Origin: Chloroflexota bacterium
GTDB lineage: Bacteria; Chloroflexota; UBA11872
Length of the DNA stretch: 64,000 nucleotides
Direction of reading: 5' to 3'
NCBI GenBank assembly: GCA_965263075.1
Contig: CBDHGI010000006.1
Location: forward strand, 2,790,101 to 2,854,100
Part shown: positions 1-64,000 of the stretch, one piece after another
How the letters are laid out: each line of letters opens with the position of its first letter
Numbering within the stretch: the stretch's first letter is position 1
Translations under genes and position numbers: made by a program
The notes under the pieces: generated by a model
Seen by the model: the letters and a program-made list of their open reading frames with translations, nothing else
What the model was told of the DNA's origin: nothing
Database searches by the model: none

Positions 1-372
1 GTCCGCCGCAGCTCCGGGCCAAGCATGCGGTCGAGTTCATCGTCGCGCGTGGGTCGATGCAGGCCGGTGGCCACAAGCACATCGATTCTGGCGGCAGCCT
101 CGCCGCCGAGTTCGGCCAGTAGCGCTTCGAGCATGAGGCGGTTCGGCGCGGGCCGAGTGCTGTCGCTCATGACGACCACGATCGAACTGTCTGGAGGAAC
201 CAGGTCAGCCAACGGCGGACTGCCGATGGGGCGGCGCAGGGCCTCGCGCAGCGCCTGATCCGGACTGGCAACTCGCGGCGGGTCGCGCGGCTCAATGACG
301 TCCGCGTCCATGTCCAGGTCGACCGGCAGGACGCCGTCGCCGTAGGCCAGATCTACGCGCATGCCAGAGAAC
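1..372 (-). CDS. Lactate racemase-like (LarA/DUF2088) protein, N-terminal part only; gene runs off the window start
   Basis: Reverse-strand translation from the ATG at 372..370 gives MRVDLAYGDGVLPVDLDMD...VVVMSDSTRPAPN...VLVATGLHRPT, matching the DUF2088/LarA N-terminal domain motifs (ITRP, ATGLHRP). No stop codon before position 1. Confidence 0.6.
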
Positions 373-539
373 TCCCGAAAGTCTCGTTTGAGTCTAGGCC
401 AGCGGGCGGGTTTTGCCGGGTTCTCGTGTTAACATAACGGTTCCCATCCGCTCGGTGAGCGTGGCGGGGCGCGCTCGAAAGCAAGCAGTGCGCGATCCGT
501 CGCCAGGGAGTACGACGTTCGAATGCTTGTTACTCACCC

Positions 540-1442
540 GTGCCACTGATGCGCGTCACCGTGGACGATTTCGTCCAGCACCTGAAAATCGAGCGCGGCC
601 TTTCCAAGAACACGCTGGCTGCGTACCGGAGTGACCTGCGGCAGTTTGAGACGTTCGTGCGCAAGGCCGGGCACAGCGGCTGGGACGTTCCGGCGCGCGT
701 TGTGCGCGAGTTCATGACCGACCTGGTTCAGCGCGAGTACCGGCAGAGTTCGCGGGCGCGCAAGCTGGCGGCGGTTAAGGCTCTCTATCGCTACCTGCGA
801 TCGGTCGAAGCGGTCCCCGCCGATCCCACCGTTGGGCTGGACGGCGCCCGGGTTGCGCGGCGGCGTCCGCGAATCATTTCGACCGCGGAGGTCGAGCGCC
901 TGCTGGCAGAGGCGGCGGACGCCTCCACACCCGAGCGCATGCGTGACCGCGCGATGTTGGAAGCCCTGTACGCCACCGGGATGCGCGTGTCCGAACTGGT
1001 GGGGCTGGACGTGGACGACGTGGATTGCTGGGCGCGGGAGATTGTGCTGGGGCGGGACAGCGCCAGCGCGCGCACCGTGCCGCTGACCGAGCGGTCCGCG
1101 GAGGCGCTGCAGGCCTACCTGACCAACGGTCGCGAAAAGCTGCTTCGCCGGATCGACGAGCCGGCGGTGTTTCTGAACCATCGCGGCAACCGGCTGACCC
1201 GCCAGGGCTTCTGGCTGATCGTCAAGGCCTACGCGCGGCGCTCGAACATCCAGACGCCCATTACGCCGCATACCTTGCGGCACTCGTTCGCCGCGCATCG
1301 CTTGCAGGGCGACAGCAGCGTGCGCGAGGTCCAGAAGTTGCTGGGTCATGCCAGCCCGGCGACCACGCAGGTCTACGCCGAACTGGCGCGGGAGACTCGA
1401 TCCCAGGCGCCGGGCGGTTCGGGAGCCGGACGCCCGGCGTGA
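540..1442 (+). CDS. xerD: Tyrosine site-specific recombinase XerD/XerC family
   Basis: 300 aa. N-terminal SAM-like domain (GLSKNTLAAYRSDL) and catalytic C-terminal domain with HTLRHSFA...LLGH...TQVY (R-H-R-Y catalytic residues plausible). Confidence 0.85.
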   Translation: MPLMRVTVDDFVQHLKIERGLSKNTLAAYRSDLRQFETFVRKAGHSGWDVPARVVREFMTDLVQREYRQSSRARKLAAVKALYRYLRSVEAVPADPTVGLDGARVARRRPRIISTAEVERLLAEAADASTPERMRDRAMLEALYATGMRVSELVGLDVDDVDCWAREIVLGRDSASARTVPLTERSAEALQAYLTNGREKLLRRIDEPAVFLNHRGNRLTRQGFWLIVKAYARRSNIQTPITPHTLRHSFAAHRLQGDSSVREVQKLLGHASPATTQVYAELARETRSQAPGGSGAGRPA

Positions 1443-2266
1443 CCGAAGCCGCTCGCGGCGCCCAGGTTCTGCGTGCGGCCGCCGGCGGCAATCCGCCTCG
1501 CTGGGCGGTTGTCAGCGGCAGCGGCTTGTCGGGGCTTGCGGATGCCTTCGAGGTGCGCCGGACCCTGGACTACGACGAGGTGCCCGGGTTGCCCATGGCT
1601 ACGGTTGTGGGGCATCCGGGCCGCCTGCGTCTGGCGGCCGCGGGCGGCGTTCCGGTGTGGGTATGTCAGGGTCGTCCGCACTTTTACGAGCACGGCGACA
1701 TGCAGCCGATCGCCACGTTCGTTCGGGTGCTGCTGGATGCGGGCGTCACGCACCTGCTGCTGACAAATGCGGCCGGCGCGCTCAACCTGGATTACCGGCC
1801 GGGCGGCGTGATGGTGATATCCGACCACTTGTTCTTGCCCGGACTGGCGGGCCACCACCCGTTGCTTGGGCCGAACGATCCGCGCGGCGAGCGGTTTCCC
1901 ACGCTGGCTGGCGCCTACGACCCGGCGCTGCGCGCCGCCCTGTGCAGGACGCTGGCGCAGGCCGGTCTGACCGTGCGCGAGGGGGTCTACGCCATGGTTG
2001 CCGGTCCGTCGTACGAGACGCCGGCGGAAACGGCGCTGCTGCGTCAGCTGGGGGCCGACGCGGTGGGGATGTCCACGGCGCCTGAAGCGGTGGTCGCGCG
2101 CCACGCCGGGGCAACCGTGGCGGCCGTGGCAACGATCACGAACGTGGCCGGGACCGCCGAGGTGGCGGACGAGGGCCATACGGCGGTGGTGGATGCGGCG
2201 TCCGCTGCGGCGCCACGGGTGGGCGCGGCTCTGGCGGCGGTTGTGGCGAGCCTCGGCTCGGGCTAG
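1439..2266 (+). CDS. Purine nucleoside phosphorylase (PNP/MTAP family)
   Basis: GTG at 1439 overlaps the xerD stop. Product is about 275 aa with VVSGSGLSGLA...LLLTNAAGALN...GMSTAPEAVVARHAG, typical of trimeric PNP. The N-terminal part of the 1025..2266 ORF is an out-of-frame overlap with xerD and is discarded. Confidence 0.8.
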   Translation: MTEAARGAQVLRAAAGGNPPRWAVVSGSGLSGLADAFEVRRTLDYDEVPGLPMATVVGHPGRLRLAAAGGVPVWVCQGRPHFYEHGDMQPIATFVRVLLDAGVTHLLLTNAAGALNLDYRPGGVMVISDHLFLPGLAGHHPLLGPNDPRGERFPTLAGAYDPALRAALCRTLAQAGLTVREGVYAMVAGPSYETPAETALLRQLGADAVGMSTAPEAVVARHAGATVAAVATITNVAGTAEVADEGHTAVVDAASAAAPRVGAALAAVVASLGSG

Positions 2267-2967
2267 CTCACGCGCAGCCGCAGCAGGTGGCGCAGAAAGC
2301 GCACGCCCTCCAGCGTTGAAGCCTTGCTGGCGGCGCGCAAGCGCCGGTCAAACGTGTACGGCACGTCAACCACGCGGCGGGCATCGCTGCGGACCAGGAC
2401 TTCGAGCAGGATTTTGAAGCCAACTGGCTGCAGCGTTGCGCCGGCGAGGATCGCGCGTCGAAACGCGAAGAAGCCGCTGAGCGGGTCGGAGGTGCGCCGG
2501 GCCGCCGGCAGCATAACGCGAGCGACGCGCGAGGACTCGCGGCTGACCAGCCGCCGCAACGGTCCGCTGAGCCCCAATTCATGTCCTCCGGGCGCGTAGC
2601 GGCTGGCGACGGCAATCTCGGCGCCGGCGTCCAGCGCGGCGATGAGTTGGGGAACGATTCTGGGCGGGTGCTGCAGGTCGCCGTCCATCACGACCACCGT
2701 GTCCTCGGTCCGGTCATCCAGGGCTTCCACCACGGCGCACGCGAGCCCGCGCCGGGTTGGGCTGTGGTTCAGGCTGACGGTGGGGTTGGCGCGGGCCAGG
2801 TCATCGATCTCACGGGTGGTGCGGTCGGTGCTGTCGTCGGAAAACACGATGCGAAACGGCACGCTGCCAAGCGCGGCGGATACCTGCTCCACCAGCGGGC
2901 CAGGGTTTCCACGCTCGTTGAATGTGGGCACGATCACGGCGATCGTGGGCGCGTTGTCAGGCGGCAT
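2263..2967 (-). CDS. Glycosyltransferase family 2, polyprenol/dolichol-phosphate mannose synthase-like
   Basis: Internal start MPPDNAPTIAVIVPTFNE. DxD-type motif region (VVMDGDLQHPP) and GT2 fold; resembles Ppm1/DPM1. Confidence 0.8.
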   Translation of the reverse strand: MPPDNAPTIAVIVPTFNERGNPGPLVEQVSAALGSVPFRIVFSDDSTDRTTREIDDLARANPTVSLNHSPTRRGLACAVVEALDDRTEDTVVVMDGDLQHPPRIVPQLIAALDAGAEIAVASRYAPGGHELGLSGPLRRLVSRESSRVARVMLPAARRTSDPLSGFFAFRRAILAGATLQPVGFKILLEVLVRSDARRVVDVPYTFDRRLRAASKASTLEGVRFLRHLLRLRVS

Positions 2968-3100
2968 GAGGAAGGCGCGGCGGCCAGCAGGCCGAGATCG
3001 CGGGCGAGCGTAGCATCGGCGTTGACACGGCAAAGACCGACCGTAAACTTAAAACGCGACCCACGCGGCGAGCCAGCGAATCCCCACACACGCCGTAGTC

Positions 3101-5569
3101 ATGGCTGGCGGCGAAGGCTCCCGGCTGCGACCTCTGACCATTGAGCGCCCCAAACCGATGGCGATGTTGGGCGACGCGCCGGTCATGGAGCACATCCTGC
3201 GGCTGCTGCGGGCGCACGGCTTCACCGACGTGATCGTGACGCTGCACTACCTGGGCTCGACGATCGAGGATTACTTCCAGTCGGGTGAGGATTTCGGGCT
3301 GCGGATCACCTACACCTACGAGGACGAGCCGCTGGGCACCGCCGGGAGCGTGGCGCTGGCGCGCGAGCAGTTGACCGAGCCCTTCCTCGTGATCTCAGGC
3401 GATGCGTTGACCGACGTGGATCTGACGGCCCTGGCTACCGCGCACGAGGCCTGCGGTTCCCAAGCCACGCTGCTCTTGGCCCGCGTTCCCAATCCGCTGG
3501 AATACGGCGTCGTGGTGACCGAGGACGATGGACGGATTGTGCGGTTCCAGGAAAAGCCGTCGTGGGGCGAGGTGCTGAGCGACGCCGCGAACACCGGCAT
3601 TTACATGCTGGATCCGGCCGTCTTCGATCTGATCCCCTCGGGGCAGGAAGTCGACTTCTCGTTGGATGTGTTTCCAGCCATGCTGGCTGGCGGACGACCC
3701 CTTTTCGGTCACGTTGCGGACGGCTACTGGACTGACATTGGCACGCTGGACGCCTATCGGGCGGCGAACGCCGATCTGGTGTCGGGCCGCGTGCGTACCT
3801 ACGGCGGTCCGACGTATCGCCCAGACGCTGCGACCGTGGATCCGACGGCTCGCGTCGATCCGACTGCGCAGATGCGAGGTCCGGTTTACGTGGGGCGCGG
3901 GAGCGAAGTCCACTCCCACGCGGTGATCAATGGTCCCGCGGTCATTGGGGACAACACCCTGATCGCCGAGCGCGCCGAAATCAGCAACGCCGTGATCAGC
4001 GGCAACGTGGTGGTCGGCGTCGGCGCCAAGCTGTACCAATGCATCGTGGGCCGCCACGCCAACCTGGGGCGTGGCGTGACTGTTCGTGAAGACGTTGTGA
4101 TTGGGGACCGCAGCACGTTGGCCAACGGTTCGTCGGTTCGACCGGGCGTGCGTATCTGGCCGCGCAAGTTCGTGGATGAAGGCGTGGTCGTGGACCGGAG
4201 CCTGATTCACGCCGCACAGGCCCGGCGCACGATTTTCACGCACGGGGGCGTGGCAGGGCTGGCGAATTTTGAACTTACACCCGAGTTCGCGGCGCGGCTC
4301 GGCGCCGCCTGGGGTAGCACCCTGCCTATCGGCTCGTCCATCGTGGCGAATCGCGACCAGACCCGACCCGCGCGCATGGTGAAGCGGGCGCTGATGGCGG
4401 GGCTGGCCTCGGTGGGCGTGCGCGTGATCGACATTGGGGCAACTCCGTTTCCGGTCGGACGGTTTTCGTGCGCGCGCTTTGAGGCCGAGGGCGCCGCGCA
4501 CGTGCGCACGTCGCCCTACGACGCGGCGGCGGTGGACGTGCGTTTCACCAATCCGCACGGCGTAGACATTCGGCCGACCGATCAGCGCAAGATCGAAGCC
4601 ACGTTCATGCGCGAGGACTTCCGCCGGGTCGGTTCAGATTCGATTGCCGAGATCACGGTGGCAGCCGCGGTGGAGGCATATCAGGACGCGCTGCTTCGTG
4701 TCGTGGCCAACTCCGAGGTAACGCACCGGCACGTGGGCGTTGTGGTGGATTACAGCGACGGAACCTGCGGCGAGACGCTACTGAGCGTGCTGACCCGTCT
4801 GGGCGTGCGCGACACCGCCGTGGACGCCTCGCCGGTCGACGTAGGGTCCGGCGGAGTGGCAATCGAAGAGCGCCTGCCCAGACTGGGGCGAATCGTCACG
4901 GCCGTGGGGGCAACGTTCGGTGCGGTCGTGGGCCCGGATGGCAACCGCATCTGGCTGGTGGATGAGCAGGGAAGTCCGATCGACAGCCTGACGGTCATTG
5001 CCCTGGTGCTGGACGGGCTGCGGGCGCGCGGAATCGTCGGTCCGCTGGCCGTGCCGTTCACCGTGCCCAACAGCCTGACGGCCTATGCAAGCGGCCTCGG
5101 CTTTACGCCCATCCGTACGCAGGCGAACGTGGCGAACATGATGCAGGTGAGCGACCGCGAGCAAGCGGTGGTGGCGGCGAACGGCCGCAATGCCCTGGCG
5201 TTTCCGACTTTGCACCCGGGACCGGACGCCATGGCGACGCTGGTACACCTGATCAGCGCGCAGGCGGTGAACGAATTGTCGCTTTCGGCCCGCGTGAGCT
5301 CGCTGCCGGCGTTCACGCTGGCGCAGCGCGAGGTCTCGGTGGCCTGGGAGCGACGAGCGCAGCTCATGCGTGTGCTCAACTCACATCCCGACCGCAGCGA
5401 CGAGGGCGAGATCGACGGAGTCGTCTTCGGCGGCGGCAGCACACGGGCGGTGGTGGTGCCCGACGACGACCGGCCCGTGTTCCGCGTGATGGCTGAGGGC
5501 GAGGGGCCGGTTGCCGCCGCGTCGCTGGCCGACGAGATCGAGCACCTGATCGCAAGCGCCGCCCAGTGA
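3101..5569 (+). CDS. Bifunctional mannose-1-phosphate guanylyltransferase / phosphomannomutase (fused ManC-ManB)
   Basis: 822 aa. N-terminal NTP-transferase (MAGGEGSRLRPLT...GTAGSV) is followed by left-handed beta-helix hexapeptide repeats. The C-terminus is a PGM/PMM alpha-D-phosphohexomutase domain. Confidence 0.85.
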   Translation: MAGGEGSRLRPLTIERPKPMAMLGDAPVMEHILRLLRAHGFTDVIVTLHYLGSTIEDYFQSGEDFGLRITYTYEDEPLGTAGSVALAREQLTEPFLVISGDALTDVDLTALATAHEACGSQATLLLARVPNPLEYGVVVTEDDGRIVRFQEKPSWGEVLSDAANTGIYMLDPAVFDLIPSGQEVDFSLDVFPAMLAGGRPLFGHVADGYWTDIGTLDAYRAANADLVSGRVRTYGGPTYRPDAATVDPTARVDPTAQMRGPVYVGRGSEVHSHAVINGPAVIGDNTLIAERAEISNAVISGNVVVGVGAKLYQCIVGRHANLGRGVTVREDVVIGDRSTLANGSSVRPGVRIWPRKFVDEGVVVDRSLIHAAQARRTIFTHGGVAGLANFELTPEFAARLGAAWGSTLPIGSSIVANRDQTRPARMVKRALMAGLASVGVRVIDIGATPFPVGRFSCARFEAEGAAHVRTSPYDAAAVDVRFTNPHGVDIRPTDQRKIEATFMREDFRRVGSDSIAEITVAAAVEAYQDALLRVVANSEVTHRHVGVVVDYSDGTCGETLLSVLTRLGVRDTAVDASPVDVGSGGVAIEERLPRLGRIVTAVGATFGAVVGPDGNRIWLVDEQGSPIDSLTVIALVLDGLRARGIVGPLAVPFTVPNSLTAYASGLGFTPIRTQANVANMMQVSDREQAVVAANGRNALAFPTLHPGPDAMATLVHLISAQAVNELSLSARVSSLPAFTLAQREVSVAWERRAQLMRVLNSHPDRSDEGEIDGVVFGGGSTRAVVVPDDDRPVFRVMAEGEGPVAAASLADEIEHLIASAAQ

Positions 5570-5904
5570 GCTCACGCTCGACCGCGCCGGCGCGGGTGAC
5601 CGCGGTGGGCATCCGCCGCGAAGGTGACGATGCGATGGGGATCGATTGGGCCGATGGCGCAACCACCGTGATCCCGCTGCGGGAGATTCGGCTGGCCTGC
5701 GGCTGCGCGGTCTGCCGCGACGAACTGACCGGATCGCCGCTGCTGAACCCGGCCACGATTCCAGCCGATATCCGCGCGCACCGAATTGCTCCGGTAGGGA
5801 ACTACGCGCTCACCTTTGACTGGAGCGACAGCCACAGCACGGGCATCTACCCGTGGGAGATGCTGCGAGCACTAGCCGACCGCACGTCCTCCACGACCGG
5901 CTAG
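5566..5904 (+). CDS. DUF971 domain protein
   Basis: 112 aa. The GTG start overlaps the upstream stop (GTGA). Conserved IDWADG...LREIRLACGCAVC pattern of DUF971. Confidence 0.65.
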   Translation: MSSRSTAPARVTAVGIRREGDDAMGIDWADGATTVIPLREIRLACGCAVCRDELTGSPLLNPATIPADIRAHRIAPVGNYALTFDWSDSHSTGIYPWEMLRALADRTSSTTG

Positions 5905-5940
5905 CAGGCAACTACTCGCCCGCTGGCGACCGACTTCAGG

Positions 5941-6768
5941 CTACTGATTCGCACTTTCGATGGTGCGCTCGTATCGCCGCTGCATTTCAGGTCCGCGCCA
6001 GTCCATGAACTCCTGTTCCACGGCGCGGGCGTTGTCCTCGGACGGTGGAAGCGGAATCTCAATGGTGGCCACCGAGATGCGGTCGGTTCCCCAGACATAG
6101 GCCGCCACCTCGCCCTTGCTGACGATGAGGTTCACGCCCACGTTGGCTTCCACCACCGGGACGCCGTTCTCACGTGCCCGCGCGATGACGGCCAGGTTCT
6201 GCTTGCGGCTGCGTGAGCCGTAGGAGGGAATCAGGATGACCTGAGCGCCGTCCATCACCTGGGCGCGGGCGATCAACGGATTCCAGCGGTCGTTGCAAAT
6301 CATGGTGCCCACGCGCGCCAACGGGGTATCGATGGCGTGCAAGTTGGGACCGAGGCGGTTGAAGTCCCAGTCGTCGGTGGCGCCTTCGGCGAGTTGCGTC
6401 TTGTAGTAGGTCCCGCAGTGTTCGCCGTCGGGTCCCAGGATGGCGGCGGCGTTGTAGACGCCGTCATCGCGTCGTTCGGCATAGCCGAAGCAGAGCACGA
6501 TGCTGAGTTCACGGGCCAGGTTCTTGAAGCGCTGGATGTAGGGACCGTCAGGCGGCTCGGCGATCTCCCACAGGTCGGCGCGAAGCTCCGGCTCGTGGAT
6601 GGCCTCCATGACCACGTAGCCCTCGAGAAAGCCCTCGGGGGCGACGACAAGCTCCGCGCCCTCCGCGGCTGCCCGGCGGACGTAGTCCTCCAACTTGTCG
6701 GCATTGGCGGGCTTGTCCCACTTCTTGGGCTTGATGGACAGCGCCGCCGCGCGAACTGATCGATACAT
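5941..6768 (-). CDS. Carbon-nitrogen hydrolase (nitrilase/amidase superfamily)
   Basis: Start MYRSVRAAAL. E-K-C catalytic triad context (VVAPEG..., ...KTQL..., TMICNDRWNP). Confidence 0.8.
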   Translation of the reverse strand: MYRSVRAAALSIKPKKWDKPANADKLEDYVRRAAAEGAELVVAPEGFLEGYVVMEAIHEPELRADLWEIAEPPDGPYIQRFKNLARELSIVLCFGYAERRDDGVYNAAAILGPDGEHCGTYYKTQLAEGATDDWDFNRLGPNLHAIDTPLARVGTMICNDRWNPLIARAQVMDGAQVILIPSYGSRSRKQNLAVIARARENGVPVVEANVGVNLIVSKGEVAAYVWGTDRISVATIEIPLPPSEDNARAVEQEFMDWRGPEMQRRYERTIESANQ

Positions 6769-6892
6769 GGCGTGGTCCTTTCGACCGCGAATCACCCGGC
6801 TCCGACGTCCTGACGCTGATTGCCCTGCCAACGGTTGTCAAACGTCTGTTCCGTCCCTGGCGGAGGCGGACACGTGCATTGCCTGGGGACGG

Positions 6893-7447
6893 TCAGCTTT
6901 CGGGGCGGTCGCGGGGGCCGAGCCAGATGTTTTCGGGGACGTTGACGTCGTGGTTCAGGGCGCGGGCGAGTTCGAAGAGGACGTCACTGAGGCGGTTGAG
7001 GAATACCGGGACGTGGGGGCTGACCGGGGCCAGGCCGGCCAGGCCAAAAACCTCGCGTTCGGCGCGGCGGCAGACGGCGCGGGCCAGGTTGACGCCGGCG
7101 GCGGCGGGCGTGCCGCCGGGCAGGATGAAGTGCTGGAGCGGGGGCAGGTCCGCCCGGTAGCGCTCCAGCCACTCGTCAAGCGTGGCGATGTCCGCCGGCG
7201 CGATGCGGTCGCCGCGGGCGCGGCGGCCGGGGTTGGCCAGGTCAGAGCCGAGAGCGAAGAGGCGGGTTTGCATCCAGGCCAGGCGGTCAAGGTGGTCGCC
7301 GGGCGGGCAGGCGCTCATCGCCACGCCGAGGGCCGAGTTGAACTCGTCAACGGCGCCGAGGGCGGCGATGCGGCCGTCCGTCTTGGACACACGCGCGCCG
7401 TCGAAGAGGCTGGTCTGGCCCTGGTCGCCATGGTGCTTGTGGGTCAT
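6893..7447 (-). CDS. ATP:cob(I)alamin adenosyltransferase, PduO-type
   Basis: Start MTHKHHGDQGQTSLFDGARVSKTD...LGAVDEFNSALG, the hallmark N-terminus of PduO-type adenosyltransferases. Confidence 0.8.
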   Translation of the reverse strand: MTHKHHGDQGQTSLFDGARVSKTDGRIAALGAVDEFNSALGVAMSACPPGDHLDRLAWMQTRLFALGSDLANPGRRARGDRIAPADIATLDEWLERYRADLPPLQHFILPGGTPAAAGVNLARAVCRRAEREVFGLAGLAPVSPHVPVFLNRLSDVLFELARALNHDVNVPENIWLGPRDRPES

Positions 7448-7504
7448 TGGCTTCCGCGGCCGGGCAGCCGAGGGGAATGGTTCATGTGACACATCGGCGC
7501 GGCG

Positions 7505-8977
7505 TCACGTGGGTCCGGTTGGGGCACGGAGAAACACACGGGCAGTGGCATCACCGCCGATGTCACTCCATTCGGAGTCGGGACGGGTCAGCCGACGAGC
7601 CAGAGGCGAGTCGGTCTCGATCACCAGAGCTTCGGTCTCGATTTCCGTGATTGTCTGGCGCCACTCGGGTCCGAGGCCTATCACCGTGAGGTAGTCCTCG
7701 AGCGCGTTTGGAACGAAGAGATCGAAGCGTCCGTCGATGAACACGAGCGCGTCCGGCCAAAGGGCCCAGGTGAGATACGCGCCCCAATGGTAGGTACTGA
7801 AGATTCGGGTAGCCCCAGTCTGCGCCACGAGGTCGCGGGCGGCGGCGGGCATGGGCACCACGGTGGGGCCGCTCAGCGTTCGCGGGCTGACGGCGACGGC
7901 CACGCCGATGGCCGCCGCGATTACTAGGGCGGCGGCGGCGCGAAGCGCCCAGATCGGCGGGCGCAGGCGGGGGACGGCGGTGAGCGCGAGCGGGCCGGCC
8001 AGCAGGAGCGGCGCCAGGACGGCGGCGAAGGGCATGACCTTGCGTGTGCTGTAGCCGGCGGCCAGCAGCACGGCCAGGAGGGCCAGGTCAACCAGCGTGA
8101 CGCGGCGATAGCGGACCAACAGCAGTACGGCTATTGACGCCAGGAAGATCGCGAACAACCACCAGGTCTCGCCGAAAGCCTCCGGCGGCCGCCAGTCGCT
8201 GACGAATCGACGGAACTCGCTGTCCCACAGAAAGAACGGCTGGGCGAGCACGCGCGGACCCGACGGATTGAGGGCAGGCGCGACGGTCGAAAGTACCGAG
8301 ACCACGGTGAACGTTCCCAGGCGTGTGCGGGGCCGTGGACCGACGAATGGCAGCGGTGCGCGCGCCCAGAGGGCCTCCAGGAATAGAGCGCCAAGTAGGG
8401 CGTAGCCGATGGGGAAGGAGGCGTGCACGTTGCCCCAGAACACGAACACGAGCGGCAACAGCCACACAACGCGCGAGCCGGTGCGGCGGTGGTGCAGCGC
8501 CAGAGACGCGGTGACGGCGGCGGCCAGCAGGCCGACGGCCAGCGGGCGGATGCCGGCGAACGGAAACAGAGGCAGGGAGGCGGCCACGAGCGCGACGACA
8601 CGCATCCAGGGGGCTACACCGTGGGCGGCCAGAACTCTCTCCAGCAGGCCCCAAATGAGGGCATAGACGGCGGCGGAGGCGAGGACTGCCGCGCCGACGC
8701 CTAGCTGGCTGACGAGCTGGAACATGGCCAGGGCGGGCAGCCACTCGTGCACCGTCCAGACCGCGTCTCCGGCGCTGAACGTGAAGGGATCTGGATATGG
8801 CAATGCGCCGCTGGTGGCGACGTAGCGCCCGTTGTTGAGGTGAACCCAGAGGTCGGCGTCCAGGGGCTGGGCGGCGGCCAGCGCGGCGATGGCCAGGATC
8901 GCGGCGGCCGGGGCTACGCCTATACCTCGACCAACGTTTGGGGAGGTTTGCTCGGCGGCCTGAAGCAGCGCAGGCAC
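7505..8977 (-). CDS. Polytopic membrane protein, possible GT-C fold glycosyl(mannosyl)transferase
   Basis: 490 aa with about 10 or more hydrophobic segments. An acidic DxD-like motif (PLDADLW) follows the first transmembrane segment, as in GT-C (ArnT/PMT-like) enzymes. Function inferred, not recognised by exact family. Confidence 0.5.
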   Translation of the reverse strand: MPALLQAAEQTSPNVGRGIGVAPAAAILAIAALAAAQPLDADLWVHLNNGRYVATSGALPYPDPFTFSAGDAVWTVHEWLPALAMFQLVSQLGVGAAVLASAAVYALIWGLLERVLAAHGVAPWMRVVALVAASLPLFPFAGIRPLAVGLLAAAVTASLALHHRRTGSRVVWLLPLVFVFWGNVHASFPIGYALLGALFLEALWARAPLPFVGPRPRTRLGTFTVVSVLSTVAPALNPSGPRVLAQPFFLWDSEFRRFVSDWRPPEAFGETWWLFAIFLASIAVLLLVRYRRVTLVDLALLAVLLAAGYSTRKVMPFAAVLAPLLLAGPLALTAVPRLRPPIWALRAAAALVIAAAIGVAVAVSPRTLSGPTVVPMPAAARDLVAQTGATRIFSTYHWGAYLTWALWPDALVFIDGRFDLFVPNALEDYLTVIGLGPEWRQTITEIETEALVIETDSPLARRLTRPDSEWSDIGGDATARVFLRAPTGPT

Positions 8978-8989
8978 GGCACTCGAATC

Positions 8990-10036
8990 CTAGCGAGTAG
9001 TCGGCAGATTTCGCCGGAAGAATTCGGCGCTGCTGCGGACGACGGTCTGGGCGCTGGCGTTGAGGAGATGGCCGACGCCCGGATAGAGGTAGTGGTTGCT
9101 GGCGACACCGGCTTGTTGCAAGCCGGCGTGAAGTTTGGCGGCCCACGCCGGGTTGACCGCACGATCCTCCGCGCCCTGGTGAATGTCCACCGGGCCGATG
9201 AGTCCCTCAAGATAGTTGCCGGCGGACAGGGCGGCCCGCAGTTGGTCGCTTGAGCTGGAGGTTGGGACGCGGTAGTAGTCGGAGATGTCGTCGATCCAGA
9301 CGCTGAGTGGCGCCCAGACGGCTATCGGGCCAATCGAGGGGTCCACGACGCCGGCTCGGATTGCCAGTTCGCCGCCGAGGCTATGCCCCCACACACCGAT
9401 GCGACCCGGCTGAGCTTCGGGGAACTCTCGCGCCGCGGACGCCAGGTTCAATACGTCGATCACGAATTCCAGCCGAGCGCCCAGGTTGAATTGCGTGTCG
9501 TCTTGCGAACCGCCGAGCCCGCGATAGTCCGTTGCGAGCGTCACAATGCCGCGCCGGGACAGGGCGTCGGCCATGACGCGCGTGCCCACGCCGGTCGCGT
9601 ACTGATTTGGCAGCACGTAGCCGTGATTCAGCAGAACGACCGGAAAGGGTCCCTGGCCGGCTGGGATGGTGGCCATGCCCGTGACATGCAGATCGTCGGA
9701 GGTGTAGCTCATCTCGTACGACGTGTAGTCGTCGCGGCGCGCCGCCACCTTATGCAGGCGAATCTCGGATGGCGGAAAACGCCGCGCTCGCAGCGCGGGA
9801 ATCGAGAGCGGCGACCCGCCGGGACTGCGGGCGTTTGGTCGTCCCACCAGGTTCCAGACGTCACAGGCGCCGAGGGTCAGCGCGGCGGCGCCGGTTGTGA
9901 GTAGTGGGAGTAGTCGGCGGCGTGGTAGCTGCAGACCCACGCCCAGCCCTCTTCGAGCCGAAGTGGTGAAGGACGGGCGGGGCGCTGGCGGTTGCATGGG
10001 TGGGGCTGTCTCCGACGTGTGTGGTGTTGCCGCCAA
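8990..10036 (-). CDS. Secreted/lipoprotein alpha/beta hydrolase (S9 / dienelactone-hydrolase-like)
   Basis: Signal or lipobox-like N-terminus (LTLGACD). GHSLGG nucleophile-elbow motif and a C-terminal His region. The true start may be an internal Met. Confidence 0.75.
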   Translation of the reverse strand: MAATPHTSETAPPMQPPAPRPSFTTSARRGLGVGLQLPRRRLLPLLTTGAAALTLGACDVWNLVGRPNARSPGGSPLSIPALRARRFPPSEIRLHKVAARRDDYTSYEMSYTSDDLHVTGMATIPAGQGPFPVVLLNHGYVLPNQYATGVGTRVMADALSRRGIVTLATDYRGLGGSQDDTQFNLGARLEFVIDVLNLASAAREFPEAQPGRIGVWGHSLGGELAIRAGVVDPSIGPIAVWAPLSVWIDDISDYYRVPTSSSSDQLRAALSAGNYLEGLIGPVDIHQGAEDRAVNPAWAAKLHAGLQQAGVASNHYLYPGVGHLLNASAQTVVRSSAEFFRRNLPTTR

Positions 10037-10050
10037 CGGCTGCCGTCGTG

Positions 10051-11067
10051 CTACCGGTCGATCGATGCCAGACCGTCGGAGACGCGCTCAACCACGCGGG
10101 ATTCGACGTCGCGGGCCGCGGCATTGAGGGCGTTTTCGACGGCAACGGCATGCGAGCGGCCGTGCCCGATGATGACCACGCCATCCACCCCCAGCAGTGG
10201 CGTGCCGCCGTACTGCGCGTAGTCGGTGCGGCGGCGGACCGCGCGAAACGCGGGATACATGAAGGCGAGGCCGGGCAGGGTGTAGGGCCGGCGGCGGACA
10301 GCGGTGCGGAGTTCGCCGACCGCGAACTCGGCGGTGGCCTCCATGGTTTTCAGGACGAGGTTGCCGGTGAACCCGTCACAGACCACGAGGTCCACCGTGC
10401 TATCGAACAGGCCGGACGGCTCGACGTTGCCAGCGAAGTCGAGCGGCGTGTCGGCCAGGAGTTCCGCGGCCGCCAGGGCGAGCGGGCTGCCCTTGGTGGC
10501 TTCCTCACCGATGCTCAGGACGCCAGCGCGAGGCTTCGGTGTCCCGTGCACTTGGCGCAAGTAGACCGCGCCCATCAGGCCGAAGTCGCGCAGATGTTCG
10601 GGCCGGGCCTCGGCGTTGGCCCCCGCGTCGATCAGGAGCGTTGGCGCCTCGCGACCTGGAATCAGGACCGCGAGGCCGGGTCGGTCCACCCCCTTGGCTC
10701 GGCCCACCACCAACACGCCGGCCGCCATGGTCGCGCCGGTGTTGCCCATGGACACCAGGGCCTGGGCCTCGCGCGAGCGGACCAGATCGGCGCAGCGGCG
10801 GATCGAAGCGTCGGGCGTCGAGCGCACGGCCTGCACGGGGTGCGCCCCCATCTCGATGGTCTTTGGGCCGGACTCGAGACGCCAGGCGGCCGGATTCTCA
10901 CCTCCGCTTGTCAGCAGGCCGCGCATGACATCGAGATCGCCGACCAGGATGGCGCGCTGGCCGGTTGACCTGGCCCAGCGGATGGCGCCTTCAATGGTGG
11001 CGTCGGGCGCCCGGTCGCCGCCCATGACATCCAGCGCAATGGCCGGTCTCTCGGCAGCGGCGGTCAT
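10051..11067 (-). CDS. plsX: Phosphate acyltransferase PlsX
   Basis: 338 aa; the sequence matches PlsX over its full length (DVMGGD...MGNTGA...DGFTGN). Confidence 0.9.
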   Translation of the reverse strand: MTAAAERPAIALDVMGGDRAPDATIEGAIRWARSTGQRAILVGDLDVMRGLLTSGGENPAAWRLESGPKTIEMGAHPVQAVRSTPDASIRRCADLVRSREAQALVSMGNTGATMAAGVLVVGRAKGVDRPGLAVLIPGREAPTLLIDAGANAEARPEHLRDFGLMGAVYLRQVHGTPKPRAGVLSIGEEATKGSPLALAAAELLADTPLDFAGNVEPSGLFDSTVDLVVCDGFTGNLVLKTMEATAEFAVGELRTAVRRRPYTLPGLAFMYPAFRAVRRRTDYAQYGGTPLLGVDGVVIIGHGRSHAVAVENALNAAARDVESRVVERVSDGLASIDR

Positions 11068-11077
11068 GCGGGGATCG

Positions 11078-13048
<1,971 letters not shown>

Positions 13049-13322
13049 TCAGCGGGACGGGTGCGCCTGATACTCGCGGGATCGGCGAGCCGGTAAGGCC
13101 TGCTCAATCACTGCGCGGACATGTGCGGCGGGGCAGCGGTTCCCGATAGGTTCTTACCGTTGATGCCCGAACCGCCTCCACTCACTTCCGTCCGGGATCA
13201 GATCGTCTGTCCGACGAAGTTATGGTACCACACCGCGACGGTTTCGGGGCGCAGCCGCAGTTCGCCGGAGCTGTATCCCCCAACGTTGTCGAGCCGTATG
13301 AAGCTACAAAAGACTGATCAGA

Positions 13323-14465
13323 CTATTCGATGAAGACGCCGTTTTCCTGGAGCAGGCTGCCGTCAAGGTAGAGCGCGGCGTCGGTGCGCAGGTCCTTGAC
13401 CATATCCCAGTGGACGGCGGACTGATTCTTGCCGCCGGTGAACTCGTAGGAACGGCCGACGGCCAGGTGCACCGTGCCGCCCATTTTCTCGTCGAAGAGG
13501 ATGTTCTTGGTGTGGCGCTTGATGCCGTCGTTGGTTCCGATGCCGATCTCGCCGAGCCGTCGCGCGCCTGGGTCGGTGTCGAGGATGGCGTTGAGAAAGT
13601 CGCCACCGCGCTCGGCGGTGGCTTCGACGATCAGCCCATCCTTGAAGGTGAGGGTGATGCCGTCGACCTGGCGGCCCTGGTAGATGGCTGGAAATTCGTA
13701 GGTGATGCGGCCGTTGACGCTGTCCTCGATCGGGGCCGTGAAGATTTCGCCGTCGGGCATGTTCTTTTTGCCGTCGGCCGGCTCCCAGATGCGGCCGGCG
13801 GTGCGAAGGGTGATGTCGGTATTGGGGCCGACGATGCGGATTTCCGAGCCGCCTTCGAGCCGGGTCTTCAGGGACGCCAGCCGTGCGGTCATTACCGACC
13901 AGTCGATGTTGGTGGCGCCGTACAGAAAATCGGCGTACTCGCTGAGCGACATCTCCGCCTCTTGGGCCAGGGCCTGGGTGGGGTAGTCGCACAGGACCCA
14001 GCGAACGTTCTCGATGATCTGGTCCATGACGGGACGCCGCGCGATCATGGTCTTGGCCAAGCGGGAGGGGTCGACGCTGGCGAGGGCGCGAGTGTTCTCG
14101 GCGGCGCGGATGCGGATGGCCGCCTGAATCGAGTCGGCCTGGAACTTGGCGATCGGGTCGAGGAACTCGAGCTGCTCGTCGCTGCCTTCAGCCAGCAGGA
14201 TTTCCTGGGCCTCCTCGAAGCCCACGTTGAGCCGCGGGTGTCCGCCGGCCGCCAGCACGCGCTGGTAGCAGGCCATCAGCAGCGGTCGGGCGTTGGCGGT
14301 GCCATCGATCAGCACCAGGTCGCCAGGTCCGACCTCGGTCGAGTGCTGCACTAGGATGTCGGCAAGCGCTTCCACGCGGGGATCGGTCACGGAGCTAGTC
14401 CTCAAGCGGGTCAGGGCGGCAGTGGCCCCATCCTCTAACGTCGCCCGCGCTTCGCTCAACTGCAT
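13323..14465 (-). CDS. Aminopeptidase, M29 family (AmpS/aminopeptidase T-like)
   Basis: Start MQLSEARA. Residues match the M29 thermophilic aminopeptidase family throughout (…EFTGGKNQSAVHWDMV). Confidence 0.75.
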   Translation of the reverse strand: MQLSEARATLEDGATAALTRLRTSSVTDPRVEALADILVQHSTEVGPGDLVLIDGTANARPLLMACYQRVLAAGGHPRLNVGFEEAQEILLAEGSDEQLEFLDPIAKFQADSIQAAIRIRAAENTRALASVDPSRLAKTMIARRPVMDQIIENVRWVLCDYPTQALAQEAEMSLSEYADFLYGATNIDWSVMTARLASLKTRLEGGSEIRIVGPNTDITLRTAGRIWEPADGKKNMPDGEIFTAPIEDSVNGRITYEFPAIYQGRQVDGITLTFKDGLIVEATAERGGDFLNAILDTDPGARRLGEIGIGTNDGIKRHTKNILFDEKMGGTVHLAVGRSYEFTGGKNQSAVHWDMVKDLRTDAALYLDGSLLQENGVFIE

Positions 14466-14515
14466 TTGCGAGAAGGGGGCGGCGAACGCTCGTCGGCCGC
14501 CGGGACGTCCGCGCG

Positions 14516-15085
14516 TTGGCCGCCATGCCTGATCTGCGGCCCTGGGAGATTCTGGGCTCGGAGACGGTCTACAGCGACCGCTGGCTGACCCACACGGTGG
14601 AGCAGGTGCGCCTGCCAAGCGGCTACGAGATTGCGCAATACCACCTGCTGGATCAGAACGATTTCTGCCTGGTCGTCGCGGTCACGCCCGCTCGCGAGGT
14701 CCCGCTGGTGCGACAGTACAAGCACGGCGCCCGCGACGTGGTGCTGGAGTTCCCCGCGGGCCTGGTGGACGAAGGCGAAGCTCCCAAAGCGGCGGCTGTG
14801 CGGGAACTGCGGGAAGAGACGGGCTATGCCGGGCGCGTGCTTGCCGCCGGGTCGCTGCTGACGGGCCCTTCGCGCAACCGTAACTGGGCGCACGTGTTTG
14901 TCGTTCTGGACGCCGAGCAGGTCGGCGAGCCGGCGCCGGAGGAAACCGAACAAATCGAGGTGGTCCTGACGCCCCTGGCCGGGCTGCCCGGGCTGATCGC
15001 CGCAGGCGCGATACGCGACATGGGTTCGCTGGCGACGTACACCTTGGCGCGGGCGGCATTCCCCGACCTTGGCTGGGAGGGTTGA
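14516..15085 (+). CDS. NUDIX hydrolase (ADP-ribose pyrophosphatase-like)
   Basis: Nudix box GLVDEGEAPKAAAVRELREETG. Confidence 0.8.
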   Translation: MAAMPDLRPWEILGSETVYSDRWLTHTVEQVRLPSGYEIAQYHLLDQNDFCLVVAVTPAREVPLVRQYKHGARDVVLEFPAGLVDEGEAPKAAAVRELREETGYAGRVLAAGSLLTGPSRNRNWAHVFVVLDAEQVGEPAPEETEQIEVVLTPLAGLPGLIAAGAIRDMGSLATYTLARAAFPDLGWEG

Positions 15086-15171
15086 CGCGGCCGCGGGCGG
15101 AGAGCGTGCGTAGTAGGTAGCATGCGCCCCCGAACGCCCGCGTTGCGCGCGACGGTCCCCACAACCCCCTG

Positions 15172-16245
15172 ATGGTGCACATTCGACCTGAGATCGCCGC
15201 GCTGCACGGCTACACGCCCGGTCACCAGCCAAGCGGGTCCGGCTGGATCAAGCTCAACACGAATGAGAGTCCGGCGGTGGCCCCGGGCGTACTGGCGCGA
15301 CTGCGGGCGGCCGTAACGGACGACGTGCGGCTGTACCCGAATCCGACCAGCGAGGAACTTCGGGAGCGGCTGGCGGCGCGTCACGATGTTTCACCCGAGC
15401 AGGTCATCGTGGGCAACGGGTCGGACGACGTGCTCAACCTGATTGTGCGCGCGGTGTGCGGTCCCGGGGCGCGGGTGGTCGCGCCGAATCCAAGCTACTC
15501 GCTGTATCCGGTGCTGACCGAGATCCAGGGCGCGCGGATGGTTCACTGTCCACTGGGGCCAGGGTTCGAGTTGCCCGTGCGGCAGCTGGCCGCGGCGCGC
15601 GGCGCGGTGACCTTTGTGGCCAGTCCCAACAATCCGGCCGGGACGCACTACGGGGTCGACGAGTTGCGCTGGCTGGCCGAGCGCACGAACCTGCTGGTGA
15701 TCGATGAGGCCTACGTGGAGTTTGCGTCGAGCGACCGAATGGACCTGGCGCGCACGCTCCCGAACGTGTGCGTGACGAGGTCGTTTTCAAAGGCGTTCGG
15801 CCTGGCCGGACTGCGGCTGGGCTACGCGGTGGGCGATCCGGAGTTCATCGGCGTTCTGCATCGCGTGAAGGATTCGTACAATGTCAGCCGGCTTGCGCAG
15901 GTGGCCGGAGTGGCGGCCTGCGACGAAATCGCGTGGGCGGAGGCGCACTGGGAGGCAACTCGCGTCCGGCGGGACGCATTTGCGGAGGAGCTCCGCGAAC
16001 GCTTTGATCTCCAGGTTTATCCATCCGAAGCGAATTTTGTGTTCGTTGAGTGCGCACCGCACGATGCGGGTGCGCTTCAGCGTGACCTCGCCAACCGTCG
16101 AATTCTCGTTCGCCGTTTCCCGGAGGAGCCACGGCATGCCAACGCCCTGCGCGTCTCGATTGGATCGGACGCCGACATGGGCACGCTGTTGGAAGCGCTC
16201 GGGGAGATTCTGGCGACAGGCCCGGTTCTCGCCGGCGAAGGTTGA
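15172..16245 (+). CDS. hisC: Histidinol-phosphate aminotransferase
   Basis: 357 aa, class II aminotransferase. The N-terminal L..Y.PG..P and the PLP-lysine region (SFSKAFGLAGLRLGY) match HisC. Confidence 0.85.
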   Translation: MVHIRPEIAALHGYTPGHQPSGSGWIKLNTNESPAVAPGVLARLRAAVTDDVRLYPNPTSEELRERLAARHDVSPEQVIVGNGSDDVLNLIVRAVCGPGARVVAPNPSYSLYPVLTEIQGARMVHCPLGPGFELPVRQLAAARGAVTFVASPNNPAGTHYGVDELRWLAERTNLLVIDEAYVEFASSDRMDLARTLPNVCVTRSFSKAFGLAGLRLGYAVGDPEFIGVLHRVKDSYNVSRLAQVAGVAACDEIAWAEAHWEATRVRRDAFAEELRERFDLQVYPSEANFVFVECAPHDAGALQRDLANRRILVRRFPEEPRHANALRVSIGSDADMGTLLEALGEILATGPVLAGEG

Positions 16246-16324
16246 GCTGATGTATCAGTCGTTCTTTGTCGCGTCACCATGCACCCAGCCATCGCGACGC
16301 ATGGTCCACAGGAAGGATTCGTAG

Positions 16325-18505
16325 TTGGAAGGTCTGGTCTGGCTTGTGCCCGCGGCGATCATCATTTCGGTGATCGTCGTCATTTATCTCGCGCGCGATG
16401 TTCTAACGCAGCCGGTTGATCGGTCGGCGGATTCTTCGCAACTCATCCCGGCCATGCAGCAGCTGGACGCTGAGCAAAGCTCGGAGTTGTATGGGCGGAT
16501 GTCGCTGAATGGCGACCGCATCTATGACGGAGCGACGGCGTTTCTGCAGCGGCAGTACCGCACGATCGCCTGGATGGCGATCGTGGCTGCCGGAGTCCTG
16601 GCGCTGCTGTTGCTGTTCTTCGGCGAGAACGCGGAGAAGGGCATCGAGGCCGGCGATATCGCCTGGCGCACTGGTGTCTCATTCCTGGTTGGCGCCGTGC
16701 TATCCGGCCTTTCCGGCGTGATTGGAATGATCATTGCCGTGCGGTCGAACGTGCGCACGGCCAGCGCCGCGACACGCTCGCTGGGTGACGCACTGACGAT
16801 TGCGCTGCGCGGCGGCGCCGTCTCCGGAATCCTGATCGTGGGGCTCAGCCTGCTGGGCGTCTTCGCGCTGTTCTGGGGGTTTGGCGGGTTTGAGAATCCG
16901 CAGCGTGCGCCCGAACTGATTGTCGGATTCGGGTTCGGCGCCAGCTTCGTGGCGCTTTTCGCGCAGTTGGGCGGCGGCATCTTTACAAAGGCCGCCGACG
17001 TCGGCGCCGACCTCGTAGGCAAACTGGAAGCGGGCCTGCCCGAAGACGATCCACGCAATCCGGCGGTGATCGCCGACCTAGTGGGCGACAACGTGGGCGA
17101 CTGCGCCGGTCGTGGGGCCGACCTCTTTGAATCCACGGCCGCCGAAAGCATCGGGGCCATGATCCTGGGTGTGGCCGTCTTCAAGGCGACGGGCGGAGAC
17201 AACATCGCCTGGATTCTGTTCCCGCTGGTGGTGCGGTCGTTCGGGGCGCTCGCTTCGATCGTGGGACTGCTGGTGATCCGGCCGGACCGCGTGCGCAACG
17301 CGCAACGGGCGCTGGACGTGGGCTACTGGACGACGGCCGCGCTGGCCGCGGTCGGAATGGCTATTTCCGCGATCGTGATGCTGGGGTCATGGTGGTTCTT
17401 CCTGGCCGGATCCATCGGCATCCTCACCAGCGTGGCGTTCGTGTACATCACGCAGTACTACACAGCGTTCAACCGTCCGGTCCGCGAGATTGCCGAGGCG
17501 TCCCGCACCGGGCCGGCCACCAACATCATCGCCGGGCTGGCCGTGGGGTTCGAAAACACGGCGATGCCGATCATCGTCATTTCCGTGGCGCTCTGGTCGT
17601 CGTTCCAGGTGGGCATTCTGGCCTTCGCCGATCTGGGAGTCGAGATTGGCGACTTTCAGGCCGGAGTATTCGGGACAGCCGTCGCCACCATGGGCATGCT
17701 GATGAGCGCCGCCTACATCCTGGCCATGGACACCTTTGGGCCAATCGCCGACAACGCAGGCGGGATCACGGAAATGGCCGAGGCGCCCGAGGACGTGCGC
17801 GACGTGACCGACGGCCTGGACGCCGTGGGCAACACGACCAAAGCGCTGACCAAGGGCTATGCCATCGGGTCGGCGGCGCTGGCGGCCTTCCTGCTGTTTA
17901 GCGCCTATCTGGAAACCGCGGGCCTTGAAGAGGTTGACCTCTCCAAGGTTGAGGTCTTCATTGGCGCCCTGCTGGGCGGCATGCTTGTCTTCCTGTTCAG
18001 TTCGCTGGCGATCCGTGCGGTTGGACGTGCTGCCCAGGCGATGATCCAGGAGGTACGGCGGCAGTGGCGGGAAGAGCCGGGAATCCTTGCGGGCACGGTC
18101 GAGCCGAACTACAGCCAAGCGGTGGATATCAGCACACGCTCGGCGCTGCGGGAAATGATCGCGCCCGGTTTGCTGGCCGTGTTGATGCCGATCGTGGTCG
18201 GTCTGGTGCTGCGCGCCGAGGCCGAGGCGGCGCTGCTGATGGTTGGAACCATCGTCGGCGTGCTGCTGGCGACGGTCATGAACAACGGCGGCGGCGCCTG
18301 GGACAACGCCAAGAAGTTCATTGAGGCGGGTCACTTACGCGACGCGGACGGCAAGTCGATCGGCAAGGGCACGGACGAGCACGCCGCATCGGTCGTGGGC
18401 GACACCGTGGGTGACCCATTCAAGGACACCGCGGGTCCGTCGCTGCACGTGCTGGTCAAGCTCCTGAGCACGATCACCCTGGTGCTCGCGCCGGTGTTCA
18501 TCTAG
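16325..18505 (+). CDS. hppA: Membrane-bound proton-translocating pyrophosphatase (H+-PPase)
   Basis: 726 aa, about 16 transmembrane segments. Signature GGIFTKAADVGADLVGK...DNVGDCAGRGADLFES. Confidence 0.95.
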   Translation: MEGLVWLVPAAIIISVIVVIYLARDVLTQPVDRSADSSQLIPAMQQLDAEQSSELYGRMSLNGDRIYDGATAFLQRQYRTIAWMAIVAAGVLALLLLFFGENAEKGIEAGDIAWRTGVSFLVGAVLSGLSGVIGMIIAVRSNVRTASAATRSLGDALTIALRGGAVSGILIVGLSLLGVFALFWGFGGFENPQRAPELIVGFGFGASFVALFAQLGGGIFTKAADVGADLVGKLEAGLPEDDPRNPAVIADLVGDNVGDCAGRGADLFESTAAESIGAMILGVAVFKATGGDNIAWILFPLVVRSFGALASIVGLLVIRPDRVRNAQRALDVGYWTTAALAAVGMAISAIVMLGSWWFFLAGSIGILTSVAFVYITQYYTAFNRPVREIAEASRTGPATNIIAGLAVGFENTAMPIIVISVALWSSFQVGILAFADLGVEIGDFQAGVFGTAVATMGMLMSAAYILAMDTFGPIADNAGGITEMAEAPEDVRDVTDGLDAVGNTTKALTKGYAIGSAALAAFLLFSAYLETAGLEEVDLSKVEVFIGALLGGMLVFLFSSLAIRAVGRAAQAMIQEVRRQWREEPGILAGTVEPNYSQAVDISTRSALREMIAPGLLAVLMPIVVGLVLRAEAEAALLMVGTIVGVLLATVMNNGGGAWDNAKKFIEAGHLRDADGKSIGKGTDEHAASVVGDTVGDPFKDTAGPSLHVLVKLLSTITLVLAPVFI

Positions 18506-18567
18506 GCACGTTGCCCTTGGGCCGCCCGCAGGGGGCCGCTCCGGCGCCGAGCCGGGGCGGCTGACTC

Positions 18568-19377
18568 ATGTGGGTCGAGGTGGTCCTGCTGGCGGCGGTG
18601 CAGGCGCTGACCGAGTTCCTACCGGTCAGCAGTTCGGGGCATCTGTTGCTGGTTCCGGCGCTGGCGGGCTGGACCGACCCTTTCCTGACAGGGCTGACGC
18701 TTTCAGTCGCGCTGCACCTGGGGACGGGGCTGGCGCTGGTGATCGCGCTCTGGTCCGACTGGGTGTGGCTGGCGCGCGGGGCGCTGGGCATCGGTCCCTC
18801 GGCGCCGCTGGCCCGCCGGCTGCTGCTGGCTCTGGTGGGATCGACGCTGCTGATCGGCGCGATCGCGGTGCCGCTGCGCGGCTGGCTGACGACGTTGCGC
18901 GACCCGATGCTGACGGCCGTATTGCTGATCGTCTTTGGCGTCGTGCTGGCGGCGGCGGACCGATATGGCGCAAGCCGGCGTGATCTGACGACCACGCCGC
19001 TGCTGATTTGGGTCGCGGTCGGCCTGGCGCAGATCGCGGCGCTGGTTCCCGGCGTTTCACGAGCCGGAATCACGATGACGGTGGCGCGGGGTCTGGGCGT
19101 GGAGCGTGCGGCCGCGGCCAGATTCTCGCTCTTCCTGTTGGCGCCGGCGGTCGCGGGCGCGGGTCTGGTGCAATTCGTCGACGTGGCGGCCAGCGGCAAG
19201 CCGCCAGGCGACATCCCGCTGTTGATCGGGGCAACCCTGGTCGCGGCGGTGGTGGGCGTGGCGGCAGTGCGCTGGCTGCTGGGATTCGTCGAACGCCGAA
19301 GTCTGGCGGCGTTCGCGGTCTACCGGGTGGGCGCGGGAGCGCTGGCGCTGATCCTGCTACTCACCCTGAACGGCTAA
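18568..19377 (+). CDS. uppP: Undecaprenyl-diphosphatase
   Basis: 269 aa. BacA/UppP motifs LTEFLPVSSSGH and ...PGVSRAG. Confidence 0.9.
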   Translation: MWVEVVLLAAVQALTEFLPVSSSGHLLLVPALAGWTDPFLTGLTLSVALHLGTGLALVIALWSDWVWLARGALGIGPSAPLARRLLLALVGSTLLIGAIAVPLRGWLTTLRDPMLTAVLLIVFGVVLAAADRYGASRRDLTTTPLLIWVAVGLAQIAALVPGVSRAGITMTVARGLGVERAAAARFSLFLLAPAVAGAGLVQFVDVAASGKPPGDIPLLIGATLVAAVVGVAAVRWLLGFVERRSLAAFAVYRVGAGALALILLLTLNG

Positions 19378-19431
19378 AAAAAGCGGCGGCGCAGCCGCCG
19401 ATCGTCCATATAATCGCTTCTCCCAGGCGAG

Positions 19432-20469
19432 GTGCGTATGCGCATAGGGATACTCAACGCCACCGGCTACGCCGGCGGCGAACTGGTTCGATATCTGGCC
19501 GGCCACCCGGAATTCGAGATATCCGGCGTTACCGCGCGCAGTCTGGCCGGACGCCGTCTGCACGAGGTGTTTCCGTGGCTGCGCGCCAGCGGCCGAGCCG
19601 CGTACGCCGATCTGGAACTGACAGCCGAGTTGAACGGCAGCGCCGATCTGGTGATCTCCTGCCTGCCGCACAAGGCTTCGGCAGCGCAGCTGGCGCCGTT
19701 CCTGGACGACGGGGTCCGCTGTATCGACGTCAGCTCCGATTTCCGGTTACGGGACCCGGCGGACTACATGCACTGGCACGGCGTGGAGCACGCGGCGCCC
19801 GAGTGGATCGAGTCGGCCGTTTATGGGTTGACGGAGTGGCATCGCGACCAGATTCGCGAGACCGACCTGGTGGCTAACCCGGGCTGCCACGCCATCACGG
19901 CGGCGCTGGCGCTGGCGCCGGCGGCGCGGGCCGACCTGCTGGCCGGTCACGTGATGGTGGACTCGAAGACGGGAGTCTCTGGGGCGGGGCGCTCGGCGTC
20001 ACCCGCGTATGGGTTTTCCGAGATCAACGAGGACGCCGCGGCCTATGGCGTGGCTAAGCACTACCAAAGCCCCGAAATTGCGCAGGAGTTGAGCGGCCTG
20101 GGGGACTCGCAAATCGAGGTGACGTTTGTGCCGCACCTGGTCCCCATGACGCGCGGCATCCTGATTACGGCCTACGGGGCGCTGCGCGAGGATGTTGCGC
20201 CGACACAGGTCGAGCAGGCCTACCGCGACGCCTATGAGGACGAGCCGTTTGTGCACCTCGCCGGGGAACCACCGCACACGAAGTGGACGTCCGGCGGCAA
20301 CCACGCTTTTGTTCACTGGACCGTCGATGAAGCCACCCAAACGCTGGTTGCCATGGCGGCTATCGACAACCTGGGGAAGGGCGCGGCCGGTAGCGCGGTC
20401 CAGAACGCGAACGTGATGGTCGGGATCGACGAGCATGTCGGTCTGGCGATTCCGCCGAGTCACCCCTAG
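19432..20469 (+). CDS. argC: N-acetyl-gamma-glutamyl-phosphate reductase
   Basis: 345 aa. NAD(P)-binding N-terminus (GILNATGYAGGEL) and an active-site Cys region (ANPGCHAIT). Confidence 0.95.
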   Translation: MRMRIGILNATGYAGGELVRYLAGHPEFEISGVTARSLAGRRLHEVFPWLRASGRAAYADLELTAELNGSADLVISCLPHKASAAQLAPFLDDGVRCIDVSSDFRLRDPADYMHWHGVEHAAPEWIESAVYGLTEWHRDQIRETDLVANPGCHAITAALALAPAARADLLAGHVMVDSKTGVSGAGRSASPAYGFSEINEDAAAYGVAKHYQSPEIAQELSGLGDSQIEVTFVPHLVPMTRGILITAYGALREDVAPTQVEQAYRDAYEDEPFVHLAGEPPHTKWTSGGNHAFVHWTVDEATQTLVAMAAIDNLGKGAAGSAVQNANVMVGIDEHVGLAIPPSHP

Positions 20470-20471
20470 AT

Positions 20472-21662
20472 GAGACCTTTGAATAATGCGCCCTGAGCAG
20501 CGCCGAGGGGCGGCCGCCGGGCCGCGACGGGGTCGCGAGGGGTGGGGTAGCTCGGGTCGCCACCCGCCGAGGGCTACCCACAGCCCACCGCGCCGAGGTG
20601 AGGGCGCAGTGCGCCTAGGGCGAGGCGGGCGCGCCGGCCAGCAAGCGGTCCGCGCGGCGCAGGTTGTAGGCCAGCAGCTTGAACCACATCTCGGTCGTAT
20701 TGCGGGCCAGGCCCCGGTAGCGCACCCGCTGGTAGCCGTACGAGCGTTTCAACGTGCCAAACACGTGCTCCACCGGCCGCCGCACCTGTTCGATCCGGGC
20801 GTGGCGGCGGCGCGCCGTCGGGCCCAGCCGGGGATGATGTTTGTTGGGCCGCCGCATCAGCCGATCCGCGATCCCCAGCGCCCGCAGCCGGGTGCTGCGC
20901 GCGTGCGTGCCATAGGCCGCATCCCCATACACCGCCCCCTCGTCCCCCGCGATCAGCCCGTCCGCCACCTCGGTCTCGTTCACGTTCGCCGGCGTCAGCA
21001 TCGCGCGCCGGATCAGTTCCGAGTCGGCGTCCACGCCCAGGTGCAGCTTGTAGCCGAAGCGGGCGTGCGGGCCCCGGCGGGCCCAGGCCGCGTCCGGGTC
21101 CCTGGGGCTGCCCGCGCCTGCGCCGCCTCCCCGCGGGCGGCGCACCTGCGCGGCCACCAACGTCGCGTCCACCAGCGTGCCCTGCTTGACCAGCATCCCC
21201 CGCGCGGCCAGTTGCTGCTCCACCGCCGCGAACCGCGGCTCGGCCACGCCCGCCGCCGTCAGCCGCGTGCGGAACCGGCTGATCGTCGAGTGATCCGGCG
21301 CGTCGTCTTGCAGCCCCAACCCCACGAAGCGCCGGAACGACAGCCGCTCCCACAACGCCTCTTCCATCGCAGGGTCCGAGGCCTGGTACCACTGCTGGAG
21401 CAGCAGCACTTTCACCATCAGCAGCGGCGGATAACTCGGCCGCCCGACCGGCGCGGCGTGCAGACCCGCCACCAGCGCCTCCAGCGGCGCCCAGTCGATG
21501 AGTTGCGTCAGCCGCTCCAGCCGGCGTTGCGGCCAACCCGCGGCGGCAGCCAGGCGTCGATGAGTTCCGGCGAATGGGTGGAACGGTGCATGGCCACGAC
21601 CCTCGGCGGCGGGGGAGATGGTCTTCACCATGCGCCTCACGCCAGGGTTTTGCAAAGGTCTC
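20472..21662 (-). mobile_element. IS5-family insertion sequence (about 1.19 kb) inserted at the argC/argJ junction
   Basis: Perfect 10-bp terminal inverted repeats GAGACCTTTG (20472..20481) and CAAAGGTCTC (21653..21662). Flanking direct repeat CTAGAT (20466..20471 and 21663..21668; CTAG is the core). One DDE transposase ORF inside. The element separates the argC stop (TAG 20467..20469) from the argJ start ATG 21667. Confidence 0.85.
20615..21631 (-). CDS. IS5-family DDE transposase
   Basis: Probable start MVKTISPAAEG (ATG at 21631). N-terminal 'transposase InsH' domain (LLMVKVLLLQQWYQASD) and DDE_Tnp_1 C-terminal region (...FGTLKRSYGYQRVRYRGLARN). Confidence 0.85.
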   Translation of the reverse strand: MVKTISPAAEGRGHAPFHPFAGTHRRLAAAAGWPQRRLERLTQLIDWAPLEALVAGLHAAPVGRPSYPPLLMVKVLLLQQWYQASDPAMEEALWERLSFRRFVGLGLQDDAPDHSTISRFRTRLTAAGVAEPRFAAVEQQLAARGMLVKQGTLVDATLVAAQVRRPRGGGAGAGSPRDPDAAWARRGPHARFGYKLHLGVDADSELIRRAMLTPANVNETEVADGLIAGDEGAVYGDAAYGTHARSTRLRALGIADRLMRRPNKHHPRLGPTARRRHARIEQVRRPVEHVFGTLKRSYGYQRVRYRGLARNTTEMWFKLLAYNLRRADRLLAGAPASP

Positions 21663-21666
21663 CTAG

Positions 21667-22896
21667 ATGCACGAGCCACCGGCTGAGCTTGAGGACTTTC
21701 GGGTTGTACCCGGCGGGACGCTGGCGCCCCGCGGGTTTATCGGCGGAGGCGTAGCCGCGGGGATCAAGACCCCGGGCGTGTTGGACCTGGGCGCGATTCT
21801 CAGCACGCACACACCCTGTCGATCGGCCGCGACGTTTACCACCAATCGGGTGCGCGGCACTTCGGTGGGCATCAACCAGGAGCGCCTGGGCAAGAAGCCG
21901 GCCCGCGGCATCGTATTCAACAGCGGAAACGCGAACACGTACACAGGTGCCGGCGGGCGTGCCGACGCGCTGGAATTCACTGACGCCTTCGCCGGCCGTT
22001 TCGGCGTGCCGGCGGATGAGGTCCTGGTGGCGTCCACCGGCGTGATCGGGTTTCGCCTGCCGATGCCCAAGGTGCTGGCGGGCGTGGAGTCGTTGGAGCT
22101 CACGGCAGAGGCCGGCGCGGACGTCGCGGCCGCCATGCTGACTACCGATGTCGCGCCGAAGACGCTGGCTATTGAGGTGCCCGTTTCGAGCGGAACGATC
22201 CGAATCGGCGGGGCGGCCAAGGGTGCGGGCATGGTGCACCCGAACATGGCGACGATGTTCGTGTTCATGACGACCGACGCCGAACTGGAGGGCGGGACTC
22301 TCCAGCGCCTGCTGAGCGCGGCCGTTGCCGACTCCTTCAATCTGATCAGCATTGACGGCGACCAGTCCACGAGCGACACGGCGCTACTGCTGGCCAATAG
22401 TGCCAGCGAGACGGGTCTGCTCCAGGAGGGGACGGCCGACGCGACGGCCTTTACGCGTGGCCTGCGCGCTGTGTGCCGGTGGCTGTCCCGGGAGATCGTG
22501 CGCGGGGGCGAAGGCGTGACCAAGGTCTTTGCCGTGACCGTGCGAGAGGCGTCCGACGAAGCCACGGCTCGTCAGGCGGCGCGAGCGATCACGACATCTT
22601 CGCTGGTGAAGACGGCGGTGCACGGCGGCGACCCGAACTGGGGCCGGATCGTGATGGCCCTGGGCAACAGCGGAGCAGTCTTCGACCCTGACGTACTCGA
22701 TATCTGGATCGGGGGCACGCAGGTTGTGCGCCAGGGCGCGCCGGCGGTTTACGACGAGCCAACCGTTGCCGAGCACCTGCGTCATCCGGACGTGACGATC
22801 GAGGTGGCGCTGAACCAGGGCGAGGCCAGCGCGACGGCCTGGGGCGGGGACCTTTCGGCCGAGTACGTGGCGATCAACGCGGAGTACATGACCTGA
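21667..22896 (+). CDS. argJ: Bifunctional glutamate N-acetyltransferase / amino-acid acetyltransferase
   Basis: 409 aa. Autoproteolytic ATM(L/F) threonine site (GMVHPNMATMFVFMTTDA). Confidence 0.95.
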   Translation: MHEPPAELEDFRVVPGGTLAPRGFIGGGVAAGIKTPGVLDLGAILSTHTPCRSAATFTTNRVRGTSVGINQERLGKKPARGIVFNSGNANTYTGAGGRADALEFTDAFAGRFGVPADEVLVASTGVIGFRLPMPKVLAGVESLELTAEAGADVAAAMLTTDVAPKTLAIEVPVSSGTIRIGGAAKGAGMVHPNMATMFVFMTTDAELEGGTLQRLLSAAVADSFNLISIDGDQSTSDTALLLANSASETGLLQEGTADATAFTRGLRAVCRWLSREIVRGGEGVTKVFAVTVREASDEATARQAARAITTSSLVKTAVHGGDPNWGRIVMALGNSGAVFDPDVLDIWIGGTQVVRQGAPAVYDEPTVAEHLRHPDVTIEVALNQGEASATAWGGDLSAEYVAINAEYMT

Positions 22897-22955
22897 GCGA
22901 GGCGAACCCAGCGTCAGGCGAAGCCACGGCCGCGCCGAACCTGTCGGGCCGCTAC

Positions 22956-23723
22956 GTGGTGGTGAAGATTGGCGGGACGGCCGACATGGCCGCCGGACGA
23001 ATTGGGGCCGACGTGTGCGCGCTGGTCGAGGACGGCGCCCGCGTGGTGATTGCCCACGGTGGCGGCGACGAACTGACGGCCTGGCAGCGCGCACGGAATC
23101 GTCAGACGACGTGGCACAACGGCCTGCGCGTGACCGACGACCAGACGCGCGACGACGCCGTGCTGGTATTCCGAGGACTGGTGGCGCCGGCCGTCGTGGG
23201 AGCACTGCAGCAGGCTGGAGTTTCGGCGGTGGGCATTAGTGGGCCGGATGGCGGTGTTGTGCGTGTCCGCCGTGCGTCGCCGGATCTGGGTTGGGTAGGA
23301 CGAGTGCATACGGTGAACACGCGTCTGCTGGACGACCTGACCAGGGCGGGGCACGTGCCGATCGTTTCGCCGCTGGGCGTCGATGGGCGTGGGTCGCTGT
23401 ACAACGTGAACGGTGACGACATCGCGGGGGCGCTGGCTCAGGCGACACAGGCCGCGGCCCTGGTGTTCCTGACTGACGTGGACGGCGTGCGGGACGCTGA
23501 CGGCGCGGTGCTGGCGCATCTGGACCCGGACAGCGCTCGGGGCTTGATCGGAAGCGGAGTAATCGCGGGCGGGATGGTTCCCAAGGTTCGGGCCGCGGTG
23601 GCGCTGCTGGGCAACGTGGACACGGTCTGCATCGCCAGCGGCACGCGGCGGCATGCGCTACGGCGCGCCCTGGATCCGGCCGGCGGAGGTACGCAGGTCA
23701 GGGGCGAAGCCACCTCCCTATAA
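22956..23723 (+). CDS. argB: Acetylglutamate kinase
   Basis: GTG start (VVKIGG). AAK family motifs VIAHGGG and ...FLTDVDGV. Confidence 0.88.
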   Translation: MVVKIGGTADMAAGRIGADVCALVEDGARVVIAHGGGDELTAWQRARNRQTTWHNGLRVTDDQTRDDAVLVFRGLVAPAVVGALQQAGVSAVGISGPDGGVVRVRRASPDLGWVGRVHTVNTRLLDDLTRAGHVPIVSPLGVDGRGSLYNVNGDDIAGALAQATQAAALVFLTDVDGVRDADGAVLAHLDPDSARGLIGSGVIAGGMVPKVRAAVALLGNVDTVCIASGTRRHALRRALDPAGGGTQVRGEATSL

Positions 23724-23775
23724 TCCTGGTTGGAACGGTGACTGCCGTTCGACCCCTCCCGAGGCTGATCCACGC

Positions 23776-24954
23776 ATGGGCTGGCAGGAGCTAGAGGCGC
23801 GCTACTACCACCAGGCGTTCCGTCGCTTTCCCGTAACGGTGGTGCGCGGCGAGGGTTCGCGCCTGTGGGACGACGAGGGTAATTCGTACCTGGACTTCAC
23901 CGCGGGCATTGCCGTCACCACGTTGGGGCACGGCGATCCTGAACTATGCGAGGCCGTGGCGGACCAGGTGCGCACCCTGGCGCATATCTCAAACCTCTTC
24001 TACACGACGCCGCAGATCGAGGTCGCGCAGCGCCTGGTGGACAACTCGGCGCTGGATCGGGTCTTTTTCGTCAACAGCGGCGCCGAGGCCAGCGAGACCT
24101 GCCTGAAGATCGCCCGAAAATGGGGACGGACGCAGCGCAACGGCGCGTACGAGGTCATTACCGCCGAACACGGGTTTCACGGCCGCACGATTGCCACGAC
24201 GGCGGCTACCGGTACGCCGGCCTACCAGGAACCGTTTGCACCCATGCCGGCCGGGTTTACGCACGTCCCGCTGAACGACCTGGACGCGATGGACGACTCG
24301 ATCTCGCCAACAACCGCCGCCGTGATGGTGGAACTGGTCCAGGGCGAAAGCGGCGTGCGCATGGCGGACCCGGACTACGTTCGCGGTCTGCGGCGCGTTT
24401 GCGACGAGCACGGCGTGCTGCTGATCTTTGACGAAGTCCAAACGGGTATCGGGCGCACCGGCCGCCTCTTTGGCTACGAGAACTTTGGCGTCACGCCGGA
24501 CCTGATAGGGCTGGCGAAGGGCCTGGGCGGTGGGCTGCCGATCGGGGCGGTGCTGAGCAGCGAGGCCGTGAGTGTGCTGGCGCCGGGCGAGCACGGGTCC
24601 ACATTTGGCGGCAGTCCGGTGGCGTGCGCCGCGGCCCGCGTGGTGCTGGACCGCGTCATGGCCCCTGGGTTTCTGGACGACGTTCAGGCGAAGGGCGAGC
24701 ACGTGCGGACGCGTCTGCGGGACAGCGCTGCGCAGGGCGCCCGCATCACCGACGTGCGGGGGCTGGGGCTGATGATCGGGTTCGATCTCGAGTCCGAGGA
24801 CGCGGCGACGGCGGTCGTGGAGAACGCGCGAGGTCACGGGCTGCTGATCATCAAGGCCGGACCGGCCACGATCCGCATCGTGCCGCCGCTGACAATCAGC
24901 CTGGACGAACTGGACGAAGGCCTGGATGCGCTCGAGGCCGCGCGGGGCGTTTGA
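23776..24954 (+). CDS. argD: Acetylornithine aminotransferase
   Basis: Start MGWQELEARYY (ATG 23776). Class III aminotransferase with the PLP lysine region (LIFDEVQTGIGRTG). Confidence 0.9.
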   Translation: MGWQELEARYYHQAFRRFPVTVVRGEGSRLWDDEGNSYLDFTAGIAVTTLGHGDPELCEAVADQVRTLAHISNLFYTTPQIEVAQRLVDNSALDRVFFVNSGAEASETCLKIARKWGRTQRNGAYEVITAEHGFHGRTIATTAATGTPAYQEPFAPMPAGFTHVPLNDLDAMDDSISPTTAAVMVELVQGESGVRMADPDYVRGLRRVCDEHGVLLIFDEVQTGIGRTGRLFGYENFGVTPDLIGLAKGLGGGLPIGAVLSSEAVSVLAPGEHGSTFGGSPVACAAARVVLDRVMAPGFLDDVQAKGEHVRTRLRDSAAQGARITDVRGLGLMIGFDLESEDAATAVVENARGHGLLIIKAGPATIRIVPPLTISLDELDEGLDALEAARGV

Positions 24955-24994
24955 CGGCGTTTCCGCGCTCCGGCTACAGAAGTAACCCGCGCTG

Positions 24995-26446
24995 ATGTGG
25001 GGTGGACGGTTCGACAAACCGCCGGCGGAAAGCGCCCGCTCTTTTACGCGCTCGTACCCCGTCGACCGTCGGATGTACCGCGAGGACATTGTGGCCAGCC
25101 GCGCGCACGCCGCGATGCTGGGCCGCCAGCAGATCATTCCGGCCAGCAGCACCGATGCTCTGACGGCGACGCTCGATGCGCTGCTGGTCGAGCTCCAGAC
25201 AGCGGGCGGCCCCCCGCCGGACGCGGACGATGAGGATGTGCACAGCTACGTTGAACGGGAGCTGATCGCGCGTATCGGCGACGATGGCCGCCGGCTGCAC
25301 GTGGCGCGCAGTCGCAACGACCAGGTCGCCACGGATTTCCGTCTCTACTGCAAGGGCTTTAGCTTGCGCCTTGTGACGGCAGTTCTGGACCTGCTGGGCG
25401 TTCTGGTGCACCGGGCCGGAGAGGAAGCTGAGACCATCGCGCCGGGGTTCACCCACCTCCAGGTCGCGCAACCGGTCACGCTGGGGCACTACTTCCTGGC
25501 GCTGTTTGAGATGCACAGGCGCGACGTCGAAGGAATCTTGCACGCGTACACCGTGGCGGACGTGTGTCCACTGGGCGCCGGGGCGCTGGCCGGCGTGGCA
25601 TTCGACGTGGATCGTGAGTACGTGGCCGCGGAACTCTGTTTCAGTCAGGTCGCGCGCAACAGTCTGGACGCCGTGTCGGACCGGGACTTTGTGAGCGCCG
25701 TGCTGCATGCCTGCCTGACGCTGAACGGGCATCTATCGCGGTGGGCGGAAGACCTGGTGGTCTGGGCGTCGCCCGGTTTCGGAATGGTGCGATTCGACGA
25801 CGCATTCGCGACCGGCAGCAGCATGCTGCCCCAGAAGCTGAACCCGGACGTGGCGGAACTGACGCGCGCGAAGGCTGGGGCGGTTGCGGGCGCGGCCTTC
25901 GGCTGGCACGCGACGCTGAAAGGGGTGCCCCTGAGCTACGCGCTGGACATGCAGGAGGACAAGCGCGCGGTCTTCAGGGTCGAGGACGACGTGCTTGGGG
26001 CGCTGGGGGCGCTGACCGGCGCGCTGCGCACCTTGACCGTGAACCGCGAGCGTATGGCGGCCATCGCACGTCTGGGGCATCCGGCGGCAATTGAAATCGC
26101 CGACTACCTGACGGAACGCGGGCTGCCGTTTCGCGACGCCCATGCGGCCGCGGGGCGACTGGTGCGGCTGGCCGACTCCAAAGGTGTGGAGCTGGCTGAC
26201 CTGGATGACGCGGACTTTGCGTCAGCCAGTGAGCGGCTACCGGGCGACGTGCGGGGCCGGCTGAACCTCGAGGAGGTCGTCGCGCGCCGTACGTCACTCG
26301 GGGGAACGGCGCCGGCGCGAGTGCTCGAGGAGGTGGGGCGCGCGCACCGCTGGCTGCGGTGGCAGCGTGAGCACGTGCAGGACCTGGTTGCCCGGGGGCT
26401 TCCAGCAGCCTTGCAGCCGGAGCGTAGTCCTCCGGCGGATCACTGA
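24995..26446 (+). CDS. argH: Argininosuccinate lyase
   Basis: 483 aa. MWGGRF... N-terminus and fumarate lyase signature (GSSMLPQKLNPD). Confidence 0.95.
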   Translation: MWGGRFDKPPAESARSFTRSYPVDRRMYREDIVASRAHAAMLGRQQIIPASSTDALTATLDALLVELQTAGGPPPDADDEDVHSYVERELIARIGDDGRRLHVARSRNDQVATDFRLYCKGFSLRLVTAVLDLLGVLVHRAGEEAETIAPGFTHLQVAQPVTLGHYFLALFEMHRRDVEGILHAYTVADVCPLGAGALAGVAFDVDREYVAAELCFSQVARNSLDAVSDRDFVSAVLHACLTLNGHLSRWAEDLVVWASPGFGMVRFDDAFATGSSMLPQKLNPDVAELTRAKAGAVAGAAFGWHATLKGVPLSYALDMQEDKRAVFRVEDDVLGALGALTGALRTLTVNRERMAAIARLGHPAAIEIADYLTERGLPFRDAHAAAGRLVRLADSKGVELADLDDADFASASERLPGDVRGRLNLEEVVARRTSLGGTAPARVLEEVGRAHRWLRWQREHVQDLVARGLPAALQPERSPPADH

Positions 26447-26518
26447 TGTACTGGCGACGCCGTGTGGCCAGTGAGTGCGCCACGGAGGCCGAGGCCCTAG
26501 GAATGGCGACCTACGACC

Positions 26519-27304
26519 GTGGCTAGTCCGTCCGAAACGCCGGTACAGCTCTCGATCGTCATCCCGGCATTCGACGAAGAGGACCGTCTAGGCGCCACTC
26601 TGCGTGCGGTTCATGAATGGGCGGTGGGGCGCCGCGGTCGGGTTGAAGTTGTGGTTGTGGACGACGGGTCGCGGGACGGCACCCTTGCCGTGGCCCAGGC
26701 CTGGGCAGACGAGCGGCCCGGGACAGGCGAGGTTGTCCCGGTCGTACTAGCCGAGCCCCACCGCGGCAAGGGGGCGGCGGTGGCGCGCGGCTTGCTGGAA
26801 GCGCGCGGGGCCGTGCGGATGTTCATGGACGCGGACCTGGCGGTCCCGCTGGTATTTGTCGAGCGGCTGGTGGAGGAAGTTCGACGCGGCGCCGATGTCG
26901 TTATTGGTTCGCGGGAACTCGATCAGTCCCACCGCCACGATGAGCCCTGGCGGCGCCATGCGCTAGGTCGCGTATTCAATCGGCTTGTTGGATGGATCGG
27001 CGTCAGCGGATATAGCGATACCCAATGCGGCTTCAAAGGGTTTTCGGCGGATGCAGCCGAGGACATTTTCAATCGAGTTCGTCTCTATCCAGCCGACGGA
27101 GACGTTCTTGAGCGCGAGCGAGTCACCGCCTTCGACGTGGAGCTGCTGGCTATTGCCGGCCGTCGCGGCTGGCAGACCGTGGAGATTCCAATTGAGTGGC
27201 GGCACGTGCCTATGAGCAAGGTTCGGCCGCTGTCCGATGCTGTCCTGATGCTGCTTGATGTATTGCGAGTGCGCTGGCATTTGCTGCGTGGGGCGTACGA
27301 CTGA
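26519..27304 (+). CDS. Glycosyltransferase family 2 (dolichyl-phosphate hexosyltransferase-like)
   Basis: 261 aa. SIVIPAFDEEDRL...VVVVDDGSRDGT...MDADL, a GT2 (GT-A fold) pattern. Confidence 0.8.
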   Translation: MASPSETPVQLSIVIPAFDEEDRLGATLRAVHEWAVGRRGRVEVVVVDDGSRDGTLAVAQAWADERPGTGEVVPVVLAEPHRGKGAAVARGLLEARGAVRMFMDADLAVPLVFVERLVEEVRRGADVVIGSRELDQSHRHDEPWRRHALGRVFNRLVGWIGVSGYSDTQCGFKGFSADAAEDIFNRVRLYPADGDVLERERVTAFDVELLAIAGRRGWQTVEIPIEWRHVPMSKVRPLSDAVLMLLDVLRVRWHLLRGAYD

Positions 27305-27405
27305 CTTGGGTGCAGCGTCCGCTCGGCGGCAGGGGCTTGGATTCGCGTGACGTCGGTTTCCCCCAAGAAGTGGCAGCCAGCTTTGGATGAACTGACGGTG
27401 TCGGA

Positions 27406-28980
27406 TTGAAGGAAAAGCGCATTGTTCTATTCGATGGCTGGCTGGCCACGCTGGGCGGGGGTGAGCGCCAGGTCTTGAGTGCGGCGAGCGCCCTGCGTGA
27501 ACTGGGTGCGGTGAGTGTGGTCTCGCATCGTCCCCTGCCTCGATCGGCAGTGGTGGATTGGGCCGGAATGGACCTGGACGGCGTGAGCTTTCGTTTTGTG
27601 CCCGAACGCCCGCAGCTGACCGGACGCGACATCGCCGGCGACGCGGACCTGTTTGTCAATGGCACCCATCTCAGCCTGGTTGACGGCAGAGGCTTGCCGT
27701 CGATCAGGTTTGTTTACTTTTCGGCGCAGCCGAGCAGCTTGGCATGGCGCATGATCGGGCGCGCACTGCGAAGGCTCGGCGCAAGATTGGGCGCGGCCCA
27801 CGAGCGGTCAGGCTGGTTTGGAACCGAGGCCCACCAGGGTGCCCTCTACCGCCAGTCCGATGGCGACGGGCGGATCGGCGTCAGTGACGGTACCCGCGTC
27901 CGGTTCTGGCTCAGTGCCATGAGTCACGAGGACCGGACGTACACGATCCATACGAGCGCAGGCGATGAAGTGGCCCAGGGCCAGGCGGGAGCGAAAGGCG
28001 ACTTTGCGCCGGGTCCCTGGGTGCACGTACCTCCCGGATGCCGAGAACTCTTGGTCCATTCAGCAGCGTCCGGTGGGACGAACCGTTGGGAGGCCCGGCA
28101 ACTGGGTCTGGCGCTGGGGTCAATCGAGGAGCGCGGAGCGTTGTCACGGGATCTATTCCAGCGAGTGACGCGACGGCTGATTCCCAAGTTGGCCTACTGT
28201 GCTGGCGACGACCATGCCGCGCGATATGCCGACGCGCTGCGGTCGTACGACGTGGTGACGCCCAACTCGCATTACACCGCGTCCTGGCTCGAGCGTCGCT
28301 GGGGTGTTACGGGACCGGTCATTGAGCCACCGGTGGTTGCCGACCCGCGGAGCTGCGTCAGGCGGCAGCCGCTGATTGTGTCGATCGGGCGTTTCTTTGT
28401 CGGCGGCCACAACAAGAAGCACCTGGCCATGGTGCGCACCTTTCGCACGCTGTGCGATCGTGGGCTGGTCGGTTGGCGTCTGGCGCTGGTGGGCGGCGTT
28501 GGCCAGCGCCCGGTGGATGTGGCCTATCTGCGCAGGGTGGAGCACGAGGCCAGCGGTCTGCCGATTGACGTGTATCCGAACGCCGACGAGGCGACCGTGC
28601 GCGAATTGCGGGCGCACGCCGCCATTGCCTGGCACGCGGCGGGATTCGGAGAATCGGAACGCCGCAGTCCGGAGCGGTACGAGCACTTCGGCATGGCGGT
28701 TGCGGAACTGATGATGGCCGGGGCCGTGCCCGTGGTCTTTGACGGCGGGGGACTGCGGGAAGTCGTGGAGCCCGGACGCAGCGGATATCGCTGGCGCACG
28801 TTGGACGAGTTTGCGGACTTCACCCTGGCGCTGGCCCGGAATGGACGCCGCCGCGCGGAGATGGGCGAGGCCGCACGACGGCGCGCGGTGCGCTGGTCAT
28901 TGGCCAGCTACCAGCGGCGGATCGTGACGCTGGCCCGCGAGGTCATGGAGGCCCGCGAAAGCCGCACCGAGTCCGACTAG
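27406..28980 (+). CDS. Glycosyltransferase family 4 (GT-B fold) with an extended N-terminal domain
   Basis: 524 aa. C-terminal EX7E-type motif (EHFGMAVAELMMAGAVPVV), typical of retaining GT4 enzymes. Confidence 0.7.
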   Translation: MKEKRIVLFDGWLATLGGGERQVLSAASALRELGAVSVVSHRPLPRSAVVDWAGMDLDGVSFRFVPERPQLTGRDIAGDADLFVNGTHLSLVDGRGLPSIRFVYFSAQPSSLAWRMIGRALRRLGARLGAAHERSGWFGTEAHQGALYRQSDGDGRIGVSDGTRVRFWLSAMSHEDRTYTIHTSAGDEVAQGQAGAKGDFAPGPWVHVPPGCRELLVHSAASGGTNRWEARQLGLALGSIEERGALSRDLFQRVTRRLIPKLAYCAGDDHAARYADALRSYDVVTPNSHYTASWLERRWGVTGPVIEPPVVADPRSCVRRQPLIVSIGRFFVGGHNKKHLAMVRTFRTLCDRGLVGWRLALVGGVGQRPVDVAYLRRVEHEASGLPIDVYPNADEATVRELRAHAAIAWHAAGFGESERRSPERYEHFGMAVAELMMAGAVPVVFDGGGLREVVEPGRSGYRWRTLDEFADFTLALARNGRRRAEMGEAARRRAVRWSLASYQRRIVTLAREVMEARESRTESD

Positions 28981-29086
28981 CGCCTGCCGGCCTCAGAGCG
29001 ACCGAGACGCGGGGCGGCAATCCCCCCAGACGAGGGGCTGCGATTGCTAGCATCGGAGGTTCGCGCTTCAGAAATGTTGGTTCGGC

Positions 29087-30319
29087 GTGGCATTACTCGT
29101 TCAAAAGTTCGGTGGCTCGTCGCTCGCAACCAGCGAGCGGATTCGTGTGGTGGCCGAGCGGATTCATGACTCACTGACGCATGGCGATCGCATCGCCGTG
29201 GTCGTGTCTGCCATGGGCGACACGACCGACGACCTGATCGCAGCAGCGCAGCGCCTGACTTCGCGACCGCGCTCTCGCGAATTGGACTTTCTGCTGTCGA
29301 CGGGCGAGCTGGTATCCGCGGGCCTGATGTCCATGGCGCTGCATGAACTGGGACGCGACGCGCTGGCGCTCTCGGGGCCGCAGGCCGGCATCCGGACGAA
29401 CGGGCGATACGGCCGCGCCCGCATCACCGAGATCGAGCCGACGCGGATCCGAGCAGAGCTGGCGGCGGGGCGCGTGCCAGTGATGGCGGGATTTCAGGGT
29501 CTCGGGCCGTTGGGGGACATCGTCACCCTTGCACGAGGAACGTCGGACACCTCCGCGGTGGCGCTGGCGGTGGCCTTGGGCGTCGACCGGTGCGAGATTT
29601 ACACGGACGTCGACGGCATTTTCACCGCCGATCCGCGAATTGTGCCGGACGCGCGCAAGCTGGATATGGTGATCTACGACGAGATGTTGGAGATGGCAAA
29701 GCTCGGCGCGCGCGTCATGCATCCGCGCGCGGTCGAGATTGCCGAACACTTCGGCATGCCGGTGGTGGTACGTTCGAGTTTCAGCGATGCACCAGGGACG
29801 GAAATTGTGGCTGAATCAGAAATTCCAATCGAGACGATGCAACGTGTGCGAGCGGTTGCGCACGATACCGACGTGGCGCGGGTCACGATACGCGGCGTCA
29901 GTGACCGGCCCGGGCTGGCGCATGCTCTGTTCCAGCCGCTGGCAGACCGCCACATCAACATTGACGTGATCGTCCAGAATGTCTCGGACGGTGGCGTGAC
30001 GGATCTTTCCTTCACTGTCGCGGAGACAGATCTGGACTCGACACTGGATCTCATTCGCCCGGTAGCGGCAGAGATCGGCGCCCGCGACGTGGCGGCGTCG
30101 ACCGAGCTGGGGAAAGTGAGCATCGTGGGTGTGGGCATCCAGAGCACACCGGGAGTCGCGGCCCGGATGTTCGGGGCGTTGGCAGCAGCCGGGATCAACA
30201 TCGTCAGCATCACGACCAGCGAGATCCGGCTGACGTGCCTGGTCGACAAATCGGAGGTGGCGCGGGCGACGGGGTTGTTGCACGACGAATTCGATCTCAG
30301 CGCTCCGGACCCGTCGTGA
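29087..30319 (+). CDS. lysC: Aspartate kinase
   Basis: GTG start. LVQKFGGSS...VVSAMGDTTD kinase domain plus two C-terminal ACT domains. Confidence 0.9.
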   Translation: MALLVQKFGGSSLATSERIRVVAERIHDSLTHGDRIAVVVSAMGDTTDDLIAAAQRLTSRPRSRELDFLLSTGELVSAGLMSMALHELGRDALALSGPQAGIRTNGRYGRARITEIEPTRIRAELAAGRVPVMAGFQGLGPLGDIVTLARGTSDTSAVALAVALGVDRCEIYTDVDGIFTADPRIVPDARKLDMVIYDEMLEMAKLGARVMHPRAVEIAEHFGMPVVVRSSFSDAPGTEIVAESEIPIETMQRVRAVAHDTDVARVTIRGVSDRPGLAHALFQPLADRHINIDVIVQNVSDGGVTDLSFTVAETDLDSTLDLIRPVAAEIGARDVAASTELGKVSIVGVGIQSTPGVAARMFGALAAAGINIVSITTSEIRLTCLVDKSEVARATGLLHDEFDLSAPDPS

Positions 30320-30414
30320 ATGCGGGCAGCCGTTGCGAGTACGGCCGCTGGTACCATGATTGTGCGCGCCAAACCTGTTAGTAGGTCGTCTGGAGCGCGA
30401 GAGGCGATAGCTAC

Positions 30415-30921
30415 ATGATCGAAATGATCGTGGATAGCGTGCGCGTCAATCTCATCAGCCCCAGCCGTGTGGTGGTGCTGAAGGAGCGAGACGGACCGCG
30501 CTATCTCGCTATCGTGATCGGTCAGGGCGAAGCCGACGCCATTGCGGTCAAGCTACAGGATCACGAGGTTCCGCGGCCGCTGACTCATGACTTGCTGAAA
30601 CAGTTGATCGAGACTGTCCAAGGATCCGTTGAGCGAGTGGTCGTGACCAACCTGGTGGAGACCACCTTCTTCGCGACTATCGTGCTGGACGTGAACGGCA
30701 GCCGCTGCGAACTTGACTCGCGGCCGAGCGACGCCATTGCGCTGGCCGTGCGTTCAAACGCGCCGATTCTGGTTGAGCCATCAGTGCTGAATGAAGCCGG
30801 GTTTGAGCCGGACGTCAGCGACGAAGAGTCTGGCGAGGGCGAGCCGGTGGCGGAAGAAAAGCTTGAAGTTTTCCGCGAGTTCATCAACCAATTGGATCTG
30901 GACGACCTCGAAAAGTCGTAG
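30415..30921 (+). CDS. Bifunctional nuclease family protein (BFN/DUF151)
   Basis: 168 aa. The RYLAIVIGQGEADAI...THDLL core resembles the DUF151 bifunctional nuclease domain, and the protein has an acidic C-terminal tail. Confidence 0.65.
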   Translation: MIEMIVDSVRVNLISPSRVVVLKERDGPRYLAIVIGQGEADAIAVKLQDHEVPRPLTHDLLKQLIETVQGSVERVVVTNLVETTFFATIVLDVNGSRCELDSRPSDAIALAVRSNAPILVEPSVLNEAGFEPDVSDEESGEGEPVAEEKLEVFREFINQLDLDDLEKS

Positions 30922-30965
30922 GCGGACCACCTCAACGGATCGGCCGCGGCCCGATACTGAACCGG

Positions 30966-33185
30966 CTATCCCTCGGCTGCTGCTCCTGGCGCCGCGACGG
31001 TGCGCCATTGTGAGACTTGGCCAGTCGAGCTGATCGCGGCGACGAGCCAGGCGCCTCCTGGCTGGGAAGCGTCGGCGGCAGCGATGTGGGTCTGGTGCAA
31101 CCCGGATGCGTGGCCCATTTCGGGTAGAAGACGGCGGGCGGCCCCACCGCCGTCTACGGCAGCCCAGACCTCGGCGATCGCACCGGCGCTGCCGGTTCCC
31201 AGTCGGTGAACCCCGTTGCCATCATCGACCGCGAAGCTTGAAGCGAGCAGGGGCCTGTGCTGGGTGGGCGGCGTCTGAAGCACGAACGTCGCGGTGTGGC
31301 CAGTAGGTGAGGCCCGGTGGCTCGTCGGCGCGTAGGCGACCCCGTGATCCGGATGTAGCGCGATGAGCCGCATCGCGGCCGCGGTTGCCCCGGCCAGAGG
31401 GTCGGGCACGTTCATCTGAAAGTGCCCGGCGTCGTCAGTCCGCGCCGCCTTGCCGGAATCGGCGCCGGCGGCGATCACCAGAGCCCCAGACACCGGAGCG
31501 CCTGTGCGGTCATGGACGTGTCCCGTCAGCGCGTGGCCGCCATCTCGCCAGCCGGAAAGAAAATGGGCAAGGTCCAGACGGTCGCGAGGCGTGAGGTGTG
31601 CTCCTGCGTGTGAGGCGTCGATCGTCGGTCGCGAGGTCCCGGCCAACCCCGGCGCATGGGCGCCTGCCGGGGTGACGCCGTGGCACGACGCGCACTGTGC
31701 GTGGTAGGTCTGGCGGCCGCGCTGGACGGTCGGCAACGCGGGGAGCCCGGACAGCGAGCCATCGATCACCGCCAGTCCGTAGCCGGGAAGGCTGAGGCTG
31801 ACGCCGTCGAACCAGGCCGAGGTCCACGGCGCGTTGCCACTCACCGTGGCCGCGCGCGCTGGTGGCAGGCCGGCCAGACGCAGCGTGCGCGGTTCCGGCG
31901 ACAAGTTCACCACGGCCGCGCGCGGTCCCTGCTCGGTGTTCACCACCAAGGCGTCCAGGTCCGTCCCGCCGACGCTCACGCGCACCAAACGGCCGGATCC
32001 CGTGACGAAACGCCGCATGAGTTGCATGACGCCGAACGCCGGTGTCGGCGGGTCGGCAAGCGTGCTGGACCACAGCCCAAAGTCGGGTTCGCCTCGCGGT
32101 GATCGTCCTGATGGGTCACGGGCGCCTTTGTAGACCAGCAGGCCGCTGGCGCCCTGGCGCACCGCGCGCAGGGTGGCCGAGGCCAGGAACGCGCCGTTGA
32201 CCGGCGCGTGCACGAGCGGATCGACGGCCAAATCGCCGCTGAAATTGATTTCCTCCACGTAGTGGGGCCGGCCGGCCGCAATCCTTGAGATCACGCGCGT
32301 ACGTTCTTCAAACCACGCCAGTCGCGTGCGCAGGACGTCAGCGGGGGTCGTCTCGCCGATCTGGTACATGCCGTACCAGTGCCAGGTCAGAAAGTCGTGG
32401 AAACTCGCCGTGTCCACGGCCCGCAGGTAGGCCGACCAGTCCAGGTCCGGAGCAGCACCGCAGACTCGGCTACCGTCTGGATTCAGCGTGGCGCCGGTGT
32501 CGATCACGTCCAGCGAAGGGCCGCCGAGGGCCACGACGCCAGATCCGAAGCGGTCAGCCACAGCGGCTCGCGCCGTGGCGTAGATCACGGCGTAGGCCGC
32601 TCCGTTGCCGCAGGCATAGTGCTGTCCGGCGTTCTGGTGATTATTTGGCTCGTTCCAGATCGTGTACGGCCAGGTCAGGGCGACTGGCCCGAAGTGGTTA
32701 CGTAGGCGCTCGATGGCAGCGGCAACATAGGTCGCGTAGCCGGCAATCCCGTCAGCGTTGAAGCGTTCGCTCTCGTGCTGCGAGCTCGGACTCCCGTCGG
32801 CGGCTGTTACCCAGGACGGCGCGGCCACGAAGCTCACCAACGGCGTGGCGCCGGCGTCCAGCACGCGTTGCACGAAGGCGGTGAGGAGATTCCAGTCCAT
32901 GTCGCCGTCGCCGACTGCCGCGCCCAGGAAGCGGTGGCCGAGCCAGACGCGTACGAGGTCGGCTCCAAACTGGCTGGCACGGTCGATCCCCCCGTCGCGG
33001 TAGAGATCGACGATCTCGTTCGTGCCCAGCTTGAAGTCGAGCGTTTGTGCGAAGCCAGTCGAGGGCTGGTCGAGATGAACCACGATTTCCGGCACATCCG
33101 AACCGCCAAGCGCCACAATGACCAGCAGCAGGGCGACTGCGAGCCGGGCCGCTCGGCACCAGCGTTTTGGCAGGCTGCCGCCCAC
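30966..33185 (-). CDS. Secreted multidomain protein: glycoside hydrolase (clan GH-A) + c-type cytochrome domain + carboxypeptidase-regulatory-like domain
   Basis: 739 aa. Signal peptide (AVALLLVIVALGGS). IWNEPNN motif (clan GH-A acid/base Glu). CASCHG heme-binding CXXCH motif around residue 460. A later beta-sandwich segment (GHVHDRTGAPVSGALVIAAG...TDDAGHFQM). Confidence 0.6.
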   Translation of the reverse strand: MGGSLPKRWCRAARLAVALLLVIVALGGSDVPEIVVHLDQPSTGFAQTLDFKLGTNEIVDLYRDGGIDRASQFGADLVRVWLGHRFLGAAVGDGDMDWNLLTAFVQRVLDAGATPLVSFVAAPSWVTAADGSPSSQHESERFNADGIAGYATYVAAAIERLRNHFGPVALTWPYTIWNEPNNHQNAGQHYACGNGAAYAVIYATARAAVADRFGSGVVALGGPSLDVIDTGATLNPDGSRVCGAAPDLDWSAYLRAVDTASFHDFLTWHWYGMYQIGETTPADVLRTRLAWFEERTRVISRIAAGRPHYVEEINFSGDLAVDPLVHAPVNGAFLASATLRAVRQGASGLLVYKGARDPSGRSPRGEPDFGLWSSTLADPPTPAFGVMQLMRRFVTGSGRLVRVSVGGTDLDALVVNTEQGPRAAVVNLSPEPRTLRLAGLPPARAATVSGNAPWTSAWFDGVSLSLPGYGLAVIDGSLSGLPALPTVQRGRQTYHAQCASCHGVTPAGAHAPGLAGTSRPTIDASHAGAHLTPRDRLDLAHFLSGWRDGGHALTGHVHDRTGAPVSGALVIAAGADSGKAARTDDAGHFQMNVPDPLAGATAAAMRLIALHPDHGVAYAPTSHRASPTGHTATFVLQTPPTQHRPLLASSFAVDDGNGVHRLGTGSAGAIAEVWAAVDGGGAARRLLPEMGHASGLHQTHIAAADASQPGGAWLVAAISSTGQVSQWRTVAAPGAAAEG

Positions 33186-33190
33186 CGAGG

Positions 33191-34195
33191 TCAGGTTCGA
33201 CTAACGACTTCGCGCTGCCCAGAGGCAGCTGACAGCCGAATTGCCGCCAGGACCTCCAGCAGATGGACGCTGTCTTCCGGCGGTGACTCGTTGGCGACGT
33301 CGCCGCTGATAACCGCCAGGAAGTGGTCGTCAGGATTGCTGCCGCCCGACAGCCCTTCGACTTCGCGCGTCGCCTTGGCCTCGAGGTCGTCCTCCAGGAT
33401 GGCTTCCACGCCGCCGGACGCCCAGTCGGCGCGAATCGCGCCGTTGCCGGCCACTACCGCCAGCCGTTCCCCGAAGGTATGACCGGTTCCGATGATCGAC
33501 AGCGTGCCGATGGCCCCGTTTTCGAAGAGCAGCACGGCTGCGCCGTCCACCTCGACCTCTAACTCGTAGGTGCGCATGCGCGCGTCCACTTCAACGATGC
33601 GCAGCCCGGTGGTCCAGAGCAGCATGTCCATGAGGTGGCTGCCGGAGTCGCTGAGCTGACCGCCGCCGCCCAGGGCCAGCGTGCCGCGCCACGTTCCCGC
33701 GGCGTTTGCGACCCAGGCCTGCCATTGACTGGCCTGCACATGGGTGATCTTGCCCATGTCGCCGCCCTGCAGGCGCTGGCGCATGTAGGTGTAGCCGGGG
33801 CTGAATCGCCGCTGAAAGCCGACGACCACATGGCGGTCAAGGGCCCTGGCGTGGTCGGTGATTTCCTGCGCCAGTTCTGGTGTGTGCGCCAAGGGCTTTT
33901 CGCACAGCACATGCGCTCCGGCGTTCAAGGCGCCCATGACATGCTCGTGATGCAGTGTGTGGGGCGTAGCAACCAGTGCCGCGTCCAGGTCGGCGGCTGC
34001 CAGGAGATCGCGCCAATCGGCGTAGGCCGGGATTGCGTCGAGGCCCTCCACACGCGAGCGTACGCGCGCGATGGACGCGTCAGAGGGGTCCGCCATGCCG
34101 ACAACCTCGACCTCGGGCATCGCGAGGAATCGCCCCAGGTGACCCGCGGACATGCCGCCAACGCCAATGGCGCCCAGTCGGTATGGCATAGACAT
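33191..34195 (-). CDS. Gfo/Idh/MocA family NAD(P)-dependent oxidoreductase
   Basis: 334 aa. Rossmann N-terminus (LGAIGVGGMSAGHL) and the EKP motif (VLCEKPLA). Confidence 0.85.
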   Translation of the reverse strand: MSMPYRLGAIGVGGMSAGHLGRFLAMPEVEVVGMADPSDASIARVRSRVEGLDAIPAYADWRDLLAAADLDAALVATPHTLHHEHVMGALNAGAHVLCEKPLAHTPELAQEITDHARALDRHVVVGFQRRFSPGYTYMRQRLQGGDMGKITHVQASQWQAWVANAAGTWRGTLALGGGGQLSDSGSHLMDMLLWTTGLRIVEVDARMRTYELEVEVDGAAVLLFENGAIGTLSIIGTGHTFGERLAVVAGNGAIRADWASGGVEAILEDDLEAKATREVEGLSGGSNPDDHFLAVISGDVANESPPEDSVHLLEVLAAIRLSAASGQREVVSRT

Positions 34196-34260
34196 CGTGC
34201 TCTGTGCGTAGACGGGCGGAAGTCTACGTCAACCCGCCAGGCCGAAGCGCGGCCACGAGC

Positions 34261-34563
34261 TTATGCGTCGCGGGTTGTGGGGTCTCCAGGAGCGAATTGA
34301 CCGCCGTAGGGCAGCGGGAGGCGCTGCACGGTCTCGCGAAACGTCCCTCGTCCCTTCAGGAGGCCGTGCACGTCCCAGCCTTGGGATTCCAGTTGTTCCA
34401 GCACGTAGGCCAGTTCGTAGCGGTCGCCGGTTTCGTCGTCGATAAACGCGTCGGTCCAGCCCAGCTGGTACCGCGGCACAGGAAACGTGCCCTCGCCGTT
34501 GCGGCGCGGAATCTGAAACCGAAACTCGGATACACGGATGTGGCGACGGGGCTCGCTGCTCAT
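34261..34563 (-). CDS. Hypothetical protein
   Basis: About 100 aa ORF (start MSSEPRRHIRV) in the correct orientation inside a minus-strand gene cluster. No recognisable family. Confidence 0.35.
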   Translation of the reverse strand: MSSEPRRHIRVSEFRFQIPRRNGEGTFPVPRYQLGWTDAFIDDETGDRYELAYVLEQLESQGWDVHGLLKGRGTFRETVQRLPLPYGGQFAPGDPTTRDA

Positions 34564-34636
34564 ATAGGTTTCGGGTGATGGGCACGAAATGCCCGTACGG
34601 CTTGAAACCGATTGTGGAGAGCGCACTGGCTATGTG

Positions 34637-35445
34637 TCAACGGGCAAGCGTGCGGCCAACAACGATCAAGTTTGGCGAGTCGTCACGCCAGGGTTGACGC
34701 GAATAGCCGCCGTAGACCGCATCGATCTGCAGGCCGGCCTCCACGAATTCGGCTACGACCTCGTCCCGCGTCAGCAGTGCCAGGCTGTAACCGAGCCGCC
34801 GCTCATCGACGAGAGCGGGACCGTCAAAAAAGCGGTAGATGAGCGTGCTGCATCCGCGGTGCGCGTCGGCGTCGTACGTGTAGTAGCGCTCGCGGGTGAT
34901 GCGCCGACCGGTGGAGGGGTCGGGCTCCAGAAACTCGACCTCTTCGTGGTCCGGAGTGGAGTCGAGGGGCGTAGCGGAGAAGACGTCCACGGCCACGCCG
35001 CCACCGGGCCGTACGTGAGCGGTGGCGTTGCGCAGGGTGTGCCGCGGGCAACCCGGTCCGGTAGCAGCAGGTAGGAGTTGAAGCCCACGAACGCCAAGTC
35101 GTAGGTCTTCGGCAACTGACAGGTGCGCATGTCCCCGCGTTGCAGGCTAAGGCGCGTCTGGGTTGCCCGAGACATTGCGGCGCGGCGTGCCGACGCTCGC
35201 GTCAGCATGGCCGCCGAGGTGTCCACGCCGGAGACCTGGAACCCCTGGCGGGCCAGCGGCCCGGCGATGCGGCCGCTTCCCACCGCGAACTCCAGCAACC
35301 GCGGCCCGAAGCGACGGCCCTCGCCAATCCAGAAGTCAAGCTCCGCTCCCTCGCAGTCCGGGTATTCCAGGTCGTACACCTGCGCGGCCGGGTCGTAGCC
35401 CGTCTCCCGGAACGGCGGGGGCGTGACCAGGTGCAGCTTGTTCAT
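34637..35445 (-). pseudogene. Class I SAM-dependent methyltransferase disrupted by a frameshift (or a sequencing error)
   Basis: The N-terminal part (35445..~35040; MNKLHLV...LEFAVGSGRIAGPLARQGFQVSGVDTS...FVGFNSYLLLPD) and the C-terminal part (…HTLRNATAHVRPGGGVAVDVFS... to 34637) are in different frames. The change of frame lies in the GC-rich run around 35010..35040. Confidence 0.5.
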
Positions 35446-35473
35446 TCCGCGGTTGGCTGGCGGCCCGACGGCA

Positions 35474-36181
35474 TCAGACCGCGCCGGCGTAGTTCAAGGG
35501 GGCTTCGGCGAGTTCTGTCTCGAGGTTGGCGTGGTCCTTGACGCTGTCCATGCCCCGCCAGCGCGCCGCCGATTGGAAGGCACCCAAGCGGCCCGCGGCC
35601 GCCAGTTCCGGGAAGGTGCTGTCCTCGTGGTCGCCGATCTCAGGCAGTAGATCCTCGAACGTCCGGTCCAGCACATAAACGCCGCCGTTGATCCAGTGCG
35701 GCAGCACGGGATTGGTTGTGAAGCGGCTGACTTTGCGACCGTCCACTTCCACGATGCCGTACTGGCTGACGTATGGGGTCAGCAGGATGGTGGCCAGGTT
35801 TTCGTCGGCCCGATGCTGGTCAAACATGGGGGCGAGCCGCTGTTCCGTGAGAATGTCCGCGTTGGACGCCATGACGATGGGCTCGTCACGCGGAACCTGC
35901 TGCATGCCCAGCCGCAGGCCGCCGCCGCGGCCCATCGGCGTCTCCTCGACCGCGTAGCTGAAGCTGGCGCCGAGGGCGGAGCCATCACCAAAGTGGTCTT
36001 CAATCACCTCGTGCAGGTAGCCGCACGAGATGACGAAGTGATCGACCCCCTGCGCCTGATACCACTCGACCTGGTGCTGCATGATCGGTTTGCCGGCGAT
36101 GGCAACCATGGGCTTGGGCACGTTGGCGGTCAGTGGCCGCAACCGCTCACCGCGGCCTCCGGCAATCAGAACGGCGTACAC
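35474..36181 (-). CDS. Sugar-phosphate nucleotidyltransferase (NTP_transferase family)
   Basis: 235 aa. MYAVLIAGGRGERLRPLT...KPM motif of the glucose/mannose-1-phosphate nucleotidyltransferase family. Confidence 0.8.
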   Translation of the reverse strand: MYAVLIAGGRGERLRPLTANVPKPMVAIAGKPIMQHQVEWYQAQGVDHFVISCGYLHEVIEDHFGDGSALGASFSYAVEETPMGRGGGLRLGMQQVPRDEPIVMASNADILTEQRLAPMFDQHRADENLATILLTPYVSQYGIVEVDGRKVSRFTTNPVLPHWINGGVYVLDRTFEDLLPEIGDHEDSTFPELAAAGRLGAFQSAARWRGMDSVKDHANLETELAEAPLNYAGAV

Positions 36182-36287
36182 GCAGCAGACCTCCAGGGCG
36201 TCACGGGCCCCTAGCGCCGCGACGGGCGATTATAGAGACGGCGCAGGGTCAGATCCGGGGGTGGCCAGGTGGGCGCGGTGTGTTCGG

Positions 36288-36665
36288 TCACCGACTGCTG
36301 TCCGGTTCGAGCGAGCTGCGCAGCTCGATGACGTTGCCATCCGGGTCGCGAAGGTAGAGGGACCGTCCCTCCAGGTCTTCGGTTGGTCCTTCAACGACCG
36401 ATCCGGCGGCGGCGATGACGGCGGCGGCGCGCTCGAACTCCGATTCGTCCAGCGCCAGCGCCACGTGCTGCACCCCAAGCCGCCGCCAGTCGCGGACTTC
36501 CGCCGAGGGCCGCAGCTCAGGGGCCTGGAACAAATGCAGCGAAAACTGGTGCGAATCCAGCACCTGTCGAAACGTTGAACGCGGTCCCCGCGTCAGGCTG
36601 AGCACGCGTGTGTAGAACGCGGTGCTCCGATCGAGGTCGCGCACGTTGATCGCGACATGATCCAT
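36288..36665 (-). CDS. VOC family protein (glyoxalase/bleomycin-resistance fold)
   Basis: Start MDHVAINVRDLDRSTAFY (ATG at 36665). Ends ...DPDGNVIEL. The long upstream extension of the ORF is discarded. Confidence 0.75.
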   Translation of the reverse strand: MDHVAINVRDLDRSTAFYTRVLSLTRGPRSTFRQVLDSHQFSLHLFQAPELRPSAEVRDWRRLGVQHVALALDESEFERAAAVIAAAGSVVEGPTEDLEGRSLYLRDPDGNVIELRSSLEPDSSR

Positions 36666-36913
36666 GCGCTTGGCCCTAAGCCCGCGCGGTCCGACCGGCT
36701 CCCGTGACATTGGCGCTTTGCTGCGGCGGCTGGCCGAGGGTATCGCGCTCGGGCTATGGCGTGCTGACCGCGACGTGCCCTGCGGGCATGAGAAAGGCTC
36801 GATTCCCACCGACCCACAAGATGTAGGCATCTTTTGCAGCCTGTTGTGTTGACATACTAGATGCAGTGGGTGAGTGATATGATTCGCGTCCAACCCAGAG
36901 GTGAGGGCGCAGG

Positions 36914-37558
36914 ATGCGATGTCCAGCCTGCACGTCGTCGCGGCTGCAGGTGGTGGATACGCGCGAGGCCGCGGATGCGACGCGTCGCCGGCGCGCCTGC
37001 CAGGAATGCGGCCATCGGTTCACCACCTACGAGCGTCGCGACGCTTACCAGTGTCCGCACTGTGGTCACGACGAGGCCCGCGTCGAGTCGTCGGAAGTTA
37101 CGGCCCAGCGAGCCTTGCGTCGCCACCGCCGCTGCGCTGATTGCGGTCGGGGGTACCAGACGCTGGAGCGGCTGGCGCGGATGGACATCCGCGTGCTCAA
37201 GGCCGACGGGCGAAGCGAGGTATTCAACTGGGGCAAGCTCTACCGCTCGATCATGATCGCCGGGACGAAGCGTCCGATCAGCAGCGCCTGGGCTGAAGCC
37301 ACGGCCATTCAGATCGAGAACGAACTGCTGAGGCGCGACGCACTGGACGTAGCCTCCAAGCAGATCGCCAACATGGTGATGGAGCGCCTGGTGACGCTCG
37401 ACGAAGTGGCCTATGTGCGCTATGCATCAAGTTACTTCGGCGAAGGCGGCATCCCGGAGATGCTGGACACGATTAACGAGAGCCGGCGCCGGCGTGAACG
37501 AACCGAAGTCGAGCGAACCAATCTACCGCTGGTACCGGCAGACACCGACGACTCTTAA
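36914..37558 (+). CDS. nrdR: Transcriptional repressor NrdR, with an internally duplicated zinc-ribbon
   Basis: MRCPACTSS...RRRRACQECGHRFTTYER is followed by a second copy (QCPHCGHD...RRHRRCADCGRGYQTLER), then the ATP-cone (...KRPISS...VAYVRYASSY). Confidence 0.85.
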   Translation: MRCPACTSSRLQVVDTREAADATRRRRACQECGHRFTTYERRDAYQCPHCGHDEARVESSEVTAQRALRRHRRCADCGRGYQTLERLARMDIRVLKADGRSEVFNWGKLYRSIMIAGTKRPISSAWAEATAIQIENELLRRDALDVASKQIANMVMERLVTLDEVAYVRYASSYFGEGGIPEMLDTINESRRRRERTEVERTNLPLVPADTDDS

Positions 37559-37579
37559 CCCGCGATCCGCGCGACGGCC

Positions 37580-38821
37580 GTGCCGTCGAGAACCGGCCGG
37601 TTGCTGTCGGCTGGTACGTACGGCGCCATGATTGCCGCACGGACGTTTATCGGGCTTGGGCTGGCTCTCGCGCTACTGGGTTACGTGTTCGGTGTCCGGG
37701 ATGAGTTGGGACCCGGGCTCCGAACGGCTTCCGCGCTGGCCTCCGTTGTTCCGGGTAATCCGCCGACGCTGCTACAGCTGCGGACGCCGCCGCGCGTGAC
37801 GACGCTGGCCTATACGACCCGCGACGGCTATGAACTGCTGGCGGATCTCTACGAACCGCAGGACGCGCGGAACGCGCCCGCGATCGTGCTCGTAAACGGA
37901 GTCGTCCCCGAGGGCCGGACGTACGAGCCGCTGGTCGGCTTCGCCGACGGACTGGCGCGGACGGGGTTCGTGGTCCTGGTGCCCGATGCGCTGGACTACG
38001 AAAACTACCGAGTGCTGCCGGAGGATATCGCCGGTCTGGTGCGCGGCTATCAGGTGCTCCAGTCCCGTCCGTCCGTGGATCCTGAGCGCGTGGGGTTCAT
38101 CGGGTTCAGTATGGGCGGGTCGCTGGCGATGGTGGCGGCGTCGGACCCAGAGATCGCGGACCGCGTGGCTCTCGTCGCAACTATCGGGGCCTACTACTCA
38201 CTGGACGCGATGCTCCGGGCCGTCACGACGTCCACGGTGCAAGTGGACGATGGCTTCCAGCCTTATCAGCCCGACTTCTACGTCTGGCTCGTCACTCGCA
38301 ACACGCTGATCTCCGCCATTCCGGAAGCCGAAGATCGCGACGCGCTGTTCCGCCTCTTCGCGCTGCAGACGCCGGATCCGGACCCAGAGGTGCTGCCCAA
38401 CTATGACCTCGCCCAGTTGGGCGCGCCGGCGCGTGGGGTGTACGCACTGTTCACCAACCGGGACCCGGCCGAGGTGACCGGACTGATGGACCGCGTGCGC
38501 AGCGCGATCCCGGGAGCGCTGGAATCGATTTCGCCCGATGCCAACATCGAGCGCCTGCGGGCGCCCGTGGCGCTGCTGCACGACCGCGGTGACCTGTACG
38601 TGCCCGCGCAGGAATCGCTGCGCATCTTTAACCGAGTGGGCGGCGAGCCCCGTGCCCAACTGGCCGTGCTGGACGTGATCCAACACGCGCAACTCTCCGC
38701 GCCGGACCTCTCGCCGCCGGTGCTGCTGGGCTCGTTCATTCCGGGTATGTGGACGCTCTGGCAGTTCACCTTTGACGCGCTGCGCCAGGTTTCAGCGGGC
38801 GCCAACCCGTATCAAGCGTAG
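37580..38821 (+). CDS. Membrane-anchored alpha/beta hydrolase (dienelactone hydrolase-like)
   Basis: N-terminal transmembrane segment, nucleophile elbow GFSMGG, 413 aa. Confidence 0.7.
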   Translation: MPSRTGRLLSAGTYGAMIAARTFIGLGLALALLGYVFGVRDELGPGLRTASALASVVPGNPPTLLQLRTPPRVTTLAYTTRDGYELLADLYEPQDARNAPAIVLVNGVVPEGRTYEPLVGFADGLARTGFVVLVPDALDYENYRVLPEDIAGLVRGYQVLQSRPSVDPERVGFIGFSMGGSLAMVAASDPEIADRVALVATIGAYYSLDAMLRAVTTSTVQVDDGFQPYQPDFYVWLVTRNTLISAIPEAEDRDALFRLFALQTPDPDPEVLPNYDLAQLGAPARGVYALFTNRDPAEVTGLMDRVRSAIPGALESISPDANIERLRAPVALLHDRGDLYVPAQESLRIFNRVGGEPRAQLAVLDVIQHAQLSAPDLSPPVLLGSFIPGMWTLWQFTFDALRQVSAGANPYQA

Positions 38822-39604
38822 GTCCACGACATCTGCCGGGGCGTTAAAGCGCAGCGGGACGCCCGCCGTGCCGACGCCGGCGGAGACGACGAGAGGGCGT
38901 CCCTGGACGTACATCAGACCGCAGGGCCGGGGCAGGCGGTGGCGCGTGCGCAGGGTGAGCGGGCCGAAGAAGGGGAGTGCAATCTGACCGCCGTGCGTGT
39001 GACCGCTGAGCGTCAGGTCCACGCGCCGCGAGCCCAGCTCAAAAGCGGTATCCGGGTTGTGCGCCGTCAGGATCGTGAAGACGTTGGCATCCAGCCCCTT
39101 GAACGCCGCATCCAGGTCGCAGAGGCCCACATGCGTGTCGCCAGCGCCGACCAGTTGAAGTCCGGCACCGTTGCTCGTCAGATGGACTGCACGGTTAGTC
39201 AACGTCTGGATGCCGTACTTGGCCAGCCCGGTTTCCATGTCGTGGAGTGGCCGCGTCTCGTGCCGTAGCCAGCGCGGAGCCTGGCCCTGCGGCTTGCCCA
39301 GCGCATCGTGGTTGCCCCAGACGGCGAACGCGCCCAGGCGCGCTTCGATCCGCGCCAGGCGCTCGCCCACGTCGGGGATGAAGCGCTCACTCTCCACCAG
39401 ATCGCCCGCCGCAATCAATAGGTCCGGTCGTGCTCCGGCCAATCCATCGAGTGCGGCCAGCGAGTGATGTGGCCGTCCGGTCACGTGGAGGTCCGAGACC
39501 AGCAGAATGCTGAGGGTCTCGATTCCCGACGGCAGCCGGGCTGCGGGAAGCCTATAGGTGGTCTTCGGGGGCGGCTTGAAGCTGGAGATATCTGGACTCA
39601 GCAA
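38792..39604 (-). CDS. Metallophosphoesterase (calcineurin-like)
   Basis: Motifs LVSDLHV...AAGDLV...GNHD...GHTHGG. The 3' end overlaps the convergent hydrolase gene by 30 nt. Confidence 0.8.
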   Translation of the reverse strand: MLSPDISSFKPPPKTTYRLPAARLPSGIETLSILLVSDLHVTGRPHHSLAALDGLAGARPDLLIAAGDLVESERFIPDVGERLARIEARLGAFAVWGNHDALGKPQGQAPRWLRHETRPLHDMETGLAKYGIQTLTNRAVHLTSNGAGLQLVGAGDTHVGLCDLDAAFKGLDANVFTILTAHNPDTAFELGSRRVDLTLSGHTHGGQIALPFFGPLTLRTRHRLPRPCGLMYVQGRPLVVSAGVGTAGVPLRFNAPADVVDLRLIRVGAR

Positions 39605-39765
39605 CTTCGCTCCAGCTGCTTTGTCTCAATAATCGAGCGTAGTTGGCGTGTGTTTCGTGACTCTGGCAACGCCCGCCGTGAGTCAGGCACCATCAGTACC
39701 AAGCCACGTTGGACGCTGTCGGACTGAATCCCGCCCATAGTTTCCTGGGCCTCGAGTGGCGGCTG

Positions 39766-40725
39766 CTAGACCGCCGGGGCGTGGTGGTGTTCGCCCATGG
39801 CGCGGAATTTGTCGTAGCGGGCGTCTACCAGCGTGTCGATGTCCTGGGCGCAGAGTTCGTCCAGCAGGGGCACCAGTTCGGCCCGGAGGTTGGCGGCGGC
39901 GGTATCGAAGTCGCGGTGGGCGCCGCCTTCAGGTTCGGGCACGACGCGGTCGATGAGGCCGGCCCGCAGCAGGTCGGGCGCGGTGAGGCGCAGGGCGGCG
40001 GCGGCTTCCTCCGCGTGGCCAGAGTCCCGCCAGATGATGGCGGCGGCGGCTTCGGGTGAGGCTACGGAGTAGATGGTGTGTTCCAGCATGAGTATCCGGT
40101 CGCCGACGCCTAGCGCCAGGGCGCCGCCGCTGCCGCCTTCGCCGATTACGGTAACGATCACGGGCGCCCGCAGCCGCGCCAGGCGGGCCATGTTTTCGGC
40201 GATGGCCCAGGACTGGCCGCGTTTCTCGTCGTCCAGCGTGGGGCTGGCGCCCGGCGTATCCAGAAAGGTCAGGACGGGCCGTCCGAACCGTTCCGCCATG
40301 TCGAACAGGCGCAGGGCTTTGCGGAAGCCCTCGGGGTGGGCCATACCGAAGTTGCGCTGGACGTTTTCGGAGGTGGTGCGGCCCTTCTGGTGACCCACCA
40401 CGATGACGCTACGGCCCTCGAACGTGGCCAGGCCGCCGACGACCGCCGCGTCGTCGCCGAAGCGGCGGTCGCCGTGGAGTTCGGTGAAATCGGAACAGAG
40501 ACGGTCGAGGTAGTCCTGGGTGTGCGGGCGCTGGGGATGCCGCGCCAATTGGACGCGCTGCCAGGGGGTGAGACGGGCAAAGATGTCAGCCGTGCGCGCC
40601 GCGAGCTCGAGCTGCAGGACAGCCAGTTCGCGCGCGACCCGGGAGCTGGGATCGGCGCTGGCGTCGCGTTCGAGTTCCGCGATGTGTTCGCGTAACTCGT
40701 CGAGGTCGCGTTCGAATTCGATCAC
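39766..40725 (-). CDS. accA: Acetyl-CoA carboxylase carboxyltransferase subunit alpha
   Basis: 319 aa, matching AccA throughout (...VIGEGGSGGALA...). Confidence 0.95.
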   Translation of the reverse strand: MIEFERDLDELREHIAELERDASADPSSRVARELAVLQLELAARTADIFARLTPWQRVQLARHPQRPHTQDYLDRLCSDFTELHGDRRFGDDAAVVGGLATFEGRSVIVVGHQKGRTTSENVQRNFGMAHPEGFRKALRLFDMAERFGRPVLTFLDTPGASPTLDDEKRGQSWAIAENMARLARLRAPVIVTVIGEGGSGGALALGVGDRILMLEHTIYSVASPEAAAAIIWRDSGHAEEAAAALRLTAPDLLRAGLIDRVVPEPEGGAHRDFDTAAANLRAELVPLLDELCAQDIDTLVDARYDKFRAMGEHHHAPAV

Positions 40726-40740
40726 GGGAACAGTCCGCGC

Positions 40741-41622
40741 TTAAACGCGCGCGGCCCTGCGAGCGACCCGGGCTGGGGCGGATACGTCAGCCGGCGCCAG
40801 GTGACCAATCACGCGGCTCAGGGTTTCGCGCAGTTCACGGCGCGGAATTACGAGGTCCAGCATGCCCTGGCGCAACACCCATTCGGCGGTGTGGTCTTCG
40901 ACCGGCGCGCGACGGCGCAGCGTGCCCTGCACTACACGGGATCCGGCGAAGCGAATGGTTGCGCCAGGCTCGCCCACGATCACGTCGGCCACGGCGGCAA
41001 AGCTGGCGGTCACGCCGGCCAGCGTAGGATCGGCCATTACGCAGACATGGGGGAGACCGGCTTCGCCAAGTCGGGCGGCGGCCGCCGTGGTGCGGGCCAT
41101 TTGCATCAGCGCGAACAATCCCTCGTCCTGACGGGCACCGCCGGAGGAGGTGACGGTGACGACGGGTAGGCGCTGGCGTAGCGCGTGCTCAAAGAGCCGC
41201 GTGATCTTTTCGCCGGTGGCCGAGCCCATGCTGCCGGCGATGAAGCCGAACTCCATGACGCCCAGGGCGACCGCGCGTCCGAGCAGCGGGCCGACGCCGC
41301 AGACAATGGCCTCGTTGCGGGACGTGAGCGCGCGAGCCTTGGCTACGCGGTCAACGTACGAGCCGCTGGGACGGCGGAACTCCAATGGATCGGCCGCGGT
41401 GATGTCGGCGTCGATCTCCTGGAATGCGCCGGGATCGTCCAGAAGCAGCGCAATACGTTCGGCGGCGTCCAGCCGGTCGTGGTAGTTGCAGGCTGGGCAG
41501 ACGCGCAGCGCGGCCTCGAACTCGGGGCGGTAGTGCATCGCGTTGCACTTGCGGCAGGTGGCCCACAAATCGACGGGAACGTCTGGGTGCGTATTCGCGC
41601 CGCGCCGACGCCTCAAGGCCAT
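40741..41622 (-). CDS. accD: Acetyl-CoA carboxylase carboxyltransferase subunit beta
   Basis: N-terminal Cys4 zinc ribbon (CRKCN...CPACN) and carboxyltransferase domain (GGARQDEG). Confidence 0.95.
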   Translation of the reverse strand: MALRRRRGANTHPDVPVDLWATCRKCNAMHYRPEFEAALRVCPACNYHDRLDAAERIALLLDDPGAFQEIDADITAADPLEFRRPSGSYVDRVAKARALTSRNEAIVCGVGPLLGRAVALGVMEFGFIAGSMGSATGEKITRLFEHALRQRLPVVTVTSSGGARQDEGLFALMQMARTTAAAARLGEAGLPHVCVMADPTLAGVTASFAAVADVIVGEPGATIRFAGSRVVQGTLRRRAPVEDHTAEWVLRQGMLDLVIPRRELRETLSRVIGHLAPADVSAPARVARRAARV

Positions 41623-41703
41623 CGGGCCTCTCCTCGATGCACAAACTAAAACGCAGCCTGGGGGCCTGCGCGCCTCCCAGGCCGCGAGATTGGGCGAAGT
41701 ATA

Positions 41704-42513
41704 TCAGCGAGGCGGTTCGAAACCGGGCGGCTCTGGCGGCGGATAGGTTTGGTCATCGGGGGTTTGCGCCAGCACCAGCGCGCCGACCCAGACCGCGCCG
41801 CGCCGCCGCAAGGCCCGGGTGGCAGCCTCGATTGTTGCGCCGGTCGTCGTGACGTCGTCGACCAGCAGAATCCGGGCGCCGGACAGCTTCCGGAGTGCGC
41901 GAAAGGAACCGCGAACGTTGGCCAGGCGCCGCGCCCTGGGCAACGAGGTCTGGGGCGGAGTGTCGCGCAAGCGAATGAGCAAGGTGCAGTCCAGCGGACG
42001 GTCGAGACGCCGCGCGACCTCGTCGGCCAGCAAGCGGCTCTGGTTGTAGCCGCGTTGTCGTTCGCGGCTGGCTGTAAGCGGGATGGGGACGACGCAGTCC
42101 ACCTGAAGGTCGGCAGGGAGAGCCGGGAGTGCGAGGGCGGCGAGGTCGGCGGCGAGGTAGCGCTTGTTGCCGTACTTGAAGCGCTGGATGGCCTGGAGGA
42201 TGGGCGGGGTGTAGGCGTAGGGCGCGTAGAGGTGGTTGATGCGGCGGCGCTCGAGGCGGCAGCGGGCGCATTGGTCGCCGTAGGCGAGGGGCCGGGTGCA
42301 TTGGCGGCACTGGGGATGAGGGAGAGGCGTGGCGGTTTCCAGGCACGGCACGCAGAGGGCGGCGCCTGGGCGGCCGCAGGCGGCGCAGCGGGCCGGGAAG
42401 AGGGCGGCGGCGAGGGTCCGGCCGGAGGTTCGGAGACTGTCGACGACCGACTCGGCGAACAAACGAAGGACCGCCCCGCCCTGGATTCGGTCGAGCGGGG
42501 AACGGCTCGTCAT
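41704..42513 (-). CDS. comF: ComF family protein (double zinc ribbon + phosphoribosyltransferase domain)
   Basis: CAACG...CVPC...CRQC...CARC, then a PRTase-type motif (ILLVDDVTTTGATI). Confidence 0.8.
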   Translation of the reverse strand: MTSRSPLDRIQGGAVLRLFAESVVDSLRTSGRTLAAALFPARCAACGRPGAALCVPCLETATPLPHPQCRQCTRPLAYGDQCARCRLERRRINHLYAPYAYTPPILQAIQRFKYGNKRYLAADLAALALPALPADLQVDCVVPIPLTASRERQRGYNQSRLLADEVARRLDRPLDCTLLIRLRDTPPQTSLPRARRLANVRGSFRALRKLSGARILLVDDVTTTGATIEAATRALRRRGAVWVGALVLAQTPDDQTYPPPEPPGFEPPR

Positions 42514-42531
42514 TACCCCAGGAGCATCGGG

Positions 42532-45117
42532 CTAGCCGGGGGCGCCGGCCGGGCTAGGGGTGGTCTCGACGATGGTCGGCTTGCCGTCCTGCAGGCGAAG
42601 TTCGAACTCGCGGCCCTCGGCTGCCTCCTGCATGACGTGGTCAGTGAGCGGCTGATCGACGTATTCGCCCACCAGTTGCGCGATCGGGCGAGCGCCGGCG
42701 TGCCGACCGAGGGTAACGGTGACGATGTAGTCGAGCGCGTCGGAGGTGATGTGGAGGCGGATGCCCAGATTCTCGGCGCGTAGGGTGGCGTCGGACAGCG
42801 CGCGTCTCGCGATCTCCCGGATTTCCTCCTCGGCCAGCGCGCGGAAGACGACCAGGCGGTCGATGCGGTTCAGGAATTCGCCGGGTAATTGCTTGCGGGC
42901 GTACTCGCGGATGCGGGCTTCGTAAGCAGTATGGCGCCGGGCCGACTCCGAGGTCGGTTCGAAACCGATGGAGGGTCCGGTGACCTGGTCGACGCCCAGG
43001 TTCGAGGTCAGCACGACGATGGTGTTGCGGAAGTCGACGTGGCGGCCGTTGGCGTCCGTGAGCAGGCCGTCTTCCATGATCTGCAGCAGAACATGCAACG
43101 TTCGGGGGTGGGCTTTCTCCACGTCGTCGAAGAGGACGACGGAGTAGGGGTTGCGGCGAACGGCCTCGGTGAGCCCGCCGGCTTCGTCGAACCCGACGTA
43201 GCCCGGCGGGGAGCCGATCAGCCGCGAGATGCTGTGGTACTCCGACATCTCCGACATGTCGACCCGCACCAGGTTTTCGTCGGTGCCGCTCACGAATTGG
43301 GCCAGGGCCTTGGCGGTTTCGGTTTTGCCGACGCCTGATTCGCCCAGGAAAAGGAACGATCCGATGGGGCGGCGTGAATCGCGCATGCCGGCGAGGGCGC
43401 GGCGTAGGGCGCGACCAAGTTCGGTTAGGACGTCGTCCTGGCCGACGACGCGTTTCCGCAGGTCGTCTTCCATGTGCAGGAAGCGGTCGGAGTCGTTCGC
43501 GGCCAGCGTGGGTAGCGGCACGCCGATCCAGGCGGACAGGACCTCGGCGATCTCGTGGGGTGTGATGACCGGACGATCTGTTCCGACTTCGGCCTGCCAG
43601 GCGTCGCGCTCGTTGCGAAGTTCGTCGCGGAGTTCATCGGCGACTTGCGCGCGCACCGGGCGTGGGGCTGCGGTGGGGTTCGGGGACGCAGCGGGGATCT
43701 GGGGTTCGGCCGTCACGCGTTCGGCGGGCGGTTGGGCGTCGGCCGTCGTCGGCTCGTCGGGCGCTTCGGGCGCGGCCTCGATTTGGGCGTCCAAGGATTT
43801 GATCCGGCGCTGAAGCTCGATGATGCGGGCCGGCGGCGTCTCGCGCCGCACCTTGGCCCGAGCGGAGGCTTCATCCATCAGGTCGATGGCTTTGTCGGGG
43901 AGCTGGCGGGAGGTCACGTAGCGGCGCGACAGATTCACAGTGGCGTCCACGGCGTCGTCGGTGACCTCGACCGCGTGATAGGACTCGTAGACAGGGCGCA
44001 GGGCTTTCAGGATTTCGATGGCGTCGTCGTCGCTCGGTTCATCCACGTCGATGGGTTGGAAGCGGCGGTTGAGGCTCTTGTCGTTGGCGATGTAGCGGCG
44101 GTATTCGCGCCAGGTGGTGGCGCCGATGACCTGCACTTCGCCGCGGGCCAGGTGGCCCTTGAGCAGGTTGGCGGCGTCCAACGACCCGGCCGCGCCGCCA
44201 GCGCCGATCACGGTGTGCAGTTCGTCGATGAAGAGAATGACGTCGCCGCTCTTGCGGACCTCGGCGATGAGTTGCTGGACGCGTTCCTCGAACTCGCCGC
44301 GGTACTTCGCGCCGGCGATCATGCCGGGGAGGCTGAGGGAGATTAGGCGCTTGTTCACGAGTTCGTCAGGAACGTCGCCCTTGACGATACGGTGCGCGAG
44401 GCCCTCGGCGATGGCCGTCTTGCCGACACCCGCGTCGCCTACCAGCACCGGGTTGTTCTTGGAGCGGCGCAGCAGGACTTCTATGGCGCGGTCCATCTCA
44501 ACCTGGCGGCCGATGACGGGGTCCAGGTCGCCGGTGCGGGCGGCGTTGGTGAAGTCGCTGCCGTATTCGGCCAGCATGCTGCGGGGCTTGCTGCGACGTC
44601 CGCGCCCTCGCCAACGTCCGCGGCGGCGGCGGCCGCGGCCCGGCGATCCGGGTTGGTAGGCGGCTTCGACGCGACGACGGAGCGGTCGGAACTCGATTCC
44701 GGCCGCGGCCAGCGCTCCCGAGGTCAGACGACCGGCGTTGGCCAGCGCGCCGAGCAACAGGTGCTCGGTGCCGATGAAGCGGACGCCCATGCGTTCGGCT
44801 TCCAGGGCGGCGGAGCGCAGCACGTTGCGGCCCTGCGCGGAGAGTGGGCGCCGGCCCTCGTCCCGCGCGTAGCCCGGGGGCAGGGTGTCGACGACGGTCT
44901 CGCGCAGCGGCTCCAACTCGATGCCGGCATCGCGCAGAACACGCGCAGCGGCGGTCTGCGGCGACTCCAGGATGGCCAGGAGGACGTGGCCGGGACCGAC
45001 GGCGTCGTGCCCGAGCCGAGCGGCTTGAAGCTCGGCGTGCTGGAGCACGCGACGGCCGCGGCCGGTGAGGCGGCGGATGTACTCGACTGGGGCGTATTCG
45101 TCGGGTTCGCGTTCCAC
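42532..45117 (-). CDS. clpC: AAA+ chaperone, Clp ATPase ClpC-like (two Clp_N repeats, two AAA modules)
   Basis: 861 aa. Walker A sites GDAGVGKT and GESGVGKT. Short middle domain (ClpC/ClpA-like rather than the long ClpB coiled coil). Confidence 0.88.
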   Translation of the reverse strand: MEREPDEYAPVEYIRRLTGRGRRVLQHAELQAARLGHDAVGPGHVLLAILESPQTAAARVLRDAGIELEPLRETVVDTLPPGYARDEGRRPLSAQGRNVLRSAALEAERMGVRFIGTEHLLLGALANAGRLTSGALAAAGIEFRPLRRRVEAAYQPGSPGRGRRRRGRWRGRGRRSKPRSMLAEYGSDFTNAARTGDLDPVIGRQVEMDRAIEVLLRRSKNNPVLVGDAGVGKTAIAEGLAHRIVKGDVPDELVNKRLISLSLPGMIAGAKYRGEFEERVQQLIAEVRKSGDVILFIDELHTVIGAGGAAGSLDAANLLKGHLARGEVQVIGATTWREYRRYIANDKSLNRRFQPIDVDEPSDDDAIEILKALRPVYESYHAVEVTDDAVDATVNLSRRYVTSRQLPDKAIDLMDEASARAKVRRETPPARIIELQRRIKSLDAQIEAAPEAPDEPTTADAQPPAERVTAEPQIPAASPNPTAAPRPVRAQVADELRDELRNERDAWQAEVGTDRPVITPHEIAEVLSAWIGVPLPTLAANDSDRFLHMEDDLRKRVVGQDDVLTELGRALRRALAGMRDSRRPIGSFLFLGESGVGKTETAKALAQFVSGTDENLVRVDMSEMSEYHSISRLIGSPPGYVGFDEAGGLTEAVRRNPYSVVLFDDVEKAHPRTLHVLLQIMEDGLLTDANGRHVDFRNTIVVLTSNLGVDQVTGPSIGFEPTSESARRHTAYEARIREYARKQLPGEFLNRIDRLVVFRALAEEEIREIARRALSDATLRAENLGIRLHITSDALDYIVTVTLGRHAGARPIAQLVGEYVDQPLTDHVMQEAAEGREFELRLQDGKPTIVETTPSPAGAPG

Positions 45118-45133
45118 GGCGCTTAACGGCTCC

Positions 45134-45331
45134 TCAGAGGCCGATGGGAAGCTGGTCGACGAGGCTTTGCAAGCCCTCGCCGATGCTGTTGCCCAGAGAC
45201 GTGAACACCACGATCAGGACGATCACGAAGACGGCGGTGACGAGCAGATAGCTGAACACGCTCGACCCCTGGGGCAGATAGCGGCCGGAGGCCGGCCCGC
45301 GACCCGAATGGCGGGGCGCCCCGGTGGGGTT
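45134..45331 (-). CDS. Possible small membrane protein (single transmembrane segment)
   Basis: GTG-initiated ORF of about 66 codons (VTANLNPTG...SYLLVTAVFVIVLIVVFTSLGNSIGEGLQSLVDQLPIGL) immediately upstream of clpC. It has a hydrophobic core but no homology that I recognise. Confidence 0.2.
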   Translation of the reverse strand, partial: NPTGAPRHSGRGPASGRYLPQGSSVFSYLLVTAVFVIVLIVVFTSLGNSIGEGLQSLVDQLPIGL

Positions 45332-45463
45332 GAGATTGGCCGTCACTCCGGCTCCGAGGGCTTGTCGATCCCTGCAAGTGTAGACGGGCGGGGCGGTGGG
45401 GTGCTTGCTGGGGCTGGCGATGGGTATAGACCGGAGCGGCGCAATCGGGGGTCTCGCGCGCAA

Positions 45464-45487
45464 TAAGAGTTTTTTCCAAAAAACTCT
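45464..45487. repeat. AT-rich perfect palindrome AAGAGTTTTTT-CC-AAAAAACTCTT in a GC-rich background
   Basis: 11-bp arms and a 2-nt centre, seen directly. Lies about 350 bp upstream of the clpC start. Confidence 0.6.
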
Positions 45488-45734
45488 TGAGGCGCGGCGG
45501 GGCGTCTTTTGGCTGAAGCGGGGACGCGCCGGGCCACGCCCGGCGACGGACGGACCGGGGTGTGGCACGGGAGGGCAGCAGGGCGCGGCGGGGCGAGGTC
45601 TTGCCAGGGCGATGTGGCGAGACCTGGGCGGGATGCCGGGCGGCTCGCACCGGCACGGCAACCGGCGGTCGCGGGAGTCGGACGAAGCTGAGGGCGGGTG
45701 CCGGGCGGCGGGAATTGGGTGGGGGTAAAGGGGG

Positions 45735-45802
45735 AGCTATCTCTCGCCAGCCCGCCCCCTCTGGGGGCGGGCTGGCGAGAGATAGCTTGGGCCGAATTTT
45801 TT
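45735..45802 (+). repeat. Perfect 25-bp-stem hairpin (loop TCT) followed 9 nt downstream by T6
   Basis: Left arm AGCTATCTCTCGCCAGCCCGCCCCC (45735..45759). Right arm is its exact reverse complement (45763..45787). TTTTTT at 45797..45802. Terminator-like or a REP-type structural element. Confidence 0.55.
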
Positions 45803-46135
45803 GGCGGGTTGGCGAGGAAGGTTGGGGCTGTGAGGGGACGGCAGGACGGCGCGAGGGACGCTGGGTGCGCGGACGTGGCGAGGGGTTGGGGTGGGGGCGT
45901 CTCGAGCGGAAGAGACTGGTCTGAGACCGGCCGAGACGCAAGGTGAGGAACAGGCGGGGGCGCTCGGTTGCGAAGGTGGCGAGCAGTCGGAGGAGGCGGG
46001 TGAGCATGGAGGGTCCGGGGGAGGGCGTGAGATACGGCCTCTCTAGTGTATACTAAATGAATACGACAGGCAAGGCTGACGGGGGTAGTGGGGGCAATTC
46101 GGAGCGATAGTGGGCTCGGGATGGTGGGGAGGTCG

Positions 46136-46296
46136 GGGCGTGGTTCGACAGGCTCACCAGGGACGCTGGGTGCGCTGGGATTGTTGGGTGCCGCTGGGCC
46201 CCCTCCTTCGGCAGGCTCAGGGCAGGTTCTCCGGGGACGCCGGGATGTGGTTCGACTCGGCCCTCCGAAGACTGCGGGCCGGCTCACCATGAACGG
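46136..46296. repeat. REP-like modular GC-rich repeat, copy A
   Basis: Contains modules CCTTCGGCAGGCTCAGGGCAGG, TTCTCCGGGGACGCCGGGATG, TGGTTCGACTCGGCC and GGCTCACCATGAACGG. The same modules recur in copies B, C and D. Confidence 0.6.
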
Positions 46297-46346
46297 TAGG
46301 GGACGGGGCACGGAGGTCGGGAGGCGGGGGTTGGGCGCGGCTTGGG

Positions 46347-46494
46347 ATGTGTTCAGTCGGTCGGGGCAATGTGTTCAGTTTCGGGGCCAATGTGTCCAGT
46401 TTTCGGGCCAATGTGTCCAGTTCTTGGCCGAATGTGTTCAGTTTCAAGGGGGATGTGTTCACTTTGGCGGGCGATGTGTCCAGTTTTTGGCGGG
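46347..46494. repeat. Tandem array of seven 21-22-bp direct repeats (core ATGTGT(T/C)CAGTT), iteron-like
   Basis: Core motif starts at 46347, 46369, 46390, 46411, 46432, 46453 and 46474, i.e. a 21-bp period (two helical turns). Noncoding context. Confidence 0.75.
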
Positions 46495-46535
46495 GCGCTC
46501 TGGTTGGGGATGGGGCGCGGACGGAAGGCGAGATT

Positions 46536-46606
46536 CCTCCTTCGGCAAGCTCAGGACAGGCCTCGACGGGCTCAGGGCAGGTTCTCCGAGGACGCCGGGA
46601 TGACGG
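46536..46606. repeat. REP-like modular repeat, copy B
   Basis: CCTCCTTCGGCAAGCTCAGGACAGG...GGGCAGGTTCTCCGAGGACGCCGGGATGACGGG. Confidence 0.6.
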
Positions 46607-46729
46607 GGGAGGTGGCACGTGATTGGTGGGTGGTGGGGAGTGGCTGGTGACGGGGGCGGGGGTTGGGCTGGGTGGGATCGGAGGGCGAATTGAGGCTGGG
46701 GATGGCGGGGGCTGGCAATGACGTCGATG

Positions 46730-46760
46730 CCTGCAACGCAATCAGTAAATGCGTTGCAGG
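46730..46760. promoter_or_regulatory. 11-bp inverted repeat CCTGCAACGCA-N9-TGCGTTGCAGG upstream of hsdM; candidate operator or structural site
   Basis: Perfect arms with an AT-rich 9-nt spacer (ATCAGTAAA). A flanking imperfect direct repeat GATGC(C/A)(T/G)GCAACGC. About 165 bp upstream of the hsdM ATG. Confidence 0.4.
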
Positions 46761-46923
46761 CGATGCAGGCAACGCTGGCAAGGATGGCGAGCTCGGGACG
46801 CTTGCGTGAACGGTGCGGCTGGCAGGGGTTGGGCGCGGGGAGTGGGTCGGTTTGACCTGGGTGCGGTAGCTTGCGGGCCGGACATAGGTGGCGAGATACA
46901 CGCACAGCAGCGGTGAGGGGCGG

Positions 46924-49017
46924 ATGAACGCGGGGACGCATGGGGAGTTGGCGGGCTTTGTCTGGAGCATTTGCAACCTGTTGCGGGGGCCGTATAAGCG
47001 GAACGAGTACCGGAAGGTGATTCTTCCGCTGACGGTGTTGCGGCGATTCGACTGCGTGCTGGCGGAGACCAAGGACGCGGTCCTGGCGGAGAACGAGAAG
47101 TACGGCGGCGAGGCCAGTTCCCAACTGCTGCAGGCCGCTTCAGGATTCCGCTTCTACAACGTCTCGGAGTTGGACTTCGAGCGGCTGCTGGACGACCCGA
47201 ACCTGATTGCGTCGAACCTGACCGGTTACATCAACCGATTCTCGGCCAACGTGCGCGAGATCTTCGAGCGATTCGGTTTCGAGGCACAGATCGCGAAGAT
47301 GGACGAGAAAAACCTGCTGTTCCAGGTCGTGCAGGCGTTTGCGCGGGTCGACCTGTCGCCCGAGCGTGTCGACAACATGCAGATGGGCTACGTGTTCGAG
47401 GAATTGATCCGGATAGGGGCAGAGCAGGCGAACGAAGAGGCGGGGGAGCACTTCACGCCGCGTGAGGTCATTCGGCTGATGGTGAGCTTGCTGCTGTCGC
47501 ATGAACCCGACCTAGCCAAGTCACACGTGGTGAAAACGATTTACGACCCGGCGTGTGGTACGGGCGGGATGTTGTCGGTTTCCGAGGACTTTCTGAGGGA
47601 GCACAACAGCACCGCGAATCCGTTTCTCTTCGGGCAGGACCACAATGACGAGGTCTGGGCGGTCTGCGCCTCGGACATGCTGATCAAGGGCGAAAACGCC
47701 GAGAACATCGTCCTGGGCGACAGCTTCACGGCCGACGGGTATGCGCGCCGGTCCGACGGTCGGCGCTACACGTTCGACTACATGCTTGCGAATCCACCGT
47801 TTGGCGTTGAGTGGAAGCAACAGCGGCGTGAGATCGAACTGGAACGGGATTCACTGGGCTTCGACGGGCGATTCGGGGCGGGGCTGCCGCGGATCAATGA
47901 CGGGGCGTTGCTGTTCCTGCAGCACATGCTCTCGAAGATGCAGGCGCCTGAAGACGGCGGCAGCCGGATTGCGATCGTCTTCAACGGGTCTCCGTTGTTC
48001 ACGGGCGACGCGGGGAGCGGGGAGAGCGAAATCCGGCGGTGGATCATCGAGAACGACTGGCTGGAAGCCATCGTGGCGCTGCCGGATCAACTCTTCTACA
48101 ACACCGGGATCTCGACCTACATCTGGGTGCTAACCAACCGAAAGGAAGATCGCCGGCTGCGAAAGGTGCAACTGATCGACGGGCGGCAGTTTTTCGTGAA
48201 GATGCGCAGGAGCCTGGGCAACAAGCGCAACGAACTTTCCGCAGGCCAGATCGACGACCTGACGCGGATTCACGGCGATTTCCTGGACGGCGAGACGCGG
48301 GAACTGACGGATGAAGATCCAGTGACACATCAGCTGCGGACAAGGCCGCGCGTGGTGAGCAAGGTGTTTGCGAACGACGACTTTGGCTATCACAAGATCA
48401 CGGTCGAACGTCCGTTGCGGTTGAACTTCGCGGCGACGCCGGAGCGGATTGCGGGCATCGAGGATGAGCGGTCGTTTCAGAATCTGGCGCGGAGCCCGAA
48501 GCGAGCCGGTCCGGCGCACGATGAGGAAGTAGCTGAGGGTTGCAAGCGGCAAGAAGCGATTCGGATCCTGCTGACCTTTCTAGGAAAAGCAACCGGCGGC
48601 AAGGTGATACGAGACCGCGAAGAGCTGCGGATGGCTCTACGCGAATTGTGCAGCCATGCGGGCTTGCGGCTGTCGGCCGGGGAGCGAAAGGCAATCGAGT
48701 CGGCGCTGAGCGAGCGGGATCCGGACGCTGCCATCTGTCGCGGCAGCCGGGGCAAGATCGAGCCGGACACCGAGTTGCGCGACACAGAGACGGTGCCGCT
48801 GGGTGAGGACATCGACAACTACATGGCGCGGGAGGTGCTGCCGCACGTTCCGGACGCCTGGGTAGACGAGAGCAAGACGAAGGTCGGCTACGAGATACCG
48901 CTAAACCGGCACTTCTACGTCTACGAGCCGCCGCGCGCGCTCGACGAGATCAGGTGCGACTTGCAGCAGCTGGAACGGGGGATCGCGGGCCTGATCTCCG
49001 ATGTCGTGAGAAGCTGA
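46924..49017 (+). CDS. hsdM: Type I restriction-modification system, DNA methyltransferase subunit M (with about 200-aa C-terminal extension)
   Basis: Start MNAGTHGELAGFVWSICNLLRG (ATG 46924, preceded by GGTGAGGGG). HsdM N-terminal domain, AdoMet motif (DPACGTGGML) and catalytic NPPF (LANPPFG). Extra C-terminal region of about 200 aa. Confidence 0.9.
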   Translation: MNAGTHGELAGFVWSICNLLRGPYKRNEYRKVILPLTVLRRFDCVLAETKDAVLAENEKYGGEASSQLLQAASGFRFYNVSELDFERLLDDPNLIASNLTGYINRFSANVREIFERFGFEAQIAKMDEKNLLFQVVQAFARVDLSPERVDNMQMGYVFEELIRIGAEQANEEAGEHFTPREVIRLMVSLLLSHEPDLAKSHVVKTIYDPACGTGGMLSVSEDFLREHNSTANPFLFGQDHNDEVWAVCASDMLIKGENAENIVLGDSFTADGYARRSDGRRYTFDYMLANPPFGVEWKQQRREIELERDSLGFDGRFGAGLPRINDGALLFLQHMLSKMQAPEDGGSRIAIVFNGSPLFTGDAGSGESEIRRWIIENDWLEAIVALPDQLFYNTGISTYIWVLTNRKEDRRLRKVQLIDGRQFFVKMRRSLGNKRNELSAGQIDDLTRIHGDFLDGETRELTDEDPVTHQLRTRPRVVSKVFANDDFGYHKITVERPLRLNFAATPERIAGIEDERSFQNLARSPKRAGPAHDEEVAEGCKRQEAIRILLTFLGKATGGKVIRDREELRMALRELCSHAGLRLSAGERKAIESALSERDPDAAICRGSRGKIEPDTELRDTETVPLGEDIDNYMAREVLPHVPDAWVDESKTKVGYEIPLNRHFYVYEPPRALDEIRCDLQQLERGIAGLISDVVRS

Positions 49018-49066
49018 CGGCGTGACCAGGACGTACCGATCCGACGCGAATCGGGCCGCCTAATCC

Positions 49067-49267
49067 ATGCCGAAGGTGCGGGACGCGATCCGGATGGTGG
49101 AGCGCGACGGCTGGCACCATGTGACCACGCGAGGGAGCCACCGGCAGTTCCGCCACCCAGTCAAGCCGGGCAAGGTCACGATTCCGGGCAAACCGGGCGA
49201 CGACGTGGGGCCGAAGCTCTGGGCCAGTATCATGAAGCAGGCTGGCCTCGAGAGAGAACGTCGATGA
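49067..49267 (+). CDS. hicA: HicA-family toxin (mRNA interferase), type II TA
   Basis: 66 aa. ...VERDGWHHVTTRGSHRQFRHPVKPGKVTIPGKPGDDV..., the typical HicA/YcfA fold signature. Confidence 0.85.
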   Translation: MPKVRDAIRMVERDGWHHVTTRGSHRQFRHPVKPGKVTIPGKPGDDVGPKLWASIMKQAGLERERR

Positions 49268-49608
49268 AGCTCACGTACGCCGTCGTCTTCGAGCAGACGC
49301 CCAACAACTACGCGGCCTATGTGCCGGACGTCCCGGGCTGCGTCAGCACCGGCAAGAGCTGGGACGAGATGCTGGCGATGATCCGCGAGGCGCTGGCGTT
49401 CCACATCGAGACGATCCTGGAGGATGGGGAGCCGCTCCCCGAGCCGAGGATGTCTATCGACGAGGCCATCGCGAACCACAGCGAACCCATCGCCGAGGAC
49501 GTGCTCAACTCCTACCTGGAGTTCGGCGAGCCCGGCCCCACGATCTCGACCCGGTTTGAGATGGTTGAGATTGAGGTTCCCGCCCCGCAGGCTGTTCAGG
49601 TGGGCTGA
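49264..49608 (+). CDS. hicB: HicB-family antitoxin (UPF0150), type II TA
   Basis: 114 aa; overlaps the hicA stop (ATGA). MKLTYAVVFEQTPNNYAAYVPDVPGCVSTGKSWDEMLAMIREAL, the HicB N-terminal RNase-H-like fold signature. Confidence 0.8.
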   Translation: MKLTYAVVFEQTPNNYAAYVPDVPGCVSTGKSWDEMLAMIREALAFHIETILEDGEPLPEPRMSIDEAIANHSEPIAEDVLNSYLEFGEPGPTISTRFEMVEIEVPAPQAVQVG

Positions 49609-49702
49609 CGGACACTCGACGGGGAGCGTTGAGGTGGCCACGGGATCCGCCGACGCGCATCGATGTGACGCGGTCAAGACCGTGAGCGAGTCACGCACGA
49701 CC

Positions 49703-51073
49703 ATGCGCGCCTACCCTCACTACCGCGACTTCGGCGTCGAGTGGCTCGGTGAGGTGCCGGAACATTGGACCTCGGAACAGCTTGGACGCCTCGGCTCGTT
49801 CTCAAAGGGCAGCGGCGGCACGAAAGAAGACGAGGTCGAAGACGGAGTTCCCTGCGTTCGCTACGGGGACCTCTACACAGTGCACCAGTTCCACATCAAG
49901 GAGACCCGGGCAAACATCTCCGAGGACAGCGCAGCCAATTACACGGCAATCCGATACGGGGACCTCTTGTTTGCCGGGTCGGGTGAGACCCTTGAGGAAA
50001 TAGGCAAGTCAGCTTCCAATCTGGTTGGCGGCCCGGCGTATTGCGGCGGGGACGTGATCCTCTTTCGTCCGTCAATCGAGACTGAGGCCACTTTTCTTGG
50101 TTACGCCGCAGATTGCGCTCCTGCGGCTTACCAAAAGGCATGCATGGGGCGAGGCGTCACCGTCATGCACATCTACTCCAGCGAGCTCAAGTACATGGTC
50201 GTGCCGCTCCCACCCCTCGACGAGCAGCGCGCAATTGCCGCGTTTCTGGACCGGGAGACGGAGCGGATCGATGCGTTGGTGGAGAAGAAGCGGTTGTTGA
50301 TCGAGCGGTTGGAGGAGTACCGGACGGCGCTGATCACGCGCACGGTGACGCGGGGGCTGCCGCCCGAGGCGGCGCGCGCCGCCGGGCTGGACCCGTCGCC
50401 GCGGTTGAAGGCTTCGGGGGCGGAGTGGCTAGGGGTCGTTCCAGAGCATTGGGAGGTAAAGGCGCTGAAGTGGGAGACGCCTGTTCAACGTGGGGCTTCG
50501 CCGCGGCCAATTGACGACGAAGCCTATTTCGATAACGACGGCTCACACGCCTGGGTACGAATCGCCGATGTGACCGCAGCTGGTATGTATCTGAATCGCA
50601 CGACACAGCGGCTCTCTGAACTAGGAGTCTCCCTAAGCGTGCCGCTAGAGCCAGGGGAGCTTGTTTTGAGCATTGCTGGATCAGTGGGTAAGCCCTGTAT
50701 CACGAAGATCGATTGCTGCATTCACGACGGGTTCGTCTATTTCCCACAATGGACGGGGGACGTTCGGTACCTGTTCTATGTGTTTGCCTCAGGTGAGCCC
50801 TACAAGGGACTGGGGAAACTAGGCACCCAGCTGAACCTGAACACTGACACAGTCGGTTCAATCTCAGTAGCAATACCTCCAGTAGACGAGCAGGCAGCGA
50901 TTGCGGACTACTTGACCACTGAGAACGCCGAGATTGAGAGCTCGTTGGAGTCGGTCCGCGAAGCCGTCGAACGGCTACAGGAATTTCGGGCAGCCCTCAT
51001 CACCGCCGCCGTAACCGGCAAGATCGACGTGCGCGAAGCCGCGCAAGCGCCGGTCGCTGCAATGTTGGCGTAA
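49703..51073 (+). CDS. hsdS: Type I restriction-modification system specificity subunit S
   Basis: Start MRAYPHYRDFGVEWLGEVPEHW. Two target-recognition domains separated by conserved coiled-coil regions (LPPLDEQRAIAAFLDRETERID... and IPPVDEQAAIADYLTTENAEIE...). Confidence 0.9.
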   Translation: MRAYPHYRDFGVEWLGEVPEHWTSEQLGRLGSFSKGSGGTKEDEVEDGVPCVRYGDLYTVHQFHIKETRANISEDSAANYTAIRYGDLLFAGSGETLEEIGKSASNLVGGPAYCGGDVILFRPSIETEATFLGYAADCAPAAYQKACMGRGVTVMHIYSSELKYMVVPLPPLDEQRAIAAFLDRETERIDALVEKKRLLIERLEEYRTALITRTVTRGLPPEAARAAGLDPSPRLKASGAEWLGVVPEHWEVKALKWETPVQRGASPRPIDDEAYFDNDGSHAWVRIADVTAAGMYLNRTTQRLSELGVSLSVPLEPGELVLSIAGSVGKPCITKIDCCIHDGFVYFPQWTGDVRYLFYVFASGEPYKGLGKLGTQLNLNTDTVGSISVAIPPVDEQAAIADYLTTENAEIESSLESVREAVERLQEFRAALITAAVTGKIDVREAAQAPVAAMLA

Positions 51074-54000
51074 ATGACCAGCCAAACCAACGAGGCGGCC
51101 TTCGAGTCGACCGTTGAGGACATGCTGCTCGAGGGCGGCTGGAACTCAGGCAACCGGTTGGAATGGGACGCGGTGCAAGCTCTCTTTCCGGCGCGTGTCG
51201 TCGCGTTCTTGCAGGCGACGCAGCCCGAACAGTGGGCAGCGATGGCTGGATTGCACGGCGAGAAGCTGAAAGCGCGGATCGTGGACGCGCTGGCCAAGGA
51301 ACTGGTCCTGAAGGGCATGCTGGACGTGCTGCGCCACGGGTTCAAGTTCTACGGCAAGACGTTCCGGCTGGCCTATTTCAAACCGGCGCACGGGCTGAAC
51401 CCGGAGGCGCTGGCGCAGTTCGAGCGCAACGACCTGACGGTCACGCGGCAGGTTGCCTACAACCCGAACACCAACGAAACCTTGGACCTGGTGTTTGCGC
51501 TCAACGGCGTGCCGGTGGCCACGTGTGAGTTGAAGAACCCGATGACGGGTCAGTCCTGGAAGAGCGCGGTTCGGCAGTACAAGCAGGACCGTGACCCTAC
51601 CGCTCCAATCTTCAAATTCCAGAAGCGGGCGCTGGTGCACTTTGCCGCCGATCCCGACGAAGTTCACATGACGACGCGACTGGCCGGGGAGAAAACCCGA
51701 TTCCTGCCCTTCAACCGGGGGAGCCGGCCCGGCGAGATTCAATGCGGGGCGGGCAACCCGCCGCATGCTGCGGGGTACCGCACGGGTTACTTCTGGCAGG
51801 GGGTGCTGGAACGCGAGCGGTTCCTGGACATTCTCGGCTCCTACATGTTCGTGGAACGCCGCGACGAGAAGGTCGAGGACGCGAAGGGCGCACGAACGGT
51901 CAAGCGGGAGACGGTGATCTTTCCGCGCTATCACCAACTGGATTCAGTCGACCGCCTGGTGACGACCGCGGCAGCGGATGGTCCGGGACGCAACTACCTG
52001 ATTCAGCACTCAGCTGGGAGCGGCAAGACGAACAGCATCTCGTGGCTGTCGCACCGGCTGGCGAGCCTGCACGACGCCGACGAGCAGAAGATCTACCAGT
52101 GCGTGGTGGTGATCACAGACCGGCGCGTGCTTGACCGACAATTGCAAGACGCGATCTACCAGATCGAGCACGCGCAGGGCGTGGTGAAGGCGATCGATCA
52201 GGATTCCAAGCAGCTGGCGACCGCGCTGGTGGACGGGACGATGATCGTGATTACGACGCTGCAGAAGTTTCCGTTCGTGATGAAGGGTCTGCTGCGGATC
52301 GCGGGGGCCGACGAGCCGGACGCCGCGAGCGCGGCCGAGCGGGCGCAGGCCGAGTCCTGGAGCAAGGCAATTGCCGGGCGTCGATACGCAGTGATCGTGG
52401 ACGAGGCGCACTCCAGCCAGACGGGCGAGAGCGCGCGGGAAATGAAGGCGGTACTCGGGTCCAAGGCGCAGGCAGCCGAGGAGGAAGGGGACGAGGACTG
52501 GGAAGACGGGATCAATGCGGTGATCGAATCGCGCGGACCGCAGCCGAATCTCTCGTTCTTTGCGTTCACGGCGACACCCAAGGGGAAGACGTTAGAGGTG
52601 TTCGGGCGGCCGGGTCCCAGCGGCAAACCTGAGCCGTTCCACGTCTACAGCATGCGTCAGGCGATCGAGGAAGAGTTCATCCTGGACGTGCTGGGGCGGT
52701 ACACCGACTACGACACGTACTACCGGCTGGTGAAGCAGGCGGCGGAGGACCCGGAGTTTCCCAAGCGGCGGGCGGCCTCGGAGCTGGCGAAGTTCATGCA
52801 GCTGCACGAGTACAACCTGGCGCAGAAAGCCGAAGTGATCGTGGAGCACTTCCGCAACAACGTGCGGCACCAGATGGGCGGCAAGGCGAAGGCGATGGTG
52901 GTGACCTCGGGCCGGCTGCACGCGGTGCGCTACATGCAGGCCTTTCAGCGGTACATCGCCGAGAAGGAGTACGAGGACGTGCGGCCGCTGGTGGCCTTCA
53001 GCGGCACGGTGCGGGATCCGGACACGGGCGAGGAGTTCACCGAGCCGAGCATGAACTGGGACGGGGTGACGGGGAAGCCGATCAGCGAATCGGCGTTGCC
53101 GGGCCGGTTCGCCTCGCCGGACTACCAGATTCTGCTGGTGGCGGAGAAGTACCAGACCGGGTTCGACCAACCGTTGTTGCAGGCGATGTACGTGGACAAG
53201 CGGCTGGACGGGGTGCAGGCGGTACAGACGCTCTCACGGCTGAACCGTATGGCGCCGGGGAAGGAACCGCCGTTCGTGCTGGACTTCGTGAACGACCCGG
53301 AGGACATCCGCGACGCGTTCAAGCCGTACTTCGACCAGACGGAACTGCTGGACGAATCGGACCCGCACAAGCTGGAAGTGCTGAAGCACGAACTGGACCA
53401 GATGCAGGTTTACCACTGGGAAGAGGTGGAGGCGTTCGCGAGGGTGTTCTACCTGCCAGTGGCGAAGCAGCGGAAGCAGGATCACGCGCGGCTGGAAAAG
53501 GCGCTGCAGCCAGCGCGGGGCCGGTTCGGGGCGCTGGACGAGGAGGGCCAGACCGAGTTCCGCGACCGGCTAGCGGCGTTCGCGAACCTGTACGCGTTCC
53601 TGAGCCAGATCATTCCCTATGGCGACAGCGAGCATGAGCGGCTGTATTCGTTCGGGCGGGCGCTGCTGCCGTACCTGCAGGAGGACAGTGAGCGGGAACA
53701 GATTGACCTGGGGGACGACGTGGAGCTGGCGTATTACCGGCTGCAACAGGTGACTGAGGGGGCGATCAGCCTGGGCGAGGGTGAAGGCGCCTACGTGGTG
53801 AGCCCGACGGAGACCGGCACGGGCGACCCGGAGGAAGACAAGGCGCCGCTGTCGGAGATTATCGAGCGGCTGAACGAGCGGTTTGGGACGAACTTCACGG
53901 ACGCGGACCGGTTTTTCTTTGAGCAGGTGAAGGCGCAGGCGGTTCAGGACGAAACGGTGCGCGAGACGGCGCGGGCGAATCCGCTGGATAAGTTCAGCCT

Positions 54001-54172
54001 GGGGGTTCGGGATCAGATTTCTGATCTGATGATTGCGCGGATGAGTGAGAACGATTCGCTGGTGAAGCGGTACCTGGAGGAGACGGAGTTTCAAAATCTC
54101 GCGTATGAGGTGTTGGCGAAGGAGATATTTGCGGCGGTGCGGGGTGGTGAGGCGGGGGTGGCCGGCGGATAG
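51074..54172 (+). CDS. hsdR: Type I restriction-modification system endonuclease subunit R
   Basis: 1032 aa. ATG directly follows the hsdS stop. N-terminal nuclease domain, SF2 helicase motifs (QHSAGSGKT; DEAH-like VIVDEAHSSQ) and a C-terminal helical domain. Confidence 0.95.
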   Translation: MTSQTNEAAFESTVEDMLLEGGWNSGNRLEWDAVQALFPARVVAFLQATQPEQWAAMAGLHGEKLKARIVDALAKELVLKGMLDVLRHGFKFYGKTFRLAYFKPAHGLNPEALAQFERNDLTVTRQVAYNPNTNETLDLVFALNGVPVATCELKNPMTGQSWKSAVRQYKQDRDPTAPIFKFQKRALVHFAADPDEVHMTTRLAGEKTRFLPFNRGSRPGEIQCGAGNPPHAAGYRTGYFWQGVLERERFLDILGSYMFVERRDEKVEDAKGARTVKRETVIFPRYHQLDSVDRLVTTAAADGPGRNYLIQHSAGSGKTNSISWLSHRLASLHDADEQKIYQCVVVITDRRVLDRQLQDAIYQIEHAQGVVKAIDQDSKQLATALVDGTMIVITTLQKFPFVMKGLLRIAGADEPDAASAAERAQAESWSKAIAGRRYAVIVDEAHSSQTGESAREMKAVLGSKAQAAEEEGDEDWEDGINAVIESRGPQPNLSFFAFTATPKGKTLEVFGRPGPSGKPEPFHVYSMRQAIEEEFILDVLGRYTDYDTYYRLVKQAAEDPEFPKRRAASELAKFMQLHEYNLAQKAEVIVEHFRNNVRHQMGGKAKAMVVTSGRLHAVRYMQAFQRYIAEKEYEDVRPLVAFSGTVRDPDTGEEFTEPSMNWDGVTGKPISESALPGRFASPDYQILLVAEKYQTGFDQPLLQAMYVDKRLDGVQAVQTLSRLNRMAPGKEPPFVLDFVNDPEDIRDAFKPYFDQTELLDESDPHKLEVLKHELDQMQVYHWEEVEAFARVFYLPVAKQRKQDHARLEKALQPARGRFGALDEEGQTEFRDRLAAFANLYAFLSQIIPYGDSEHERLYSFGRALLPYLQEDSEREQIDLGDDVELAYYRLQQVTEGAISLGEGEGAYVVSPTETGTGDPEEDKAPLSEIIERLNERFGTNFTDADRFFFEQVKAQAVQDETVRETARANPLDKFSLGVRDQISDLMIARMSENDSLVKRYLEETEFQNLAYEVLAKEIFAAVRGGEAGVAGG

Positions 54173-54237
54173 GGCGCTGGCATTTCTGGGTTGACGGGGT
54201 GGCACGTCGCGCCGGGATCGTTTGGGTGCTGCTGGGT

Positions 54238-54465
54238 CCCCCTTCGGCCGGCCCAGGGCGGGTTCTCCGAGGGACTCCGGGGCGGCTCACCACGAACGGG
54301 GGGTGGGCTGGGGATGTGGTTCGACTCGGGCCGCCGAGGGACTCTGGCCCGGCCCTTCGGCAGGCTCAGGACAGGCTCACCACGAACGGATTGGGGAAGA
54401 CGAGCGGGTCGGAGACGCCGCCTCTACGGAAGTTGGGACCGCGGACGCCGGGATGACGGTAGTGC
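54238..54465. repeat. REP-like modular repeat, copy C (two tandem units)
   Basis: CCTTCGGCCGGCCCAGGGCGGGTTCTCCGAGGGACTCCGGGGCGGCTCACCACGAACGG...GGATGTGGTTCGACTCGGGCC...CCTTCGGCAGGCTCAGGACAGGCTCACCACGAACGG...GACGCCGGGATGACGG. Confidence 0.6.
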
Positions 54466-56200
54466 GCGGTATTCGATAAGGGCTGAGCGGCCGACGACGT
54501 CGAGGATACGGATCAGCGCCTCGTGTCCGTCGGAGTCTGTCAGGCGCAGCTCTTCGCCGGGGGTGAAGTGGACGGGTTGGGGCTGGCCGTGGTTGATCGC
54601 GATGTTGGAGGCGTAGAGATAGGTTCGGTCGCTGGTGTCGCGTATGGGATTGAGGCGGCCCTTGAGGGTGGGTAGGTGTCCGACCGCCTCGGGGAAGATG
54701 ACGCTGCCGCCATCCGGGAGGGGCTGCAGGTCGAGCGTGAGCGCGCCCAGGCTGGGCGTCCAGTCTCGCTCCAGGTGCGCCGCGTGTCGGGGAGCGGCGG
54801 CGAACACGGTCATTGGGAGGTGGGAGGTGGGAGGTGTATAGCTCGACCGCTGCCTCGCCGTCGTCGTTTGTGGTCGCACGTTTCCAGGTCTTGTTCGGGA
54901 ATAGCGCTAAGACGTCGGCGCCGGGCAAGGGCTGACCGGCAGACCGAACGGCAATGACGGCGCTGGCGGGGCTGCTTTCCTGGATTGCCGCAGGGATGGC
55001 GAGGCGGACTTCGGAGTCATCGATGACCTGGTATTCGGGCAGCTTGCCGCAGAGTTCGCGAGTTTCACGCCGGATGATGGGCACGCCGTCGCCGCGGCGT
55101 TCCATGAAGTACTGGTGGTCCTCCGACCCCTGAATTCCGCCAACCGGCAGGCGCGCCAATACGGAGGTCAACGCTTCGTTGCGTGTGACCTGGCGGGTCT
55201 CCATGCTTTCCTCGGTGAGGTTGTTGGGTAGCGAGCCGGGCGACTGAATCTCCAGACGGTCGTCGAACATCGAGAGGCGAATCTTGCTGCCGCGTATCGA
55301 GTAGTCGCGGTGCACGACGGCGTTGACGAGGGCCTCGAACAGCGCCCGGTGGCTGTACTGGGGAAGGTCAACGCGCCCCGGTTCCTTGCGGGCGGCGACC
55401 TGCATGTTGCGTAGGGCGAAGGCGACGGCCTGGGCGATCTGCCTATTCAGCGGGCCGCCGATTTCTTGCGCGTCGATCTGACCGGACGCACGGTCGTTTC
55501 CGCGATAGCGGGTGGCGGTAATCCCAGCGTTTGGCAGCCATTGCTGGGGGTCCGGCGTGCACAACAGCAGGCCGGCGACCGTGGCGCGCGGGATCCCAGC
55601 TTCGTCGCTGGCCAGGAGCGCCAGTCTGCCAAGCGCGGCCTCTGGTTCGGCGGCGCCTTCGGCGCTCAACAGAGGTCGCCAGAGGGACTCGTCCAAGGTG
55701 TTGAATCCGGTGTTTGGAATGGTCTGCTCGTCGAACGATGCGAATCGCGCCTGCCCGCGCCGCTGTGCCAAGCGCAGCCACTCGTCGCCGGTCATTCTTC
55801 GCTTTGTGCCGCCGACGCGGATGTATCGATGACCGGATCGCTCATGCGGCGAATCGCCCGCGGGAACATCGACGATTAACAACCGCTTGCCATCGGGGAG
55901 TTGCATGTGCTGGGTGCGGATGCGAACGGGCGGCTCGATGGCGTCGGAGCTGATTTCGACGACGTAATCGTCTAGCGAGCCAAGTCGCTCACGCGTCATG
56001 TCCTGCCCTTCGCCCTCATCGGTGACACCGCAGAGCAGGGTGCCGCCGTCCGCGTTGGCGAAGGCCGCGATCTCGTCGGCTATGTCGGCGCGGTCCGGGC
56101 TCCTGGGATGGTTGCCGGCGAAATCGACCTGTTTGAATTCCCAGGCGCTGTCCTCGCCCAACTGAAGCCGGCGGGTGATCTCTTCGTCGCTGTAGGTCAT
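54377..56200 (-). CDS. COG2865-type protein (AlbA_2 / 'divergent AAA' N-terminal domain + HATPase_c_4-like domain + beta-sandwich domain); C-terminal about 150 codons probably out of frame
   Basis: Start MTYSDEEITRRL (ATG 56200). AlbA_2-like N-terminus (WEFK...DEIAAFANADGGTLLCGV). HATPase_c_4-like region (ALFEALVNAVVHRDYS...IRLSMFDDRLEIQSPG). CarbopepD_reg-like segment (VIAVRSAGQPLPGADVLA...TTNDDGEAAVELY). After the SHLPPP site encoded by (TGGGAGG)x3 the frame continues as an Arg/Pro-rich low-complexity tail, while a protein-like 130-aa frame (MTVFAAAPRH...LIRILDVVGRSALIEY) continues in another frame. Confidence 0.6.
   Translation of the reverse strand: MTYSDEEITRRLQLGEDSAWEFKQVDFAGNHPRSPDRADIADEIAAFANADGGTLLCGVTDEGEGQDMTRERLGSLDDYVVEISSDAIEPPVRIRTQHMQLPDGKRLLIVDVPAGDSPHERSGHRYIRVGGTKRRMTGDEWLRLAQRRGQARFASFDEQTIPNTGFNTLDESLWRPLLSAEGAAEPEAALGRLALLASDEAGIPRATVAGLLLCTPDPQQWLPNAGITATRYRGNDRASGQIDAQEIGGPLNRQIAQAVAFALRNMQVAARKEPGRVDLPQYSHRALFEALVNAVVHRDYSIRGSKIRLSMFDDRLEIQSPGSLPNNLTEESMETRQVTRNEALTSVLARLPVGGIQGSEDHQYFMERRGDGVPIIRRETRELCGKLPEYQVIDDSEVRLAIPAAIQESSPASAVIAVRSAGQPLPGADVLALFPNKTWKRATTNDDGEAAVELYTSHLPPPNDRVRRRSPTRGAPGARLDAQPGRAHARPAAPPGWRQRHLPRGGRTPTHPQGPPQSHTRHQRPNLSLRLQHRDQPRPAPTRPLHPRRRAAPDRLRRTRGADPYPRRRRPLSPYRIPRTTVIPASAVPTSVEAASPTRSSSPIRSW
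54814..54834. repeat. Heptanucleotide tandem repeat (TGGGAGG)x3 inside a coding region at a frame junction
   Basis: Seen directly: TGGGAGGTGGGAGGTGGGAGG. Loss of one unit would fuse the upstream ORF in frame to the downstream 54424..54816 frame. Confidence 0.7.
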
Positions 56201-56249
56201 TGGTGGTTTGCAGTCTCCTCCCAAGCCATCCTATCCGTAGCCAGTTCTC

Positions 56250-56328
56250 CAGCCGCCGGGATGCTGGGGAGTGTTTCGTGGTTCGATCTGACCTTCTACG
56301 AGCTAAGGACGGGCTCACCACGAACGAG
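56250..56328. repeat. REP-like modular repeat, copy D
   Basis: GCCGCCGGGATGCTGGGG...TGGTTCGATCTGACCTTCTACGAGCTAAGGACGGGCTCACCACGAACG, the same modules as copies A-C. Confidence 0.5.
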
Positions 56329-56375
56329 GGTTGCTGGCCACGAGCGGAGGTGGCGCGCTGCGAGTGACGAATTGC

Positions 56376-56789
56376 TCACTGTGGCGGGTTGGCGAAGGGG
56401 TTGAGGGTGGGGATGCCGAAGTGCTGGAAGTCGCGGATGTTGCGGGTGACGACGGTTAGGCGGTGGACGGTGGCGACGGCGGCGATGAGGGCGTCCTGCA
56501 TGAGGGTGTCTGATTGGCGGTGCATGAGCTTGGCCCAGATCCGAAACGCGGGGGCGTCCACATCGAGCACTTCATAGGTCGCGAGTACGCGGTCGAGCCA
56601 CGATTCCAGGTGTTCCGCCTTGGCGGCGTCCTGCTGGCGGGTGACTTCGATACCGGCCTGGATCTCGCCGATCGTGACGGCTGACAGATAGAGGTGATCG
56701 GCCGGCACACGCTGAATCCACTCCAGTACGGCCGGGCTTGGCCGCGGGCGACGCAGTTCCGAGACGACGTTTGTATCGAGGAGGTACAC
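56376..56789 (-). CDS. vapC: PIN-domain toxin VapC (type II TA)
   Basis: 137 aa. MYLLDTNVVSELRRPRP... with the conserved acidic residues of a PIN domain (D5, E..., D..., ...TRN). Confidence 0.88.
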   Translation of the reverse strand: MYLLDTNVVSELRRPRPSPAVLEWIQRVPADHLYLSAVTIGEIQAGIEVTRQQDAAKAEHLESWLDRVLATYEVLDVDAPAFRIWAKLMHRQSDTLMQDALIAAVATVHRLTVVTRNIRDFQHFGIPTLNPFANPPQ

Positions 56790-56792
56790 GCG

Positions 56793-57053
56793 CTAGTTGA
56801 ATTGCGGGGCGGCACGGCGACGGAGGGGTCGACGCGGGGGTGTGAGAGCTTCGGTGCGCGGCTCGGGCGCGAGCAGCAACTCCTTGAGGTTGGGGCGCGT
56901 CATGCGCTCCAGCCGGCGCCACTGGTCAATCGGGACGAGCACCGCTGTCTCGACGCCGCGCTTTGTGACGATCTGCGGCCCTTCGGCGAGGCTGGTCTCA
57001 AGCAGTTCGCTGAAACGCGCCTTGGCCTCCTGCACTTGCCAGATGTTGCCCAT
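56793..57053 (-). CDS. Phd/YefM-family antitoxin (partner of VapC)
   Basis: 86 aa. MGNIWQVQEAKARFSELLETSLAEGPQIVTKRGVETAVLVPIDQWRRL, the Phd/YefM N-terminal fold. The stop lies 3 nt before the vapC start. Confidence 0.8.
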   Translation of the reverse strand: MGNIWQVQEAKARFSELLETSLAEGPQIVTKRGVETAVLVPIDQWRRLERMTRPNLKELLLAPEPRTEALTPPRRPLRRRAAPQFN

Positions 57054-57070
57054 GCATACCTCCGGGTTCG

Positions 57071-57112
57071 GTTCAGTCTGATTCTGAACTGGCTAGACTC
57101 AAGACTAGTCTA
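57071..57112. promoter_or_regulatory. Paired inverted repeats (GTTCAG-N7-CTGAAC; TAGACT-N7-AGTCTA) in the promoter region of the phd-vapC operon; candidate autoregulatory operator
   Basis: Located 18-60 bp upstream of the antitoxin start codon, in the divergent intergenic region shared with moaC. The sequence is locally AT-richer. Confidence 0.4.
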
Positions 57113-57175
57113 TGAAAATTTTTCCGCGTAGGGTACCGGCGAAACGGGCTAGCGCGGTAGAATGGGAGTAGGACG

Positions 57176-57718
57176 TTGCTTCTGGCGCGCAGGGACTTAA
57201 CCACCGGATTGGCTGGGCCTTCGTTTACTCATTTTGACGCGGATGGGTCCGCGCGGATGGTGGACGTGTCGGCTAAGTCGGAGACGGACCGACGGGCAGT
57301 GGCGCGGGGCCGGGTGGTGATGCAGCCGGCGACGCTGGCGATGATTCGCGAGCAGATGGCCGGCGAAACCTCGGACCTGCCGAAAGGCGATGTGCTGGGC
57401 GTAGCGCGGCTGGCTGGCCTGATGGCGGCCAAACGAACGTCGGACCTGATTCCGCTTTGTCACCCGCTGCCGCTGAGCGCGGTGGACGTGGGTCTGACGC
57501 CGGAGGGTGACGATTCGCTGGTGATCGAGGCCAGCGTGCGGACAGTCGGTCGAACCGGCGTTGAGATGGAAGCGCTGACGGCGGTTTCAGTGGCGGCGCT
57601 GGCGGTTTACGACATGTGCAAGGCAGTGGACCGCGGCATGCGGATTGCCGATGTGCGGCTGGTTCGAAAGACGGGCGGGGCGAGTGGGGATTTTCAGCGT
57701 TTGGACGACGAGGGCTAG
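57176..57718 (+). CDS. moaC: Cyclic pyranopterin monophosphate synthase accessory protein MoaC
   Basis: [18 protein letters not shown]...[29 protein letters not shown]...[10 protein letters not shown]. The true start may be an internal start near THFDADG. Confidence 0.88.
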
Positions 57719-58012
57719 GGCGAGAGTACGAATGACTTCAGGGTGCCGAATGGCCGCAGCGCTATCCGGGACGCCTCGACAGGAAGACCCCTCACCGATT
57801 GTCGGCGGGGACGCCGACATCTGCCTCTCCCCCAGGAGAGGGAAAGAACGCCGCCCCGGAGCTAGCTTGGCGACTGACAGCGTCGCTTTCCCGCAAGGAT
57901 CGGAAGGAAGAGGCGTGTCTCCTCAGCGTTCATGGCTCCGCACGCAGATGCTCGCCTACCAGGGTCGCGAGCAACGACGGCGGTTCAGTTCAGGAGAGGG
58001 GAGTCGAGCGGC

Positions 58013-60490
58013 GTGACCGACGACTACGTGGCCGATCAGGACATCCAGCCCATCGACATCGTCGAGGAGATGGAGACCTCGTATATCGACTATGCGATGA
58101 GCACTATCGTCGCGCGGGCTATTCCGGATGTGCGCGACGGGCTGAAGCCGGTGCATCGCCGGTTGCTGTATTCGATGGACGAAATCTCGGCCACGCCCAC
58201 TGCGGCGTACCGCAAGTCGGCGCGGGTGGTGGGCGACACGATGGGGAAGTACCACCCGCACGGCGACCAGGCGCTGTACGACGCGCTGGTGCGGATGGCG
58301 CAGCCGTTTTCGATTCGGTATCCGCTGGTGGACGGGCAGGGCAATTTCGGGTCGGTGGACGGTGATCCGGCGGCGGCCATGCGGTACACGGAAACGCGGC
58401 TCACGCGGCTGGCGGCCGCGATGCTGGACGACCTGGACCGCGACACGGTCGACTTTGTCGACAACTTCGACGGCACCGCCGAGATGCCGGAGGTGTTGCC
58501 GTCGGTGGTGCCGAATCTGCTGATCAATGGGTCCACCGGCATAGCGGTAGGCATGGCGACCAGCATCCCGCCGCACAACCTGCGCGAGGTGGGACGGGCC
58601 ATCGAGCACTACATCGAGAACCCCGAGGCCACGTCGCGCGACCTGATGCGCTTTGTGCGCGGGCCTGATTTCCCGACGGGCGGAATCATCGTGGGCGCGG
58701 AGGGCATCGAGCAGGCCTACACGCAGGGTCGCGGGCGGGTCAGCGTGCGCGCCGTCGTGAACGTGGAAGAAGTACGCGGCACCACGATGGCGCTGGTGGT
58801 GTCGGAGATTCCCTACCTGGTGAACAAGGCCAGGCTGGTCGAAAAGATTGCCTCGCTGGTGCGAGACAAGGTCGTTGCGGGCGTGCGCGACATCCGCGAC
58901 GAGTCGGACCGGCATGGCATGCGCGTGGTGGTGGAACTGCGTGGGGACGCGCGGCCGGCGGCGGTGCTGAATCAGCTCTACAAGCACACGGCGCTGCAGT
59001 CGACCTTCAGCATCAACAACCTGGCGCTGGTGGACGGGCAGCCGGAACAGCTGCCGTTGCGCCGATTCGTCGAACTCTTCGTGCAGCACCGGCAGACCGT
59101 GGTGCGTCGCCGGACTGAGTTTGATCTGAAAAAGGCCCAGGCGCGCGAGCACTTGCTGGAAGGCTATGTCATCGCGCTGGACGACATAGACAAGGTGATC
59201 GCGATCATTCGCGCGGCGGACGACACGGAAATGGCCCGTAACGGTTTGATGCAGGAGTTTGGGCTGTCCGAGATCCAGGCCAACGCGATCCTGGACATGC
59301 AGCTGCGGCGGCTGGTGCGGCTGGAGCGCGAGCAGATTCTGGCAGAGCTGGATCAAGTGCGCGCGACGATCCGGGACCTGCAGGAGACCCTGGCCGACGA
59401 GACCCGCATCCTGGGGATCATTCGAGACGAGACGCGCGAGATAGTCAAGCGCTTCGGTAACGAGCGCCTAACGGAGATTCAGCGCGAGGCCTCCGGCGAC
59501 TTCAACGAGGAAGACCTGGTGGCCGACCAGGACTGCCTGATCACCATGTCGTCGCGCGGCTACGTGAAGCGGGTACCGGCCAACACGTACCGAAGGCAGG
59601 GTCGGGGCGGCAAGGGGATCCGCGGCTTCCGCAGCAAGACCGGCGGGGTGGTGGAGCATTTCCTGGTGGCCAACACGCACGACCACCTGCTGTTCTTCAC
59701 GAATAGGGGCAAGGTCTACCGGCTGCGGGCCTACGAACTGCCGGAGCAAGGGCGCGACGCCCAGGGCCACAGCCTGATCAATCTGCTGGCTATCGAGCAA
59801 GGCGAGCGCGCGACGGCGGTGCTGGCGATTCCCAACTTCGAGGCCGGCGACTACCTGGTGTTTGGGACGCGGCAGGGCGAGGTCAAACGGAGCGCGCTGA
59901 CGCAGTTCGTGTCGATCCGAACCAACGGGCTGCTGGCAATGGACCTGGACGAGGACGACGAACTGGTGTGGGTGCGGCTGGGGACGGACGAAACCCACGC
60001 GATGTTTTTCACGCGCAACGGGATGTCCATTCGCTTCGCGCTGGACGAGATTCGCGCGAGCGGTCGCACCAGCGGGGGCGTGCGGGCCATCCGGCTCGCG
60101 GACGACGATGAGGTCGCGGCCATGGACCTGACGCAGGACGACGGGTTTGTGCTGCTGGTGACGTCCAATGGCTACGGCAAGAAAGTGGCCGTGTCCGAGT
60201 TCCGGCCGCAGGGGCGTCCAGGACAGGGATCGAAGGCGATCAACCTCAGCGAGAAGACGGGTGAGGTGGCCGACGCCCGGACGCTGCTGATGGAGAACGA
60301 GGAGATCGCGCTGGTGTCCTCGGACGGTCAGGTGATGCGCTGCGGGCTGTCGAGTGTCCGTCCGATCAAGCGGGCGGCGGCCGGGGTGATCATCATGCGC
60401 ATGGACGAGGGCGTGGATCTGCTGCGGGTGGCGCGACTGGCTGATGGGCGCGACGGGGAGAACGGAGAGCGGGCGCGGCGATCTGGCTGA
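58013..60490 (+). CDS. gyrA: DNA gyrase subunit A
   Basis: GTG start ([30 protein letters not shown]...). Active-site Tyr region (AAMRYTE), GyrA-box in the beta-pinwheel C-terminal domain (QGRGGKG). Confidence 0.95.
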
Positions 60491-60785
60491 CCTGTATGGA
60501 CTGGCTGCGACGCTGGTGGACTGTTAGCGGCGCTTTGATACTCGTTCGCGGGGGGCCAGATTCTCCAGCCCATGGTTGTCCAACCCGACGAATCTCCAAT
60601 TCGCAGGGAACGAACAGCGCTCGCGCGACGTATCTATTCCTGAGGGCCTTCTGGAAGCGGTTGACGTTGCTGCACCAAGGACTCATGGCGACGCCGGTAG
60701 TCTTGAAGGTGAGCCACGCCGATGTAGCGTTGATGCGTCACTTCCCGGCTGCCTCCGACAGTTTGACCAGGCGAAGGAGCATGTG

Positions 60786-62486
60786 ATGCCGAGGCTATTG
60801 CGACTGTTGTTGGCGGTTGTGCTGGTGGGCGCGCTGGGCCTGGCGGCGTGCGGTGAGTTTCCGTTTGGCGGGGGGGCCGAGGAGCGGTCTGACGAGACGA
60901 TGGCGAGGCCCGAAGCGGCGGCAGCCATGTCGAGGGATACGGCCACCGCGGTTGGCATGGCGGCCGAGCGGGCGGCGGTGCGAGTTGTGGACGTCCAAGC
61001 CGCGCCGGCGCCGCAGATCGTGGTGCAGGAGGTCGAGGCGGCTGCGATGAAGCAGGTGTCAACGGAGGCTCAAGCCATGGCGCCGGCACGGCGAGTGATT
61101 CGCGACGCCACGATCGGGATCGTCGTGGGCGACGTGAATGATGCCGTGCGGGAGCTGCAGGCGCTGGTGGACGGGATTCCGGAGGCGTTCCTGGCGTCGG
61201 CGGACGTGCGGGACGACGATCCGCGGTCGATCAGCACCGTGACGCTGCGCGTGCCGGTTGATCGGTTTGACGAGGTTCGGGCGCGGGTGCGCGAGCAGGG
61301 TAGCGAGGTCGTGTTCGAGGACGTGGGCGGTCGCGACGTGACGGCTGAGTTCACCGACGTGGACGCGAGGCTGCGGACGGCGGAGGCGGCCGAGCGGCAG
61401 TTGCTGGAGATCCTGGCGACGGCGCGCACGGTGCAGGACACGCTGGACGTGCAGCGCGAATTGCTGGAGGTCCGCTCACGCATTGAGGTGTTGCAAGGGC
61501 AGCTGAACCTGCTGACGAGTCAGACCGACCTGGCGACGATCACGGTGCGGCTGCATCCGGCGCCGGACTTGCGGATCGAGCGGTTTCAGCCGGAGGGGTA
61601 CTTCATGCACGGCAGTACGGAACTGCCGATCACGATCGCCAACCACGGCACGGTGGACCTGCGGGACGTGGTGGTGCGGGACGCGCTGGCACCGGGGATG
61701 GTGTTTGAGTGGGCGTCGTCGCAGGGTGTGTACGAGGCGGCCACCAACAGCGTGGTCTGGTCGATCGACCGGCTGGACGCCAATTCGTCGCGAGACGTGT
61801 GGTCGCGGGTGCGGCTGGAAGGCGACGGCACACCGATGCAGGTAACGGCGACCATCACAGCCGACGGCGTGGTGCGCGAACCGTCGGAGGACCGGGCCGA
61901 GGCGACGCTGCCGTTCTTTGTAGACCTGAGCGTATTCAAGGAGGGCGAGGCGTCGGTTGCGGTGGGGCGGGACGCCACTTACTTCATCCACTTTCAGAAT
62001 CACGGCAATGGCGACGCGCGGGAGGTGCGTCTGAGCGAGCGTTTGCCGGAGGGCATGACGTTCGTGCGCGCGGAGGGCGGCGGGCGGTACGACGCGGACA
62101 CGCGGACGGTGGTGTGGGAGTTTCCGCGGCTGTCGCCCGATTCCGGGCAGGGCGTGTTCTACGAGGCGCGGGTCGATCGGAGCGAAGGTCGGTTCCAAAC
62201 CGAGACGAAGATCGAGTTCGCCGGCGAGGACCGCGCCGATGTAGACAACCGGGTGGTGACGTTCCTGACCGCGCTGCCGGAAGACGTGGCGAACCGCGAC
62301 GTGTTCGGGCCTGGATCAACGGCACGCGACGCGGTGGGTCTGCTGCTGGACATCGTGCGCTGGCTGGCGAGCGCGGCGATTGTGCTGGTGATTGTGGCCG
62401 GGCCGTTTGTGGCGGTTGGATTCCTGCTCCGGTTGGGCGTTCGGGCGATTAAGCGTCGGCGGGCGCGGCCGGAGGCGGATGCGTAG
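60786..62486 (+). CDS. DUF4349-like lipoprotein with C-terminal DUF11-like repeat domain and C-terminal transmembrane anchor
   Basis: Lipobox LGLAAC. DUF4349-like core (IRDATIGIVV...ITVRLHP). Conserved-repeat-domain (DUF11-like) segments. Terminal hydrophobic helix plus a basic tail. SD AAGGAG lies 6 nt upstream of the ATG. Confidence 0.7.
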   Translation: MPRLLRLLLAVVLVGALGLAACGEFPFGGGAEERSDETMARPEAAAAMSRDTATAVGMAAERAAVRVVDVQAAPAPQIVVQEVEAAAMKQVSTEAQAMAPARRVIRDATIGIVVGDVNDAVRELQALVDGIPEAFLASADVRDDDPRSISTVTLRVPVDRFDEVRARVREQGSEVVFEDVGGRDVTAEFTDVDARLRTAEAAERQLLEILATARTVQDTLDVQRELLEVRSRIEVLQGQLNLLTSQTDLATITVRLHPAPDLRIERFQPEGYFMHGSTELPITIANHGTVDLRDVVVRDALAPGMVFEWASSQGVYEAATNSVVWSIDRLDANSSRDVWSRVRLEGDGTPMQVTATITADGVVREPSEDRAEATLPFFVDLSVFKEGEASVAVGRDATYFIHFQNHGNGDAREVRLSERLPEGMTFVRAEGGGRYDADTRTVVWEFPRLSPDSGQGVFYEARVDRSEGRFQTETKIEFAGEDRADVDNRVVTFLTALPEDVANRDVFGPGSTARDAVGLLLDIVRWLASAAIVLVIVAGPFVAVGFLLRLGVRAIKRRRARPEADA

Positions 62487-62779
62487 GGTAGGGTTCGCGT
62501 TGCGCTCTGACTGGCCGTGCGTCTCAGTAGAGGAAGAAAAAAGCCGAGGCGGAAGGGAACGATTCTCGTCTTGTTGGCGTAGTTGTTAGTGAGGCTGCAC
62601 CGACCGCGCATTGATGGGGACGTACTAACCGGAATTGGGTAAGTTCGTACTGGCCGGGATGTGCCGCACAAGTTTTTTGCGTCGGTGCCGTTTGGCTTGG
62701 AAGTCAAAGGCTTCGGCGTGTGATGAAGTGAGTACTCCTCGGGCGACGCCGGGGGATTGATCTGGCGAGGGGGCGAGTG

Positions 62780-64000
62780 ATGCGAGGACCACGACGATCA
62801 CTGATGTTGGCGATTCCCTTGGCAGCGCTGTTGGTTGCGTCCTGCGGGGAGAGCTCGTCGGCTGAAGCGGCTCCGGCGGCGGCTGCGGTCGAGAGAATTG
62901 TGATTAAGGAGGTGCCGGTCGAGAAGGTCGTCATGAAGGAGGTTCCGGTCGAAAGGGTGGTAGTGAAGGAAGTCCCGGTCGAGAGGCTTGTCACGCAGGA
63001 GGTCGAGAAGGTCGTCGAAAAGGTCGTGACCGCCAGCGCAGCATTGCAGGAGCCTGCTCCGGGGTCTACGGCGCGGAACCAGGCGACCACGGGCTCGCTG
63101 TTGGCTTCTGAGACGCAGGTGCCCGATTCCGGGCGGAAGGTTATTCGAAACGCTGCTATTGGAATCGTTGTGACCGATGTGCCGACCAGCGTGAAGGCGA
63201 TTCGCGGCATCGTGGCGTCGGTCCCGGGTGCGTTCGTGTCTCAGACCGGGATTGCAGGCAATCAGCCGTACCGGATCAGTTCGATCACTTTGCGGGTTCC
63301 CGCCGAGCGCTTTGACGAGACGATCGAGCGCATTCGCGCCCACGGTCGTGAGGTGGTGGCCGAGGACGTGACCGGACGGGACGTCACGGCTGCGTTCACG
63401 GACATCGAGTCGCGGATGCGCAACGCGCAGGCCACCGAGCGTCAGCTGCTGGAGATCATGGCTACCGCGAGAAACGTGCAGGACACGCTTGAGGTTCAGC
63501 GTGAAGTTGCCAAGGTGCGCGAGGAAATCGAGACGTTCCAAGGGCAGCTCAACTTGCTGGCTGACCAGGCGGCGCTGTCCACGATCACGGTCAACCTGCA
63601 TCCGGTGCCCGACCTTCGAGTCGAGCGCCGTGCGCCGGACCAGTACGCCATGCACGAGTCGGTCGAATTCCCGATCACCGTGATCAACGATGGGACGGTG
63701 GAACTGCGCGAAGTCGTGGTGCGCGATCAGCTCGATCCTGACGTGGTGTTCCAATACGCGACGAAGCCCGGGCAATACGAAGAGGCCACGCACAGCGTGG
63801 TCTGGACGATCGAACGGATGTCGCCCGGTCAGGCCCTTGAACTACGGACGGGCGCGCGTCTTGAAGGCGATGGCCGAACAATTCAGTTGAGCGCGAAAGC
63901 AAGCACGAAGAGCGAAGTTCGCGACGCCGATCAGGACCATGACGAGGTCGCTCTGCCGTTCTTTGTCGACCTCAGCATCAACAAGGAACGCGATCTTGAG
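62780..64000 (+). CDS. DUF4349-like lipoprotein paralog (3' end beyond the window) with N-terminal KEVPVE(K/R)VV tandem repeats
   Basis: ATG 62780; open to the window end. Lipobox LLVASC. Clear paralog of 60786..62486 (IRNAAIGIVV...ITVNLHP...LPFFVDLS). Confidence 0.7.
   Translation, partial: MRGPRRSLMLAIPLAALLVASCGESSSAEAAPAAAAVERIVIKEVPVEKVVMKEVPVERVVVKEVPVERLVTQEVEKVVEKVVTASAALQEPAPGSTARNQATTGSLLASETQVPDSGRKVIRNAAIGIVVTDVPTSVKAIRGIVASVPGAFVSQTGIAGNQPYRISSITLRVPAERFDETIERIRAHGREVVAEDVTGRDVTAAFTDIESRMRNAQATERQLLEIMATARNVQDTLEVQREVAKVREEIETFQGQLNLLADQAALSTITVNLHPVPDLRVERRAPDQYAMHESVEFPITVINDGTVELREVVVRDQLDPDVVFQYATKPGQYEEATHSVVWTIERMSPGQALELRTGARLEGDGRTIQLSAKASTKSEVRDADQDHDEVALPFFVDLSINKERDLE
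62906..63030 (+). repeat. Coding 30-nt tandem repeat (about 4 units) encoding KEVPVEKVVM / KEVPVERVVV / KEVPVERLVT / QEVEKVVEKVV
   Basis: Seen directly in nucleotides and in the translation. Lies in the linker between the lipobox and the DUF4349 core. Confidence 0.7.

Follow-up and report, generated by a model that had tools for sequence, protein, structure and literature searches.

Within the window analysed here (a 64-kb stretch of a Chloroflexota genome), the DNA between clpC and hsdM comprises a small gene, a clpC control region, a conserved non-coding cassette, invading repeats and a junction with a defence island (Table 1). The stretch (45120–46923) had been singled out as gene-free and rich in structure on the basis of a long hairpin, an AT-rich palindrome, REP-like copies, a 21-bp array and an inverted repeat, all of which we located. 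The accompanying claim that it holds no credible ORF fails at one end, where a conserved 70-codon gene occupies 45134–45346 on the minus strand, so that the gene-free span shrinks to about 45347–46887 (1.54 kb; hsdM starts at 46888); for that remainder the claim stands. The small gene was called in every relative (67–79 amino acids, but 126 in locus L089; L numbers denote individual loci) and aligns in eight relatives with in-frame indels and a conserved hydrophobic core (alignment A1). Its GC content by codon position is 0.63/0.48/0.87, and it belongs to no Pfam or NCBIfam family. The stop codon, TGA, overlaps the GGAG Shine–Dalgarno site of clpC, and the product is probably a membrane protein whose gene is coupled to clpC.

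Table 1. Features between clpC and hsdM and at the far end of the restriction–modification (R–M) island (window coordinates).
Feature	Position	Strand	Details
Small conserved gene	45134–45346	-	70 codons from GTG at 45346; one predicted transmembrane helix; ...VFSYLLVTAVFVIVLIVVFTSLGNSIGEGLQSLVDQLPIGL
Putative proximal control region of the clpC operon	45350–45385	-	GGAG Shine–Dalgarno site 45355–45352; -10-like TACACT 45382–45377
AT-rich palindrome AAGAGTTTTTT-NN-AAAAAACTCTT	45457–45496		GC-rich flanks
Cassette segment containing the hairpin (all-or-none block)	45575–45833	-	exactly missing in L218
Hairpin unit	45712–45812		G5-TRA-G5 flank, 25-bp perfect stem 45735–45787, T-rich plus-strand flank
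Distal promoter P2 (predicted)	46045–46073	-	TTGCCT 46073–46068, 17 nt, TACACT 46050–46045
REP-like G-rich units	46140–46300	+	46151–46170, 46202–46247 and 46281–46300; between promoter and array
Seven direct 21-bp repeats, iteron-like	46347–46494	+	core ATGTGTYCAS(T), G/C-rich variable remainder
Second REP-like cluster	46536–46602	+	forms with 46208–46247 a pair of 40-nt direct repeats, 93% identical, flanking the array
12-bp inverted repeat GCCTGCAACGCA-N9-TGCGTTGCAGGC	46729–46761		inside conserved G-rich block, ~46610–46790
Junction of non-coding region and strain-specific cargo	46790–46887		similarity to L085, L086 and L218 stops at 46787–46790
REP-like repeats, far end of R–M island	54243–54390	+	precede Schlafen/AlbA_2 gene; matches at 54243–54375

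Composition, substitution pattern and family searches all mark the remaining ~1.54 kb as non-coding. Its long ORFs show no codon periodicity (GC by codon position, 0.73/0.67/0.72, against 0.74/0.47/0.85 for clpC), their substitutions are spread evenly over the three positions (19/25/17, against 14/14/106 for clpC), ±1 indels occur among their alignments and none matches Pfam or NCBIfam, which together rule out a protein-coding gene or pseudogene. The Pro/Arg/Gly-rich translations, with no third-position substitution bias either, are thus artefacts, and the largely non-coding, structure-rich and non-random character ascribed to the stretch is borne out. Its plus strand carries more G than C, with a skew (0.27–0.36) that is the maximum of the window. 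No match in the 64-kb window reached the gathering threshold of Rfam 15, ruling out a known RNA family; a permissive search returned 12 sub-threshold matches, 10 of which were generic matches to the long hairpin (P35, 37 bits versus 70). The original interpretation is supported in part: structure is conserved and the hairpin covaries; the Rfam scan matches no known family. A chromosomal oriC or terminus is ruled out because the GC skew keeps its sign at the region (positive in nearly all 1-kb bins on either side, with the cumulative skew climbing almost unbroken through it), and an integrated plasmid or phage origin because the region has no similarity in plasmid, phage or viral collections (72,556 plasmids; 50,697 phages). 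Five matches to the hairpin-core pattern in the viral collection, all without array and promoter, were judged to be chance palindromes, apparently inside coding sequence (by eye).

Close relatives were gathered by protein search and exact look-ups; a ClpC scan of genome contigs gave only ≤44% identity. In relatives with 93–94% identical ClpC, positions 45513–46790 are kept at 85–91% nucleotide identity despite differing cargo genes, slightly below the coding DNA of the same pairs (90–95%), and the more distant relative L087 retains just three modules, namely the hairpin unit, P2 and the array. Because relatives retain the region and the hairpin pairs co-vary, the outcome named beforehand as fatal to the original prediction (homologous genomes lacking the region, with no conserved structure) is not what we find.

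Closest to the small gene, the motif GTCTACACTGGC...GGAGCCGG(N)GTG is kept in seven of eight sequences (L088 has GTCTAAACT) and survives where an IS110 element or a toxin–antitoxin pair replaces all upstream DNA (L088 and L089), suggesting that it is the proximal clpC promoter. Farther upstream, the AT-rich palindrome was recovered as originally described (core, 45464–45487). It is retained in seven of nine relatives, its arms are identical in the window, L085, L086, L082, L087, L090 and L218 (centre, GG or AG), and it folds at -20.3 kcal/mol (z = -3.2); it is a candidate operator or RNA hairpin inside a leader. The HspR-associated inverted repeat (HAIR) has the form CTTGAGT-N7-ACTCAAG, which the palindrome resembles in its GAGT...ACTC half-sites and in its place upstream of a heat-shock chaperone/protease gene. 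However, the palindrome reads CAAGAGT-N12-ACTCTTA and lies ~75–115 nt upstream of the proximal -10 element, and an HspR operator was rejected on both the spacing (12 rather than 7 nt) and the outer half-site bases.

The cassette spans ~45575–46530 and consists of the array, P2 and the hairpin (0.63–0.95 kb across copies). The hairpin is a perfect 25-bp stem (arms 45735–45759 and 45763–45787) with a 3-nt loop and a folding energy of -61 to -68 kcal/mol (z = -7 to -10), and no second such hairpin lies within the 64-kb window. The stem is as originally reported, but the T-tract said to follow it does not adjoin it: on the plus strand a T6 run begins 9 nt past the stem, and on the minus (promoter) strand the unit reads A-rich, stem, then C5TTYAC5 (here C5TTTAC5), with no U-tract. 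A terminator scan made no call at 45735–45787, which makes a canonical intrinsic terminator doubtful; in L124, the hairpin sits 66 nt past the stop codon of a convergent gene, where a terminator would be expected. Covariation analysis, a check proposed with the original prediction, revealed strong compensatory change: across six copies (alignment A4) 99.3% of cells are paired and 9 of 26 pairs have changed on both sides, with none of 500 shuffles scoring as high and slid controls pairing at 28–48%. A covariance model (R1) matches these six copies alone in 435 kb. The loop varies (TCT, AGA, GAA or TTA), and the stem centre CGCCAGCCCG is conserved in four copies out of six, L085 and L087 each differing from it by one base. 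Template switching, rather than selection, can also produce symmetric changes of this kind in a perfect palindrome. The hairpin segment behaves as a block—in a blastn comparison, 45100–45574 and 45834–46247 map to adjoining, slightly overlapping stretches of L218—and 11-nt direct repeats (GAYGTGGCGAG) lie near both of its ends (45610–45622 and 45872–45884; read from the sequence).

P2 is predicted to be a sigma-70-type promoter oriented so that the hairpin, then the small gene and clpC, lie downstream of it. Its pattern, TTGCCH-N17-TACAMT, has a single match in the window (0 expected) and recurs at the homologous place in L001, L082–L087, L090 and L218 as well as in the L168 cassette, with only two stray matches in 220 loci. 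Both hexamers (-35 and -10) and the 17 nt between them are conserved in all intact clpC-context loci and in L168; the counterpart in L124 (CTGCCA-18-TACAAT) has a spacing of 18. The idea that RNAs are transcribed away from clpC is not supported, given that P2, on the minus strand and facing clpC, is the only promoter conserved across relatives; a plus-strand promoter-like site at 46027–46054 lacks conservation among relatives and was discounted. Three loci (L082, L090 and L218) keep P2 with neither array nor hairpin, indicating that these two modules are dispensable for clpC expression.

The array was detected as predicted (TRF, 46347–46486, 6.6 copies), and its core ATGTGTYCAGTTT matches seven times there, against 0.69 expected over the whole window. 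The first interval is 22 bp and the others 21 bp; a first interval of 22 bp recurs in all arrays, copy number ranges from 5 to 12 per locus, and in six loci the arrays face the same way with respect to P2. Over 44 repeat units from six loci, core positions carry 1.8–2.0 bits and the remainder 0.2–1.2 bits. The repeats are most likely binding sites, on one helix face, for a single sequence-specific DNA-binding protein; no candidate gene for this protein adjoins any cassette copy. A two-repeat pattern gave ~119 matches in metagenomes, 117 of which were unrelated low-GC tandem repeats. A CRISPR array is ruled out, as the 21-nt units have no spacers and only ~8–10 variable bases separate the cores, and so is a type III toxin–antitoxin (ToxI-like) system, given that the gene beyond the array varies (hsdM, other cargo, dprA) and that the array sits upstream rather than downstream of P2. 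None of the DnaA-box, CtsR, CIRCE, HAIR, LexA and LytTR consensus sequences, set by eye against the repeat core and the palindrome, fitted both sequence and spacing, and they count as leads only.

Both REP-like copies of the original prediction were confirmed (46202–46247 and 46536–46602). Their pattern has five matches in the window against 0.04 expected, at two intergenic sites and all on the plus strand, and the repeats at 46151–46300, 46536–46602 and 54243–54390 are, like REP/BIME-type elements, short units at several intergenic sites of one genome. Related units occur in L085–L090, L124 and L218, and in L087 and L124 they separate the array from the promoter. At the first cluster, ~207 nt of the window correspond to ~63 nt of L085, and L218 has a single REP-like copy that matches both window copies, with 46248–46562 absent. 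The inverted repeat, reported as 11 bp, is present but measures 12 bp; it folds at -23.7 kcal/mol (z = -4.3), with one compensatory change in L085 (T>A with A>T) and two mismatches in L086, and the G-rich block around it is conserved in L085, L086 and L218. Cargo beyond this block, type I R–M and HicAB genes here, is different in every relative and similarity picks up again at 54307–54467; position ~46790 marks the junction with a variable defence island.

The array–P2–hairpin order recurs in two other contexts, the dprA/secD gap of L168 and downstream of an ABC transporter gene in L124. The dprA–secD gap measures 59 nt in L220 (SecD 96% identical to that of L168) and 210 nt in L219 (SecD 78%), both without the cassette; the 633-nt L168 cassette is therefore an insertion, present or absent at an otherwise conserved site. 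Terminal inverted repeats were not found (local alignment of the ends of the 633-nt insert gave a 7-nt match only), nor was a target-site duplication relative to the empty L220 site (…CTCGCAC/GTATGATCA…; the slash marks the insertion point). Across the 435 kb covered (14–22-kb loci plus the 64-kb window), no locus showed more than one copy, with clpC, hsdM, secD, dprA and the ABC transporter gene as neighbours. L124 and L168 come from one metagenome (LXNI01). In L168 the insertion lies just upstream of secDF on the same strand as dprA, so transcription would enter secD from P2 through the hairpin. In L124 the cassette faces the 3′ end of a convergent gene and thus drives no gene there, an arrangement that a selfish element or a stand-alone RNA would explain no less well. 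On the basis of one insertion polymorphism and three contexts, we infer that the cassette was once mobile. The earlier notion of a decayed mobile element is thus partly right, though in a form other than that envisaged: the cassette is a clean insertion in another genome, and the right edge of the region is an island junction.

With somewhat less than even confidence, we interpret the stretch as an extended upstream control region of an operon of the small gene and clpC that took up a non-coding cassette, low in copy number and once mobile, and that borders a defence-island hotspot. In this model, the 5–12 direct 21-bp sites, two helical turns apart, would bind one protein; a spacer of ~110–125 bp, repeatedly invaded by REP-like repeats, would separate them from P2, downstream of which a C-rich transcribed stretch would end in the perfect 25–26-bp hairpin. 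Transcripts from P2 would continue across the hairpin, which lacks a U-tract in this orientation, past the palindrome and the proximal promoter, and into the small gene and clpC, yielding a second, regulated clpC transcript with a long leader. In the opposite direction, the hairpin and the T-run that follows it could block incoming transcription, and the dprA–secD cassette would give secDF the same regulated promoter. The cassette may even represent an undescribed Chloroflexota class of non-autonomous regulatory cassette, in which the phased 21-bp sites, an outward-facing promoter and a 26-bp RNA/DNA hairpin travel together, wiring proteostasis and secretion genes (clpC and secDF) into one regulon at each landing site and here marking the edge of a defence-island exchange hotspot, a possible but doubtful generalization.

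Alternatively, the cassette could be a stand-alone non-coding RNA gene, with P2 making a 200–450-nt C-rich RNA that ends at the hairpin (a terminator lacking a U-tract, or a 3′ stabilizer), the array serving as its upstream regulatory region and the neighbouring genes being incidental. We regard this as unlikely: what lies between P2 and the hairpin differs from context to context in sequence and in length (170–430 nt), no Rfam family matches, the P2 strand has no U-tract, three loci keep P2 without the hairpin and a terminator just before secD (native gap, 59 nt) might cut off secDF transcription. It would, however, explain why L124 has no downstream gene to drive and why both the hairpin and the first ~40 nt past P2, including CCAATGC or CCATGC at +30 to +38, are conserved; a small second hairpin (45918–45936), with one compensatory change between the window and L085, also speaks for it.

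Everything beyond the proximal clpC promoter region might instead be decaying, functionless filler at the edge of a recombination hotspot, accompanied by selfish repeats and conserved through recent ancestry alone. The slightly lower identity of non-coding than of coding DNA, the clean loss of the array and of the hairpin in some relatives, and the free insertion of REP-like repeats and IS110 elements agree with such decay. The pattern of retention argues against it and makes it improbable—L087 and the two foreign contexts keep only the three modules, in fixed order and orientation, with the DNA between them diverged past alignment, and in these modules the repeat cores are near-invariant beside variable remainders, the hairpin is 99% paired through nine double changes and the P2 spacing is invariant.

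Phased direct repeats beside a long perfect hairpin are also the classic layout of Rep- or relaxase-binding regions, and the array and hairpin could be a DNA site in cis on which a replication, transfer or recombination protein acts in trans, whether as an iteron-type origin, as an oriT-like site or as the termini of a non-autonomous element mobilized by an HUH-type or other transposase, the promoter being secondary. Insertion without terminal inverted repeats or target-site duplication is as in HUH-type elements, and the conserved stem with its variable loop, the repeat copy number of 5 to 12 and the border with a hotspot of swapped defence cargo speak for such a site. Yet no rep, relaxase, integrase or transposase gene lies beside any copy (except unrelated IS110 insertions), plasmid, phage and viral matches are absent, the GC skew does not change sign, the loop holds no conserved nick-site-like sequence, and the hairpin sits 65–76 nt from the insert end with the array at one end only, all of which renders a cis site decidedly improbable.

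Very unlikely is a translated leader, a Pro/Arg-rich ORF running in one phase from the conserved ATG 30–38 nt past P2 to a stop codon that lies 5 nt short of the clpC start, in which translation rather than the peptide would matter (for example, by shielding the C-rich leader from Rho): all seven clpC-context leaders (400–990 nt) are free of stops in that frame (P(0 stops) in shuffles, 0.08–0.45 each), its phase with respect to the small gene holds across many indels, the C/G ratio is 1.6–2.7 and the L168 copy is open through the hairpin in the same frame, but the ATG has no Shine–Dalgarno site, codon-position periodicity is absent and substitutions are flat, the -61 kcal/mol hairpin and the operator-like palindrome lie inside the frame, no family matches, other frames are likewise almost stop-free because the strand is C-rich, and the L168 frame terminates in native DNA beyond the insert.

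Returning to the interpretation as an extended control region with an absorbed cassette, the apparent 1.8-kb gap becomes a testable map: one missed small gene, two predicted promoters, one candidate operator and a non-coding cassette of three parts. Should the cassette prove to be a mobile regulated promoter, it would be regulatory DNA that spreads itself between unrelated operons in a poorly studied and mostly uncultured phylum, and the phased repeats offer a direct handle, by DNA pull-down, on the protein that reads them. The region is also one fixed border of a hotspot that swaps R–M and defence genes among close relatives, which should aid the mining of Chloroflexota for defence systems.

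Several known repeat families share parts of this design. The BOX elements of Streptococcus pneumoniae are modular intergenic repeats with a variable number of tandem boxB units, and the Correia elements of Neisseria bring promoters and form transcript hairpins that are cleaved by RNase III; both are short (~100–300 bp) and high in copy number, with defined end modules or terminal inverted repeats at their borders. The cassette shares their modular intergenic-repeat build, with no sequence similarity or copy-number evidence found. The BrickBuilt MITE of Porphyromonas gingivalis has tandem 23-nt units, leader and tail parts, promoter elements and a narrow host range, with small inverted-repeat ends and 19 copies per genome (PMC4596501). 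Like BrickBuilt, the cassette is intergenic and non-coding, with a tandem array of short units (21 versus 23 nt), distinct parts and promoter elements that may affect neighbouring genes; unlike it, the cassette showed neither terminal inverted repeats nor target duplication, was seen once per locus, is larger (0.63–0.95 kb) and carries a covarying 25–26-bp hairpin and a single oriented promoter. Putative mobile promoters (Matus-Garcia et al. 2012; PMC3488235) are defined as 50–100-nt stretches that share ≥80% identity, usually in a single genome. The cassette likewise places homologous, promoter-bearing non-coding DNA before unrelated genes (the clpC operon and secDF), implying that regulatory DNA was mobilized, but differs in being a three-part unit found across genomes with sequence conservation confined to its modules.

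Iteron-type plasmid origins and rolling-circle or oriT regions combine ~20-bp helix-phased direct repeats with an AT-rich patch and a long inverted repeat. The seven units at 21–22-bp spacing fall within the 17–22 bp typical of phased repeats in iteron-type origins, whereas neither a rep nor a relaxase gene adjoins the cassette, similarity to plasmids or phages is absent and the loop sequence is not conserved. Given the conserved -35/-10 spacing, its AT-rich patch appears better explained as a promoter than as an origin.

The stretch under study sits between clpC and a type I restriction–modification (R–M) block, in a window with a GC content of 67%. A protein search placed the closest named relatives of the clpC product in Chloroflexota MAGs. 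The most economical reading of the sequence is that the stretch is a composite, with a native clpC control region joined to a once-mobile cassette (approximately 45575–46530). The original prediction held 45120–46923 to be gene-free and structure-rich. Its observation is real, with one gene missed: the hairpin, palindrome, inverted repeat, array and REP-like copies that it listed are all present, far beyond chance, and a conserved small membrane-protein gene of 70 codons lies directly upstream of clpC. This gene has a GC3 of 0.87 and a stop codon that overlaps the clpC Shine–Dalgarno site; the gene, this site and a GTCTACACT element are present in nearly all relatives (one base differs in L088, one of the related loci), and the AT-rich palindrome is kept in seven of the nine. 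From GTG 45117 (versus 45039), clpC has 861 codons, and most relatives are annotated at 835; the first 18 nt past this GTG are near-invariant across eight sequences. On the other side, a HicA/HicB toxin–antitoxin pair (49067–49608) splits hsdM from hsdS within the R–M operon. Elsewhere in the window, a tandem repeat with a 30-nt unit (62886–63004, plus strand) is coding: read over 62781–63100, the protein starts at about 62781 with a lipoprotein-like signal (…LAALLVASC) and contains repeats of the type KEVPVE(K/R)VV.

Features of the clpC-upstream region, in window coordinates
Feature	Position	Strand	Remarks
clpC	42532–45117	−	Clp_N and AAA domains
Small gene	45134–45346	−	Called in every relative; in-frame indels and conserved hydrophobic core in alignment
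AT-rich palindrome	45457–45496	both	
Perfect 25-bp hairpin	45735–45787		
P2	46073–46045	−	AT-rich box; TTGCCT–17 nt–TACACT
REP-like copies	46202–46247 and 46536–46602	+	
Seven 21-bp direct repeats	46347–46494	+	
12-bp inverted repeat	46729–46761		
Type I R–M block	hsdM 46888–49017, hicA, hicB, hsdS and hsdR, to 54172	+	
Schlafen/AlbA_2 gene	beyond hsdR	−	

A reference-genome scan with ClpC gave a best identity of ≤44%, whereas a large protein collection held ClpC at 85–94% identity on long contigs; for nine of these relatives, and for a more distant one at 65%, we retrieved the surrounding DNA. Similarity to L085, L086 and L218 ends at 46787–46790 and returns at about 54307–54467, and the DNA from the Schlafen-type gene to about 46790 is a variable hotspot. 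Its defence cargo varies with each close relative: type I R–M plus HicAB in the window (46790–54400), an MmeI-type enzyme and an AAA_21/DUF4276 gene pair in L082, Eco57I-type enzymes and unknown genes in L085 and L090, and IS110 copies in L086 (read at about 1300–9000 of each locus); no integrase was seen in the hotspot of any of these five. Upstream of the small gene, L087–L089 and L218 carry different DNA (other genes, IS110 or toxin–antitoxin pairs), and their fetched stretches contain no Schlafen-type gene. Non-coding 45347–46790 is 85–91% identical in L085 and L086 (coding DNA, 90–95%). At greater distance conservation becomes modular: what can still be recognized in L087 is limited to the repeat array, one AT-rich box and the hairpin unit. 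In the 65% relative (L217, 4976–6001), moaC lies directly upstream of clpC across a gap of about 500 nt. No small gene is called in this gap, and palindrome, P2, array and long hairpin were all absent from it in a pattern scan, which confines the whole arrangement to a narrow clade.

The AT-rich box P2 is a predicted promoter facing clpC. L082, L085, L086, L087, L090 and L218 all have, at the homologous position, its −35 element, exact spacing and −10 element, and the pattern matches once in the window (none expected) and twice elsewhere in 220 loci. A plus-strand promoter-like site from a simple scan is not conserved in the relatives, so any conserved transcription would run towards clpC, against the original suggestion of an RNA transcribed away from it. 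The leader downstream of P2 (400–990 nt) is C-rich (C/G ratio, 1.6–2.7), and plus-strand GC skew (0.27–0.36) is the strongest in the window. The 21-bp repeats look like protein-binding sites: in a set of 44 units drawn from six loci, information content is 1.8–2.0 bits at most positions of the core ATGTGTYCAS and 0.2–1.2 bits elsewhere in the unit. The core matches seven times in the array, against 0.69 expected across the window. Arrays hold 5–12 copies per locus, always in the same orientation relative to P2, with a spacing of 21 bp and an initial interval of 22 bp; because 21 bp is two helical turns, the putative sites would all lie on one helix face. L085 has two arrays (8513–8614 and 8776–8895; 12 units in total, about 170 nt apart), indicating that the array was duplicated in this close relative.

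The hairpin (−61 kcal/mol, z = −10), which has no second example in the 64 kb, is under constraint. In an alignment of six copies, 99.3% of cells pair and both sides have changed in 9 of 26 pairs, transversions included; none of 500 shuffles equalled any of five measures, and sliding the partners reduced pairing to 28–48%. Template switching inside the palindrome could mimic part of this compensation. The loop is free (TCT, AGA, GAA or TTA). Conservation covers the centre of the stem, CGCCAGCCCG, and both flanks (G5-TRA-G5 on one side, a T-rich run on the other). A covariance-model search of 435 kb of related DNA recovered the six known copies only.

The array, promoter and hairpin travel together. 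Of about 119 matches from one metagenome contig scan for a pair of adjoining repeat cores, all but L124 and L168 were unrelated; these two carry array, promoter, then hairpin with flanks, in the order and orientation of the window, with promoters CTGCCA-18-TACAAT and TTGCCA-17-TACAAT, respectively. The L124 cassette follows an ABC transporter gene, and that of L168 lies between dprA and secD, a gap of 59 nt without the cassette in L220 (SecD 96% identical to L168) and of 210 nt without it in L219 (78%). By its junctions the L168 insert is 633 nt long, starting at the outermost repeat and ending 65–76 nt past the hairpin. The original idea of a mobile element is thus partly borne out, although the insert has neither a terminal inverted repeat nor a target duplication.

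We suggest that the small gene, a proximal promoter and a palindromic candidate operator would form the native clpC control region, to which the low-copy, non-coding cassette adds a putative promoter, an array of candidate binding sites upstream of it and, within the part that would be transcribed, a long hairpin. Given that the L168 cassette lies just upstream of secDF in a natively short gap, its transcription probably reaches the downstream gene. On the P2 strand the hairpin lacks a U-tract and would terminate inefficiently; on the opposite strand, hairpin and T-run could halt incoming transcripts, and the L124 hairpin is placed where a terminator for the convergent ABC gene would be expected. 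The T-tract originally placed after the stem begins 9 nt off it, and a terminator scan made no call there. A stand-alone RNA with its 3′ end at the hairpin is a less probable reading; an Rfam check returned no match to the stretch. Also less probable is a cis-acting site, made up of array and hairpin, for a protein of replication, transfer or transposition. Wobble pairs, one favouring each strand, are compatible with either RNA or DNA as the folded form, and plasmid, phage and viral collections contained no similar sequence.

Decaying DNA without function, a further less probable reading, would fit the losses among relatives but not the constraint on the hairpin. L218 lacks exactly 45575–45833 (hairpin segment) and 46248–46562 (array), and its single REP-like copy is the counterpart of the pair of 40-nt direct repeats on either side of the window array; the likeliest cause is deletion between direct repeats. 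In L082 and L090, too, promoter and palindrome remain, with array and hairpin gone. IS110-family transposase genes lie in the clpC-upstream intergenic region of L086 (1604–2548 and 6877–8770) and L088 (7841–8779), and IS110 splits the L086 cassette between promoter and array. The REP-like unit has five matches (0.04 expected); the window, L087 and L124 each have units of this kind between the array and the promoter. G-rich units of this type (TTCGGCAGGCTCAGGRCAGG ... CTCACCAYGAACGG) stand at both R–M island ends (46151–46300, 46536–46602 and 54243–54390) in a single orientation, with related ones present in the L090 and L218 leaders and within the L087 and L124 cassettes. Close to either end of the hairpin segment absent from L218 is a direct copy of GAYGTGGCGAG (45610–45622 and 45872–45884), a sequence similar to the core of the 21-bp repeats (GATGTGTCCAG).

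Outside the small gene the stretch is non-coding, as originally held. Neither Pfam nor NCBIfam has a match for its long ORFs, GC by codon position is flat (about 0.7 each; clpC, 0.74/0.47/0.85), and substitutions between the window and L085 are 19/25/17 by codon position (clpC, 14/14/106), with indels of 1 or 2 bases. Bearing on a translated leader, an improbable reading, is a frame (46007–45123, minus strand) that runs from a conserved ATG 30–38 nt past P2 with zero stops in all seven clpC-context leaders (window, L082, L085–L087, L090 and L218), stays in one phase with the small gene across numerous indels and ends 5 nt short of the clpC GTG in five of the seven; shuffles gave a stop-free probability of 0.08–0.45 per leader. 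As neither a Shine–Dalgarno site nor a coding signature was found for it, we treat it as non-coding.

The cassette is not an origin, terminus, CRISPR array, type III antitoxin or known RNA family, and it differs from MITEs in having neither inverted ends nor a target duplication. The closest described systems, with like workings, are elements of the BrickBuilt type, mosaic intergenic elements of Porphyromonas with a minisatellite and promoter activity (PMC4596501), and mobile promoters, a general phenomenon (PMC3488235).

Follow-up and report, generated by a model that had tools for sequence, protein, structure and literature searches.

The 64-kb stretch of DNA analyzed here (the window) has a GC content of 66.5% with G-rich intergenic DNA, and it carries a restriction-modification island surrounded by three intergenic gaps (46140-46606, 54206-54462, and 56249-56327) that are filled with nested hairpin repeats of about 24 bases. 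The three repeat clusters sit exactly at the junctions of a variable defense-island hotspot between clpC and the PIN-Phd genes. The initial annotation had reported four copies of a repeat, and all four of its intervals are correct, but what they contain are really clusters in three gaps with about 16 unit instances of 21 to 50 nt each (Table 1). The four sequence modules that it had named are all confined to these gaps and lie on the + strand, and no module copies were found outside them across the whole 64 kb. With up to three mismatches allowed, CCTTCGGCAGGCTCAGGRCAGG has four matches compared with 0.00 expected in shuffles (+ strand only, 46140-56327). TTCTCCGAGGACGCCGGGATG has two (0.01 expected) and GGCTCACCACGAACGG has four (0.11 expected), again on the + strand only, and TGGTTCGACTCGGCC has two true matches and one chance-like match at 19804. 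Independent repeat detection gave the same families (D3, D5, and D6). The description of a modular, REP-like interspersed repeat family is upheld.

Table 1. Repeat units and related features in the three intergenic gaps of the window (L numbers are fetched loci)
Feature	Coordinates	Strand	Remarks
Unit U	46140..46165	+	GTGG-TTCGACAGGCTCA-CCAg...; intact 13-nt loop, GTGG/CCA(C) stem; ~24 nt missing at the orthologous site of L262 (alignment A1)
Spacer module M4 (GGGTGCGCTGGGATTGTTGGGTGCCGCTGGGCCCC)	46166..46202	+	G-rich; terminates in the 5' arm of a small GC palindrome; M4 also in L039, L101, L262, and L263
Module A (CTCC-TTCGGCAGGCTCA-GGGCAGG)	46203..46226	+	Sits in the center of the palindrome TCCCGG/CCGGGGA
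Module B (TTCTCCGGGGACGCCGGGATG)	46227..46247	+	Read on the - strand, loop and 3' arm of a CGTC/TGTC-tag-type hairpin
Split unit C-hairpin-D	46247..46296	+	GTGG-TTCGAC-T-[CGGCCC-TCCGAAGACTGC-GGGCCG]-GCTCA-CCAT-GAACGG; inner hairpin 46258-46281; element and ~45 nt missing at this site in L262
Two tandem A-type modules	46536..46581	+	CCTCC-TTCGGCAAGCTCA-GGACAGG, then CCTCGACGGGCTCAGGGCAGG; repeat family D6
Module B, full tail GCCGGGATGACGG	46582..46606	+	
M4, second copy	54206..54241	+	
Degenerate module A (CCCCC-TTCGGCCGGCCCA-GGGCGGG)	54238..54262	+	
Hairpin loop, 3' arm, and D (TTCTCCGAGGGACTCC-GGGGCG-GCTCACCACGAACGG)	54263..54299	+	Without 5' arm; repeat family D3
Doubly nested C-hairpin-A-D	54316..54389	+	71-74 nt; contains module A at 54351-54373
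Separate REP-like hairpin (GTAG-AGGCGG-CGTCTCCGAC-CCGCTC)	54396..54429	-	GTAG foot; weak hairpin in DNA fold; common to window, L262, L063, and L101
Module B tail (GCGGACGCCGGGATGACGGTAG)	54441..54462	+	Kept in L262 and L263
Degenerate B tail (CCAGCCGCCGGGATGCTGG)	56249..56267	+	
7-8 bp outer-stem unit (TTTCGTGG / CCACGAA)	56274..56327	+	Loop split by degenerate A-like insert (CTGACCTTCTACGAGCTAAGGACG); family D3; outer stem in both MFE and centroid fold; comparable element adjoins PIN in L268

A single type of unit underlies all the modules; it has a conserved 13-nt loop (consensus, TTCG-R-C-A-R-GCTCA) and a short variable stem. Each module corresponds to a unit of about 24 nt or to half of one, with a short tail after the stem (CGAACGG, CAGGCT, or GGATGAC), and the closing stems vary from CCC/GGG and GTGG/CCAC up to CCGTTCGTGG/CCACGAACGG. 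More than 500 loop instances are present across the fetched loci; in a sample of 240 unbiased, non-identical loops, which have 27 different stems, 117 show at least three Watson-Crick closing pairs, compared with 48.7 +/- 5.1 when partners are shuffled. The base at position -3 (C/T) also covaries with R (G/A) in the loop (Fisher p = 9e-7). The hairpin subtype has a CGGSSC/GSSCCG stem that covaries, with both sides changing in five of the six inner pairs among 13 distinct copies; 94.6% of cells pair versus 32 to 54% in slid controls, and the inner helix is almost all Watson-Crick, with a single G-T among the paired cells and 7 of 78 cells unpaired. Most stems are only 3 to 4 bp long, and entire clusters show no folding advantage over shuffles on either strand (z, +0.05 to +1.8), so that hairpin formation would need a protein or negative supercoiling. 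The same cluster folds do not support the CTTCGG...CCGAAG stem that had been proposed earlier, and the likelier hairpins are the loop-closing stems together with the covarying stem of the hairpin subtype.

Other units of about 24 nt sit in the middle of the loops of units or within small GC palindromes, mostly in inverted orientation, and this nesting gives rise to length classes of 24, 47 to 48, and 71 nt. The inserts found between GTGGTTCGAC and GGCTCACC peak at 24 to 25 nt (69 of 126) and at 49 to 50 nt (9), and they consist of reversed module A in 53 cases, forward module A in 11, and other hairpins in 17. Single units are gained or lost between close strains whose flanks are about 90 to 100% identical. 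For example, the window and L262 differ by a clean indel of 23 nt, module A at 54351-54373, with near-identical flanks (alignment A2), and the 46203 site holds no copy of module A in L262, one in the window, and two in L263 (alignment A1). Units U, A, and B, the hairpin, M4, and the GTAG hairpin occur in combinations that differ among the three sites and L262, L263, L039, L101, and L268. The modules had been thought to recombine in different orders; the combinations do differ, but they arise as nested insertions and not by simple reordering. With single units appearing and disappearing among close strains, the repeats resemble tiny mobile DNA in their behavior, although the strain indels could also reflect precise deletions, or gene conversion among dispersed composite copies, instead of transposition.

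Among the matches listed, the 20-nt core of module A is found exactly in more than 120 unrelated genome contigs from at least 10 phyla, compared with a chance expectation that we estimate at roughly 2 to 8, and it is also found in 20 viral contigs. The core loci span 37 to 76% GC. In 64 of 89 loci (p = 4e-5), the forward strand coincides with the G-rich one, and in the window, where all copies are on the + strand, the GC skew of that strand is positive in every 4-kb bin. Such a bias is known from single-stranded DNA (ssDNA) transposition (PMC6006769). Here, gene orientation is a partial confounder, with a ratio of 56:18 where the genes share the direction and only 33:22 where they are opposed. 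The clusters follow no rule of orientation relative to genes (tandem same, 37; tandem opposite, 44), and convergent gaps hold more of them (44) than divergent gaps (23), which points to an element that acts at the DNA level and not to a cis-acting RNA.

The clusters are comparable to the REP/BIME elements of E. coli or the NIME/dRS3 elements of Neisseria and, as in BIME/NIME-type mosaics, consist of distinct short repeats whose order and number vary between strains. The REP, BIME, and REPIN elements of, for example, E. coli and Pseudomonas, which are mobilized by RAYT (TnpA-REP, of the HUH-Y1 type), are likewise multicopy extragenic hairpin units of 20 to 40 nt. In both cases, several types of unit are assembled into clustered mosaics, inverted pairs are frequent, convergent gene pairs hold more of the copies, translation can yield spurious ORFs, and most copies lack an adjoining transposase. 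In contrast to REPs, which conserve the stem and a 5' GT[AG]G foot, the present units conserve the loop while their stems vary, they nest in each other's loops, and they share one core across at least 10 phyla, while a REP family is mostly restricted to its lineage. The fetched loci and the window yielded no RAYT. The GT[AG]G foot is missing from the A, F, and B units, the GTGG of unit U pairs with CCAC, and only the minus-strand element at 54396-54429 has a GTAG foot.

The CGTC/TGTC-tagged REP superfamily (Di Nocera et al. 2013, PMC3733652), which includes the Neisseria dRS3/NIME mosaics and the Rickettsia RPEs, is described as widespread across phyla and without a dedicated transposase, and in Neisseria its copies intermingle with other repeats in intergenic mosaics. 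Module B resembles this superfamily, as its minus strand reads CCGTCA-TCCCGGC..., a CGTC tag and then a GC stem, and it is the only module with such a terminal tag (minus strand CCGTCATCCCGGC... at 46582-46606 and 54441-54462). However, the four described families have stems of 8 to 9 bp that start with A-T pairs and loops of 4 to 5 nt (PMC3733652), whereas the module B hairpin has a 7-bp stem and a 7-nt loop (TCCCGGC-CGGGGAC-GCCGGGA-TGACG in L262, where it is undisrupted; in the window, insertion of a module A has displaced the 5' arm), and the A, U, and F units are untagged. None of the motifs TTCGAC, GGCTCA, TGAGCC, and GTCGAA occurs in the supplements of PMC3733652. In Thermomicrobium roseum, which likewise belongs to the Chloroflexota, the same study describes GTAG-23 REPs inserted in CCGSSCC(n3-4)GGSSCGG palindromes; these are also clustered and inserted in the middle of small GC palindromes, and their palindrome consensus is nearly the same as the CGGSSC/GSSCCG stems and the TCCCGG/CCGGGA site here, but they are GTAG-tagged, a foot confined here to the 54396-54429 element. 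That a miniature repeat can span phyla and be linked to an HUH enzyme has a precedent in the class 3 TnpA-Y1 repeat, which Quentin et al. (2018, PMC6006769) describe as a weakly structured REP-like repeat of about 26 nt without GTAG, nearly identical in Legionella, Planctomycetes, and Acidobacteria and present in about 600 copies in Solibacter. That repeat has another sequence (CnGAGCCGCGACCGTAAGGGAGCG), and its known enzyme gene is flanked by repeats (PMC6006769).

Two further classes of element were rejected: an integron attC/cassette array, because the units have GTTCG in place of GTTRRRY, the cluster is not accompanied by an integrase, and the genes are large and of mixed orientation, and a MITE, because the units are 23 to 26 nt long without terminal inverted repeats, the clean indel has only 3 to 4 nt of junction ambiguity, and IS110 ends in relatives are unrelated to the units. 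Integron attC sites carry R''/R' boxes (RYYYAAC...GTTRRRY) near an integron integrase and belong to co-oriented cassettes, and MITEs of about 100 to 400 bp have the terminal inverted repeats of a parent IS and a target-site duplication.

With moderate confidence, we read the clusters as a REP/BIME-like mosaic of miniature non-coding hairpin repeats that is mobilized in trans and sits passively at the island junctions, and the family appears to be undescribed in the literature searched. The units are probably moved through single-stranded DNA by an enzyme that would recognize the loop in an ssDNA hairpin and then cut and join in mid-loop, an activity that may be of the HUH/Y1 type or a comparable nicking-joining one working on the lagging-strand template. 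If such a mobilizing system spread horizontally, the occurrence of a near-identical core in many phyla would be accounted for. The enzyme gene is presumably not nearby, as we found no neighboring transposase, no gene family enriched beside the repeats (328 clusters, 260 loci), and no RayT homologue among 13,776 ORFs from about 2 Mb of fetched loci and the window, and we know of no enzyme gene for this family. It is also possible, if rather doubtful, that the units represent an unrecognized class of miniature mobile DNA whose identity resides in the loop TTCGRCARGCTCA and not in the stem or ends, and which is cut and joined in mid-loop by a horizontally spreading putative ssDNA enzyme. A loop-cutting enzyme of this kind, if true, would explain both the nesting in loops and the presence of the same 13- to 20-nt core in Chloroflexota, Acidobacteriota, Nitrospinota, Planctomycetota, Bacteroidota, and Patescibacteria regardless of GC content.

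We consider it unlikely that the units spread without any dedicated enzyme, with the nested, mostly inverted inserts, the tandem arrays, and the strain indels produced instead by gene conversion between dispersed copies, by slippage during replication, and by template switching at quasi-palindromes. Inverted inserts do exceed direct ones by about 5:1, the indel junction at 54351/54374 has 3 to 4 nt of microhomology (GGC/GGCT), tandem arrays occur elsewhere with periods of 23 nt (L031, 16 copies) and 47 nt (L006), composite C-hairpin-A-D copies that could be conversion donors exist elsewhere (L039), and the lack of a transposase among our findings fits as well, but such processes leave unexplained why the same core is shared by at least 10 phyla, unchanged in genomes of 37 to 46% GC, and how units first arrived at loci with unrelated flanks.

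The position of the repeats had also suggested a role in recombination or acquisition, and they do coincide with synteny breakpoints. In such a reading, the restriction-modification, COG2865, and toxin-antitoxin units would have been acquired at the repeats, which would serve as att-like or attC-like sites or supply homology for cassette exchange. The clpC side and the COG2865/PIN-Phd-MoaC-gyrA side are common to relatives, and the cargo between them differs; the three clusters match the three junctions of the variable region in the same orientation, and the breakpoints relative to L262 and L263 (~46789, 54307, and 54439) lie inside the arrays. Nevertheless, we regard acquisition through the repeats as improbable, and a causal role is unsupported: L264 and L265 have the same hotspot with other defense cargo and not a single module in 22 kb, in the window no integrase or recombinase adjoins the clusters, modules do not flank the IS110 copies of L263, units elsewhere lie between ordinary housekeeping genes, and the attC signature is absent. 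For the exchange of cargo, long core-gene homology on both sides is sufficient. If the clusters are a trans-mobilized mosaic, as we prefer to read them, they would not drive island acquisition but would gather in the only sizeable dispensable non-coding DNA, at the hotspot junctions, where they may contribute short homologies and spurious ORFs.

That the clusters are functional RNA, be it terminators or insulators, mRNA-stabilizing hairpins, or a small RNA family, seems to us more improbable still. Short hairpins with covarying stems and the excess of clusters between convergent genes are what such a role might produce, and REPs in other systems stabilize mRNA (PMC3733652), yet unit orientation is independent of flanking gene direction, folding energies are no better than those of shuffles on both strands, the inner helix of the hairpin subtype is almost all Watson-Crick, and no Rfam match was obtained at the gathering score or, with covariance models, at E<=1. 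Terminator-like sites are fewer than in shuffles (2 versus 8.5 expected) and neither is among the listed modules, which leaves the proposed transcription insulators unsupported. Both an Rfam RNA family and intrinsic terminators, in which a T tract follows a GC hairpin, were rejected. One of the two terminator-like sites lies in a 21-nt tandem array of a module-bearing gap and the other inside hsdM.

Chance similarity of GC-rich low-complexity sequence, which the initial annotation had itself raised and which the base composition of the window might invite, has practically no probability left, being already refuted by the shuffle expectations, by an exact 20-mer in more than 120 unrelated genomes, AT-rich ones included, and by strain indels that are module-sized. 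The expectation that the repeats would be misread as proteins is borne out by a 164-aa ORF called over the L262 cluster, which reads ...VWFDTALRGLRAGSPRTG...LARLTTNG.

The four short repeat modules reported in the initial annotation are present exactly as and where it described them, and pattern searches with mismatches across the 64-kb window, which comes from a Chloroflexota in an ENA metagenome assembly, confined them all to 46140-56327, on the + strand only, with four sites for module A, two for module B, two true sites for TGGTTCGACTCGGCC, and four for GGCTCACCACGAACGG; the remainder of the window held no module copy. Dinucleotide shuffles gave 0.00-0.22 expected matches for the modules (window GC, 66.5%), and an independent repeat finder recovered the same module families (D3, D5, and D6). 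A common plan emerges when these copies are compared side by side with copies from elsewhere. Modules three and four each form half of one hairpin unit, U, which reads GTGG-TTCGACAGGCTCA-CCAC-GAACGG, while module A is CCC-TTCGGCAGGCTCA-GGG-CAGGCT and a third frequent form is CCC-TTCGACAAGCTCA-GGG-CGAACGG. Common to U, A, and the third form is the 13-nt core TTCGRCARGCTCA (loop pattern TTCGRCNRGCTCA) with short complementary flanking bases. Among 240 non-identical instances whose flanks had been left free by the search patterns, the core is closed by at least 3 contiguous Watson-Crick pairs in 117, compared with 48.7 +/- 5.1 (maximum, 65) when the 3' flanks were shuffled among instances, and 27 different stems occur, the longest being GTTCGTGG/CCACGAAC. 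In module A, the free-flank base at position -3 varies together with the R position, T occurring with A and C with G (Fisher p = 9e-7). Together, closure above the control and this covariation lead us to conclude that the loop is conserved and the stem variable. Module B derives from a different small hairpin, of which it contains the loop and the 3' arm; that hairpin is intact in L262, one of the clpC hotspot loci of relatives (L262-L268), as TCCCGGC-CGGGGAC-GCCGGGA-TGACG; its opposite strand starts with the CGTC tag of Di Nocera et al. (PMC3733652).

Units are also nested within one another. Elements bounded by GGTTCGAC and CTCACCACGAACG fall into length classes of 24, 47-48, and 71 nt, and the insert between the loop halves of 126 metagenome elements peaks at 24-25 nt (69 elements) and 49-50 nt (9 elements). 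Inserts of single-unit size were classified as reversed module A (53), forward module A (11), or another GC hairpin (17), and nested forms are found in the window as well. Aligning 13 distinct copies of the hairpin type, drawn from several genomes, shows that five of the six inner-helix pairs vary on both sides and that 94.6% of cells are paired, versus 81.5% in shuffles and 32-54% in slid controls; nearly all of these pairs are Watson-Crick, with one G-T in the inner helix, where 7 of 78 cells are unpaired.

Genes and repeat elements of the window, by position
Feature	Position	Strand	Remark
clpC	42532-45117	-	then small ORF and 1.5-kb non-coding stretch
Unit U	46140-46165	+	intact
Nested element, hairpin type	46247-46296		
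hsdM	46888-49017		
HicA/HicB			
hsdS			
hsdR	end 54172		
Doubly nested hairpin-plus-A element	54316-54389		
Schlafen/AlbA_2 COG2865 gene	54377-56224	-	convergent
GTAG-footed hairpin	54396-54429	-	
Degenerate A within unit	56274-56327		7-8 bp outer stem
PIN	56376-56789	-	
Phd	56793-57053	-	
MoaC			followed by gyrA
gyrA	57932-60490		

Long contigs of sister strains carry ClpC homologues of 85-94% identity, and alignment of these loci with the window reveals differences of single units. The 23-nt module A at 54351-54373 is missing from L262 (alignment A2), while the flanks are essentially identical over ~36 nt to the left and ~110 nt to the right; at 46203, the center of a small palindrome, L262 has no A-type module, the window one, and L263 two; and neither the U unit (46140) nor the element in which a hairpin splits a unit (C-hairpin-D, 46247) is found in L262 (alignment A1). 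It follows that individual units come and go within a short time.

The family reaches far beyond these strains. More than 120 genome contigs, which is a lower bound, contain an exact copy of the module A core (20 nt), and among the matches listed its carriers include Chloroflexota/Dehalococcoidia, Acidobacteriota, Nitrospinota/Nitrospirota, Planctomycetota/Verrucomicrobiota, Bacteroidota, Gemmatimonadota, Proteobacteria/Desulfobacterota, Latescibacterota, Binatia, and Patescibacteria, at loci that span 37-76% GC. Elsewhere the usual form is CCC-core-CTCT with unrelated flanks, and two loci carry arrays (16 tandem copies of 23 nt in L031 and a 47-nt array in L006). The core was also present in 20 viral contigs, and a 481-nt cluster had no blastn match among 72,556 plasmids. 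Full-text searches of a searchable library by DNA strings and peptides, together with REP-topic searches, returned no paper describing the family.

A wider sample comprises 328 clusters. Gaps between convergent genes hold 44 of these and gaps between divergent genes 23, and in tandem gene contexts 37 clusters run along the gene direction and 44 opposite to it, so that no strand rule relative to transcription applies. Of 89 loci, 64 have the forward orientation on the G-rich strand (p = 4e-5), and all units of the window and the sister strains share the + strand, which in the window has positive GC skew in every 4-kb bin irrespective of gene orientation. Such a strand bias is the expectation for elements handled as single-stranded DNA (ssDNA) on the lagging-strand template (PMC6006769). 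The bias is real overall, and since it drops to 33:22 among loci in which the majority of genes have the opposite orientation, we take it as only suggestive of ssDNA handling.

Our findings bear out the REP-like reading of the repeats and are consistent with miniature, mobile hairpin repeats like the REP/BIME elements, mobilized in trans: the loop is conserved and the stems are variable, units are nested in loops and small palindromes, strains differ by single units, gene orientation is immaterial, and identity across phyla is independent of composition. An HUH-type enzyme might cut within the loop of single-stranded DNA, with a nick predicted between TTCGAC(A) and GGCTCA of the hairpin CCGTTCGTGG-TTCGACAGGCTCA-CCACGAACGG, and strand transfer into a second hairpin loop would follow. 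A jackhmmer search of all ORFs of the fetched DNA found no homologue of E. coli RayT. Precedents exist in the Thermomicrobium roseum REPs that sit inserted in GC palindromes and the transposase-less CGTC superfamily (PMC3733652), as well as in cross-phylum repeats tied to class 3 Y1 (PMC6006769). The main rival invokes shuffling that needs no enzyme of its own, through template switching, slippage, and gene conversion, which explains the local indels but leaves the distribution of the units unexplained. A core that is identical in at least 10 phyla, a GC-rich sequence that is kept in AT-rich genomes, self-nesting, and change between strains imply a widespread DNA-processing activity, and the clean filled and empty sites offer concrete substrates for identifying it. 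The REP-like kind of repeat is already known, and what is new is this variant with its phylum-spanning loop and self-nesting; its interest rests mainly on these two features and on the missing mobilizer.

Gene order, established from Pfam assignments and from public gene calls for the identical contig, places the repeats in three gaps (46008-46887, 54173-54376, and 56225-56375) of a defense-island hotspot that extends from clpC to PIN-Phd (45400-56375) and whose cargo differs strain by strain. The window carries COG2865, type I hsdMSR, and HicAB; L262 carries COG2865, a type IIG methylase/Eco57I enzyme, and unknown genes; L263 carries COG2865 and three IS110 copies; L264 and L265 carry COG2865, an AAA_21/DUF4276 pair, and an MmeI-type enzyme; and L268 carries a single IS110 only, with both COG2865 and the restriction system missing. 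The three clusters thus mark the three junctions of core, restriction-modification genes, COG2865, and core, and the breakpoints relative to L262 and L263 (~46789, 54307, and 54439) fall within or beside repeat arrays. A role in recombination or acquisition, which had been proposed from this bracketing, was not supported. L264 and L265 have the hotspot without any unit in 22 kb, and IS110, which might have used the repeats as targets, has no units at the flanks of its three L263 copies; both results argue against a causal role. The L267 lineage likewise lacks modules, in contrast to the module-rich genomes of L262, L263, and the window. No recombinase or transposase was enriched beside units, which lie between ordinary genes in the wider sample, and neighbor-gene clustering (260 loci) with Pfam beside the densest arrays yielded large housekeeping families only. 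Sitting at the junctions, the repeats are useful markers of plastic regions, though they are probably not the cause of hotspot plasticity.

The insulator and stem proposals were not supported either. For the suggestion that the repeats insulate transcription, a promoter and terminator scan showed no enrichment and fewer terminator-like sites than shuffles, and the proposed CTTCGG...CCGAAG stems gained nothing from single-strand folds of both strands, which include this pairing and were no better than shuffles (z +0.05 to +1.8); Rfam returned nothing relevant for the whole window at gathering score or for the three gaps at E<=1. Judged from sequence, readings of the units as a tRNA T-arm, a UUCG tetraloop, hammerhead-like, or attC were rejected, since the units lack the flanking pairings or core motifs that such readings would require. 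The warning that the repeats could be mistaken for proteins proved justified, as a public gene caller placed a 164-aa ORF across the L262 cluster; peptide types such as ...SPRTG and ...LTTNG recur in ORFs of the window and L262, and Pfam matched no family to the spurious ORFs or to a synthetic peptide concatenate. Unit-encoded peptides are a familiar nuisance among the "hypothetical proteins" of environmental bacteria, and recognizing the family would allow thousands of such false entries to be masked.

Other features of the hotspot deserve mention. The IS110-family element (1187 bp) lies at 1389-2575, 6662-7848, and 7851-9035 of L263, the latter two in direct tandem 2 nt apart, and at about 7550-8800 of L268; its insertion sites read ...CTCAC(T)..., and an apparently empty target resembling CTCACGCCCTCCCCC is found at ~46015-46035 of the window (- strand). 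The HicA toxin/HicB antitoxin pair (49066-49704) has an unusual position within a type I operon, between hsdM and hsdS, and public gene calls for the identical contig start hsdS at 49634 (479 aa), not at 49424 (549 aa).

On the clpC side, a 12-bp perfect hairpin, GCCTGCAACGCA-ATCAGTAAA-TGCGTTGCAGGC (46729-46761), lies ~28 nt before the left cargo breakpoint (~46789) and is conserved in L262, where it shows a compensatory change (GCCAGC...GCTGGC); the hotspot may have its real attachment site, or a regulatory one, here. Within the long stretch of non-coding DNA upstream of clpC lies a perfect inverted repeat of 25 nt around a 3-nt loop, AGCTATCTCTCGCCAGCCCGCCCCC/GGGGGCGGGCTGGCGAGAGATAGCT (45735-45787), which is 96-100% conserved in L262 and L263 and had only sub-threshold, chance-level Rfam matches. 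Upstream of both the small ORF and clpC is an AT-rich palindrome, AAGAGTTTTTTCCAAAAAACTCTT (45465-45488), that could serve the clpC region as an operator or terminator; it is conserved at ~80-84% identity over ~60-80 nt in L264, L039, and L080, where the repeats are missing or different. Between two repeat clusters upstream of hsdM, 6.6 copies of a 21-nt tandem repeat (consensus ATGTGTTCAGTTTCGGGGCCA, 46347-46486) belong to the conserved clpC-side flank and not to the restriction-modification cargo, with one array in L263 and two in L262; its unit equals two helical turns, and it looks like an array of protein-binding sites. The + strand of gaps 46008-46887 and 54173-54376 is strongly G-rich, its GC skew reaching +0.21; the many GGG/GGGG runs there, for example GGTGGGTGGTGGGGAG at 46628-46643, could form G-quadruplexes and share the strand of all repeat units.

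Around gyrA, a further short hairpin module upstream of the gene, CTGCCTCTCCCCCAGGAGAGGGAAAG (57780-57846), matches a segment of another locus (L101) at 82% over 73 nt and seems to be one more type of intergenic repeat that is widely shared. Downstream of gyrA, two neighboring DUF4349/DUF11 (CLIPPER) genes (60576-62486 and 62798-63793) are ~70% identical over ~450 nt (repeats 61229-61775 versus 63274-63820), a local tandem gene duplication.

Follow-up and report, generated by a model that had tools for sequence, protein, structure and literature searches.

An array of seven 21-bp direct repeats in a Chloroflexota genome: candidate sites for an IS481-transposase-type HTH domain and one copy of a dispersed family

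Background

Plasmid iterons (P1, F, R6K, RK2, pPS10) and partition arrays (R1 parC, pSM19035 omega) are built of tandem repeats of about 20 bp, in which a conserved core is followed by a variable spacer and the phasing on one face of the helix suits cooperative binding; some of them adjoin promoters. Both at iterons and at the pac/cosB sites of phages, the DNA is bent or wrapped by side-by-side binding, and the R sites of lambda cosB are the recognition repeats of the phage terminase. In phage SPP1 the direct repeats of pac cover promoters as well as the first part of the terminase gene, and the DNA is proposed to be wrapped round an HTH ring (PMC4737164). Insertion sequences of the IS481 family carry subterminal transposase-binding repeats; the IS481-like left end considered below has two such sites, about 23 bp apart by the terminal TGTGTAGAC. 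The BIMEs/REP of E. coli and the pneumococcal BOX elements (A-Bn-C) are multi-copy, intergenic and modular. Finally, homologous promoters ahead of unrelated genes are a known phenomenon, described as 'mobile promoters' (Matus-Garcia et al. 2012, PMC3488235).

The array analysed here lies in a stretch of 64 kb from a Chloroflexota bacterium (the window) and has traits in common with each of these systems. It belongs to a previously undescribed dispersed family of arrays in the chromosomes of mostly sponge-associated Chloroflexota. On balance we favour the reading that its seven units are candidate sites for an HTH of the IS481 transposase type and that it is one copy of a dispersed, IS481-derived family.

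Results

A preliminary description of the window had noted seven direct repeats of about 21 bp in noncoding DNA. Exact alignment, TRF (period 21, 6.6 copies, score 113) and shuffled sequences all bear this out. The units occupy positions 46347-46494 of the plus strand and start at 46347, 46369, 46390, 46411, 46432, 46453 and 46474, which amounts to one start-to-start spacing of 22 bp (the first) followed by five of 21 bp. A core that persists upon exact alignment had been set beforehand as a test, and such a core is present: positions 1 to 13 of the unit read ATGTGTYCA, S and TTT, and the roughly 8 bp behind them are variable. The exact string ATGTGTYCAGTT occurs in five of the seven units and with a single mismatch in the other two, position 7 being T, T, C, C, T, T, C from the first unit to the last. 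By chance 0.14 matches to the core would be expected per window, and none of 100 shuffles gave seven. Elsewhere in the 64 kb no further copy was found on either strand, nor does the window hold an inverted one.

The array is set in about 1.5 kb of G-rich DNA, with a small ORF and clpB (minus strand) on one side and hsdM (plus strand) on the other, the start of hsdM lying 430 bp past the array end. An ATG ORF (46347-46622) covers the array, 21 bp being equal to seven codons. On the near-identical contig L115 the gene caller placed no plus-strand gene over the array, in agreement with its noncoding character; the sole call there is a minus-strand ORF of 315 aa (8420-9367) without a Pfam match, which we judge to be spurious. 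Among relatives, the array was not found within a conserved protein-coding gene. A look-up with hsdM returned a single near-identical contig (99.5% identical, with an identical array), which is uninformative on copy number. A CRISPR array was considered and rejected, as the unit is only 21 bp long with some 8 variable bases, where CRISPR repeats measure 23-50 bp and alternate with unique spacers of similar length, and as cas genes are absent.

The core does recur beyond the window, in related MAGs. A genome scan detected homologous arrays at no fewer than 52 loci (a lower bound) in 17 Chloroflexota MAGs, and the family as collected holds 74 arrays with 438 units. Matches outside the Chloroflexota were set aside, being mostly homogeneous tandem repeats (10, 22 or 23 bp) or unrelated 21-bp units. 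Of 364 spacings 289 measure 21 bp, and 49 of the 74 arrays open with a spacing of 22 bp, as does the window array; irregular spacings are 22, 23, 32 and 42 bp. Arrays usually have five or six units and at most 12, with fresh unit duplications evident in some (L020, L091). Each chromosome or MAG contains from several to at least ten scan-detected loci, and between MAGs the arrays are retained at orthologous loci where the flanking genes are 80-90% identical at the DNA level. Most neighbours are housekeeping genes. R-M or nuclease genes account for several of the right-hand neighbours of dispersed arrays, most others again being housekeeping genes on either strand, and the only regulator gene linked to arrays is an HTH_37 gene at three loci. 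Literature searches on the core motif strings gave unrelated primers only, and those on repeats of sponge Chloroflexi or on terminase together with IS481 gave nothing relevant.

The arrays are polar. Their orientation is biased both with respect to the neighbouring gene (35 of 40) and to the GC skew of the flanks (40 of 48). Where two arrays are paired within a locus they stand in direct orientation throughout, without an inverted partner or a terminal inverted repeat. An inverted-end transposon was rejected for this reason, every array being in direct orientation.

Conservation is concentrated on the core. Across 12 pairs of homologous arrays the identity is 95.9% for the core, 89.3% for the T-tract, 83.5% for the spacers and 83.7% for the flanks. 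Relative to the spacer, conservation of the core is about four times better, so the core is under selection. Also, the order of the units is kept among homologous arrays, the irregular first unit included. RNA folding of the array is no better than that of shuffled sequences on either strand (z-scores of 0.33 and 0.24). The period of 21 bp, the conserved core and the missing folding signal are in keeping with the earlier suggestion of sites for cooperative binding on one face of the helix. In contrast to BIMEs, BOX elements and mobile promoters, the tandem units are conserved like binding sites (96% for the core, 84% for the spacer), the arrays are tied to an identifiable DNA-binding domain, and they are polar towards gene and flank GC skew.

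This domain is found at eight loci (L066, L102, L105, L189, L190/L191, L272, L286 and L287), where an array of four to seven units lies 35-46 nt upstream of a gene that we call HTH-TerL. The protein (483-484 aa) carries an IS481-type HTH at its N-terminus, followed by a terminase-large-subunit-like body with matches to PHROG phrog_2 (E 3e-22) and to the TerL ATPase domain of PDB 4znj (E 4.6e-10) and with the Walker A motif GGERAGKS. Paralogs that lack the HTH (L188, L192, L273-L283) are preceded by a separate small ORF instead of an array. T-type arrays pair with the HTH motif GIAPATGYKW (five loci) and C-type arrays with GISHTTGY(K/R)W (three loci), a pairing that holds over two different types of TerL body. 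Part of this match could result from physical linkage, since the array lies only about 40 bp from the HTH codons.

TerL-adjacent arrays make up three of the approximately 50 genome-scan loci and some housekeeping neighbours are at least as frequent, so the dispersed arrays could serve another protein. No HTH-TerL or IS481-like gene is present within the 64-kb window, and a metagenome scan with the HTH-TerL alignment yielded HTH-less or distant terminases only, none of them with arrays. In every HTH-TerL locus for which the contig extends to the far side (seven in all), an R-M or methylase gene stands across the array, though of differing type, and no defence-system model of PADLOC fits the TerL-like protein or its neighbours.

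The eight loci share with SPP1/SF6 pac and the lambda cosB R sites the arrangement of repeated HTH sites, candidate ones in the present case, just upstream of a terminase or terminase-like gene and overlapping its promoter region, and bent or wrapped DNA would be expected in both cases. There are also differences: the HTH is of transposase type and fused to TerL, whereas in the phages it sits on the TerS ring; homologous arrays are found dispersed along the chromosome; and for the window copy no TerL homolog is present anywhere in the 64 kb. Around the terminase-like genes, searches with Pfam and PHROGs of the genes beside HTH-TerL revealed no clear capsid gene. Portal-like traces comprise a single weak PHROG match (E 4e-4) at L189:317-2002, a portal-like reading of the 3' end of a gene in L192, and a 569-aa gene beside the HTH-less paralogs that is portal-like by position only and has no NCBIfam match. 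A packaging role for the terminase-like protein is therefore speculative.

The ancestry of the HTH and of the array lies in IS481. The fusion HTH matches NCBIfam transpos_IS481 (positions 3-47) and is 76% identical over its first ~40 residues to the N-termini of IS481-family transposase fragments. The left end of an IS481-like element has the sequence TGTGTAGAC..TGAACACCC..TGAACACAT, followed by 46 nt and an ATG. It aligns colinearly with the fusion genes over the final two units of the array, the 46-nt leader and the HTH codons, save for one gap at its extreme terminus. TGAACAC occurs twice in this end, and TGAACAC(AT) is the reverse complement of ATGTGTTCA. The arrays and the subterminal repeats of IS481 have the core motif, its orientation and the 46-nt distance to the start codon in common, next to homologous HTH codons. 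Compared with the two sites of an IS481 end, the arrays hold five to seven units (up to 12) with a period of 21 bp; they have no IS terminus, inverted partner end or transposase gene, and they occupy fixed orthologous intergenic positions. The window array likewise adjoins neither a transposase gene nor an IS terminus, and it shows none of the terminal inverted repeats around a DDE transposase gene, nor the target-site duplication, of a complete IS481 copy.

Homology to other loci delimits a mosaic, dispersed, noncoding element (about 45473-46822) in which the array is held. Over 1042 bp it is 82% identical to L100 (OZ253587.1), whose flanks have no DNA-level match to clpB or hsdM of the window. 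At its left edge is an A/T-stem hairpin module, CGCGCAATAAGAGTTTTTT / AAAAAACTCTTGAGGCGCG (45457-45496), which is also seen in L026, L049, L100 and L188. A perfect palindrome with 25-bp arms (45735-45787), preceded by GGGGGTAAAGGGGG and followed by TTGGGCCGAATTTTTT, is dispersed along with the array; among its 25 copies both arms have changed in 10 of 23 pairs and one arm alone in none. Rfam, at gathering and permissive thresholds, gave only generic hairpin matches to this palindrome, and a tRNA scan gave no hits. The small dispersed repeat CCTCCTTCGGCAGGCTCAGGGCAGGTTCTCCGGGGACGCCGGGATG (46202-46247, plus strand) has a second copy at 46536-46602 and related copies at 54209-54381, and in other loci it usually precedes C-type arrays. 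A 35-aa ORF module (46702-46809, plus strand) in the interval between array and hsdM recurs in six other loci.

On the promoter side the first gene is a hydrophobic ORF of 70 aa (45134-45346, minus strand), followed by clpB (42532-45117, minus strand); on the other side hsdM (46924-49017, plus strand) opens the type I R-M operon hsdM-hicA-hicB-hsdS-hsdR. The modules recombine between loci and the ends of homology differ from locus to locus. IS110 elements are inserted within or beside the element in related loci. Neither terminal inverted repeats nor target-site duplications of the element were found among the loci compared, and RAYT or Y1 transposases are missing among the neighbours of related arrays. 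Being multi-copy, intergenic and composed of modules (a palindrome, a promoter, tandem units in variable number and smaller repeats), the element matches the general description of MITEs, REP/BIMEs and BOX.

A sigma-70-type promoter is predicted on the minus strand at 46046-46074 (-35 TTGCCT at 46074-46069, 17-nt spacer, -10 TACACT at 46051-46046). It reads away from the array, which lies about 270-420 bp upstream, towards the palindrome, the small ORF and clpB. Of 53 loci, 40 carry the block CTTGCC-N17-TACAAT/TACACT, without exception in this orientation and at ~50-382 bp from the array, and the promoter-side gene is co-oriented with it in 35 of 40. In L002 and L070 this gene starts about 45 nt past the palindrome, too close for a further promoter to fit in between. 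In function the promoter-side genes are unrelated (acs, sulfite reductase, secDF, pepF, nitroreductase and clpB), and the same predicted promoter sequence thus precedes unrelated genes both within and between genomes, as described for mobile promoters. The order is reversed in the TerL loci: there the array lies between promoter and gene, whereas in most other loci it is upstream of the promoter. A promoter look-alike on the plus strand is also seen in the element; a conserved rightward promoter was not found in the interval between array and hsdM. Downstream of the promoter a possible leader ORF (GGAG-N6-ATG) is conserved over some 12 codons, in some loci only, and we make no claim for it.

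Discussion

If the units are indeed sites for the transposase-type HTH, their 21-bp length would set each core on one helix face, two turns apart, and the phased T-tracts would give the GC-rich DNA an intrinsic bend. Side by side, five to seven HTH domains might then bind and bend or wrap the DNA. The array module itself goes back to the subterminal transposase repeats at the left end of an IS481-like element, and in this clade the same HTH is also fused to a terminase-large-subunit-like ATPase-nuclease, the fusion gene always being preceded by an array. At the window locus the binder may be HTH-TerL or a transposase-derived relative. Two outcomes can be envisaged: binding to the array may modulate the adjacent promoter, or it may recruit the terminase-like enzyme and so mark the start of DNA cutting or translocation.

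The second outcome can be extended to a bolder reading, which we regard as quite unlikely. Here a domesticated HTH-TerL motor would use the arrays as its places of landing or initiation on the chromosome, acting jointly with the portal-like module that lies beside the HTH-less paralogs. The cell, a GTA-like agent or an agent that mobilises islands would begin cutting or translocation at dozens of defined sites, co-oriented with the G-rich (presumably leading) strand, and two specificities would exist, the APA HTH recognising T-type cores and the SHT HTH recognising C-type cores.

Two alternatives take the element rather than the terminase-like protein as their starting point. The array could be the operator or activating region of the outward promoter, served by a lineage-specific regulator that is perhaps a domesticated transposase HTH and has no relation to the terminase-like protein. 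The recurrence of the promoter in one orientation at ~50-382 bp from the array (40 of 53 loci), the co-oriented genes (35 of 40), the lack of space for a second promoter in L002 and L070 and the precedent of homologous promoters before unrelated genes (PMC3488235) argue for it. We nevertheless consider it rather unlikely, given that the distance to the promoter is variable, that the order is reversed in the TerL loci, that the driven genes have no common function and that no regulator gene is linked except HTH_37 at three loci. The array might also be a mosaic repeat, selfish or neutral, comparable to BIMEs, BOX elements or MITEs, left over from IS481-type ends and without a present function in the cell; this would agree with the modular, multi-copy, intergenic and recombining element, with the IS481-like ancestry, with the IS110 insertions and with the recent duplications in L020 and L091. 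Such a repeat would not be expected to keep its core four times better than spacers and flanks, to preserve the order of its units including the irregular first one, or to be retained at orthologous sites across MAGs. Moreover, no locus has a terminal inverted repeat or an inverted array partner, and the orientation is biased towards gene (35 of 40) and flank GC skew (40 of 48); this explanation is unlikely as well.

The remaining explanations concern the immediate surroundings of the window array. Control of the downstream operon hsdM-hicAB-hsdS-hsdR had been put forward at the outset, and the part of that idea which stands is that R-M genes recur on this side: the array ends 430 bp before hsdM, an R-M or methylase gene is found across the array in seven of seven assessable HTH-TerL loci, and R-M or nuclease genes are several of the right-hand neighbours elsewhere. 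The only conserved promoter points the other way, however, and none leads rightward between array and hsdM. In addition, right-hand neighbours are mostly unrelated housekeeping genes on either strand, the R-M types differ, and the 82%-identical element copy L100 has no DNA-level match to hsdM, all of which makes this control very unlikely. The main early proposal, that the array is a vestigial origin or par centromere of the plasmid or phage element that delivered the island, has to be abandoned in all probability. In its favour are the iteron-like format (a row of direct repeats, within the 17-22 bp usual for iterons, each made of a conserved core and a variable spacer) and the adjoining defence and toxin-antitoxin island. 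The setting of the window array, however, is chromosomal. Pfam scans of the ORFs flanking the array (clpB, the 70-aa ORF, hsdM/S/R) gave no Rep family, and those around the array and among the neighbours of related loci gave no parA/parB, parM/parR or tubZ/tubR, in line with the original observation that no rep, par or regulator gene is adjacent. The DnaA box TTATCCACA is absent from the 64 kb even with one mismatch allowed, the GC content never falls below 52% per 100 bp (the minimum being in the array itself, without an AT-rich stretch that could serve as an unwinding element), and the GC skew does not change sign. Searches by blastn against 72,556 plasmid and 50,697 phage records returned no relevant match to the array. 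Instead of one origin per plasmid or phage replicon, a chromosome or MAG has several to at least ten copies of this module, which recurs at no fewer than 52 mostly housekeeping-flanked loci with conserved orthologous sites.

Least credible of all is a role as RNA (structured, or as a protein sponge) or as a heptad-repeat coding sequence. The period of seven codons, the ATG ORF over the array and the sole variable core position, a transition, might hint at it, but no reading frame would survive the spacings of 22, 23, 32 and 42 bp that occur in the family. Besides, no plus-strand gene is called, Rfam gives no match to the array, its folding resembles that of shuffled sequences, and in most loci the promoter transcribes away from it.

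Conclusions

An iteron-like array next to a defence island need not mark a replicon, which is of direct relevance for annotation. If our favoured reading of transposase-type HTH sites is right, the end-recognition module of a transposon (HTH plus sites) would have been amplified into multi-site arrays at dozens of fixed positions, and the transposon HTH would have been grafted onto a phage packaging ATPase-nuclease. Were the landing-site reading to hold, host DNA would be packaged or processed in a sequence-programmed way by means of a module captured from an IS481 transposon. Either way a clade of uncultured symbionts offers a concrete pair of protein and DNA that can be put to the test and that comes in two natural variants of specificity. 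In this clade promoter-bearing mosaic elements may link many housekeeping genes (clpB, acs, sulfite reductase, secDF, pepF and others) to a single DNA-binding protein.

Array in the window and its neighbourhood

The motif ATGTGTYCAGTT occurs seven times on the plus strand at window positions 46347-46494, five copies being exact and two carrying one mismatch. Units start at 46347, 46369, 46390, 46411, 46432, 46453 and 46474, giving a start-to-start spacing of 22 bp once and of 21 bp five times. TRF reports a period of 21, 6.6 copies and a score of 113. By chance 0.14 matches are expected in the window, none of 100 shuffles gave seven, and the rest of the 64-kb window holds no further copy of the motif on either strand. 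The seven direct repeats of the preliminary description are thus borne out. Along the array core position 7, the base by which we distinguish T-type and C-type arrays, reads T,T,C,C,T,T,C, i.e. the array is of mixed type.

The window is chromosomal, with a GC content of ~66% and a GC skew that is positive throughout and never changes sign. To the left of the array lie clpB (42532-45117, minus strand) and a 70-aa hydrophobic ORF (45134-45346, minus strand), the latter separated from hsdM by a non-coding stretch of ~1.5 kb that is strongly G-rich (skew up to 0.7). To the right hsdM starts at 46924 on the plus strand, followed in plus-strand order by hicA/hicB (49067-49608, inserted between hsdM and hsdS of the type I restriction-modification (R-M) operon), hsdS and hsdR. 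Past hsdR, the minus strand carries a Schlafen/AlbA_2 plus HATPase_c_4 gene (54377-56224) and a PIN/PhdYeFM pair (about 56376-57053); moaC and gyrA come after these. The stretch from 46924 to 57053 forms a defence and toxin-antitoxin island. Neither tRNAs nor Rfam families were found around the array.

A family of arrays with conserved cores

A scan of one genome per species, requiring three cores 12-15 bp apart, yielded at least 114 loci, of which at least 52 are found in 17 Chloroflexota MAGs. Many of the array-bearing MAGs are sponge bins (RHO, COS, SB0662, CO36386), arrays are also present in complete chromosomes (OZ240251, OZ242271, OZ253587, OY764080), and multiple array loci in one genome are common. 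Among the matches listed, the Chloroflexota loci comprise 74 arrays with 438 units; an array usually has 5-6 units (range 3-12). Of 364 spacings, 289 measure 21 bp, and 49 of these 74 arrays begin, like that of the window, with a spacing of 22 bp. Positions that were not used for selecting units are conserved as well, namely S at 10, T at 11-13 (84-93%) and G at 17 (83%). Core position 7 is usually uniform (T or C) within one array, and a frequent layout is a T array followed on the same strand by a C array 150-250 bp further on, some of these pairs being fused. Within a locus, arrays never occupy both strands.

Scan matches outside Chloroflexota are mostly unrelated homogeneous tandem repeats. 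A few 21-bp arrays with a TGTGTYCA core do occur there, in Solirubrobacterales (L106:4688-4760, with variable spacers like those of the Chloroflexota family), Agrococcus (L074) and Thermoanaerobaculia (L018; L-numbers denote loci retrieved by the scan or by protein searches). They may serve related HTH proteins as binding arrays in an analogous manner.

Twelve pairs of homologous arrays, aligned via their flanks, show an identity of 95.9% at core positions 1-9, 89.3% in the T-tract, 83.5% in the spacers and 83.7% in the flanks, which amounts to a core substitution rate that is about four-fold lower. Under concerted evolution entire units, and not the cores alone, would become homogenised. Arrays are also kept at orthologous intergenic sites between MAGs with a DNA-level identity of 80-90% in the flanking genes (for example at sulfite reductase/GNAT, nitroreductase/HTH_37, pepF, acs and secDF). 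Judged by these alignments, the cores are under selection, with the conservation expected for protein-binding sites. Both the difference between cores and spacers and the orthologous retention support the structural view taken in the preliminary description.

A mosaic intergenic element

The array is part of an element (45473-46822) that shares 82% identity over 1042 bp with locus L100 (OZ253587.1), where neither the clpB nor the hsdM of the window has a match at the DNA level. Single modules are common to many loci, and their order and orientation are fixed: an A/T-stem hairpin, a palindrome, a promoter block and the array(s). The hairpin (CGCGCAATAAGAGTTTTTTCCAAAAAACTCTTGAGGCGCG, 45457-45496) is also seen in L026, L049, L100 and L188:5098-5140. 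It recurs in several genomes, in L188 ~70 nt past a gene end, and looks like a dispersed terminator-like module.

The palindrome (45735-45787) has perfect 25-bp arms, with GGGGGTGAAGGGGG before it and TTGGGCCGGATTTTT after it, and is co-dispersed with the arrays. In the 25 copies of alignment A6 (one from the window, 24 from Chloroflexota loci), both partners have changed at 10 of 23 stem pairs; no pair shows a change in one partner alone, and no G-U pair has arisen. As G-U intermediates are lacking, the palindrome appears to be constrained at the DNA level or on both strands, and this points to a terminator active in both directions, or to a palindrome bound by protein, more than to an ordinary RNA stem.

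After 210-450 variable bases the palindrome is followed by the promoter block (46046-46076, minus strand), which has the sequence of a sigma-70-type promoter (CTTGCC-N17-TACAAT/TACACT). In the window the promoter reads TTGCCT-17 nt-TACACT (46046-46074, minus strand) and its spacer is unusually conserved (TCGTAATCA). The block is present in 40 of 53 loci, 50-380 bp from the array(s) and always oriented away from them, and most copies, not all, have GGAG-N6-ATG downstream. A crude ORF caller places the promoter-side gene on the same strand as the promoter in 35 of 40 loci; in L002 and L070 that gene begins ~45 nt past the palindrome. These genes are unrelated housekeeping genes. The pattern fits the published notion of 'mobile promoters' (PMC3488235), and the promoter can be regarded as a candidate family of this kind.

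Small repeats ('TTCGRCAGGCTCAGGRCAGG') and a 35-aa ORF module occupy the remainder of the element. The G-rich repeats TTCGRCAGGCTCAGGRCAGG...GGGGACGCCGGGATG are located at 46140-46300, 46536-46608 and 54209-54381, flanking the R-M operon on both sides; they are very common in related MAGs, usually just before C-type arrays. The ORF (MAGAGNDVDACNAISKCVAGDAGNAGKDGELGTLA, 46702-46809, plus strand) has GAGG 8 nt upstream and homologues in L049, L108, L113, L087, L100 and L053, with differences mostly at third codon positions; its product may be a genuine small protein or a precursor peptide, encoded in multiple copies.

The elements are polar relative to the G-rich strand, since in 40 of 48 loci the flanks are G-rich on the array top strand, and in 35 of 40 the promoter-side gene lies on the strand opposite to the array top strand. 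If, as we infer, the G-rich strand is the leading strand of replication, the elements are preferentially located upstream of lagging-strand genes. Terminal inverted repeats and target duplications were not found in the related loci. Related IS110-family (DEDD) transposase genes are seen inside or beside the element (L113:2230-3231, L053:1451-2023, L096:1900-2898), in L113 between palindrome and array. IS110 elements are known to target repeated sequences, and insertions at the mosaic element fit this behaviour.

A candidate binding protein and its IS481 ancestry

In three scan loci (L066, L102 and L105) the array lies 35-46 nt upstream of the start codon of a ~484-aa protein, and the same arrangement is found in five loci from protein searches (L189, L190/L191, L272, L286 and L287). 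This protein, HTH-TerL, is encoded by chromosomal genes and combines an N-terminal HTH (Pfam HTH_23, HTH_28 and HTH_Tnp_1, all weak) with a terminase-large-subunit-like body (PHROG phrog_2, E 3e-22; TerL ATPase domain of PDB 4znj, E 4.6e-10). The body contains the Walker A motif GGERAGKS and weakly matches the Terminase_3C nuclease. Seven HTH-TerL loci have the far side of the array on the contig, and each of them carries there, divergent from the HTH-TerL gene, an R-M or methylase gene, the type of which varies; in the window hsdM takes the corresponding position. A convergent protein of about 760 aa follows HTH-TerL in L066, L190 and L191. The HTH-TerL loci show no clear capsid genes and no PADLOC model match.

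Paralogs of 433-436 aa that lack the HTH (L188, L192, L273-L283) have no arrays, so the array accompanies the HTH. In L273-L283 the module begins with a 569-aa gene that only its position marks as portal-like, and continues with a small ORF (motif 'ALDGERWAVELV'), TerL and a convergent ~759-aa gene; L192 has the 3' end of a portal-like gene, a small ORF and TerL, and L188 a small ORF upstream of TerL and a convergent type I R-M operon. The L273-L283 modules lie inside bacterial contigs with no capsid genes visible and may be a GTA-like or satellite-type remnant widespread in these Chloroflexota.

T-type arrays (5 loci) pair with the HTH motif RRFGIAPATGYKW and C-type arrays (3 loci) with RRFGISHTTGY(K/R)W. 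As both HTH variants occur on each of two distinguishable TerL bodies (alignment A3), the match holds in four combinations, with a contribution from linkage, the array being only ~40 bp from the HTH codons. A switch in specificity would look like this: all units of an array share one base, and the recognition helix begins with a discrete change.

Over 38 residues the HTH shares 76% identity with the N-termini of the IS481-family transposase fragments P0123-P0125 (Pfam LZ_Tnp_IS481; NCBIfam transpos_IS481, E 3e-19). The transpos_IS481 model is also matched, at positions 3-47, by the fusion protein. An IS481-like left end in L284 and L285 reads TGTGTAGACC-GGAGACATCA-TGAACACCC-ATTC-GGAGACATGG-TGAACACAT, then 46 nt, then ATG, and holds the T-type core twice as reverse complement. 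One gap at the IS terminus aside, it runs colinear with the final two units of the array, the 46-nt leader and the opening codons of HTH-TerL. Given this colinearity, the arrays next to TerL are subterminal transposase sites of IS481 type that have been amplified. Dispersed and TerL-adjacent arrays have the core, T-tract, period and irregular first unit (ATGTGTTCACGCCGTCCGAGCCG against ATGTGTTCAGTCGGTCGGGGCA) in common, from which we conclude that the dispersed arrays, including the one in the window, are the same module.

Possible roles of the array

Comparative analysis establishes, at the level of sequence, a selected row of cores, phased at 21 bp on one face of the helix, homologous to transposase sites and co-occurring and co-varying with an IS481-type HTH. 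With modest confidence, a little better than even, we take the window array to be a binding array for this HTH family and a member of a dispersed chromosomal family. Five to seven HTH domains would sit side by side on it, and phased T-tracts in GC-rich DNA would favour bending, so that the oligomer may bend or wrap the DNA. Bending or wrapping by a bound oligomer is likewise proposed for iterons. Wrapping of pac DNA has been proposed around rings of small-terminase HTHs (PMC4737164). Two outcomes, which do not exclude each other, can be imagined: the neighbouring outward promoter, in the window serving the small ORF and clpB, could be modulated, or the TerL-like ATPase-nuclease could be recruited to defined chromosomal sites, analogous to pac or cosB and possibly tied to the recurring R-M and defence genes. 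A packaging or processing version of this kind seems rather unlikely, and the case for a functional consequence is circumstantial.

The array might instead be dedicated to a regulator of the element's promoter, which is improbable, though the likeliest of the other explanations. Slightly less probable is a functionless BIME/MITE-like relic, a reading weakened by core selection, the conserved order of units and orthologous retention. Control of the type I R-M operon, one of the two roles considered in the preliminary description, is very unlikely. The other role, a vestigial replicon or partition site, is less plausible again: the repeat format agrees with it, but every other defining feature tested is missing, there being no rep or par gene near the array, no DnaA box or AT-rich stretch in the window and no match to the array in plasmid and phage collections. 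That idea is accordingly not upheld. An RNA or coding repeat hardly merits consideration; folding of the array as RNA is no better than that of shuffled sequence on both strands (z = 0.33 and 0.24).

The array descends from IS481 ends, and on our preferred reading, an HTH binding array, its mode of working is like that of iterons and pac/cosB sites. It falls outside the iteron, par and IS-end classes, as it comes without Rep, Par, an AT-rich DUE, or terminal inverted repeats plus transposase. As a dispersed modular intergenic repeat it is similar to BIMEs, BOX elements and mobile promoters, but differs from them in its binding-site conservation pattern and identifiable cognate domain. Neither the core motif nor the arrays nor HTH-TerL fusions were found described in the searchable literature. 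The family is undescribed, and the array itself is a solid find with a testable protein partner.
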